Positions 1 through 32,000 of a DNA stretch of 32,000 bases are shown in pieces. The first letter of the stretch is position 1, and the number at the start of each line of letters is the position of its first letter. Under the pieces are notes generated by a model, which worked only from the letters and a program-made list of their open reading frames with translations, was not told the DNA's origin and searched no databases. Both the position numbers and the translations under genes were made by a program. The stretch is from an uncultured archaeon (GTDB lineage: Archaea; Iainarchaeota; Iainarchaeia; Iainarchaeales; 0-14-0-20-30-16), in contig CAZQQS010000005.1 in the NCBI GenBank assembly GCA_964595665.1, forward strand, positions 1 to 32,000. The letters run 5' to 3'.

Positions 1-93
1 AATTTTGTTTTAGATTATAAAACATTAACTACTTTGGTAATCTTGATAATTGCTGCGGCAGTATTAATCATTGCAAACTTAATTGTAAAATAA
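1..93 (+). CDS. 3' end of an upstream CDS (partial); C-terminal hydrophobic helix ending in Lys
   Basis: Frame 1 is open from the window edge to TAA at 91-93. It translates to NFVLDYKTLTTLVILIIAAAVLIIANLIVK*. Thirty residues are too few to assign a family. Confidence 0.3.
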   Translation, partial: NFVLDYKTLTTLVILIIAAAVLIIANLIVK

Positions 94-141
94 ATAAATT
101 TAAATATTCTTTATACTTTTATTAATAATAAATTATTTTAT

Positions 142-146
142 GGAGG
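142..146 (+). promoter_or_regulatory. Shine-Dalgarno (GGAGG) for lemA
   Basis: GGAGG lies 6 nt upstream of ATG 153 and is complementary to the archaeal 16S 3' end consensus. Confidence 0.6.
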
Positions 147-152
147 ATAATT

Positions 153-704
153 ATGTGGTGGGTTTGGTTAATCGCAATAGTTGTAGCTCTATTTGTAATA
201 ATGGTTATTTATTACTATAACAGAATTGTTGTTTTAAGTAATAGAATTGATAATGCATTCAGTCAAATAGATGTGCAATTGAAAAAAAGAAATGATTTAA
301 TTCCTAATTTAGTAAGTACTGTAAAAGGTTATGCTAAACACGAAAAAGGAATTTTTGAAGAATTAGCAAAAGCAAGAGCTGAAATGACTAGTGCAAAAGG
401 AGTAAAAGAAAAATTCAAAGCTTCTGATCATATGTCAAATGCTTTAAAAAGTATTTTTGCAATTGCTGAAAATTATCCAGTATTAAAAGCAAATGAAAAC
501 TTTTTGGAATTACAAAGAGAATTAAGTGATTTAGAAAGTAAAATTGCATATACTAGACAATTCTTTAATGATTCAATTTTAGTATACAATAATACAGTAA
601 CTTTATTCCCTGGAATGGTTTTTGCGAGTATGTTTGGTAAAGCAAGAAAAGATTATTTACAAACTGCAGAAGCAGAAAGGAAAGCTGTAAAAGTAGAGTT
701 CTAA
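153..704 (+). CDS. lemA: LemA family membrane protein
   Basis: N-terminal TM helix (WWVWLIAIVVALFVIMVIYYY), then the LemA-type run NRIVVLSNRIDNAFSQIDVQLKKRNDLIPNLVSTVKGYAKHE. Size (183 aa) is typical. Confidence 0.88.
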   Translation: MWWVWLIAIVVALFVIMVIYYYNRIVVLSNRIDNAFSQIDVQLKKRNDLIPNLVSTVKGYAKHEKGIFEELAKARAEMTSAKGVKEKFKASDHMSNALKSIFAIAENYPVLKANENFLELQRELSDLESKIAYTRQFFNDSILVYNNTVTLFPGMVFASMFGKARKDYLQTAEAERKAVKVEF

Positions 705-721
705 GAACTCTATTCTTTTTT
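695..721 (+). terminator. Hairpin plus T-tract overlapping the lemA stop codon
   Basis: AGAGTTC-TAA-GAACTCT forms a 7-bp stem (695-701 with 705-711) and a 3-nt loop. It is followed by ATTCTTTTTTATTTT. htpX starts only 18 nt later, so it may attenuate rather than terminate. Confidence 0.35.
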
Positions 722-738
722 ATTTTATCGTGATAATT

Positions 739-1653
739 ATGGATTATAACGCATATATGAAAACATATACAAAAGTTGATATGTATAGTCAAATTAGAAA
801 TAACAAAATAAAATCTGTTTTGTTAATTACTATAATGTTTTTTTTAATAATTGCAATAATATATGTATTTGGATTAGTTTATAATCCCGCAACTGCTTTT
901 GTGTTTTTAATATTTGGAATTATTTTTTCAACAATTTATATTTTGGTAATGTTTTACAAATCAGATAAAATTGCTTTGGCAAGTGTTAAAGCTTATGAAG
1001 CAAAAGATAAAAAATTTAATCATTTAAATAATTTGGTAGAGGGCTTAGCTTTAGCTGGTGGATTACCCAAGCCTAAAGTATATGTCATGCCCTCAAAAGA
1101 GATTAATGCTTTTGCTAGTGGTAGAAACCCCGAAAATGCTGTTGTATGCGTTACAGAAGGTTGTTTAGAGCTATTAACTAATAAAGAATTAGAAGGCGTT
1201 ATAGCGCATGAATTAACACACATAAGAAATTATGATATCAGATTTGTTACTTTAGCTGTTGTTTTAGTTGGAATTATTGCAATTATTGCAGAAATATTTT
1301 TACGAGGCCTATGGTTTTCTGGTAATAATGAAAATAGAAGCCCATGGATTTTAATTGTAGGAATATTGATTGCAATATTGGCACCAATAATTGCAACTTT
1401 GGTGCAATTATCTATTTCAAGAAAAAGAGAATTTATGGCTGATGCTGGGGCAATACAATTAACAAAAGATACTTCTGGTTTAGTTAATGCTTTGAAAAAA
1501 ATTGATGCATATTATTCCAAAAATAATAAAACAATTGCCAACAAAACAGTATCAAATATGTTTTTAGCGGCAGCTGGAAAAAAATCAATTAGTAATTTAT
1601 TTGCAACTCACCCACCAATAGAATTAAGAATAAATATTTTAGAAAGAATGTAA
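739..1653 (+). CDS. htpX: HtpX-like M48 zinc metalloprotease
   Basis: HExxH in AHELTHIRNYD, flanked by TM helices. Downstream are REFMADAGA and C-terminal FATHPPIELRI, which is M48/HtpX architecture. The track start GTG 730 is the GTG of a GTGAT Shine-Dalgarno, so ATG 739 is preferred. Confidence 0.85.
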   Translation: MDYNAYMKTYTKVDMYSQIRNNKIKSVLLITIMFFLIIAIIYVFGLVYNPATAFVFLIFGIIFSTIYILVMFYKSDKIALASVKAYEAKDKKFNHLNNLVEGLALAGGLPKPKVYVMPSKEINAFASGRNPENAVVCVTEGCLELLTNKELEGVIAHELTHIRNYDIRFVTLAVVLVGIIAIIAEIFLRGLWFSGNNENRSPWILIVGILIAILAPIIATLVQLSISRKREFMADAGAIQLTKDTSGLVNALKKIDAYYSKNNKTIANKTVSNMFLAAAGKKSISNLFATHPPIELRINILERM

Positions 1654-2166
1654 TTATTGATTTTTAATTAAATCATCTAATTCCTTTCTCCAATTATATG
1701 CGAAAGAATCACAAACATTTGGATTAATTAAGCACAACTCCATTTCTTGCTTATAATTCTCTGATCCATTAACATAAATATCACAATTAGTTCTTATACA
1801 CCAATCTACTAAAGAATAAATATCAAAATTATTTGGATTTTCAGTATCTGGATTTTCAGAACAATCTGATACAAAATATTCAAAATTAAAAGTTTTTGAA
1901 AATATCCCTTTTTTACAATTTATAATAACAAGGTTATTTTCTTTATTTATAACTTTACAATCACCATATTCTTCTTTAATATCAGCAACATTACAAGTTA
2001 CAAAGAAATCCTTATTTATCATAGCATAAGCTTGTTCGGAATCAAAAATCATTTGTCTATAGGAGTCAGAAAAATAAATTTCTTTTTGTGAATTCAAAGT
2101 AAAAAAGAAAATGCTTATTATGAAAACAAACACAATAATTACAACGCTAAAGAAACCTTTATTCAT
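1654..2166 (-). CDS. Pilin-like (class III signal peptide) protein, Cys-rich, putative minor pilin
   Basis: N-terminus MNKGFFSVVIIVFVFIISIFFF: short basic leader, Gly, then a hydrophobic helix. The soluble part has 8 Cys. Start overlaps the upstream stop as ATGA. It is the last gene of the filament locus. Confidence 0.5.
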   Translation of the reverse strand: MNKGFFSVVIIVFVFIISIFFFTLNSQKEIYFSDSYRQMIFDSEQAYAMINKDFFVTCNVADIKEEYGDCKVINKENNLVIINCKKGIFSKTFNFEYFVSDCSENPDTENPNNFDIYSLVDWCIRTNCDIYVNGSENYKQEMELCLINPNVCDSFAYNWRKELDDLIKNQ

Positions 2167-2405
2167 GAAACCACCTTACAATTAGTAATTTTGGTTCCAG
2201 TATATAATTCATAATCAATACAAATATTTCCATTAATATTTTTAGAACTATCTCCAATCATAAATTTATTTGCACTATCAAATATCAAATCATCTTGAAC
2301 ATGATTTACTTTGGGCATTTTTACATCAAAAATAAAAACCAAAGCAATTAAAATAATTACTACAGAGAAAACCAGATCTAACATAAAAATAAAACCTTTA
2401 TTCAT
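2163..2405 (-). CDS. Pilin-like (class III signal peptide) protein, putative minor pilin
   Basis: MNKGFIFMLDLVFSVVIILIALVFIF, with 2 Cys near the C-terminus. The track start at 2411 is TTG; ATG 2405 gives the same MNKGF leader as the neighbouring gene. Confidence 0.5.
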   Translation of the reverse strand: MNKGFIFMLDLVFSVVIILIALVFIFDVKMPKVNHVQDDLIFDSANKFMIGDSSKNINGNICIDYELYTGTKITNCKVVS

Positions 2406-2853
2406 AAACAAACACCTCTATTTGTTTACTTAAATTACAAGAGCCCAATAAACAATAAAGATAATCCTCTTTTGTTATTTTACCATTAGAAGAATGAAAA
2501 ATATTTATCTTTTTGGAAATATGTGTTTTAGAACTTACATTACAAGTTTCAATTGGTTTGATACAAACACTATATTCTAAATCTTCAAATCCAACTAAAG
2601 TATCTGAAATACAAAAACCTAATTTTTTAATTGTCTTATTAGAAGAATCTATTAAATCACAACTATTATCTGAATAAGCTAATCGATTCAAAACAATATT
2701 CATTTCTGCAAACATTTTTGTTTCTTTTTTATATGCATTATATTCTAAAATAGTATTATGCAAATATAACCCCAAAATACCAAATAAAAAAATTACCAAA
2801 GTAATTGTAATTATTAAATCCAATGAAACAAAAAATCCTTTTTTCATAATCAT
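2398..2853 (-). CDS. Pilin-like (class III signal peptide) protein, Cys-rich, putative minor pilin
   Basis: MIMKKGFFVSLDLIITITLVIFLFGILGLY, with 6 Cys. ATGA overlap with the upstream gene. Confidence 0.55.
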   Translation of the reverse strand: MIMKKGFFVSLDLIITITLVIFLFGILGLYLHNTILEYNAYKKETKMFAEMNIVLNRLAYSDNSCDLIDSSNKTIKKLGFCISDTLVGFEDLEYSVCIKPIETCNVSSKTHISKKINIFHSSNGKITKEDYLYCLLGSCNLSKQIEVFVYE

Positions 2854-3185
2854 CCCTTACAATTATTTGAAGTACATATATACGTCTTTTTTAAATTAAT
2901 TATGTAATTGTTATTTTCATCAATAATTAAATTTTTATCCTCAAATCTTACAGTATTTGCAAAATTATAATTAATATTTGCATCAGAAGTATCTACACTT
3001 TTAAATGCAGAATATGCTAAAATATATTCATTAAAATTATTTACATTTGAATTATACAATTTTGAATTTGCATCCAAATCATTCACATAATAAAAAAACA
3101 TAGTTAATGCAAAGATAAATAACATTAATGCCAAAATCATATCAAATGACACTTGACCTCTATTCATTAGTAACACCATCTTCAT
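2850..3185 (-). CDS. Pilin-like (class III signal peptide) protein, putative minor pilin
   Basis: (MKMVLL)MNRGQVSFDMILALMLFIFALTMFF: R-G-Q with Asp at +5 after the predicted G/Q cleavage. 2 Cys in C-terminal YICTSNNCKG. An alternative start at ATG 3167 gives the leader MNRGQ. Confidence 0.55.
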   Translation of the reverse strand: MKMVLLMNRGQVSFDMILALMLFIFALTMFFYYVNDLDANSKLYNSNVNNFNEYILAYSAFKSVDTSDANINYNFANTVRFEDKNLIIDENNNYIINLKKTYICTSNNCKG

Positions 3186-3624
3186 TTACAATTAAATTAA
3201 ATGTTAATTTATTCTCTAAAGTATTTTTATTTTCAAAGTTACAAGGTATAGTTAATTCTCGAGAACAAATAAAATCTTCACAAAAAGATTTTATAGTAGA
3301 ATCATAGTCTTCATTTTGAGAAATTAATTTATAAGAATAACCTATGTTATTATTCTTACAATAAAAATTAGAATCTTTAGGCAATTCAATTTCAACAGTA
3401 AACTTACCAGAATTATAATTTTGTAATAAAGAATATTTAGAATTTATTTCTTCTAAACCTTTATCCAAAGTATTTACATTAATCATATCCAAAACAGAAT
3501 TTCTAGAATAATCTCTTAATGGAATAATTATTACTTCAATTAAAATCAAAATAATTAATAAGATTAATAAGAACTCAATACTTAATTGTCCTTTATTATT
3601 TAAATTAAAGAAATTCCTATCCAT
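3160..3624 (-). CDS. Pilin-like (class III signal peptide) protein, putative minor pilin
   Basis: MDRNFFNLNNKGQLSIEFLLILLIILILIEVII: K-G-Q, Glu at +5, hydrophobic helix, 4 Cys. Overlaps the peptidase gene end by 25 nt. Confidence 0.6.
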   Translation of the reverse strand: MDRNFFNLNNKGQLSIEFLLILLIILILIEVIIIPLRDYSRNSVLDMINVNTLDKGLEEINSKYSLLQNYNSGKFTVEIELPKDSNFYCKNNNIGYSYKLISQNEDYDSTIKSFCEDFICSRELTIPCNFENKNTLENKLTFNLIVNEDGVTNE

Positions 3625-4694
3625 AAAACATCCCCAAAGATTAACATAACTACATATGCAACAAATATACTTGGCACCATAGGCAAAGTTTCCTTTAATT
3701 CAATTTCTTTTTCAGAAAACTCATTTTTTATTTTTAATACATCCTCTTTGTTTAACCCAGAGGCAAGTATATTATTTATAACTATATTATTATATATATT
3801 CTTTCGCTTTTCCAATACTTTTCCTAAAGACTTAATATCTTTCTTTAAAGAATATTTTAAATCACCATAAAAAGAATATTTTAAAGGTTTTAGTTTCTCA
3901 TTTTCTACTATCAAAGGATGGGCCAAAACATCCCCTTCTTTCAAATCATTTATTAATATAGTTTTATTTAAAATTCCTGATTTAGAGATTGAAAAAAACC
4001 AAAAAACAAATCCTAATAAAAAGAATATTATTAATGCTGGCAAAATATTCTTTAAAGTTAAAATAGGATCTAAAAATAAAGATACAATAAACAACCCAAT
4101 AGAAAAAACATATTTTATCTTCTTAGGCAAAATAAAAATTAATATTAAAGCTAAAACATACAAATACAAAGGCAAAGAAAAATAAGAAAATAAAAAATAT
4201 ATCCCTAAAATAGAACATATGCTTACAACAAAAAATAATAATTTTTGTTTTAAATTCTTTTTAATATATTCTTTAACTTTAAAATTTTTAAAATAGGATA
4301 TAAATACTTTGAATGCACCTATAGGAAGAATAAATAAAATACTTAATATAAATAATGAAAAAATAAATGGCAATAAAGAAGTGTTAGACAAAATAGAAAT
4401 ATTTGTAAATGGGATAACTGCGAATAATCCTATAAATAGTTTTGAATCGCCCCCAGCGAATATTCCCAATCGCCAAAACAAATATAGAATTAAATATACT
4501 AAAATAAAGAAACCTAAGAACTTTAATAATGCAAATATGCCTAAAGAAAAATAAAAATAAATTGAATTAGCTATTAAACCATAACCCATTAACCCAAAAG
4601 TTAAATAATTAGAAACTTCTCTATAATTAATATCAGTATAACTAGCGAAAGCTAAAGCAAAAAAAACAATTATATTATTTATTATAAAAAACAT
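3600..4694 (-). CDS. A24-family prepilin/preflagellin peptidase (PibD/FlaK/EppA/TadV-like) with inserted soluble domain
   Basis: Polytopic membrane protein. First catalytic Asp context ASYTDINYREVSNYL, second in IFAGGDSKLFIGL (GxGD-type). A non-hydrophobic segment of about 95 aa (KTILINDLKEGDVLAHPL...EIELKETLP) precedes the last TM helix. It sits between the pilin genes. Confidence 0.8.
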   Translation of the reverse strand: MFFIINNIIVFFALAFASYTDINYREVSNYLTFGLMGYGLIANSIYFYFSLGIFALLKFLGFFILVYLILYLFWRLGIFAGGDSKLFIGLFAVIPFTNISILSNTSLLPFIFSLFILSILFILPIGAFKVFISYFKNFKVKEYIKKNLKQKLLFFVVSICSILGIYFLFSYFSLPLYLYVLALILIFILPKKIKYVFSIGLFIVSLFLDPILTLKNILPALIIFFLLGFVFWFFSISKSGILNKTILINDLKEGDVLAHPLIVENEKLKPLKYSFYGDLKYSLKKDIKSLGKVLEKRKNIYNNIVINNILASGLNKEDVLKIKNEFSEKEIELKETLPMVPSIFVAYVVMLIFGDVLWIGISLI

Positions 4695-4703
4695 AAATAA
4701 TAA

Positions 4704-4892
4704 TTAATCGAATAGTTTTTGAAAGTATTCATTTTTGTACTCTGCAATTCGTTCTTTAGCCGCATTACCCAAATACCTTAAATTAAAGGCAAATAAAGTT
4801 ACTATGGCAACCAAAATAATTGCAAAAACAATAGTCAAAAGGTACTCAATAGAAACTTGAGCACCTTTATCCTTCAAAAACATATTTCTCAC
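4704..4892 (-). CDS. Small type IV pilin (class III signal peptide, Flp/Epd-like), 62 aa
   Basis: MRNMFLKDKGA-QVSIEYLLTIVFAIILVAIVTLFAF: basic leader, small residue, Gln +1, Glu +5, hydrophobic helix, short tail. No Cys. Tandem with two paralogues. Confidence 0.75.
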   Translation of the reverse strand: MRNMFLKDKGAQVSIEYLLTIVFAIILVAIVTLFAFNLRYLGNAAKERIAEYKNEYFQKLFD

Positions 4893-5090
4893 TTATTCAA
4901 TATCAGCCAATCCTTTTGCTTTGAGGGCATTATAATCTAGATTGCCAAGTTGAGTGTTTACATCTGTTTTTGCTTGATTTGCAATGTTTACAACTACCGC
5001 AATTACTATTGCTGCTAATACTATAGCACCACCAATAATTAACAAGTACTCTAATGCACCTTGTGCTTTTTTATCTTTTAAGAAAGTCAT
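4893..5090 (-). CDS. Small type IV pilin (class III signal peptide, Flp/Epd-like), 65 aa; best major-pilin candidate
   Basis: MTFLKDKKA-QGALEYLLIIGGAIVLAAIVIAVVV: Gln +1, Glu +5. It has the strongest RBS of the three (GGAGG at 5098-5102). No Cys. Confidence 0.8.
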   Translation of the reverse strand: MTFLKDKKAQGALEYLLIIGGAIVLAAIVIAVVVNIANQAKTDVNTQLGNLDYNALKAKGLADIE

Positions 5091-5097
5091 AATAATT

Positions 5098-5102
5098 CCT
5101 CC
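5098..5102 (-). promoter_or_regulatory. Shine-Dalgarno (GGAGG) for the 65-aa pilin gene
   Basis: The reverse complement of CCTCC at 5098-5102 is GGAGG, 7 nt upstream of ATG 5090. Confidence 0.55.
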
Positions 5103-5115
5103 AATATATCTCCAG

Positions 5116-5283
5116 TTATACTAATTTAGTTAAATCATCTAATTGTTCTGTTCCTTTATTATAATCTTTAACTGCTTGAGTTTTTACAAAATATCCTATA
5201 ATGGCTACTGCAACAATAACACCACCAATAATTAAAAGGATTTCTATTGATGTCTGCGCCTTGGTATCTTTTGTAAACCTCAT
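5116..5283 (-). CDS. Small type IV pilin (class III signal peptide), 55 aa; absent from the ORF track
   Basis: Hand translation of the minus strand from ATG 5283 to TAA 5118-5116 gives MRFTKDTKAQTSIEILLIIGGVIVAVAIIGYFVKTQAVKDYNKGTEQLDDLTKLV. It has the same K-A-Q...E(+5)-LLIIGG design as the 65-aa neighbour. GTGATGATT lies upstream of the ATG. Confidence 0.7.
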   Translation of the reverse strand: MRFTKDTKAQTSIEILLIIGGVIVAVAIIGYFVKTQAVKDYNKGTEQLDDLTKLV

Positions 5284-5298
5284 AATCATCACATTATA

Positions 5299-6198
5299 TT
5301 AAAGCGCCCCTATTAATAAATATTTCGTTAAAAATTTAGCCATATAAAACACAACATAAGCTATTCCCAAAAATACAGGCAAATAAAAGAATATTTTAGC
5401 ATATTTTTTCTCTCTCATTATTACAACCATTAAAGTTGAAGCTAAAACCTGTATAAACACAAATATTGTTAATACTGTTTCCAACAAGTTCTTTACACTT
5501 AAAGCGTCAGCTACACTTTTAGCATTTGCCAAACCAGTAGTAGCAGAAATACCCATTAAAAACTCAATCAAAGTAACTACTAAACCATAAATTCCCGGAG
5601 CTATAATTGCTCCTGCTGAAACAATAAATAACATTTGCATCATAGTTTTTGCTTTTCTATCTAATTCTAATTTATACAATTTTCGCATATCTTCAGATAA
5701 TTCCTCTAAAATGTCTGCTAATGATGCTCCTGCTTTAATAGTATCATTAATTATAGAAATTGTTTTTCTTACCATTTCAGAATTAACATTTTCTGAAATT
5801 ATATTTAGAGATTCTTCAAAATTATATCCTTGTTCTAATCTTAATAAAACATTTTCTAATTCTATATTTAATGGACCATATTCATAACTAGTTAATTCTC
5901 TTATTGCATATTCGTATGTACCACCTGATTTCAATAAATAAGCAATCTCTCTTAATGCACTCGGAAAATGTTTTTCAATTAATGCAATTCTCTTTTCTTC
6001 CAAAATTAAAGGATAACCAATAAAAAAATCAATAATTACAAATAAACCCACAAACCCCAAAACTAAATTATTTAATAATAAAAAACTGCTGAATAAAACA
6101 ACCAAACCAAAAATCAAAGACAGTATAAACCACAGATTTACATTAATCCTAATATTATTTCTATAAAGTATTGTTTGGTATTTTTCTAAAAACAACAT
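5299..6198 (-). CDS. Type IV filament platform protein, single T2SSF domain (TadC-like)
   Basis: N-terminal TM pair, then a cytoplasmic helical domain (FPSALREIAYLLKSGGTYEYAIREL...IKAGASLADILEELSEDMRK), then C-terminal TM helices. That is one GspF/T2SSF-type repeat. The track start GTG 6207 is part of a GTGAT SD; ATG 6198 is preferred. Confidence 0.75.
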   Translation of the reverse strand: MLFLEKYQTILYRNNIRINVNLWFILSLIFGLVVLFSSFLLLNNLVLGFVGLFVIIDFFIGYPLILEEKRIALIEKHFPSALREIAYLLKSGGTYEYAIRELTSYEYGPLNIELENVLLRLEQGYNFEESLNIISENVNSEMVRKTISIINDTIKAGASLADILEELSEDMRKLYKLELDRKAKTMMQMLFIVSAGAIIAPGIYGLVVTLIEFLMGISATTGLANAKSVADALSVKNLLETVLTIFVFIQVLASTLMVVIMREKKYAKIFFYLPVFLGIAYVVFYMAKFLTKYLLIGAL

Positions 6199-6203
6199 AA
6201 TAA

Positions 6204-7328
6204 TCACATATTTGGTTTAATACTTTTAATATACAAAACTAACATCAAAAAAATCATTGGAAATACTACTAAAAATGCTAATGCAACAACCAAAGGAGTT
6301 AAAGGCAAGGCATTTAAAAAAGAAACGTTTGAACCTAACGGAGCATTTCTTATTCCTGAAAGAATTGCCAACATTACAGGAATAACTATTCCTACAAAAA
6401 TATAAATTACCCCAAAGAAATTCATTTTACCAGTAAACATATCTATATCTGACATTAATTGATAAGAAACATCATCTGCAATAGTACTCATAATTTGAGA
6501 TAAATTTCCACCAGATTTTAACGCTCTTAATAAGTGCCCAATTGCGTTTTTTAATGCAAAAGATTTCGTTCTTAAAGACAAAGCTCTCAAAGAATCTTTT
6601 ATGTCAGAACCTTCTTCAACTTCTAAAACTGTTTTCATTAATTCTTCTGATAAAACCCCATAATCTGCAACTGCAACAGTTTTAATTACTTTATATAAAT
6701 CCATTCCAGAACGCAACAACATAGACATATGTCTTAATGCAAAAGGTAAATTAGCATCAATTAATTTCGCTCTTTTTTTTGCAATTGATGTAGGGTATTT
6801 TAAAATAAAAAATACACTGAAAATAATTAAGAAAATGGATAAAATAATTGGTATCAAATATCCTAAATTAAATGTTATAAATACTGCAAAAAAACTACCT
6901 ATCAACAAAATATTTGTAAAAAATAATATAACTGAAGACATTGCCAAATATTGTGTTGCACTATAATTAATATCTGCAGAATATAATTCCAAAGATAACA
7001 CTTTTGATTCTGGAAACGCCCCCAAAATTTTTCGTGAAATCAAACCAAAGAATCCAGAAAATCTTTCATATATTTTTCCTAATTTTCTAACAAAAGGATT
7101 AAAACTATATTGTAAATCTTTTGGTCTCAATACTTCTATTTTAGATCTCTTACCTTCTGAAATTAAAGATCTTAATTCTTTTAAATTTGTATTGTCTGGA
7201 CCAATCAGTCCTTGTTTTTCATATTTTGTTTTTATTCTATTAACTATAGCATCAACTTTAGACATATCCAATTGTTCTTGAACTTTAGCTCTAGTTTTAT
7301 TTTCTGTATATGTTTGTTGATAAGCCAT
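6204..7328 (-). CDS. Type IV filament platform protein, single T2SSF domain (TadB-like)
   Basis: LPFALRHMSMLLRSGMDLYKVIKTVA...LKSGGNLSQIMSTIADD flanked by TM helices, i.e. one T2SSF repeat. ATG 7328 is preceded by GTGATTTT and is preferred; the alternative ATG 7346 has no SD. Confidence 0.75.
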   Translation of the reverse strand: MAYQQTYTENKTRAKVQEQLDMSKVDAIVNRIKTKYEKQGLIGPDNTNLKELRSLISEGKRSKIEVLRPKDLQYSFNPFVRKLGKIYERFSGFFGLISRKILGAFPESKVLSLELYSADINYSATQYLAMSSVILFFTNILLIGSFFAVFITFNLGYLIPIILSIFLIIFSVFFILKYPTSIAKKRAKLIDANLPFALRHMSMLLRSGMDLYKVIKTVAVADYGVLSEELMKTVLEVEEGSDIKDSLRALSLRTKSFALKNAIGHLLRALKSGGNLSQIMSTIADDVSYQLMSDIDMFTGKMNFFGVIYIFVGIVIPVMLAILSGIRNAPLGSNVSFLNALPLTPLVVALAFLVVFPMIFLMLVLYIKSIKPNM

Positions 7329-7332
7329 AAAA

Positions 7333-9084
7333 TCACTTTTGCTCATAATACTTAGAAATGTATTTCATTAATTCATTTTTATCTCGAATATTTTTATCTA
7401 CTAACAAATCAAAAAAATGTTTTCTATTATCAATTTCATCTTTAATTTGTTGTAAAGATTTTCCGGAATATAACGAAATATTTTTCAAAACTTTTGAAGG
7501 CATGGACGTATCAATTAATTTATCTCTTCGAGGATCCCATTCAAATATTTTTTGTGTTCTAACGTTATCTTCTAAAACTCCCGTAATCTCAGAAATCTCT
7601 ACAATTCTTCTAATTGTTCCTTTTCTTCTATCGTGCAACCTACTTTCAACAATAATCATATCCAAACCAGACAACATCATTTTAGGAACATCCATTGGAG
7701 GATTAGTAATTCTTACAATTGTTTCTTCTGAAGAATTCGCGTGCAAAGTTCCTAAAGAACCATCATGTCCAGTATTCATTGCAGTAAATAAAGATTCTGC
7801 TTCTTTACCTCTTACTTCACCAACTATAATTCTATCGGGTCGCATTCTTAATGCATTCTTAGTTAACATTTCCAAAGAAATTTCCCCAGAACCTTCAATT
7901 CCAGGAGGTCTGGCTTCTAATCTAATCCAATGCTTTAAAGGTAAATTTAATTCTGCAGTATCTTCAATAGAAATAACTCTATCAAATTCAGGTATCAAAG
8001 AACACAAAACATTTAGCAGTGTTGTTTTTCCAGAACCCGTGCCCCCAGAAATAACTATGTTTGCGGGTTTAATTCCCAACCCCTCAACACAAGTCCATAA
8101 AAATGCAGCAACATATGAATCTAATGTCCCATTGTTTATCAAATCAATTATTGTATAAGGATCTTCTCTAAACTTTCTTATTGTTAATGTTGAGCCCAAA
8201 ACACTTGCAGGAGGTAAAGTAGCATTAACTCTTGAACCATCTGGTAAACGAGCATCTAACAATGGCTGCGAGTAATCTATTCTTCGACCAGCATATCTTG
8301 CAATTCTACCAACAATATCTTGAATTTCTTTATCTGTATAAAAAATAATATTTGTAGTCATCATTTCATATTGTCTATGAAATACATATACAGGAGTATT
8401 AGGCCCAATAATCATAATTTCTTCTAATAAATCATCTTTTAATAATAAATCTATTTTGCCAAAACCAACCATTTCTCTAACAACACTTTCAGCATAAAAT
8501 GTTTGCATACTTTCAGGTATTTTTAATTCTGGACTTGATGAAATAATTTCCATAACTTTTTGATAATAAACATTCCATCTTTGTTTTTCATCTCTAATTT
8601 TATATGGTGCTAAAGAAATAATTCTTGTTGCTGCTTCTTTAATTGTATTAATAATTTCTTGTTCACTTGTATTGGCTTTTGGTACAGGAACTTCATAATG
8701 TAAAATAGGGGAATTATTTAATTTACAAATTGTTACTTGATTATATTTGGCAATAACTTGCTTATCTGCATTAGATAATGAATCTACGTTCAAATCTTTT
8801 GTTTCTTTTATTGCACTTTCTATTTTATTAAAATCTTTTTTCTCACCAATTGAAACTTCTTTAGTTAACACAAAATCATCAGAATTATTCATTTCTTTTT
8901 CAGAATTTTTTTGAGTAGATTCCACAACTGTTTTTTTCTCACCTTTTATTAATTGTTCTAATTCAGAAAAATCTTTAGAATTATCTTTTTGATTTTCTTT
9001 AAAGTTTATTTCTGAATATCCTGGTTTTTTAATTTCTTGTTTAGGTTTTTCCTCTTTAAAAAAATCGCCAATTATATCTCCCAT
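7333..9084 (-). CDS. Type IV filament assembly ATPase (VirB11/GspE superfamily; CpaF/TadA- and FlaI/PilB-like)
   Basis: Walker A ISGGTGSGKTTLLN, Walker B/Asp box RPDRIIVGEVRGKEA, His box AMNTGHDGSLGTLHAN. The first ~130 aa are K/E/S/N-rich low complexity. Confidence 0.9.
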   Translation of the reverse strand: MGDIIGDFFKEEKPKQEIKKPGYSEINFKENQKDNSKDFSELEQLIKGEKKTVVESTQKNSEKEMNNSDDFVLTKEVSIGEKKDFNKIESAIKETKDLNVDSLSNADKQVIAKYNQVTICKLNNSPILHYEVPVPKANTSEQEIINTIKEAATRIISLAPYKIRDEKQRWNVYYQKVMEIISSSPELKIPESMQTFYAESVVREMVGFGKIDLLLKDDLLEEIMIIGPNTPVYVFHRQYEMMTTNIIFYTDKEIQDIVGRIARYAGRRIDYSQPLLDARLPDGSRVNATLPPASVLGSTLTIRKFREDPYTIIDLINNGTLDSYVAAFLWTCVEGLGIKPANIVISGGTGSGKTTLLNVLCSLIPEFDRVISIEDTAELNLPLKHWIRLEARPPGIEGSGEISLEMLTKNALRMRPDRIIVGEVRGKEAESLFTAMNTGHDGSLGTLHANSSEETIVRITNPPMDVPKMMLSGLDMIIVESRLHDRRKGTIRRIVEISEITGVLEDNVRTQKIFEWDPRRDKLIDTSMPSKVLKNISLYSGKSLQQIKDEIDNRKHFFDLLVDKNIRDKNELMKYISKYYEQK

Positions 9085-9092
9085 AAAAACCC

Positions 9093-10055
9093 CTAATTTT
9101 TTATATTAAACAAAGCTAACATAGCTTCAATTTGTAACCTATCATTTGAACCTTCAGAAATTCTAAAATTTATTTCTCCTAAAACTTCAATTAATTTTAT
9201 TTTTTGCTTCGAATCTAAAATATCTTCTGAGAAATCAACAACTTCTCTATATGTTTGATTTACTATATCTTCTCCACTCATACCATAATCATAAAGTAAT
9301 TTATACAATAAATCCCTTGCTTCTTTAAATTTTCCATCTTTAGCAAATAAAACCATTTGTTTTACTTCTTCTGGACGCGCTCTTGCACTTATATTAAAAA
9401 CATCTTTTTCAGTAATATTGGAATTTAAAACACTGCATGCTTGCAAAATATTTACTGCTTTTCTCATATCTCCTAAAGAGACATAAAAAATAGAATCCAA
9501 TGCTTTAGTATCCAATTCCAAGGTTTCTTTTTTTGCAATATCTTTTATTCTTTCAACAACATCAATTTTTTCCAAAGGTTTAAACCTAAATACAACACAT
9601 CTTGATTGTATTGGCTCAATAATTTTTGAAGAATAATTACAAGATAAAATAAATCTACAAGTCTTAGTATATTTTTCCATTGTTCTTCGTAATGCTTGTT
9701 GGGCATCTTGAGTTAAAGCATCAGCTTCATCTAAAAAAATAATTTTATATTCTGCTTCTAAAGGCAAAGTTCTTGCAAAATCTTTAATAGTTTTTCTTAC
9801 AACATCTATTCCCCTATCATCAGAAGCATTTAATTCTAAAAAGTTTCTTTCATAGTTCTCACTATATAATGCTCGTGCAATAGCTATTGCAGAAGTTGTT
9901 TTTCCAGTTCCTGCAGAACCAGCAAAAATCATATTGGGTAAGTTTTTATCTTCGGAATATTTTTTTAATCTTTCGATAATCAATTTATGGCCTACAACAT
10001 CATCTAAAGTTTTTGGCCTATATTTTTCAACCCAAGGTAAATTAGTATCACTCAT
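9093..10055 (-). CDS. rfcS: Replication factor C small subunit
   Basis: PWVEKYRPKTLDDVVGH, P-loop FAGSAGTGKTT, FLDEADALT, SRC motif IQSRCVVFRF. The track start GTG 10064 lies in a GTGAG SD; ATG 10055 (MSDTNLPWVEKYRP) is preferred. Confidence 0.92.
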   Translation of the reverse strand: MSDTNLPWVEKYRPKTLDDVVGHKLIIERLKKYSEDKNLPNMIFAGSAGTGKTTSAIAIARALYSENYERNFLELNASDDRGIDVVRKTIKDFARTLPLEAEYKIIFLDEADALTQDAQQALRRTMEKYTKTCRFILSCNYSSKIIEPIQSRCVVFRFKPLEKIDVVERIKDIAKKETLELDTKALDSIFYVSLGDMRKAVNILQACSVLNSNITEKDVFNISARARPEEVKQMVLFAKDGKFKEARDLLYKLLYDYGMSGEDIVNQTYREVVDFSEDILDSKQKIKLIEVLGEINFRISEGSNDRLQIEAMLALFNIKN

Positions 10056-10134
10056 AAAACTCACTATTTTTAATATATGTTATATATATATTTAAAGGTT
10101 TCTTTAATAATATATCTTAATTAAAAGTGAGATT

Positions 10135-10629
10135 ATGCCTTTACCTTGCACACACGCAATAATTAATACAGCAATTTTTTACCCTTTTAGAAAGCATTTA
10201 GGAAAATATTGGTTAGTATTTGCTATTTTATCAAGTTTAATTTTAGATTTTGATTTTGCATTAGCAATTATTGGAACTATATTAAATATAAATTCGATTT
10301 ATTTAGCTCATGGAACATTTGCACATAGTTTTGGGTTCATAATTTTAATTGGAATAATCTCAACAATAATTTATTTAAAAAATAAGGAATTTGGAATATA
10401 TGGCTATATTTTAACTATTGGCGCAACAATTCATTTATTATTAGATTTGATTTTAGGCGGGGGCAATTATTATTTAATTTTATTTTGGCCATTTTCTTTA
10501 GCACAATTTAAAATCCATTTATTTGAAAACTATCAAATATTCTACGAACTATTAGATGCTTTTTTAATTATTGGATTAACAATTTGGATTTATTTTAAAA
10601 TAAAAAAAGAAACAAAAAATAAAAGATGA
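10135..10629 (+). CDS. Membrane-bound metal-dependent hydrolase-like protein (YdjM/DUF457-like)
   Basis: Four or five TM helices with scattered His/Asp clusters (CTHAII, LDFDF, AHGTFAHSFG, IHLLLDL) in the order typical of DUF457. Motif-level recognition only. Confidence 0.45.
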   Translation: MPLPCTHAIINTAIFYPFRKHLGKYWLVFAILSSLILDFDFALAIIGTILNINSIYLAHGTFAHSFGFIILIGIISTIIYLKNKEFGIYGYILTIGATIHLLLDLILGGGNYYLILFWPFSLAQFKIHLFENYQIFYELLDAFLIIGLTIWIYFKIKKETKNKR

Positions 10630-10645
10630 AAGATTTAATACAGTT

Positions 10646-12229
10646 TTAAATTTTATCCAAAGCTTTTAATCTTTTATCTATTTCTTTTTCAGATTCCAAT
10701 CTTTCAAAATCATAATCTTTCATGTCAACAAATTTCATATACTTTACCAAATTAGGATGCACTCTTAAAACTTGTTTAAACATTTCTTGACAAATTAATC
10801 TATAATCTGGATGCCCTTGCCTAATTGTTCTTAATTCTAATAAATGATATAAAGCTCTTAAATTTAATTTAAAATACCATCTTAAATTATATGCAAATGG
10901 AACACAATATTGCGCTTTTTCAGGATTTGTTTTTACCAAATCCAAATATAATTCATTAGCTTTATCTAATGCGAATTTATACTTAGAATCACAACCTGCC
11001 AAAACTAAATCTTTAGGAATTTCATAACCAAAATAAGTAGTTAATAATTGTCTTTCTTGTGTTAAAATTCTATGTCTTTGTAAATCTCTATATGCCCCAA
11101 AATTTCCTAAAATCTCAAAGGTATAATCTACATTTTCAAATGCTCTTAATGGTTTATGTCTTCTATTTTTTCTCTCACCAACATAATCATAAATGATTTT
11201 ATCTTTTTCATCCTCAGTTAACAACTTTATTTTATCATAACATTCTTGCAAAGATAAATTTGAACTCTTAAACAAAATCTTCGATAAAATTTTATCTTCT
11301 GCTTCTAAATCATAATCAATTAATATTACTCGCTCATTATCTTGTCCAATTAAATTAAAGTTATTTGGATAAGAAACGCTTTTCAAATAATCTTGTAATG
11401 CTAAACCAAATTCGCTCTTACTTCGTTTAATAAATGATGGAAAAACTTTTCCTAATTCATCATACATTTCTTCTCCTAAATTTTTAATCTCATTTAAATC
11501 CGAAACAAATGATTTATTTATTAAATATTCGAATGCTCTACCATTTCCATACATTCCAAAATTTGTTAATGTACTCGCAGGCAATAAACCTCTAATGGTA
11601 TCACAAGTTTTTGCTCTCAAAATTGCTTCAAAAGCCCTCTCAGATAAATTTTCACTATTTGGAATTTTTTCTGCATAATAAGTTCTCATAATTTGCATTA
11701 ACTCACAATAAGTGTCAAACAACAAATTCATTGTCGCAATATATTTTTCTGCAAATTCTGAATTCATAATTTCTTTATCTTTATAATATTTGTATTCGCC
11801 ATTTAATTTTTCATCAAAATAAATATACCTAGAAGATTTTTCCAAAGGACTTATTCCTATTCTAGCATCTTCAAAAAATTTAGTTGCTAAATTAGAAACA
11901 TTTTCTAAAGCTATATGTGCTCCACCTAATTCTGCAACAGAATCATCCCCATATTGAACTAAAACTCTATTATAAAATTCTTCTGCTTTTTTTATTGCTA
12001 TTAATTGTTCATCAATATTTTTTACATCTCCAACAATATTTTTAAAATCATTATCTTTACTATTAAAAAAATCATCTAAAAATAATCTTCTTAAATCTTT
12101 TTCTGATCGACTATATCTTGCAAATAAAGTTCCTTTTACTACTTCTGGCAAATTAATTAATGCGAATGTATTGCTTTCAACATTTGTAAAAAAATGTTTT
12201 AATATTTTCTTTTCATCTTCATTATACAT
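10646..12229 (-). CDS. thyX: FAD-dependent thymidylate synthase ThyX, long (~500 aa) form
   Basis: ThyX RHR signature in YRDLQRHRILTQERQ in the C-terminal half. It is about twice the length of canonical ThyX, as in the known long forms. AGGTGG SD upstream. Adjacent to glyA. Confidence 0.75.
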   Translation of the reverse strand: MYNEDEKKILKHFFTNVESNTFALINLPEVVKGTLFARYSRSEKDLRRLFLDDFFNSKDNDFKNIVGDVKNIDEQLIAIKKAEEFYNRVLVQYGDDSVAELGGAHIALENVSNLATKFFEDARIGISPLEKSSRYIYFDEKLNGEYKYYKDKEIMNSEFAEKYIATMNLLFDTYCELMQIMRTYYAEKIPNSENLSERAFEAILRAKTCDTIRGLLPASTLTNFGMYGNGRAFEYLINKSFVSDLNEIKNLGEEMYDELGKVFPSFIKRSKSEFGLALQDYLKSVSYPNNFNLIGQDNERVILIDYDLEAEDKILSKILFKSSNLSLQECYDKIKLLTEDEKDKIIYDYVGERKNRRHKPLRAFENVDYTFEILGNFGAYRDLQRHRILTQERQLLTTYFGYEIPKDLVLAGCDSKYKFALDKANELYLDLVKTNPEKAQYCVPFAYNLRWYFKLNLRALYHLLELRTIRQGHPDYRLICQEMFKQVLRVHPNLVKYMKFVDMKDYDFERLESEKEIDKRLKALDKI

Positions 12230-12237
12230 TTAACCAC

Positions 12238-13374
12238 CTACAACAAAATCTTTTTGAACTTTTCTGCCAACTCTTTAAAATCTTCTTTTTTATAACCTTT
12301 TAAAGTCATTTCCTGAACTCCAATCCTAATTCCGGAAGGATTTATAACAGAAGTATCCCAAGGTAATGCATTTTTATTTACAATAATATTATTTTCTTCT
12401 AATTTATTTGCAACTTTATTCCCATCACCAATTTTACTTACATCTAAAATTACTTGATGACTTTTTGTAAACCCAAAACTTTCTGCACAAACATCAAATC
12501 CTAATTCATTTAAACTTTCAGCAAAATATTTCGCATTCTCAATAATTCTTTTTCCATAATCAAAATATTTCTCATCCAATAATTTAGCAGTTAAATATAA
12601 TGTTGGAATTCTATGTAAATGATGATTTGAAACTATTCCTGGAAACATAAATTTATCAAAATTATTTTCTTCTTTAGATAAAATAATTCCCCCTTGTGGA
12701 CCTGGAAATGTTTTATGTGTTGATGCATTAACATAATCTGCGCCCTCTTCAAAAGGTTTTTGAAATTCACCTTGATAAATTAATCCAAAAACGTGGGCCG
12801 CATCATAAACAATTTTTAATTCTGGAAATTCTTTTCTTAATTCTTTTATTGGTTCTGGAAATAAAAACATTGACTTACCCAAAACAATAAAATCAGGATC
12901 ATATTCTTTAATTAATTTAATTGATTCATCAACATCTGAAACAAACGGATTATCTTTATCTTGTGGAAAATTTTTAATTTCATAATTTAATATTCTTCCT
13001 AAGGTTCCAACTTTGTTGTGCGTTATATGTCCTCCAGAAGGTAAAGAATTTGTAATTACTTTGGAATTTTTTCTTAATGCTGTAAAAACAGTTAAATTTG
13101 CAATTGCTCCAGATATGGGCCTTAAATCTGCATTAGCAACATTAAAATGTTCTTGAAAATGTTTTTGACACAAGTCCTCTAAACAATCAATATATTTTGT
13201 GCCATTATAATATCTATTAAATGGCTTGCCCTCGGCATATCTATGTGCAAAATCATTATAATAAAAAGGTGCGACTTCATTTAATAAAACATTTTCTGAT
13301 GCAATTAAGTTAATAGTATTCTTTCGCCAATCGTTTTGATTAGTAATAACATTAACAATTTCATCAAAATTCAT
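12238..13374 (-). CDS. glyA: Serine hydroxymethyltransferase
   Basis: TINLIASENV near the N-terminus and the PLP-lysine motif ASTHKTFPGPQGG. At 378 aa it is a somewhat short SHMT. Confidence 0.92.
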   Translation of the reverse strand: MNFDEIVNVITNQNDWRKNTINLIASENVLLNEVAPFYYNDFAHRYAEGKPFNRYYNGTKYIDCLEDLCQKHFQEHFNVANADLRPISGAIANLTVFTALRKNSKVITNSLPSGGHITHNKVGTLGRILNYEIKNFPQDKDNPFVSDVDESIKLIKEYDPDFIVLGKSMFLFPEPIKELRKEFPELKIVYDAAHVFGLIYQGEFQKPFEEGADYVNASTHKTFPGPQGGIILSKEENNFDKFMFPGIVSNHHLHRIPTLYLTAKLLDEKYFDYGKRIIENAKYFAESLNELGFDVCAESFGFTKSHQVILDVSKIGDGNKVANKLEENNIIVNKNALPWDTSVINPSGIRIGVQEMTLKGYKKEDFKELAEKFKKILL

Positions 13375-13465
13375 AAAAATCTAATATATTAAAATCTGCA
13401 AGTTTATAAACGCTCGTTCCTACATAATAGATTAACTTTTAAATACTTTTTAATGTTTATAATAT

Positions 13466-14116
13466 ATGGTTGAAACAGAAATATATTTTGATCCTAATGA
13501 AGGTTATGTAATAAATCCAAAAGCTGTAAAAAAAGATTTTAAATTGGGTAAAAGTGAAATATTACATATATTGATTGCTTGGTTAGGAATTAGTTTTGCA
13601 TTTGCTTGGAAAGGTTTTGCAAATATTCAAAGCATGTTCTTAATTTTGCCAATAATTTTAATTGCAACTGCAACTGGATTTATTTTTCATGAATTAGCTC
13701 ACAAGTTTACTGCAATTTATTATGGAGCTAAAGCACAATTTAGAATGTGGCCTTTAGGTTTGGGTTTGGCTATAGCTATGGCTTTGTTTTTAGGGTTTGT
13801 GTTTGCTGCTCCAGGTGCAGTATATATTTGGGGTAAGAATATTACTAGAAAAGAAAATGGAATAATTTCTTTAGCTGGTCCATTTGCTAATTTTGTTGTA
13901 GCAATAATTAGTATAATTGTTTTAACATTTATTAATAATGCTTTTTGGGTTAATTTGTTTTCTTTAGTAGCATACGTTAATGCATTTTTAGGAATATTTA
14001 ATTTGATTCCTATATTTCCATTAGATGGTTCAAAAGTTTTTATGTGGAATAAATTAATTTGGTTATTTAGTGTATTAGCATTTGTAAGTATATTTATTAT
14101 TTTAAGTTTTATTTAG
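13466..14116 (+). CDS. M50 (site-2 protease-like) zinc metalloprotease
   Basis: HExxH inside a TM helix (FIFHELAHKF) and the second S2P motif NAFLGIFNLIPIFPLDGSKV. Polytopic. Confidence 0.82.
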   Translation: MVETEIYFDPNEGYVINPKAVKKDFKLGKSEILHILIAWLGISFAFAWKGFANIQSMFLILPIILIATATGFIFHELAHKFTAIYYGAKAQFRMWPLGLGLAIAMALFLGFVFAAPGAVYIWGKNITRKENGIISLAGPFANFVVAIISIIVLTFINNAFWVNLFSLVAYVNAFLGIFNLIPIFPLDGSKVFMWNKLIWLFSVLAFVSIFIILSFI

Positions 14117-14124
14117 GTGATTTT

Positions 14125-15126
14125 ATGATTTTTGGATTGTGTGGATATAATGCCTCTGGAAAAGGAGAAATTGCAAATATTTTAAAGGAAAAAGGATATG
14201 TTTATTTTTCATTAAGCGATATTATTAGAGAGGAATGTGAAAAAAGAGATTTAGAAAAAAATAGAGAAAACTTAGTTGCAATTGGAAATGAATTTAGAGA
14301 AAAACGTGGTGCAAATTATTTTGCCGAAATGATCTTAAAAAAAATAAATTTAGAAAGAAATAATAATAAAAATTTTATAGTTGATAGTATAAGAAATCCA
14401 AAAGAAGTTGAAACTTTAAGACAAGATAAAGAATTTGTTTTAATAGGAATAAATGCACCAATAGAATTAAGATTTTCTAGATCTCAATCGCGAGGCAGGA
14501 ATGAAAATGCATTAACTTTAGAAGAATTTATTAAACAAGAAGAAAAAGAGAAATCTTCAAAAGAAAATGCACAACAATTAGATACGGTTTACAAAATGGC
14601 TGATAAATATATTTACAATGATGGTTCTTTAGAAGAATTAAAACAAAGATTAGATTTTGTTTTAAATAATGAAAGGAAAAAAAGACCTAATTGGGACAAA
14701 TATTTTATGAATATTGCAGAAGTAGTAGCTACTAGAGCATCATGTCTAAGACGAAACGTAGGTTGTGTTTTAGTTAAAGACAAACAAATTATAGCAACGG
14801 GGTATAACGGCCCTCCAAAAGGACATCCAACATGTGATGAATTAGGGGGTTGTTTAAGAGACATTACAAAAACACCTAGTGGGCAAAGATTTGAAATTTC
14901 CAGAGCGGTACATGCTGAACAAAATGCAATTTCTCAAGCAGCAGAAAATGGAATTTCAACTAAAGGCGCAACATTATATTGTACAACATATCCTTGTGTT
15001 TTATGTATTAGAACAATTATTAATGCTGGTGTTAAAAAAGTAATTTATAAAGAATTTTATCCTGATGATGGAACAACAGATATCGCTAGAAGGTCTGGAT
15101 TAGAAATGGTTCAATTTAAAGATTAA
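14125..15126 (+). CDS. Fusion protein: N-terminal P-loop nucleotide kinase-like domain (UPF0200/dNMP-kinase-like) + C-terminal dCMP deaminase
   Basis: N-half: P-loop GLCGYNASGKGE, IVDSIRNPKEVETLR, RFSRSQSRGRNE. C-half: NWDKYFMNIA, zinc motifs VHAEQNAI and YPCVLCIRTII (CMP/dCMP deaminase, ComEB-like). Perfect AGGTGAT SD upstream. Confidence 0.85.
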   Translation: MIFGLCGYNASGKGEIANILKEKGYVYFSLSDIIREECEKRDLEKNRENLVAIGNEFREKRGANYFAEMILKKINLERNNNKNFIVDSIRNPKEVETLRQDKEFVLIGINAPIELRFSRSQSRGRNENALTLEEFIKQEEKEKSSKENAQQLDTVYKMADKYIYNDGSLEELKQRLDFVLNNERKKRPNWDKYFMNIAEVVATRASCLRRNVGCVLVKDKQIIATGYNGPPKGHPTCDELGGCLRDITKTPSGQRFEISRAVHAEQNAISQAAENGISTKGATLYCTTYPCVLCIRTIINAGVKKVIYKEFYPDDGTTDIARRSGLEMVQFKD

Positions 15127-16469
15127 AATAATTTCATTTGTTTTATTTCTTTATCTCTTTTTTCTTCTTTAATTTCCTTTTCTTTAGAATCTTTTTTTTC
15201 AATTACTTTTTTTGTTTTGGATTTTTTCTCTTCTAAATTTTCTGCATCCTCTGTCAAAACTTTATCTAATAATTTTACTTTAAAAAAAGATTCTAATTCT
15301 TTTAAATCATCTTCTGTTAAATGCGTTTTTAAATATTCTACAAATTCTAAATTTTTAATTAAAAATTTATATAAGAATAATTCGCTAGCAATTTTAGAAT
15401 TTGAGCCTCTCAAAACTTTTCCTAAAATAATTGATACTTTTTTATTTTTTGAAAATTCACTAGATTCTTTTGCTCGTAATTTAATACTTTGTGGAAAAGA
15501 AATTTTGTAAGAAAATTTATCTTTATAAGGATAAATTGCTGGCGCAATAATTCCAAAAATTAAAAAATATTTAAAAAAAAGCCAATTCTGTCTAGAATAA
15601 ATTCTTCTTTTATTTATGTCTGCCAAAGACATTAATTTGTAAGCGTCTTTTAAGTTTTTTCCTTCGTAAAATAGGTGTAAATTCTCTGCAATCCATTCAA
15701 ATAACAAATCAAAATCAATTTCTGTTTTATCACTAATTTCTTTTGCTTCTGAAAATGTTTTTGCTCTAAATAACCCAATAACTGTTTTAAAAACATCCTC
15801 TTTTCTTTCTCTTCCAAACAATAAATCTAAATGCCTATAATAAATCCCAAAAGGTTTTAGAAAGTCAATATCTAAAAATAATGCTCGTAAATCTTTAGGA
15901 TTCATTTCAATTAATTTTTCTAACGCAATTCGTTCATATTTAATATTATTTTCTTCTAAAAGATTTTCAATAATTGGATATAATATATTTTTAGTTAATG
16001 CTTTTATTTCTAATGGTTCGCAAATATCTCTTAACGAACTTAATTTTTTATCAGCATAAATGTTTGTTGCACAAAATATTACTGGGTTAGAGGATTCTTT
16101 TGCAGATTTTAAAATTAATTCAAAACCACCTCGATCTTCACCAAAAAAAACATCTATATCATCAAAAAATAATAAATTCTTATTGCCAAATAAACTTCTA
16201 GAATTAGATACTGCATTCAAAGAACTTTCAATACTTTCTTTAGAACGATCATCAGATGGATTTAATTCAAATAAAGTAAAATTATTTTTTTCAGCAAATA
16301 ATCTTACTAATGTACTTTTGCCTACACCTGTAGGCCCATAAATTAGCAAAGGTTTTTTCGAGTTCTTAATCCAAGATTCAATAGCTAAAAGAGCACTTTT
16401 ATTAAATATTTGGGACAACTCTTTTGGAGCATATTGATCAAGAACGTACACATCTAATCCCTTAAACAA
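15123..16469 (-). CDS. rfcL: Replication factor C large subunit
   Basis: LDQYAPKELSQIF (cf. EKYRPK), P-loop IYGPTGVGKST, ELNPSDDRS, Walker B-like LLFFDDID, PVIFCATN, and a long K/E-rich C-terminal tail. The ORF has no ATG near its 5' end; the track start is TTG 16469. Confidence 0.75.
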   Translation of the reverse strand: MFKGLDVYVLDQYAPKELSQIFNKSALLAIESWIKNSKKPLLIYGPTGVGKSTLVRLFAEKNNFTLFELNPSDDRSKESIESSLNAVSNSRSLFGNKNLLFFDDIDVFFGEDRGGFELILKSAKESSNPVIFCATNIYADKKLSSLRDICEPLEIKALTKNILYPIIENLLEENNIKYERIALEKLIEMNPKDLRALFLDIDFLKPFGIYYRHLDLLFGRERKEDVFKTVIGLFRAKTFSEAKEISDKTEIDFDLLFEWIAENLHLFYEGKNLKDAYKLMSLADINKRRIYSRQNWLFFKYFLIFGIIAPAIYPYKDKFSYKISFPQSIKLRAKESSEFSKNKKVSIILGKVLRGSNSKIASELFLYKFLIKNLEFVEYLKTHLTEDDLKELESFFKVKLLDKVLTEDAENLEEKKSKTKKVIEKKDSKEKEIKEEKRDKEIKQMKLF

Positions 16470-16701
16470 ATTCTTTTAATAATTCTTCTTTTGTTTCGTG
16501 TTTTTCAGCTTGAATTTCTTTTTCAGCAGCTTTATTAAAAACACCCATATCTTCATCTTTTTTATTTAATCTTGAAAGCGTATACAAATAAGCATTGATT
16601 ATGCTATCCAAATCTAATTTTCTTTTCAAACCTAATCTTGCAATTTCTTCAATATATGCCCTTACTAATTGAACTGCTAAATCCTCATTTTTTGAAGCCA
16701 T
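16462..16701 (-). CDS. Hypothetical 79-aa helical acidic protein
   Basis: ATG preceded by a GGGGGAT SD-like element. Predicted all-helical (LAVQLVRAYIEEIARLGLKRK...). Overlaps the rfcL ORF start by 8 nt. No family recognised. Confidence 0.4.
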   Translation of the reverse strand: MASKNEDLAVQLVRAYIEEIARLGLKRKLDLDSIINAYLYTLSRLNKKDEDMGVFNKAAEKEIQAEKHETKEELLKEFV

Positions 16702-16703
16702 AT

Positions 16704-17033
16704 TTAATCCCCCAATACATTAATATTTACATATTCAAAATTTAAATTTTGTTTTATTTTATTTTCTAAAACTTCTTCATAATTTCCCAAGTCAATTCCA
16801 GGAATAAAAATTATATTAATATCTATATTACTATCATTTATATTACTTTCCAAATTATATTTCCCAGAATAGTTATTTTGCATTAAATAAGTATCTAAAT
16901 TAGATTTTGTTATCCCTAAAGCAACAATTTCAACATTTTCTTTTGGATAACTCGCAAATATTATTATAACTAATACTACGACAACAGCTAAAACAAATAA
17001 AAATTCAAAGCTAGTCTGGCCTTTTTTACTCAT
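16704..17033 (-). CDS. Pilin-like (class III signal peptide) protein, orphan
   Basis: MSKKGQ-TSFEFLFVLAVVVVLVIIIF: K-G-Q, Glu +5, hydrophobic helix. N-rich tail, no Cys. Located 7.6 kb from the filament locus. Confidence 0.55.
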   Translation of the reverse strand: MSKKGQTSFEFLFVLAVVVVLVIIIFASYPKENVEIVALGITKSNLDTYLMQNNYSGKYNLESNINDSNIDINIIFIPGIDLGNYEEVLENKIKQNLNFEYVNINVLGD

Positions 17034-17064
17034 AGTATATATAGGCCAAACTATTTAAAATAGT

Positions 17065-18621
17065 TCACTTTGACAAAATATATTTTACTATTGACGCATA
17101 TGCGGGTCTAGTAATCAATACACCTATAGCTACACCAATTAATGTTGTTAATGCGAAACCAACTAATTTTGGAACACCACCAAAAACAAAAATCATTGGT
17201 AACATAGTTATTGTTAATGTTGCCGCAGCCATCCAAACAATAAAGAACGCTCTTTTAACTCGAGCTAATAAACTTCTTTCTTCTTGTTCTTCTTTTCGTT
17301 TCATTAGTTCATCAGTAATTATTATTTGGTCATCTACACCCGTTCCTACAGCGGCTAATATTCCAGCTATTGCAGATAAATCTAATTGCCAATTAATTAA
17401 TGAAGATGTTGCTAAAGTTAAATATATTTCAGAAATTCCAACTAATAACATAGGTAATGCAACTTTCCAATTTCTATATCTAACAAATAAAATTAAAGCA
17501 ATAACCATTAATGCTATAAGTCCAGCAATTAATAATTTACTTAAAATATTTTGTCCTAAAACTGGAGAAACGGTTTCTTTAGAAATACTATCTATTCCAA
17601 CAGGCAAAGAACCCGAATTTAATATTGCATATAATTCATTAACTTCATTTTGTGCGCCTTCTAAATCTACAGAACCACCATTAATAATTAATTCCATAAA
17701 AACTTGGAAATTTGGAGATGTAGTACTTGCTACATTTTGATTTGTAATAGTTTCACTTAAACCAATAATTGTTTTCAAACCAGTTGCAGTAAAACTCCAA
17801 GGAGTTTCCTCTCGCTTTTCAACAGGTAACAATTCAACATTTAAATATTCTAATGCAGAAACATTCAAATCTGATTCATAAACTATAGTTTCAACATTAT
17901 TATCTAAAACAAAATTATTTATTTCAAATAAAACATTTTCATCTAAAGTATCATAAGTAATATATTTTAAATTTCCATTTTTATATAAATCTCTTATAGC
18001 ATTGTTTGCCAAATAATTGTCTTCTTCAAAAGTATCATTACTAATTAAGTATAATGCATTTATAGGCCTATCAATAAAGAAATATGTGCTAGGACAAGAA
18101 GTACTTCCATCTTGTAATAAAATACATTTTCTAAATATACTTTCAGAAAAATTTCTTGCAGCTTTGGCATTTAAAACAAAAGGAATTTGCCAACCATAAC
18201 CATCAGCAGTCTTAGAAATTCCAAAACCTTTAGTTGCAGTTTTACTTACATCAACAACCTCATCACCAGTAAATAAAACCTTGCCTTCAAATAAACATTC
18301 AAATCTACCTTGTTTTTGTAAAATTTCTTCGATTCTTGCTACTTTATCTGGATCGCTTTCTGCAACTTCTATTCCAACATATTGATTGTCCCAAGAAGTT
18401 ACTTTAACATCTTTTAATCCAGTCCAATCTAGCCTTTGAGAAACTGTTGATTGCACTCGCTCCATTTGCGAGTTATCTATTTCTTTATCTAAAGTCAAAA
18501 TAAATTGTGTGCCACCAGAAAAATCTAAGCCATAGCTTAATCCTTTAACACCTAAAATTATTGCTCCCAAAATCAAAACAACTGCGAAAATTATTACTCT
18601 TGCATCTTTAAATAAACTCAT
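17065..18621 (-). CDS. secD: Protein-export membrane protein SecD
   Basis: N-terminal TM, GLDFSGGTQF motif, an extracytoplasmic domain of about 330 aa, then a C-terminal 5-TM bundle with GTGVDDQIIITD. Follows secF in the archaeal secF-secD order. Confidence 0.85.
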   Translation of the reverse strand: MSLFKDARVIIFAVVLILGAIILGVKGLSYGLDFSGGTQFILTLDKEIDNSQMERVQSTVSQRLDWTGLKDVKVTSWDNQYVGIEVAESDPDKVARIEEILQKQGRFECLFEGKVLFTGDEVVDVSKTATKGFGISKTADGYGWQIPFVLNAKAARNFSESIFRKCILLQDGSTSCPSTYFFIDRPINALYLISNDTFEEDNYLANNAIRDLYKNGNLKYITYDTLDENVLFEINNFVLDNNVETIVYESDLNVSALEYLNVELLPVEKREETPWSFTATGLKTIIGLSETITNQNVASTTSPNFQVFMELIINGGSVDLEGAQNEVNELYAILNSGSLPVGIDSISKETVSPVLGQNILSKLLIAGLIALMVIALILFVRYRNWKVALPMLLVGISEIYLTLATSSLINWQLDLSAIAGILAAVGTGVDDQIIITDELMKRKEEQEERSLLARVKRAFFIVWMAAATLTITMLPMIFVFGGVPKLVGFALTTLIGVAIGVLITRPAYASIVKYILSK

Positions 18622-19667
18622 TATTTCACCTTTTTATTTTCTAAATACCATAATAAAATTGGACCATTCATGAACCAAGTAGCAAACAAATCAACCACTA
18701 ATCCAAATATTAAAACAATTGATATATCAAACAAAACACTTATGTTGTAGAAATATGAAAAAATTAACATTACTACTAAAGTACCCAAAGTTGTAGTAGT
18801 CATTATTGAACCCGTTCTTAAAGCATCACCAGCTCTTTGTTTTGCATGTCCTTCTTTTCTTTTTAATAACCTAGTTGTTAACATTATATCTGTATCTATA
18901 GAATAACCCAACAACATCAACAATGCCGGAATAGTAGTTAATGATAATGGAATGCCAGTTATAGCTAAACCAGCTAAACCCCCTAAAACATCTAATATTG
19001 CACAAACAATAATTGCTATTGAAGGGATAATTTCTCCAAAAGCAATTAATATTAAAACAATTATTCCTATTATTGCAATAATTGCTACCAAAATTGCTTT
19101 ATTATAAAAAGATTCTCCTAAACTTGGACTAATTTCTTTTAAATTCACATTAGATGTGTTTATTCCAAATTCAGTATTTAAAAATTCTAAAATTCCTTTT
19201 GAATTATTATTTTTTGTATAGTTATAAAATAAATCTAATCCTGAAACCCAATCCGAATAATTATTTAAAACTAAATCAGCATAATCAAAATTATATTCTT
19301 TAAATAAATTCTCAATATTTGTTACAGCTAAATCTTTATCAGACATTTGCTTTATGTCTTCAATCTTAGTCTTTAACAAAACCAAGCTATTTTGTTCCAA
19401 ATATTGAATATCCATTCTTTTAGTTATTCCAGAATTATAAACAATAGTTAATTCTTCTAAACCAAAAGTATTTTCTAAAGCGATTTTTATTTCCTCAGTA
19501 TTAACATTTTCAACCCCATAAATAGAAATTAATGTTCCACCTTGTAAATCAATACCTTTTTTAACCCCAAAACCAAAAATAAAAATTAAACTTATAAGAA
19601 ACAAAATTAAAGGAACTATCAAGTACATTTTATAATTTTTCTCATAAAATTTATCATAAAAACTCAT
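18621..19667 (-). CDS. secF: Protein-export membrane protein SecF
   Basis: N-terminal TM, GIDLQGGTLI, a loop of about 150 aa, then a 5-TM bundle (LGYSIDTDIMLTTR). The track start is TTG 19688; ATG 19667 is preceded by GGTGATTTA and is preferred. Confidence 0.85.
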   Translation of the reverse strand: MSFYDKFYEKNYKMYLIVPLILFLISLIFIFGFGVKKGIDLQGGTLISIYGVENVNTEEIKIALENTFGLEELTIVYNSGITKRMDIQYLEQNSLVLLKTKIEDIKQMSDKDLAVTNIENLFKEYNFDYADLVLNNYSDWVSGLDLFYNYTKNNNSKGILEFLNTEFGINTSNVNLKEISPSLGESFYNKAILVAIIAIIGIIVLILIAFGEIIPSIAIIVCAILDVLGGLAGLAITGIPLSLTTIPALLMLLGYSIDTDIMLTTRLLKRKEGHAKQRAGDALRTGSIMTTTTLGTLVVMLIFSYFYNISVLFDISIVLIFGLVVDLFATWFMNGPILLWYLENKKVK

Positions 19668-19741
19668 TAAATCACCTAAAAATAACAATTAACATAATAT
19701 TTAATCTTATAATATATAAATCCAAAAACTATATAAACTAT

Positions 19742-21025
19742 TTATTTAATATCAAACAAATTTCTTTGAATTTTTGCTTTTTTTTGTGATATTTGGTTAA
19801 AAATATCATTATCTACGGCTAATTTATCCTCTTTTGAAAAACTAATTATTGGTTTTCCATATTTCCCTCCACCACCTGGAAAATAACTTACTAAGCCATT
19901 TCTAAAAGCTAAAATATATTTTGTTATATCTGGATTAATATTGTTTAAATCGGATTCTTTAAAATCAAATAAAATATTTGTTTCAGTTTCCCCAATTTTT
20001 ATAAAATCCCACCAAATATTTTGAACATTCTTAGATAATAAGTTTTTATTATTTATTGCCAAGCTTATAATTTCTGACAAAGGCAAAATATATTTGTAAT
20101 TAGCCCGATTATAATTCAAAATTTTATTTTGAGAAATTTCTTCAATTCTTTCACAAACTCCTTTTTTAATTTGGCCTTTACAAATACATCTCCACTTTAG
20201 TTTTATTGCTTCTTGCAAAGTATAAAAAGTTAAACAATTTTTACATCTTGTTTTATGATATATTCCTTCTTTTGGATCTAAACCTATATTAAATAATAAT
20301 TCTCGCCCATCTTTTTTTTGCAAAGCTTTTTGTATTTCATAATAATTTGGTTTTTGTAAATTAAAAATATTAAATTCTCTTCCTAACCTGTGAGGCCAAA
20401 AACTATGTGCATCACTATTTGATAAAAAATTAATATCTTTTAATTCTTCAATATTATTTGCCAAATAAGAATCTGCACTTAATCCCAATTCTAAAAAAGA
20501 AATATTTTCAGAATATTTACCATAAGCTTCTTGCAAAGAATTATAATGTGCATAAATTCCAAAATAGGGTGTATACGCGTGCGCCGGACCAAACATTAAA
20601 TTTAATTCTACACACAATTTTGCAATTTGTTCTGCGCTTGCATCATACCACGGCCTACCATTCATAGAACCATCAAATTTTTTACAAAATATTTTGCTTT
20701 TTTCTTTAAAATCAATAATCGATTTCTTATCAGGAAATAAAATTAAATGGTGTGTCCTATCTTTTGCTTGTATTTCAGTAGATAAAATAAAATTATTTCT
20801 TTTTTCCCCAAAAATAGTTTTTACATCATAAAAAAATGTTTCGTCTTCAAATTGCAATTTATTAAATACAGATTCTTGCCAAGTTTTGTGTGTTAAATCC
20901 CCAATAGGACAAATGTTCAAACCTTTATAAAATCCCATTTCAGCTATTTTATCCACACTTAAATTTTTACTTGTGCCTCCAGCATAAGGTCCATGAATAT
21001 GTAAATCAGCATTATATTTTTGCAT
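19742..21025 (-). CDS. Endonuclease Q (EndoQ) family: PHP-domain + zinc-finger DNA lesion endonuclease
   Basis: ADLHIHGPY (PHP), HHLILFP, FGPAHAYTP, FLELGLSADS, LSNSDAHSFWPHRLGREFN, GLDPKEGIYHKTRCKNCLTFYTLQEAIKLKWRCICKGQIKKGVCERIEE (Cys4 finger), C-terminal PGGGGKYG. This block-by-block pattern matches my recollection of Pyrococcus EndoQ. The track GTG 21034 is part of a GTGAT SD; ATG 21025 is preferred. Confidence 0.8.
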   Translation of the reverse strand: MQKYNADLHIHGPYAGGTSKNLSVDKIAEMGFYKGLNICPIGDLTHKTWQESVFNKLQFEDETFFYDVKTIFGEKRNNFILSTEIQAKDRTHHLILFPDKKSIIDFKEKSKIFCKKFDGSMNGRPWYDASAEQIAKLCVELNLMFGPAHAYTPYFGIYAHYNSLQEAYGKYSENISFLELGLSADSYLANNIEELKDINFLSNSDAHSFWPHRLGREFNIFNLQKPNYYEIQKALQKKDGRELLFNIGLDPKEGIYHKTRCKNCLTFYTLQEAIKLKWRCICKGQIKKGVCERIEEISQNKILNYNRANYKYILPLSEIISLAINNKNLLSKNVQNIWWDFIKIGETETNILFDFKESDLNNINPDITKYILAFRNGLVSYFPGGGGKYGKPIISFSKEDKLAVDNDIFNQISQKKAKIQRNLFDIK

Positions 21026-21557
21026 TTGAATCACTATAAATTAACCACAAATAATAAAATAAAATAAAAAATATGAAAAATCCAATTTTAAAAAATATGG
21101 TGTGTAAAACATCTACCAAATTTAAATTTACAAAACCCAATAAAAAAATCATAGCTAACATTCTAATTAAATTAAAATAAATAAATAAAATTAGCAATAC
21201 AAGAAATCCAATAAGTTTATTTTTAAAATTTACTTTTAAATTAGCAAATATTAGTGCTGTGAAAACACATAATTCAAATAAACCAGTACAAACATCAATA
21301 ATATTTATTTCATTCCCAAAAACAAAAATTCCATAATTAATTCCATTAAAAAATAATTCATTAATTATAGTTAAATTGTTTAAAATGTTGTGAGCAATAT
21401 AGGAATAAAAATAAGATAAATTTAAAAAACTAGTAATATAATTTAAAAATAATAAGATTATAACAAATAGTGCTAAAAATAATATTGCGTGATAAAAAAA
21501 ATTCGAATAAATTTTGGAATATAATTTTTTTATTCTTTTAGAAAAATCTTTATTCAT
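21012..21557 (-). CDS. Small exosortase/archaeosortase-family membrane protein
   Basis: Polytopic, 181 aa. Cys in IIDVCTGLFEL, Arg in YFNLIRMLAM and His in VDVLHTIFFKIG occur in the order and spacing of the family's Cys/Arg/His triad. ATGA overlap with the patatin gene. Confidence 0.6.
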   Translation of the reverse strand: MNKDFSKRIKKLYSKIYSNFFYHAILFLALFVIILLFLNYITSFLNLSYFYSYIAHNILNNLTIINELFFNGINYGIFVFGNEINIIDVCTGLFELCVFTALIFANLKVNFKNKLIGFLVLLILFIYFNLIRMLAMIFLLGFVNLNLVDVLHTIFFKIGFFIFFILFYYLWLIYSDSNAKI

Positions 21558-22342
21558 AACATACCCAATTCTTTTTTGATTTTATTTAATTGTTTTTTCG
21601 CACCCTTCTTACCAGCTAAAATATAACTTTTGGCAGTGTCCAAACTAAATTCATCTTTGAATAAAGTATATTGTGGAGAAATTATAATTGCATTTTCATT
21701 TTTTAATGTTAAACGAGTAATTTCACATTGAATTAAATATAATGTTCTATAAATCATTTGAATTGTAGTTGGCTCTTTTTTATAAGTTTTTATATTGTAG
21801 GGATACAAATCAACACCAACTAAAACATCACATTTATTCTTTCTTAAAATTTCTATAGGCACGGGTTGAAATAAGCCCCCATCTACAAGCCATTTACCCC
21901 AATAAAAAGTAGGTGAAAATACTATGGGTATGGACATACTTGCCAAAATCGCTTCTTTAATCAAACCTTTATTTAATATAACTACCTTACCAGTTTCCAC
22001 ATCTACAGCAGTAATTGCCAAAGGAATTTTACAATCTGAAAATTTTTTATTTCCAAAAACACTTTCAAAAAAATATTTTATTTTTTTTAAAATTATTGTT
22101 TTTTGCATTACTGTTTCAATACCAAAAACCTTTAAATTATTTTCTTTAATAAAAGATACTGCATCTTCATTTAATTTTCCCAAATCTTTGTATAGCGCAT
22201 AATGTGCGGCAACTATTGCTCCTATGCTAGACCCAGATATAAAATTTATTGGAATTTTGTTTTTTTCAAATGTTTCCAAAACTCCTATATGAGATAAACC
22301 TAATGATCCACCTGCACCTAAAGCTAAACCAACTTTTTTCAT
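21554..22342 (-). CDS. Patatin-like phospholipase
   Basis: Oxyanion-hole region GLALGAGGSLGLSHIGVLE, nucleophile elbow GSSIGAIVAA (GxSxG), catalytic Asp in WLVDGGLFQPVP. The track GTG 22351 is part of a GTGAT SD; ATG 22342 is preferred. Confidence 0.85.
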   Translation of the reverse strand: MKKVGLALGAGGSLGLSHIGVLETFEKNKIPINFISGSSIGAIVAAHYALYKDLGKLNEDAVSFIKENNLKVFGIETVMQKTIILKKIKYFFESVFGNKKFSDCKIPLAITAVDVETGKVVILNKGLIKEAILASMSIPIVFSPTFYWGKWLVDGGLFQPVPIEILRKNKCDVLVGVDLYPYNIKTYKKEPTTIQMIYRTLYLIQCEITRLTLKNENAIIISPQYTLFKDEFSLDTAKSYILAGKKGAKKQLNKIKKELGML

Positions 22343-22347
22343 AAAAA

Positions 22348-22773
22348 TCACTTCAAAATTCCAAAATAATAATTATCAAATTGATGTTTTTCTGCAATAT
22401 TTAATTTCTCCAAAGTATTTAAATGCTCTGTTAAGAAAAATATTTTACTATTATTCCAAGAAAATATCAAAATCCAAAATTTCCCTTTTGATTCATTTCG
22501 TGTTTGTTCCACCCACTCAAAAATTCTTCCTTTGGGATTAATTAATTCAAATAAATTAATAGGTGCTTTTGATTTTTTACATTCAATAACCAAATCCAAA
22601 TATTTTGGGTTTTCTGAAAAAACATCTCCAAAAAATCTTTTGTCTTCACTTTTATTTATTGTAGAAAAAGCCCCACTCATTGGAACTCTTTTCCACTCAT
22701 CTTTTGTTAAATCTTTTAGAAGATTTACTACTTGCCTTTCAAAACTTTTTCCTTTTTGAATGCTATTAACCAT
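22348..22773 (-). CDS. PD-(D/E)xK nuclease, archaeal Holliday-junction resolvase (Hjc)-like
   Basis: KGKSFERQVVNLLKDL...RVPMSGA...GDVFS-x9-LVIECKKSK parallels Hjc (KG..ER....L....V.R..SG...PDIIA...IE.K). Size (141 aa) fits. The ATG overlaps the mutL stop as TAATG. Confidence 0.55.
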   Translation of the reverse strand: MVNSIQKGKSFERQVVNLLKDLTKDEWKRVPMSGAFSTINKSEDKRFFGDVFSENPKYLDLVIECKKSKAPINLFELINPKGRIFEWVEQTRNESKGKFWILIFSWNNSKIFFLTEHLNTLEKLNIAEKHQFDNYYFGILK

Positions 22774-24494
22774 TATAATCTCCCTATTTTTTTATAAATT
22801 TCTTTTTTAGTTAATTCTATAATTGTCGGCCTGCCATGTGGGCAAGTATATGGGCTTTTAGTTTTAAATAAATTTTCTATTATTCGAGACATTTCAAAAG
22901 TACTCAAAATGGTGTCTGCTTTAACTGATTTTTTACACGCCAAACTAATTAATATTTTTTCTTTTAAATCTTCCAAATTATTTTTTTTATTTAAATCCAA
23001 ATCTTTAATCAAATCTAAAAATAATTCTTTTAATTCTAATTTATCTGGAATTCTTCCCAAAATTATTGGAATGCTTCTTAAAACCAACTCTTTTTTCAAA
23101 ATAGTATAATCTAAACCAAATCTTAAAAGGTTTTCTTTTAAATCTTCTAATAACCCTAAATCTTCAAATGCAAAATCTAAAATCATTGGAGAAAGTAATG
23201 TTTGTTTCTCTAAGTAATTTTTATTTGAATATTGTTCTAAAAATAATTCATAATTATATCTTTCTTCAGCAACATGTTGATCTATTAATAATAAATTCTC
23301 ACTTTCATTTTCTACTAAAATAAAGGTTTTATTGTATTGGCCCAAGATTTTAAATTTTAACTTTTCTTCAATACTCGCAAAAAATAATTTTTTATTTTCA
23401 AATTGTTCTTTTTTTTCAGTTTCAATTACTTGAGAATCATTAAAATTGTAATTGGATTTAGATTCACTAATTAATGAAATTATTTTGGTTTTTTGTGGCT
23501 CCAAATTATTTTTTAACCCTTCTTCTAATTTATTCTTTAAAGCAGTATATACTGGATAAAAGAAAGTATTACTATCTTTTACCCTGATTTCTAATTTTTG
23601 GGGGTGCACATTAACATCAATTATTTTTGGATTTAATTCTAAAAAAACAAAAACATTTGGTTTTTTTCCTTTGGGAATTTTAAATTCAAAAGCTTTGCTA
23701 ATTGCATAATTAATAGTTTTGTTTATTATCGCTCTATTATTAACATAAAAAATTTGCTTTTCAGTATAAGAATCTTTTACTTCGCTATAATTTGTAAAAT
23801 AAATTTTAGAATTAACAATTGGATCTCTATATTCTGCTTCAAACACATCTAAATTAAAAACATCTTTAATTCTTTTTTTTACATCTTCACAAGATTTATA
23901 ATCAAATATTAATTTGTCTTCAGAATAAAATTTAAATTTAACTTTGTAATTTGCAATTGCAATTGTTTTTATTAAGTCAACTATTTTTTTTAATTCATAA
24001 CTATCTGTTTTTAAGAATTTTTGCCTCGCAGGAATATTATAAAATAAATTATAAACATTTATTGTTGTACCCAAATATTTTGTTTGGGGGGTTAAATTTA
24101 CATTTTTGTTATTCTCTAAAGCTAATTTATAAGATACTTCCGAATCTTTAGTTCCCGAAATAATCTCAATTTTAGAAACTTCTGCAATTGTTGCTAAAGC
24201 TTCACCTCTAAAACCATAACTAAAAATAGAATAAATATCTTCAATTTTTCTTATTTTTGAAGTAGCATGTCTTTTAATACATAAAGATAAATCTTCTTTA
24301 TCCATTCCAGAACCATCGTCTATAACAGAGATTTGTTTTTTACCCGCTTGTTTTACTTTAATTATAATTTCACTTGCACCGGAATCTAAAGAATTTTCAA
24401 TTAATTCTTTTACTACGCTTGCCGGTCTCTCTATAACCTCACCAGCAGCAATTTTTGTAATTGTAGATTCGTCCAATAGTTGTATTTTAGGCAT
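22773..24494 (-). CDS. mutL: DNA mismatch repair protein MutL (endonuclease-proficient type)
   Basis: GHKL N-terminus IAAGEVIERPASVVKELIENSLDSGA, DDGSGM, GFRGEAL. C-terminal endonuclease motif DQHVAEERYNYE (DQHAxxExxxxE), ACKKSVKA, CPHGRP. The track start is TTG 24533; ATG 24494 (MPKIQLLDE...) gives the canonical N-terminus. Confidence 0.92.
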   Translation of the reverse strand: MPKIQLLDESTITKIAAGEVIERPASVVKELIENSLDSGASEIIIKVKQAGKKQISVIDDGSGMDKEDLSLCIKRHATSKIRKIEDIYSIFSYGFRGEALATIAEVSKIEIISGTKDSEVSYKLALENNKNVNLTPQTKYLGTTINVYNLFYNIPARQKFLKTDSYELKKIVDLIKTIAIANYKVKFKFYSEDKLIFDYKSCEDVKKRIKDVFNLDVFEAEYRDPIVNSKIYFTNYSEVKDSYTEKQIFYVNNRAIINKTINYAISKAFEFKIPKGKKPNVFVFLELNPKIIDVNVHPQKLEIRVKDSNTFFYPVYTALKNKLEEGLKNNLEPQKTKIISLISESKSNYNFNDSQVIETEKKEQFENKKLFFASIEEKLKFKILGQYNKTFILVENESENLLLIDQHVAEERYNYELFLEQYSNKNYLEKQTLLSPMILDFAFEDLGLLEDLKENLLRFGLDYTILKKELVLRSIPIILGRIPDKLELKELFLDLIKDLDLNKKNNLEDLKEKILISLACKKSVKADTILSTFEMSRIIENLFKTKSPYTCPHGRPTIIELTKKEIYKKIGRL

Positions 24495-24568
24495 AAACAA
24501 TAAAGAGCAAACATATTTAATAGGTTTTTGCAAGTTAAATTTAAATACTTATTCAACTTCTATATAAT

Positions 24569-24736
24569 ATGCCCGCAGCACCACGAAAACCTATACATCA
24601 TCAATTAAACGCAATTCATGCCACATTTCAAAACGGAGCTTCGATTAATGCTGGTAGCCCTAATGATATAAGAAGTGTTGAAGCTCAAAAAAGATTAAAG
24701 AAAATGCAATTGCGAAAATTTGATAAACGTATTTAA
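24569..24736 (+). CDS. Possible 55-aa basic small protein in the mutL-mutS spacer (or a structured RNA)
   Basis: Hand translation: MPAAPRKPIHHQLNAIHATFQNGASINAGSPNDIRSVEAQKRLKKMQLRKFDKRI*. The region is visibly more GC-rich than its surroundings. TTTAAATA at 24540-24547 lies about 22 nt before the ATG, a leaderless-type spacing. No family recognised. Confidence 0.3.
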   Translation: MPAAPRKPIHHQLNAIHATFQNGASINAGSPNDIRSVEAQKRLKKMQLRKFDKRI

Positions 24737-27159
24737 AACAAAGTTTTTTGCTTTGTTTCTTGAGTAATAAATTTTGTTTCTAGTTTTTTTTCTATTTCTT
24801 TTGCTTTCTCAATTACACTTTGTGGCAAACCAGCTAATTTAGCAACTTCAATTCCAAAACTTTTATTTATGCTTCCTTTTTCGATTTTTCTTAAAAATAT
24901 AATTTGGTTATCAATTTCTTTTGCTGAGAAGTTATAATTCTTTATACCTTTAAAATCATTTTCTAATTGTGTTAATTCGTGATAATGTGTTGCAAAAAGA
25001 GTTTTTGCATTTAATTTATTATGAATATATTCTAAAACAGACCACGCAATACTTATTCCATCATAAGTAGAAGTGCCTCGCCCTATTTCATCTAATATAA
25101 TAAATGAATTTTCTGTTGCGTTATTTAAAATATTTGCAGTCTCAATCATTTCAACCATAAAAGTACTTAAACCTAAAGATAAATTATCACTTGCACCAAT
25201 TCGAGTAAATATTTTGTCTACTGGTTTTATTTCCGCATATTCTGCAGGAATATATGATCCAATTTGCGCCATTAAAATTATTAATGCATTTTGTCTTAAA
25301 TACGAGCTTTTCCCAGACATATTTGCACCAGTTATAATTAAAGTATTTTCTTCTGAATTTAAATGCAAATCATTAGGAATAAATCTTTCTTTAATTATTT
25401 GTTCTAATATAGGGTGTCTTCCGTTTTTTATAAATATTTTATTTTCTTCAATTATTTTTGGTTTAATATAATTATTTTTAAATGCACACAAAGCTAAAGA
25501 ATTATAAAAATCAATTTCAGAAATAATCTTTGCTAAAGAATATACTTCTTCTAAAATTAATTTCGATTCTTCAACTAATTTTAAAAATAATTCTAATTCT
25601 AAAATTCTAGCTTTTTCTTCCGAGCCTAAAACTTTGTTTTCTAAATTCTTTAAATCTTCAGTAATTAGTCTTTCATTATTTGCCAAAGTTTGTTTTCTTA
25701 CAAAATAATTTGGTAAATTATCAGCTTGAGATTTAGGAACTTCAAAAAAGAATCCAAATAATTTATTATATCCTATTCGCAATGTTTTTATTCCTGTTTT
25801 TTCTCTCTCTGATGCTTCCAAATCCAACAAAATTTGTTTTGAATTTTGTTTTATATTTAATAGCTCATCCAAATCTTCTGAAAAGCCATTTTTGATAAAA
25901 TTACCTTCTTTATAATTACCAGAATATTCTTCATTAATAGATAAATCTATTAATTCTGAGAAATTCTTTAACTCATTAGAAACATCATAAGATAAATTTT
26001 CTAAATTCTCTTTTAAAAAATCATTTAATGGAATTAATTGAAATATTGTTTGTTTTAAAGCAATTAAATCTCTTGGATTTGCACTATTATAATTTATTTT
26101 TGATGCCAATCTTTCTAAATCACAAATGCCAGATAAAAAACTTTCTAAATTAAAATGTAAATTCTTTGTTAAAATATTTTCAACTACATTTAAACTATAC
26201 TCAATATCCTCTTTTGATTTTAAAGGACTTAAAATATTCTTTTTTAATAATCTTGAACCCATTGCAGTTTTAGTAAAATCTAAAACAGATAATAAAGTAT
26301 TTTTAGTTTCAGAATCGTAATTTTTAATTAATTCTAAATTCTTTATTGTGTGAATATCTAAAGATAAATATTTTTCTTTTTCAAAAAATTTAATATTTTT
26401 AAAATGTTTTGATTTTGATTTTTGAGTATATTCTAAATATTGTAATAATGCCCCAATACTAGAAACAATTTCAAATTTATTTTCTAAACCAAAAGAATTT
26501 AATGATAAAACATTAAAAATATCTTTTATTTTTTCCTTTCCAAAATCATAATTATAATAAATAAATGGTTGTTCATTAAAAGTTGCATTTGAAATTCTTT
26601 TTAATGATTCCAACAAAGACTCATCAAAAGAATCTGGATAAATTATTTCTGCAGGATTTATTTTTGCCAAATCCGAATAAATATTTTCCAAATCCGTTTC
26701 CAAAACAAAAAATTCCCCTGTAGATATATCAACAAAACTTAATCCAATAATATTTGATTTAAAGATAGATAACAAATAATTATTTGTTTTAGAATCTAAA
26801 AAATCATCTTCAAATATTGTTCCAGGAGTTACAGTTCTAACAACATCTCGTTTTACTAATCTACCCTTAACTAATTTTGGGTCTTCAATTTGTTCAATAA
26901 TGGTTACTGTTTTTCCAGCATTAATTAATTTCTTTAAATAAGGGTTTAATGCATGATAAGGTATTCCAGCCAAAGGCACTTTAGATTTAGCACCTCTTTT
27001 CGTCAAAGTTATGTTTAATGTCTCAGCAACAACTTTTGCATCTTCAAAAAAACACTCGTAAAAATCACCCATTCTAAATAATAGGATTGATTTTGGATAA
27101 TTTTTCTTGATGTCTAGAAATTGTTTTAAAGCTGGAGTCAAATCTTGATATTCTACCAT
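24733..27159 (-). CDS. mutS: DNA mismatch repair protein MutS (MutS1 type)
   Basis: N-terminal TPALKQFLDIKK...FRMGDFYECF (Phe-x-Glu mismatch-recognition motif), Walker A TGANMSGKSSYLRQ, Walker B FIILDEIGRGTSTYDG, FATHYHELT. No C-terminal Smr domain. Confidence 0.93.
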   Translation of the reverse strand: MVEYQDLTPALKQFLDIKKNYPKSILLFRMGDFYECFFEDAKVVAETLNITLTKRGAKSKVPLAGIPYHALNPYLKKLINAGKTVTIIEQIEDPKLVKGRLVKRDVVRTVTPGTIFEDDFLDSKTNNYLLSIFKSNIIGLSFVDISTGEFFVLETDLENIYSDLAKINPAEIIYPDSFDESLLESLKRISNATFNEQPFIYYNYDFGKEKIKDIFNVLSLNSFGLENKFEIVSSIGALLQYLEYTQKSKSKHFKNIKFFEKEKYLSLDIHTIKNLELIKNYDSETKNTLLSVLDFTKTAMGSRLLKKNILSPLKSKEDIEYSLNVVENILTKNLHFNLESFLSGICDLERLASKINYNSANPRDLIALKQTIFQLIPLNDFLKENLENLSYDVSNELKNFSELIDLSINEEYSGNYKEGNFIKNGFSEDLDELLNIKQNSKQILLDLEASEREKTGIKTLRIGYNKLFGFFFEVPKSQADNLPNYFVRKQTLANNERLITEDLKNLENKVLGSEEKARILELELFLKLVEESKLILEEVYSLAKIISEIDFYNSLALCAFKNNYIKPKIIEENKIFIKNGRHPILEQIIKERFIPNDLHLNSEENTLIITGANMSGKSSYLRQNALIILMAQIGSYIPAEYAEIKPVDKIFTRIGASDNLSLGLSTFMVEMIETANILNNATENSFIILDEIGRGTSTYDGISIAWSVLEYIHNKLNAKTLFATHYHELTQLENDFKGIKNYNFSAKEIDNQIIFLRKIEKGSINKSFGIEVAKLAGLPQSVIEKAKEIEKKLETKFITQETKQKTLF

Positions 27160-27263
27160 ATATATAATACTTTCAGAAGAATGTATAAAAATAGTTTGGT
27201 TTTTAAATATATTTATACAAAATTATATAATTTAAACTTATTTTATATATTAAGAGGGATATT

Positions 27264-27824
27264 ATGTCATTTACAAAACAATTTAAGGAAACTATGAGAA
27301 AGATATTTAAAAAGGGTAAAGATGAAAATTACGACTATAAAAGTAAATATCAACAAAGATTAATAGAATTTAGAAAAATGAAAAACACAATTAATAAGTT
27401 AGAAACGCCTACAAACATTGTTAGAGCTAAAGAATTGGGTTATAAGGCTAAACCAGGGGTATTTGTAGTTTTAGTTAAAACTAGAAGAGGTTCTGGATTA
27501 TTTAGACAACCTAATGCTGGAAGAAGACCTAAAAGAATGGGTTTCAAGAAATTAACTAGAAATATAAGTATTCAAAGAATGGCTGAAGAAAAAGCTTCTA
27601 AAAAATACATAAATTGTGAAGTAGTTAATAGCTATTTAATTGGTGAAGACGGACACAATAAATATTTTGAAGTAATTTTAGCTTCTAAAAACCAACCTGA
27701 AGTTCAAAAAGATAAAGAATTAAAGAAAGTAATCAAAAAAACAGGTAGAGCTGAAAGAGGATTAACTTCTGCAGGTATAAAAAACAGAGGCTTAAGAAAA
27801 GTTCCAGAAAGGAACAAAAAATAA
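27264..27824 (+). CDS. rpl15e: 50S ribosomal protein L15e
   Basis: YQQRLIEFRK...TPTNIVRAKELGYKAKPGVFVVLVKTRRGSG...RRPKRMG is the L15e signature. GAGGG SD upstream. Confidence 0.93.
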   Translation: MSFTKQFKETMRKIFKKGKDENYDYKSKYQQRLIEFRKMKNTINKLETPTNIVRAKELGYKAKPGVFVVLVKTRRGSGLFRQPNAGRRPKRMGFKKLTRNISIQRMAEEKASKKYINCEVVNSYLIGEDGHNKYFEVILASKNQPEVQKDKELKKVIKKTGRAERGLTSAGIKNRGLRKVPERNKK

Positions 27825-27851
27825 AAGAGATTTAAATCTCTTTCTTTTTTT
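27824..27851 (+). terminator. Hairpin plus T7 tract after rpl15e
   Basis: AAAGAGA-TTTAAA-TCTCTTT forms a 7-bp stem (27824-27830 with 27837-27843), followed by CTTTTTTT (27844-27851). Confidence 0.4.
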
Positions 27852-27859
27852 ATATTATT

Positions 27860-28333
27860 ATGATTTTCTATAAATTCCAAAATATATCTTTTGTTAGCCC
27901 AAAAGAAAAAGGAGATATAATTGTATTTACTAATTTAAAAGAAGCAAATATATTTCCAAAATATTCTAATAATAAAACAGCAATATTTACTTCTGATGTT
28001 AATACTTTAGAATTTTGGATAAACAAAAAAATTGATTATATAATAAATCCTTTTGATTTCAAATCTCGAGCATTTGATAATAACACATTTTCATTAATGA
28101 AACAAAAAAATATAATTCCAATAATTATATTAGATTTTATTTTTGACAAAGATCCAAAAAAACAAAATTATTTGTTTAAACATTTAATACTATTCAACAA
28201 ACTTTGTAAAAAAAATAAGTTGCCAATAATGTTGTTATCAAATAATATAGATGTGGCTAATGCAATGTATTATGTTTTGGGATATAGTGAAAACCAAGCA
28301 AAAAATTTTCTAAGTGATTTATATGAAAGTTAA
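27860..28333 (+). CDS. rnp3: RNase P protein component 3 (Rpp30-like), short form
   Basis: It holds the conserved archaeal position between rpl15e and the Pop5 gene. IDYIINPFDF...D..TFSLMKQKNIIPIIILDFIF...FNKLCKKNKLPIMLLSNNIDV...YYVLGYSENQAKNFL follows the Rpp30 TIM-barrel C-terminal pattern. At 157 aa it is shorter than typical (>200 aa) Rpp30. Confidence 0.55.
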   Translation: MIFYKFQNISFVSPKEKGDIIVFTNLKEANIFPKYSNNKTAIFTSDVNTLEFWINKKIDYIINPFDFKSRAFDNNTFSLMKQKNIIPIIILDFIFDKDPKKQNYLFKHLILFNKLCKKNKLPIMLLSNNIDVANAMYYVLGYSENQAKNFLSDLYES

Positions 28334-28622
28334 AACACATAGTTTGCCTAAAAGTTTTAGAGACTCTAAAAGATATTTTGAATTAAATTGTAGTTTTGAA
28401 GATTTAAAAGAAATTAAGAAAAGTTTCTTATATTTATTTGGGGTTTTAAAATTTGCAGAAAGTGATTTTGGAATTAAAGACATAGATTCTAAAAACATAG
28501 TTAAAATCAACTCAGAATTTGCAAATGAATTTATTTTAAGCGTAAATGATTTTAACAAACGATTTAATAAAAATATAAAAATAACTAAAATCTCTGGAAC
28601 TATAAAATCTTTGGTGGAATAA
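28323..28622 (+). CDS. rnp2: RNase P protein component 2 (Pop5)
   Basis: SLPKSFRDSKRYFEL (cf. LPPTLR.K.RYI.FE) and C-terminal KISGTIKSL (Pop5 SGTIK motif). The track GTG 28314 is part of a GTGAT SD; ATG 28323 is preferred. Confidence 0.7.
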   Translation: MKVKTHSLPKSFRDSKRYFELNCSFEDLKEIKKSFLYLFGVLKFAESDFGIKDIDSKNIVKINSEFANEFILSVNDFNKRFNKNIKITKISGTIKSLVE

Positions 28623-28912
28623 TGGCTAAAGGTATAAATCTAGCAAAAAATAGAAAAAAAGAATTAGTTGAATTATATTTAAAATCTGATTTTGATCTTA
28701 AGAAAAATATTGCTGAGGAAATAACTAATTTAAATAAACGATTTTGTTTAAGAAAAACTATTGAAAAAGATTTGTTTTGCAAATATTGTTATTCTGATTT
28801 AGCTAATTCAAAAATTAGATTTGAAACAATTATTAAAAATAAAAAAGAAGTTAAAATAAAAAAAATAATTTGTAGCAATTGTAAAAAAGAAATTAAAAAG
28901 CAATTAATTTAA
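28622..28912 (+). CDS. rnp4: RNase P protein component 4 (Rpp21/Rpr2), zinc ribbon
   Basis: N-terminal helical region, then FCKYCYSDL...x~40...CSNCKKEI (CxxC...CxxC) and the Rpr2-type FCK.C..L motif. TAATG overlap with the Pop5 gene. GGTGGA SD. Confidence 0.7.
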   Translation: MAKGINLAKNRKKELVELYLKSDFDLKKNIAEEITNLNKRFCLRKTIEKDLFCKYCYSDLANSKIRFETIIKNKKEVKIKKIICSNCKKEIKKQLI

Positions 28913-28920
28913 TTGCTTTT
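28896..28920. terminator. Perfect 10-bp hairpin spanning both stop codons of convergent genes (bidirectional terminator candidate)
   Basis: AAAAGCAATT (28896-28905) pairs perfectly with AATTGCTTTT (28911-28920), with loop AATTT. A/T runs flank both sides. It covers the rnp4 stop (28910-12) and the stop of the 977-aa gene (28919-21). Confidence 0.45.
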
Positions 28921-31852
28921 ACTTTTTAGGAAATAACAAAAATAAAACTGCGATTATTCCAATTATAATTAATGGATTTATTCCACCCAACGAACCCAAT
29001 ATAGATGAGCTAGATTGTGTTGCAGTCTTTAATGTTTCTCCAAATACAGGAGTTATATTATAAGCTTGACTAATTCTTGATGTTGCAGCATCTTTAGATC
29101 TGCTAATAGTCCACAAAATCAAAGCCAATAAAGCAATTATAGCCAGTCCTGAGAATCCACCCATACCGCCCCAAACTCTTTTATACCAAGGTTCTGGTTT
29201 TTTAGGTTCTTTTGGTTTTTCAGGTTCTTCTGGCTCTTTTGGTTCTGGTTCTTTATCTGGTTCTTTAGGTTCTGGTTCTTTATCTTTTCCATCAATCTTT
29301 TCTTCCAATTCTGTAAACCTTTCATCAATTTTAGTTAATAATTCTTCAATAGTAGATTTAAATTCTGAAGCAGATAACAACCCCAAACCATTTATTTGTT
29401 CTATAATTTTAGTATTATTTGCTTCTAAAGCAGTTTCTAAAATTGGATCTAATATTTCTTTAATATTATCTTTTGTCAAAACTTTTTCTTTTAATTCTTT
29501 TAATATTTCTAAAGATTCCTTACTCAATGTTTTTGTTTCGCCAATTTCTGAAATAATGTGAATTATATTATCCATTAAAGCTTCTTTTTCGGCTTTAGTA
29601 AATCCTTCTATGCCTTCAATTGCTGTTTTTAATTCATCTCTTATAGCATCCATTCTAGATTCTAAATTATCAAATCTTTCTTTTAATGCATCTCTAATAA
29701 CATCTGCATATTCTGTACCTTTAAAATATTCTTTCATTTTATCTAAAACGCCTTGAGGAATATCTGATTCAGTAATTGCTTCTTTTACAATTTTTTTCAA
29801 ATTAGTTTCACCAACTAAATCTTTTATTTCAGACATTATTTTTTCTAAATCGCCAAATCTAGTACTGCTAAATTGATGTAAAGCAATTAAGTTTTCTCCT
29901 AATTCGAATATGTGATCTTGAGTTAATTTAAATCCATCTCTCATTAAATTTCTAACTTCTGCAAATCTTTGTAAAATTTGTTTATATCTACCTTTCCATT
30001 TCTTTTCAATTCTTCCAATTAAAACATCATTATTTTTTGCTAAAGATTCAGCTAATACTGTTTTTAATATTTTTTCAAATATTTGTGGTTGAGATTTTAA
30101 TGCATTTTCAATTTTTGCCAAAGATTCTGTAGCTAACCTTAAAGTTTCTTCTATTCTATTTGCTTGCAATCCAGATCTAGTTTCCATATCTCGCAAAGCT
30201 TCGCTTAATCTTAAAAACTCACTTTCAATAAACTTTTTATCTTCTGCAGATAATTTTCTGTCTTTTCTAACTTCTTCTAAAATAGTTTTTAAGTCTTCAG
30301 AAATTTTATCTACTTTTCTTTCTAATTCAGCTAACTTAGTTTTTAAACCGAAATCTCTTAATCGAGCTTTTTCTGCTTCCGCTTCAATTGCCCTTATTAA
30401 ATCATCTCTAGTAATTTTTAATTTACCAACAATATTAGTTTCAGCTCTTAAAATTAATTCATTAATCTTTTTCAAATCTTCTTCGCTTAATTTTGAACCT
30501 TTTACACCTTTTAAAATATTAATTACAGTTTGTTGAGTTTCAATTAAAACCTTAATGCTAGAAACACTTGCTGGGTTATTAGATAAATTAATTATTGTTT
30601 GATGTACTTGTCTCGCATCTGTAAAATTAAATGTTGTTTTAACCCACTCAAAAAATTGATTAAATTCTGTAAATCTCGCCCTAAAACTAGGATTTTCTCT
30701 TATAAACGTTATAAATATAGTTTCTGCTCGTTCTTGTTCTGGAGTTTTCTTTTCTTTAATTGGTCCGAAATCCATTTCTAATTGTTTAGGATTTTTTTTT
30801 TCAGGGCCCCTACCATCTAATTCAAATGGTTCTTTTTCTCCCTCAGTTAAAAGTTTTTGTTCTTTTCCAACAGACAATCTTTTATTTAATTCTATTTTAA
30901 TTTGTAATAATTGTAATATTTCTCTTCTTGCTGTTTGTCTTTGACCTGGATTTAATCTTGGATAATCGTTTAATAATTCAAATAATCTTCTTCTATCTCT
31001 AGGATTTAAATTATTTGCTTCTACTAACGCACCCTCTACAATAGATTCTATAGCTTTAGAATCAAATCTTAATCTTTCTAATTCGCCTCGAATATATTTT
31101 ACTAATGATCTTTCTTGTGGTTCACTTATAGCAAAACTAGCCCCTTTTACTACCACGCTACCTTTACCAGTTGGCTCAGGTTTTACTAATTTAACATTTC
31201 TTTTTGCACCAACAGGCAAACCTGTTTTTGGATCAATTATTTTACTAACTTCTTTAGGTTTAGGTTCTCTAATACTTTTTGAAGTTAATATAGCATTACC
31301 GTTTTTATCAACAACCCTAATTGGACCTTTAGATGAAGATTCGCTTGCCGGAATGGTTGCACTAGCTTTTGTTCCTCTAGAATTTACTTGTACAGCGCTA
31401 GCATTATCTAAACCTTCAATCATTTCAGAATTTGGTCTAACTCTAGAATTCGCATTTGTACCTTTTTTTTGAGCTATTAATTTATCTGCCCTAATTAATT
31501 CTTCTAAAATTCTCTTTCTAAAACTTATTTCTTGAATACGTTTTCTCATTACGGGTTCTTTATCTCCAAAAAAACCTGTTTTGCCTTTTCTTTTATTTTC
31601 AATTATTTTTTCAGCTTCAATACTCAAATCTTTAAATAATTTAGTTCTTGTTTGTGGAGTTAATCGAGAATATTCTATAGTAATTTGTTTTTTTTGATAT
31701 TCTAAACCACGTCTTGCTTTTTCTAATAAAATTATGTTTTTTGGCCTATTATTACGTTCTTTTGCTTCTCTTTGGCGTCTAGCCAACCTTTCAGCATTTA
31801 TTTCTTCCCTAGGTTTTGGTTTAATAATTTCTCTTGGTTTCTCTACAGCCAT
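28919..31852 (-). CDS. 977-aa Arg/Lys/Glu-rich coiled-coil protein with PEPK repeat linker and two C-terminal TM helices; function unknown
   Basis: Long uninterrupted ORF with an AAGGTGGG SD. There is no N-terminal signal peptide (MAVEKPREIIKPKPREEINAERLARRQREAKERNN). Heptad-like helical stretches cover about 450-880. Then KEPEPKEPDKEPEPKEPEEPEKPKEPKKPEP. TM1 is GGFSGLAIIALLALILWTI, followed by a ~40-aa S/T-rich loop, TM2 INPLIIIGIIAVLFLLF, then PKK*. Confidence 0.8.
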   Translation of the reverse strand: MAVEKPREIIKPKPREEINAERLARRQREAKERNNRPKNIILLEKARRGLEYQKKQITIEYSRLTPQTRTKLFKDLSIEAEKIIENKRKGKTGFFGDKEPVMRKRIQEISFRKRILEELIRADKLIAQKKGTNANSRVRPNSEMIEGLDNASAVQVNSRGTKASATIPASESSSKGPIRVVDKNGNAILTSKSIREPKPKEVSKIIDPKTGLPVGAKRNVKLVKPEPTGKGSVVVKGASFAISEPQERSLVKYIRGELERLRFDSKAIESIVEGALVEANNLNPRDRRRLFELLNDYPRLNPGQRQTARREILQLLQIKIELNKRLSVGKEQKLLTEGEKEPFELDGRGPEKKNPKQLEMDFGPIKEKKTPEQERAETIFITFIRENPSFRARFTEFNQFFEWVKTTFNFTDARQVHQTIINLSNNPASVSSIKVLIETQQTVINILKGVKGSKLSEEDLKKINELILRAETNIVGKLKITRDDLIRAIEAEAEKARLRDFGLKTKLAELERKVDKISEDLKTILEEVRKDRKLSAEDKKFIESEFLRLSEALRDMETRSGLQANRIEETLRLATESLAKIENALKSQPQIFEKILKTVLAESLAKNNDVLIGRIEKKWKGRYKQILQRFAEVRNLMRDGFKLTQDHIFELGENLIALHQFSSTRFGDLEKIMSEIKDLVGETNLKKIVKEAITESDIPQGVLDKMKEYFKGTEYADVIRDALKERFDNLESRMDAIRDELKTAIEGIEGFTKAEKEALMDNIIHIISEIGETKTLSKESLEILKELKEKVLTKDNIKEILDPILETALEANNTKIIEQINGLGLLSASEFKSTIEELLTKIDERFTELEEKIDGKDKEPEPKEPDKEPEPKEPEEPEKPKEPKKPEPWYKRVWGGMGGFSGLAIIALLALILWTISRSKDAATSRISQAYNITPVFGETLKTATQSSSSILGSLGGINPLIIIGIIAVLFLLFPKK
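29190..29287 (-). repeat. Imperfect tandem repeat encoding the (K/E)EP(E/D)PK linker
   Basis: An exact 18-bp copy of GGTTCTGGTTCTTTATCT occurs at 29241-29258 and 29268-29285 (27-bp period). Degenerate GGTTCT(T/G) units flank it from about 29190. Confidence 0.7.
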
Positions 31853-32000
31853 TTATACCCACCTTAATATATATATATTCATCATGGAAAAGTATATAAA
31901 TGAATACTTTTCTTGTTATTTTTTGAGTTTGTAAGTTAAAACATATTTGGTTCGTATGTTCTTGTCTTACCACCTCTCCCTAAAATTATTATAATTATTA

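Follow-up and report, generated by a model that had tools for sequence, protein, structure and literature searches.

Organization of the locus

The locus consists of 12 minus-strand ORFs at positions 1654-9084 of the window, by which we mean the whole 32,000-nucleotide stretch of DNA that was analysed (Table 1). Intergenic gaps measure 6, 25, 0 and 9 nt, and overlaps 14, 4, 25, 26, 4, 14 and 4 nt if the longest ORFs are called. Starting m2 at an internal ATG (MNRGQ...) shrinks its 26-nt overlap with m1 to 8 nt. A preliminary description, made from the sequence, had reported 12 tightly packed same-strand genes whose gaps or overlaps do not exceed 25 nt, and its coordinates were found to be correct. 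All components that it named were verified, namely the ATPase, the split platform, three Flp-sized pilins, the peptidase and five pilin-like genes. Its term 'complete' applies to these parts, but a 13th class III-signal gene lies outside the operon and the window carries no TadZ/MinD/FleN- or FlaH/KaiC-like ATPase. Such an ATPase was also not found within 10 kb in the related contig L044. Housekeeping genes for DNA replication and nucleotide metabolism flank the operon.

Table 1. Coordinates of the operon genes and of the displaced 13th gene
Position	Strand	Feature	Basis
7333..9084	-	pilus assembly ATPase, 583 aa	T2SSE 3e-45
6204..7346	-	platform protein A (PlatA), 380 aa	one T2SSF domain
5299..6207	-	platform protein B (PlatB), 302 aa	one T2SSF domain
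5116..5292	-	short pilin 1, 58 aa	PF04021 match
4893..5090	-	short pilin 2 (pil2), 65 aa	PF04021 match
4704..4892	-	short pilin-like protein 3 (pil3), 62 aa	weak Pilin_N and Class_IIIsignal matches
3600..4694	-	dedicated prepilin (class III signal) peptidase, long EppA-like, 364 aa	Peptidase_A24
3160..3624	-	minor pilin m1, 154 aa	PF04021 just below threshold
2850..3185	-	minor pilin-like m2, 111 aa	leader and orthologs
2398..2853	-	minor pilin-like m3, 151 aa, Cys-rich	leader and orthologs
2163..2411	-	minor pilin-like m4, 82 aa	leader and orthologs
1654..2166	-	minor pilin-like m5, 170 aa, candidate tip subunit	leader and relatives
16704..17033	-	displaced 13th class III-signal protein, 109 aa	PF04021 22.2 bits

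ATPase and platform proteins

The ATPase has a core like that of CpaF/TadA. Its C-terminal region is of the archaeal type, and its N-terminal ~130 aa are variable and rich in Lys and Glu. It scores 307 bits against the NCBIfam FlaI equivalog (cut-off 550) and 247 bits against the TadA model, below the cut-off of 373. Bit scores against PDB entries were 287 for Archaeoglobus fulgidus GspE2 (afGspE2, PDB 2OAP), 257 for CpaF and 218 for Sulfolobus FlaI (PDB 4II7). In an NJ tree of 26 sequences, the ATPase was placed as sister to bacterial CpaF with 100% bootstrap support, and FlaI, afGspE2 and the thaumarchaeal and bathyarchaeal ATPases fell outside this group. The protein had been called CpaF-like from the spelling of its motifs; its His box AMNTGHDGSLGTLHANS is indeed near-identical to AMNTGHDGSMGTLHANS of Caulobacter CpaF, and the tree agrees in grouping it with CpaF and not within FlaI. 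Although afGspE2 and FlaI are full-length homologs including the C-terminal helical region, with 36-37% core identity, they lie on the opposite side of the 100%-supported split and spell the His box otherwise (AMSTGH-ASYSTLHAG and AMQTGHS-VMATFHAA, respectively). A tblastn search of plasmids likewise gave bacterial CpaF as the top ATPase matches among the best 40 of 964 records, with 38-42% identity.

The split platform of the preliminary description was borne out by two separate genes with a single-stretch T2SSF domain each (PlatA, 1.9e-19; PlatB, 2.6e-14). PlatA aligns with the thaumarchaeal platform proteins (~490 aa) over their residues 15-201, matches the N-terminal portion of the FlaJ model and shows 34-71% identity across 17 loci. 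It is the counterpart of the N-terminal half of the fused archaeal platform proteins. PlatB covers positions 167-462 of 465 in the FlaJ model and aligns with the C-terminal half of the thaumarchaeal proteins. In hhalign, it matched the first platform gene of the Sulfitobacter Tad locus with a probability of 96.9% (E 1.9e-10). PlatB is the C-terminal-half counterpart, and it resembles TadB.

Prepilin peptidase and short pilins

The peptidase matches Peptidase_A24 (4.6e-12) and Arc_PepC (1e-4), and reaches only 30 bits against the FlaK equivalog (cut-off 330). Hydropathy suggests about 9 hydrophobic segments and a soluble insert at residues 236-342. D21 and D83, the latter in an AGGD motif, are invariant in 15 orthologs. 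The sequence is that of a long A24 aspartyl-type peptidase with both predicted catalytic Asp residues.

All three short pilins carry the leader K-[GA]-Q...E seen in the preliminary description (a slash marks the predicted cleavage site below). Short pilin 1 scores 26.1 bits against PF04021 (Class_IIIsignal; gathering threshold 23.7 bits) and has a predicted mature length of 46 aa after ...KA/QTSIE; across Iainarchaeota, the gene keeps its place and the product the motif KAQ.S.E. For pil2 (30.7 bits), a mature protein of 56 aa is predicted after ...KA/QGALEY, and the motif QGALEYLL(I/L)IGGA is near-invariant in ten loci. Compared with L044, mature residues 1-30 of pil2 are identical (30/30), whereas the tail matches at 7/20 positions. 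The gene is also the one that is duplicated in several relatives. Because of its invariant helix, its hypervariable tail and these duplications, pil2 is the likeliest candidate for the major pilin. Identity of pil2 to bacterial Flp pilins was 32-34% over 44-50 aa, which is suggestive only, given the tiny database. In pil3, with 51 predicted mature residues after ...GA/QVSIEY, the Pilin_N and Class_IIIsignal matches are weak; in ten loci, the gene lies beside the peptidase gene and its product keeps QVS.EYLLT. Unlike pil2, pil3 has a highly conserved C-terminal helix, and its C-terminal part is identical to that of L044 at 20/21 positions. None of the short pilins matched an Flp model at E<=1; the archaeal PF04021 model fits instead.

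Minor pilin-like proteins and a displaced 13th gene

The m1 gene follows the peptidase gene in about 20 loci, and its product carries the leader NKG/QLSIEF. An AF2 model (pLDDT 83) has an N-terminal helix at residues 16-67 followed by a seven-strand beta domain, so that m1 is predicted to adopt the 'lollipop' shape of pilins. Foldseek found no significant structural match of this model in the PDB. Relatives of m1 bear the JGI label 'UPF0333 family'. The class III signals proposed in the preliminary description exceed the PF04021 threshold in two short pilins, but pil3 is weak and m1 (22.4 bits) falls just short. Of the five genes that it described as having no recognisable family beyond the leader, no Pfam or NCBIfam family was found for the last four, m2 to m5.

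Q at +1 is restricted to m1 and m2 among the minor pilins, and m3, m4 and m5 are of the G/F type. The leader of m2 is NRG/QVSFD; its orthologs (29-44% identity in L001, L002 and L004, 72% in L044) keep N[KR]GQ[VI]S.D. In m3, the leader KKG/FFVSLD places the acidic residue at +6. Orthologs of m3 show 37-47% identity with an invariant KGFF[VI]S.DL, and equivalents of this motif occur in L006, L008 and L010. Orthologs of m4 (leader NKG/FIFMLD) share 39-47% identity and carry KG[FLIV]IF..DL. No acidic residue is present near the N-terminus of m5 (NKG/FFSVV). This protein has only six database relatives, which hardly vary over the first ~50 residues and are hypervariable beyond them; identity to L044 past mature residue 30 is 39%. 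Its AF2 model shows an N-terminal helix and a sheet of three strands; residues 100-170 (pLDDT below 50) are unmodelled. With its hypervariable C-terminus and no conserved acidic residue, m5 is the likeliest candidate for the tip subunit.

The 13th protein (leader KKG/QTSFEF) is encoded next to secD/secF. Over its full length, it is homologous to the gene product encoded directly after m1 in L007, L008 (E 3e-8) and L010 (E 1.5e-11).

Conservation among relatives

The nearest genomes belong to Ca. Diapherotrites/Iainarchaeota (DPANN). The order of all 12 genes is intact in four related contigs (L001, L004, L044 and L045) and is kept in L002 as far as the contig end. A core order of ATPase, two platform genes, pilins, peptidase and first minor pilin occurs in ~15 more members of the Iainarchaeota, among them Ca. 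Iainarchaeum andersonii (L009) and AR10 (L018). The 12-gene arrangement is conserved beyond chance. The exposed parts of the pilins outpace housekeeping genes in divergence, and those of pil2 and m5 diverge fast.

Probable assignment to the Epd-like class

The operon very probably encodes a thin, Epd-like type IV pilus, of the class known as 'system 1' among archaeal TFF or as Makarova clade 1, in a small DPANN archaeon of the Diapherotrites/Iainarchaeota type. This placement rests on shared traits and on the sisterhood of the ATPase to CpaF. Epd-like and Tad systems have two single-domain platform genes and short pilins in common (PMC6668835), and clade 1 is described with a 9-TM EppA, major pilins of ~70 aa and five or more minor pilins in each locus (PMC4858521); the Tad/Epd-like reading of the preliminary description agrees with these definitions.

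By trait description, the locus has several features in common with the Methanococcus maripaludis Epd/clade 1 system. In both, two single-T2SSF platform genes stand side by side, and the dedicated A24 peptidase is of a long form that carries an additional C-terminal region. Class III leaders are of the DUF361/PF04021 type, in which Q occupies +1 and an acidic residue +5. The pilins are very short and helix-only, minor pilin genes number at least five, and archaellum parts are lacking. The locus analysed here differs in its DPANN (Iainarchaeota-like) host and in its short pilins, which lie within the operon between platform and peptidase genes, whereas the short major pilins of clade 1 typically stand alone. 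Furthermore, three minor pilins are of the G/F type, and their acidic residue either lies at +6 or is missing. The locus has no transglutaminase-like peptidase and no MinD/FleN- or FlaH-like ATPase, a gene that clade 1 loci 'often' include.

Bacterial Tad systems are similar in the ATPase (37-41% core identity to CpaF), the TadB-like PlatB, the gene order ATPase, platform, platform, pseudopilins (Sulfitobacter), the Flp-sized pilins and the E5-Y6 pair of the Flp motif in pil2 and pil3. On the other hand, the locus has no secretin, TadZ/CpaE, TadD or CpaB. Its pilins fit the archaeal family, the TadA score is below the cut-off, the peptidase is archaeal-type with Arc_PepC, and the C-terminal region of the ATPase can be aligned to afGspE2 and FlaI but not to CpaF.

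Proposed function and alternatives

In the proposed mechanism, prepilins would enter the membrane by insertion, and the peptidase would cleave behind [GA] to release a short, basic leader, so that Q or F takes position +1. A hexameric ATPase may then dock on a PlatA/PlatB heterodimer and raise mature pilins from the bilayer into a helical filament bound together by their hydrophobic N-terminal helices. The six larger pilin-like proteins, all but the displaced one encoded in the operon, could prime assembly and cap the filament. The analogy with the Epd pili of Methanococcus and the Tad pili of bacteria suggests that the filament most likely serves to attach to surfaces or to other cells, and we infer that it is not a motility organelle. 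The episymbiosis that the preliminary description took as probable is not supported for this lineage: the closest relatives are Diapherotrites/Iainarchaeota, which are regarded as possibly free-living and as having a comparatively rich metabolism (PMC8561730), and 'host attachment' is therefore speculation.

An archaellum or archaellum-derived motility apparatus has a practically negligible probability. FlaI is the best full-length NCBIfam match of the ATPase, and JGI calls many relatives 'FlaI', but the score is below the FlaI cut-off, the ATPase stands apart from FlaI in the tree and the platform is split in two genes. As described earlier for this locus, archaellum-specific genes are lacking: no archaellin or FlaF/G/H/CDE domains were found among the scanned window ORFs of at least 80 aa, nor a FlaX gene in the window. 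Within the window, the sub-cut-off FlaI score, the clustering with CpaF and the missing archaellins refute this reading. A DNA-uptake (competence-type) pilus is very improbable. Many bacteria use type IV filaments for this purpose, T4P-borne DNA exchange has been speculated in DPANN (PMC5498576) and genes of DNA metabolism surround the operon; these neighbours are, however, ordinary housekeeping genes, the ComGA model reaches only 59 bits (cut-off 300), and the window holds no ComEC/ComEA-like channel or DNA-binding pilin domain.

It is also improbable, if slightly less so, that the genes form a short pseudopilus, or an assembly resembling a bindosome, for the display or secretion of class III-signal proteins. 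In its favour, substrate-binding proteins have been proposed to functionalise archaeal TFF machineries (10.64898/2026.04.22.720090), the BasE model gives a sub-threshold match of 207 bits, and nine class III proteins occur within the window. The BasE score is nevertheless far under the 1000-bit cut-off, none of the class III proteins has a substrate-binding domain, and helix-only pilins of 46-56 aa are the hallmark of Epd and Tad filaments (PMC6668835). A dynamic, retractile pilus, in which the single CpaF-like ATPase would drive extension as well as retraction, as that of Caulobacter does, for contact-dependent host or partner-cell capture or for twitching, is unlikely but deserves more weight. 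The CpaF sisterhood and His box, the reported bifunctionality of Caulobacter CpaF (PMC11300603, PMC12019362) and the missing second ATPase in the operon are consistent with it, and a hypervariable tip candidate such as m5 would suit partner recognition. However, a sequence does not reveal retraction, no archaeal pilus of system 1 is known to retract, and an obligate host is not established for a lineage held to be comparatively self-sufficient (PMC8561730).

Relation to reported pili

The Epd-like pilus favoured here belongs to a class that has been proposed in the literature as the source of bacterial Tad pili. The traits behind the 'mixed character' noted in the preliminary description are present, but they are the known signature of this class. 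Because they define the published clade 1/Epd-like/system 1, already reported in DPANN (10.64898/2026.04.22.720090; PMC5498576), novelty is modest: the locus is a clean example of a catalogued archaeal pilus class and not a new kind of machine. Ca. Mancarchaeum acidiphilum Mia14, also a DPANN archaeon, has a T4P locus of the Methanococci/Methanobacteria/Thermococci type (MIA14_0170-0177) and no archaellum (PMC5498576). Compared by description, Mia14 differs in belonging to the Micrarchaeota and in its shorter annotated locus of 8 genes.

A conserved twelve-gene operon for a type IV filament

The ORF listing of the window revealed twelve minus-strand reading frames in succession, running from the ATPase gene at 9084 to the last minor pilin-like gene, m5, at 1654. 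Gaps of 6, 25, 0 and 9 nt separate some of the genes and others overlap by 4-26 nt, the 26-nt overlap being reduced to 8 nt if an internal ATG is taken as the start. Upstream, the locus is bounded by a gene for an RFC small subunit on the same strand, 8 nt from the ATPase start, and downstream by convergent M48-peptidase and LemA genes. The position of the RFC gene suggests read-through transcription or a promoter within RFC. The window has a G+C content of ~25%, and tRNA and Rfam scans of it gave zero matches.

Coordinates of the pilus genes and of other features in the window
Feature	Position	Strand	Length (aa)	Leader or remark
ATPase	7333-9084	-	583	
PlatA (platform)	6204-7346	-	380	
PlatB (platform)	5299-6207	-	302	
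pil1 (short pilin)	5116-5292	-	58	K[AG]Q[TS]S.E
pil2 (short pilin)	4893-5090	-	65	K[AG]QGALEYLL.IGGA
pil3 (short pilin)	4704-4892	-	62	[KR][AG]QVS.EYLLT
Peptidase	3600-4694	-	364	
m1 (minor pilin-like)	3160-3624	-	154	[KR]GQ.S.EF
m2 (minor pilin-like)	2850-3185	-		N[KR]GQ.S.D
m3 (minor pilin-like)	2398-2853	-		KGFF.S.DL; acidic residue at +6
m4 (minor pilin-like)	2163-2411	-		KG[FLIV]IF..DL; acidic residue at +6
m5 (minor pilin-like)	1654-2166	-		KGFFS; without acidic residue
Class III-signal protein	16704-17033	-	109	MSKKG/QTSFEF; PF04021 22.2 bits; adjoins secD/secF
RFC small subunit	9093-10064	-		
Double-length ThyX	10646-12229	-	527	two Thy1 stretches
dCMP deaminase fusion	14125-15126	+		fused to P-loop kinase-like domain
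Exosortase/archaeosortase-signature membrane protein	21012-21557	-	181	TIGR04178 37.3 bits, cut-off 23
MutL and MutS	22773-27159	-		bacterial-type
Coiled-coil protein	28919-31852	-	977	

Conservation of the locus was assessed by ORF calling and BLAST in related loci from other genomes. The full twelve-gene order is kept in L001 and L004, and in L002 as far as its contig end. Two loci on longer contigs that were reached via the m1 homolog, L045 and the near relative L044, preserve both the order and the same flanks. The core order of ATPase, PlatA, PlatB, pilins, peptidase and m1 was found in ~15 further Iainarchaeota. More distant members carry the other minor-pilin genes, recognised by the leaders QISLDF, QIFSLDF, LIFTIEALF and FFSEILIL, at ~2.4 kb from the main cluster. 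ORF layout, domain scans and conserved gene order thus confirm the type IV filament locus of twelve genes that the preliminary description had proposed. The class III-signal protein beside secD/secF is homologous over its full length to the gene directly after m1 in other Iainarchaeota loci, so the system would have a thirteenth member here, and its product is probably a displaced pilus component. In nearly all Iainarchaeota loci an RFC gene is found upstream of the pilus genes, directly beside them or at a distance of 4-5 kb.

The ATPase groups with bacterial CpaF

The 583-aa protein was identified as a T2SSE ATPase (3e-45) in Pfam and NCBIfam scans. Its relatives number in the thousands. In a species-representative genome collection the nearest are found in Ca. 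Diapherotrites/Iainarchaeota MAGs (72-78% identity), followed by Ca. Iainarchaeum andersonii, AR10 and other DPANN (53-66%) and then by Thaumarchaeota and Bathyarchaeota (36-40%). A tblastn search of 72,556 plasmids returned 964 records, the best 40 of which are all bacterial CpaF-type loci with 38-42% identity. In a PDB sequence search, A. fulgidus GspE2 scored highest (287 bits), ahead of Caulobacter CpaF (257) and S. acidocaldarius FlaI (218). In the alignment, the His box reads AMNTGHDGSLGTLHANS, compared with AMNTGHDGSMGTLHANS in CpaF, and is spelled otherwise in GspE2 and FlaI. The C-terminal ~65 residues can be aligned to the archaeal proteins of this comparison only.

A neighbour-joining tree (399 trimmed columns, 100 bootstraps) was built from 26 sequences, comprising 12 DPANN ATPases, 4 bacterial CpaF proteins, FlaI, GspE2, 6 thaumarchaeal and bathyarchaeal ATPases and 2 PIN-domain ATPases as outgroup. 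In this set, which contains no Methanococcus or Thermococcus EpdL, the DPANN ATPases form a clade with 100% support that is sister to bacterial CpaF (joint clade 100%) and apart from FlaI, GspE2 and the thaumarchaeal and bathyarchaeal proteins. The FlaI equivalog model gave 307 bits against a cut-off of 550 and the TadA model TIGR03819 gave 247.5 bits against 373, placing the protein below the bacterial TadA/CpaF family threshold; it is therefore neither FlaI nor a bona fide bacterial TadA. By sequence, the ATPase appears to be a close relative of CpaF in a separate archaeal sister clade.

The two outgroup proteins come from distant Methanobrevibacter matches (L039, 9290-11146; L040, 9305-11146), which were rejected as pilus loci: they are PilT-like ATPases with PIN and KH domains in a housekeeping context and served solely to root the tree. 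RFC subunit genes are nearby there as well. Many Iainarchaeota pilus ATPases (L014-L022, e.g. L016 9518-12847) are intein-split, with lengths of 1000-1180 aa, PF14528/PF14890 domains and split BLAST matches. In L002 (670-2967) and L003, the RFC small subunit seems to be interrupted too (765-aa ORF, split BLAST matches). Both the ATPase and the RFC small-subunit copies in the window are uninterrupted.

A split platform and a long peptidase

Pfam and NCBIfam scans found a single T2SSF domain in each of the 380- and 302-aa proteins. In alignments with the thaumarchaeal platform proteins, which are single chains of ~490 aa, and with FlaJ models, PlatA covers the N-terminal half and PlatB the C-terminal half, as would be expected from gene fission. 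The two-gene split is kept in 17 loci, the two single-T2SSF genes being adjacent as in Epd-like systems. With hhalign, PlatB resembles the product of the first of the platform genes in a Sulfitobacter Tad locus, the one in TadB position (probability 96.9%). PlatA received no specific TadC assignment in hhalign, and both proteins match the TadB-position protein best.

The 364-aa protein combines a Peptidase_A24 domain with an archaeal Arc_PepC domain and shows ~9 hydrophobic segments and a soluble insert. Its catalytic aspartates D21 and D83 (the latter in AGGD) are invariant in 15 orthologs. Since the FlaK equivalog model scores merely 30 bits against a cut-off of 330, this is the long EppA-like form rather than the short FlaK/PibD form, and the locus has a dedicated peptidase comparable to the 9-TM EppA of Epd-like systems. 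A PDB sequence search with the peptidase returned a weak FlaK match alone and was uninformative.

Short pilins and minor pilin-like proteins

With PF04021 (Class III signal peptide, formerly DUF361), two of the short pilins, pil1 and pil2, exceed the gathering threshold; pil3 is weaker and m1 lies just under it (22.4 vs 23.7 bits). No family match was found for the last four operon proteins in Pfam and NCBIfam scans. The leaders of all eight proteins were derived from alignments across loci. Predicted mature lengths of pil1, pil2 and pil3 are 46, 56 and 51 aa, enough for a transmembrane helix and a short tail. [quoted passage not shown] A PDB sequence search with a short pilin yielded nothing useful.

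In comparison with L044, housekeeping and motor proteins are 89-96% identical and the peptidase is 84% identical. In pil2, mature residues 1-30 are unchanged (30/30) and the tail retains 7/20 positions; m5 is 39% identical past residue 30, and 20/21 residues agree in the C-terminal helix of pil3. The genes that are duplicated in other Iainarchaeota are pil2-type. From these sequences we infer that pil2 may be the exposed major subunit and pil3 a conserved component facing the machinery, with m5 as a candidate for the exposed tip. GspK/PilX-type tip pseudopilins resemble m5 in missing the N-terminal acidic residue.

In the AF2 model of m1 (mean pLDDT 83), an N-terminal helix of 52 residues precedes a beta domain with seven strands; a Foldseek search with this model found no significant PDB neighbour. 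For m5, a helix and a three-strand sheet were modelled and the C-terminal 70 residues were not. The model is poor past residue 100 because the homolog search found just six close relatives. Thus m1 and the N-terminal two-thirds of m5 are predicted to be pilin-shaped. It was also tested whether the additional C-terminal 50 aa of m5 correspond to a separate 68-aa ORF after m5 in L044, and this was rejected.

In distant Iainarchaeota, the pil2-type pilin (L012 14119-15214, L023 14197-15265, L018 15150-15497) carries a C-terminal extension of 50-120 aa and is often duplicated. The extension is Cys-rich in both extended copies that were aligned (L009, L018). The clade of the window has a minimal, helix-only form of pil2.

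Probable assignment to the Epd-like class

Denise et al. (2019, PMC6668835) described an 'Epd-like' clade that includes Tad, in which two single-T2SSF genes encode the platform and the pilins are unusually short. Clade 1 loci of Makarova et al. (2016, PMC4858521) encode a 9-TM EppA peptidase, ~70-aa major pilins that usually stand alone and five or more minor pilins; a MinD/FleN ATPase is often present. Set beside Epd by these published descriptions rather than by reference sequences, the locus shows four of the traits of this class: the split platform, the short pilins, the minor pilin genes and the long peptidase. This supports the Tad/Epd-like reading of the preliminary description. A MinD/FleN (arCOG00589) or FlaH-like ATPase, described as frequent but not universal in clade 1, was found neither in the window ORFs scanned nor within 10 kb of the L044 locus.

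An archaellum can be rejected on the subthreshold FlaI score, on FlaJ model scores, none of which exceeds 85 bits where the cut-offs are 400-570, on the split platform and on domain scans of the window that detected no archaellin or Fla accessory domains (FlaF/G/H, FlaX, FlaCDE). The earlier conclusion that this is no archaellum holds within the window, in line with the separation from FlaI in the tree. Subsystem 4A would combine a clade 4-type ATPase, 4A pilins and a PilY-like adhesin downstream of the platform, and some DPANN variants of it do have two platform genes. The ORF listing showed no large adhesin gene of this kind in the locus, and the ATPase stands apart from the thaumarchaeal and bathyarchaeal ATPases sampled, a set without bona fide 4A references. 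A Tad/Flp pilus is approached in the gene order (ATPase, platform, platform, pseudopilins), the CpaF-identical His box and the Flp-like E5-Y6 motif of the pilins. However, the secretin (RcpA/CpaC), TadZ/CpaE and CpaB/TadD, all present in the Sulfitobacter Tad locus, are absent from the window. The pilins show merely weak BLAST similarity to two Flp pilins and match the archaeal Class_IIIsignal model instead of Flp_Fap, which gave no match at E<=1.

The mixture of Tad and archaeal features noted earlier is present; the Epd-like class itself shares these traits, so the mixture is the expected signature of a known class. The Makarova et al. census does not mention DPANN (PMC4858521). A clade 1-type locus was later reported from Mia14, a DPANN archaeon (Golyshina et al. 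2017, PMC5498576), and a preprint lists 'system 1' in methanogens, Thermococcales and DPANN (Sivabalasarma and Albers 2026, 10.64898/2026.04.22.720090). The locus reveals no new mechanism, and the system type had been placed in DPANN genomes by earlier surveys. It represents, in compact form, the archaeal pilus class from which bacterial Tad pili are believed to descend; Tad is proposed to have arisen by transfer of an Epd-like system to Bacteria (PMC6668835). Going by the His box, the Tad-like gene order and the E5-Y6 motif, the Iainarchaeota system, and not the Methanococcus Epd pilus, might stand closest to the bacterial Tad motor among living archaeal relatives, or the motor might have returned from bacteria to DPANN; we regard this as unlikely. 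In the first case, the Iainarchaeota system would best represent the donor in the transfer from archaea to bacteria that gave rise to Tad pili.

Adhesion is the probable function of the filament, judging from Epd and Tad pili. A retractile pilus, for which bifunctional CpaF offers an analogy, has little support, as have a pseudopilus for display or secretion and a DNA-uptake pilus. The suggestion of attachment to a host by an episymbiont starts from a weak premise: Diapherotrites, the closest lineage, is described as having a comparatively rich metabolism and as possibly free-living (PMC8561730). Nearly all pilus parts are brought together in one operon of an uncultured DPANN lineage, in which surface appendages are the main attachment candidates. 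For structural modelling and Epd/Tad phylogenies, the system offers a parts list of one ATPase, a two-piece platform, a peptidase, three helix-only pilins and six minor pilins.

Other genes in the window

The window also encodes a membrane protein with an exosortase/archaeosortase signature. The pilin pil1 is faintly similar to the 'class III signal, archaeosortase D/PIP-CTERM-associated' family (21 bits vs 65). The 977-aa protein, to which no Pfam or NCBIfam family was assigned, is predicted to be largely coiled-coil, with a Pro/Glu/Lys-rich stretch and two C-terminal hydrophobic segments. Genes for MutL and MutS, a double-length ThyX and a dCMP deaminase fusion are also present.
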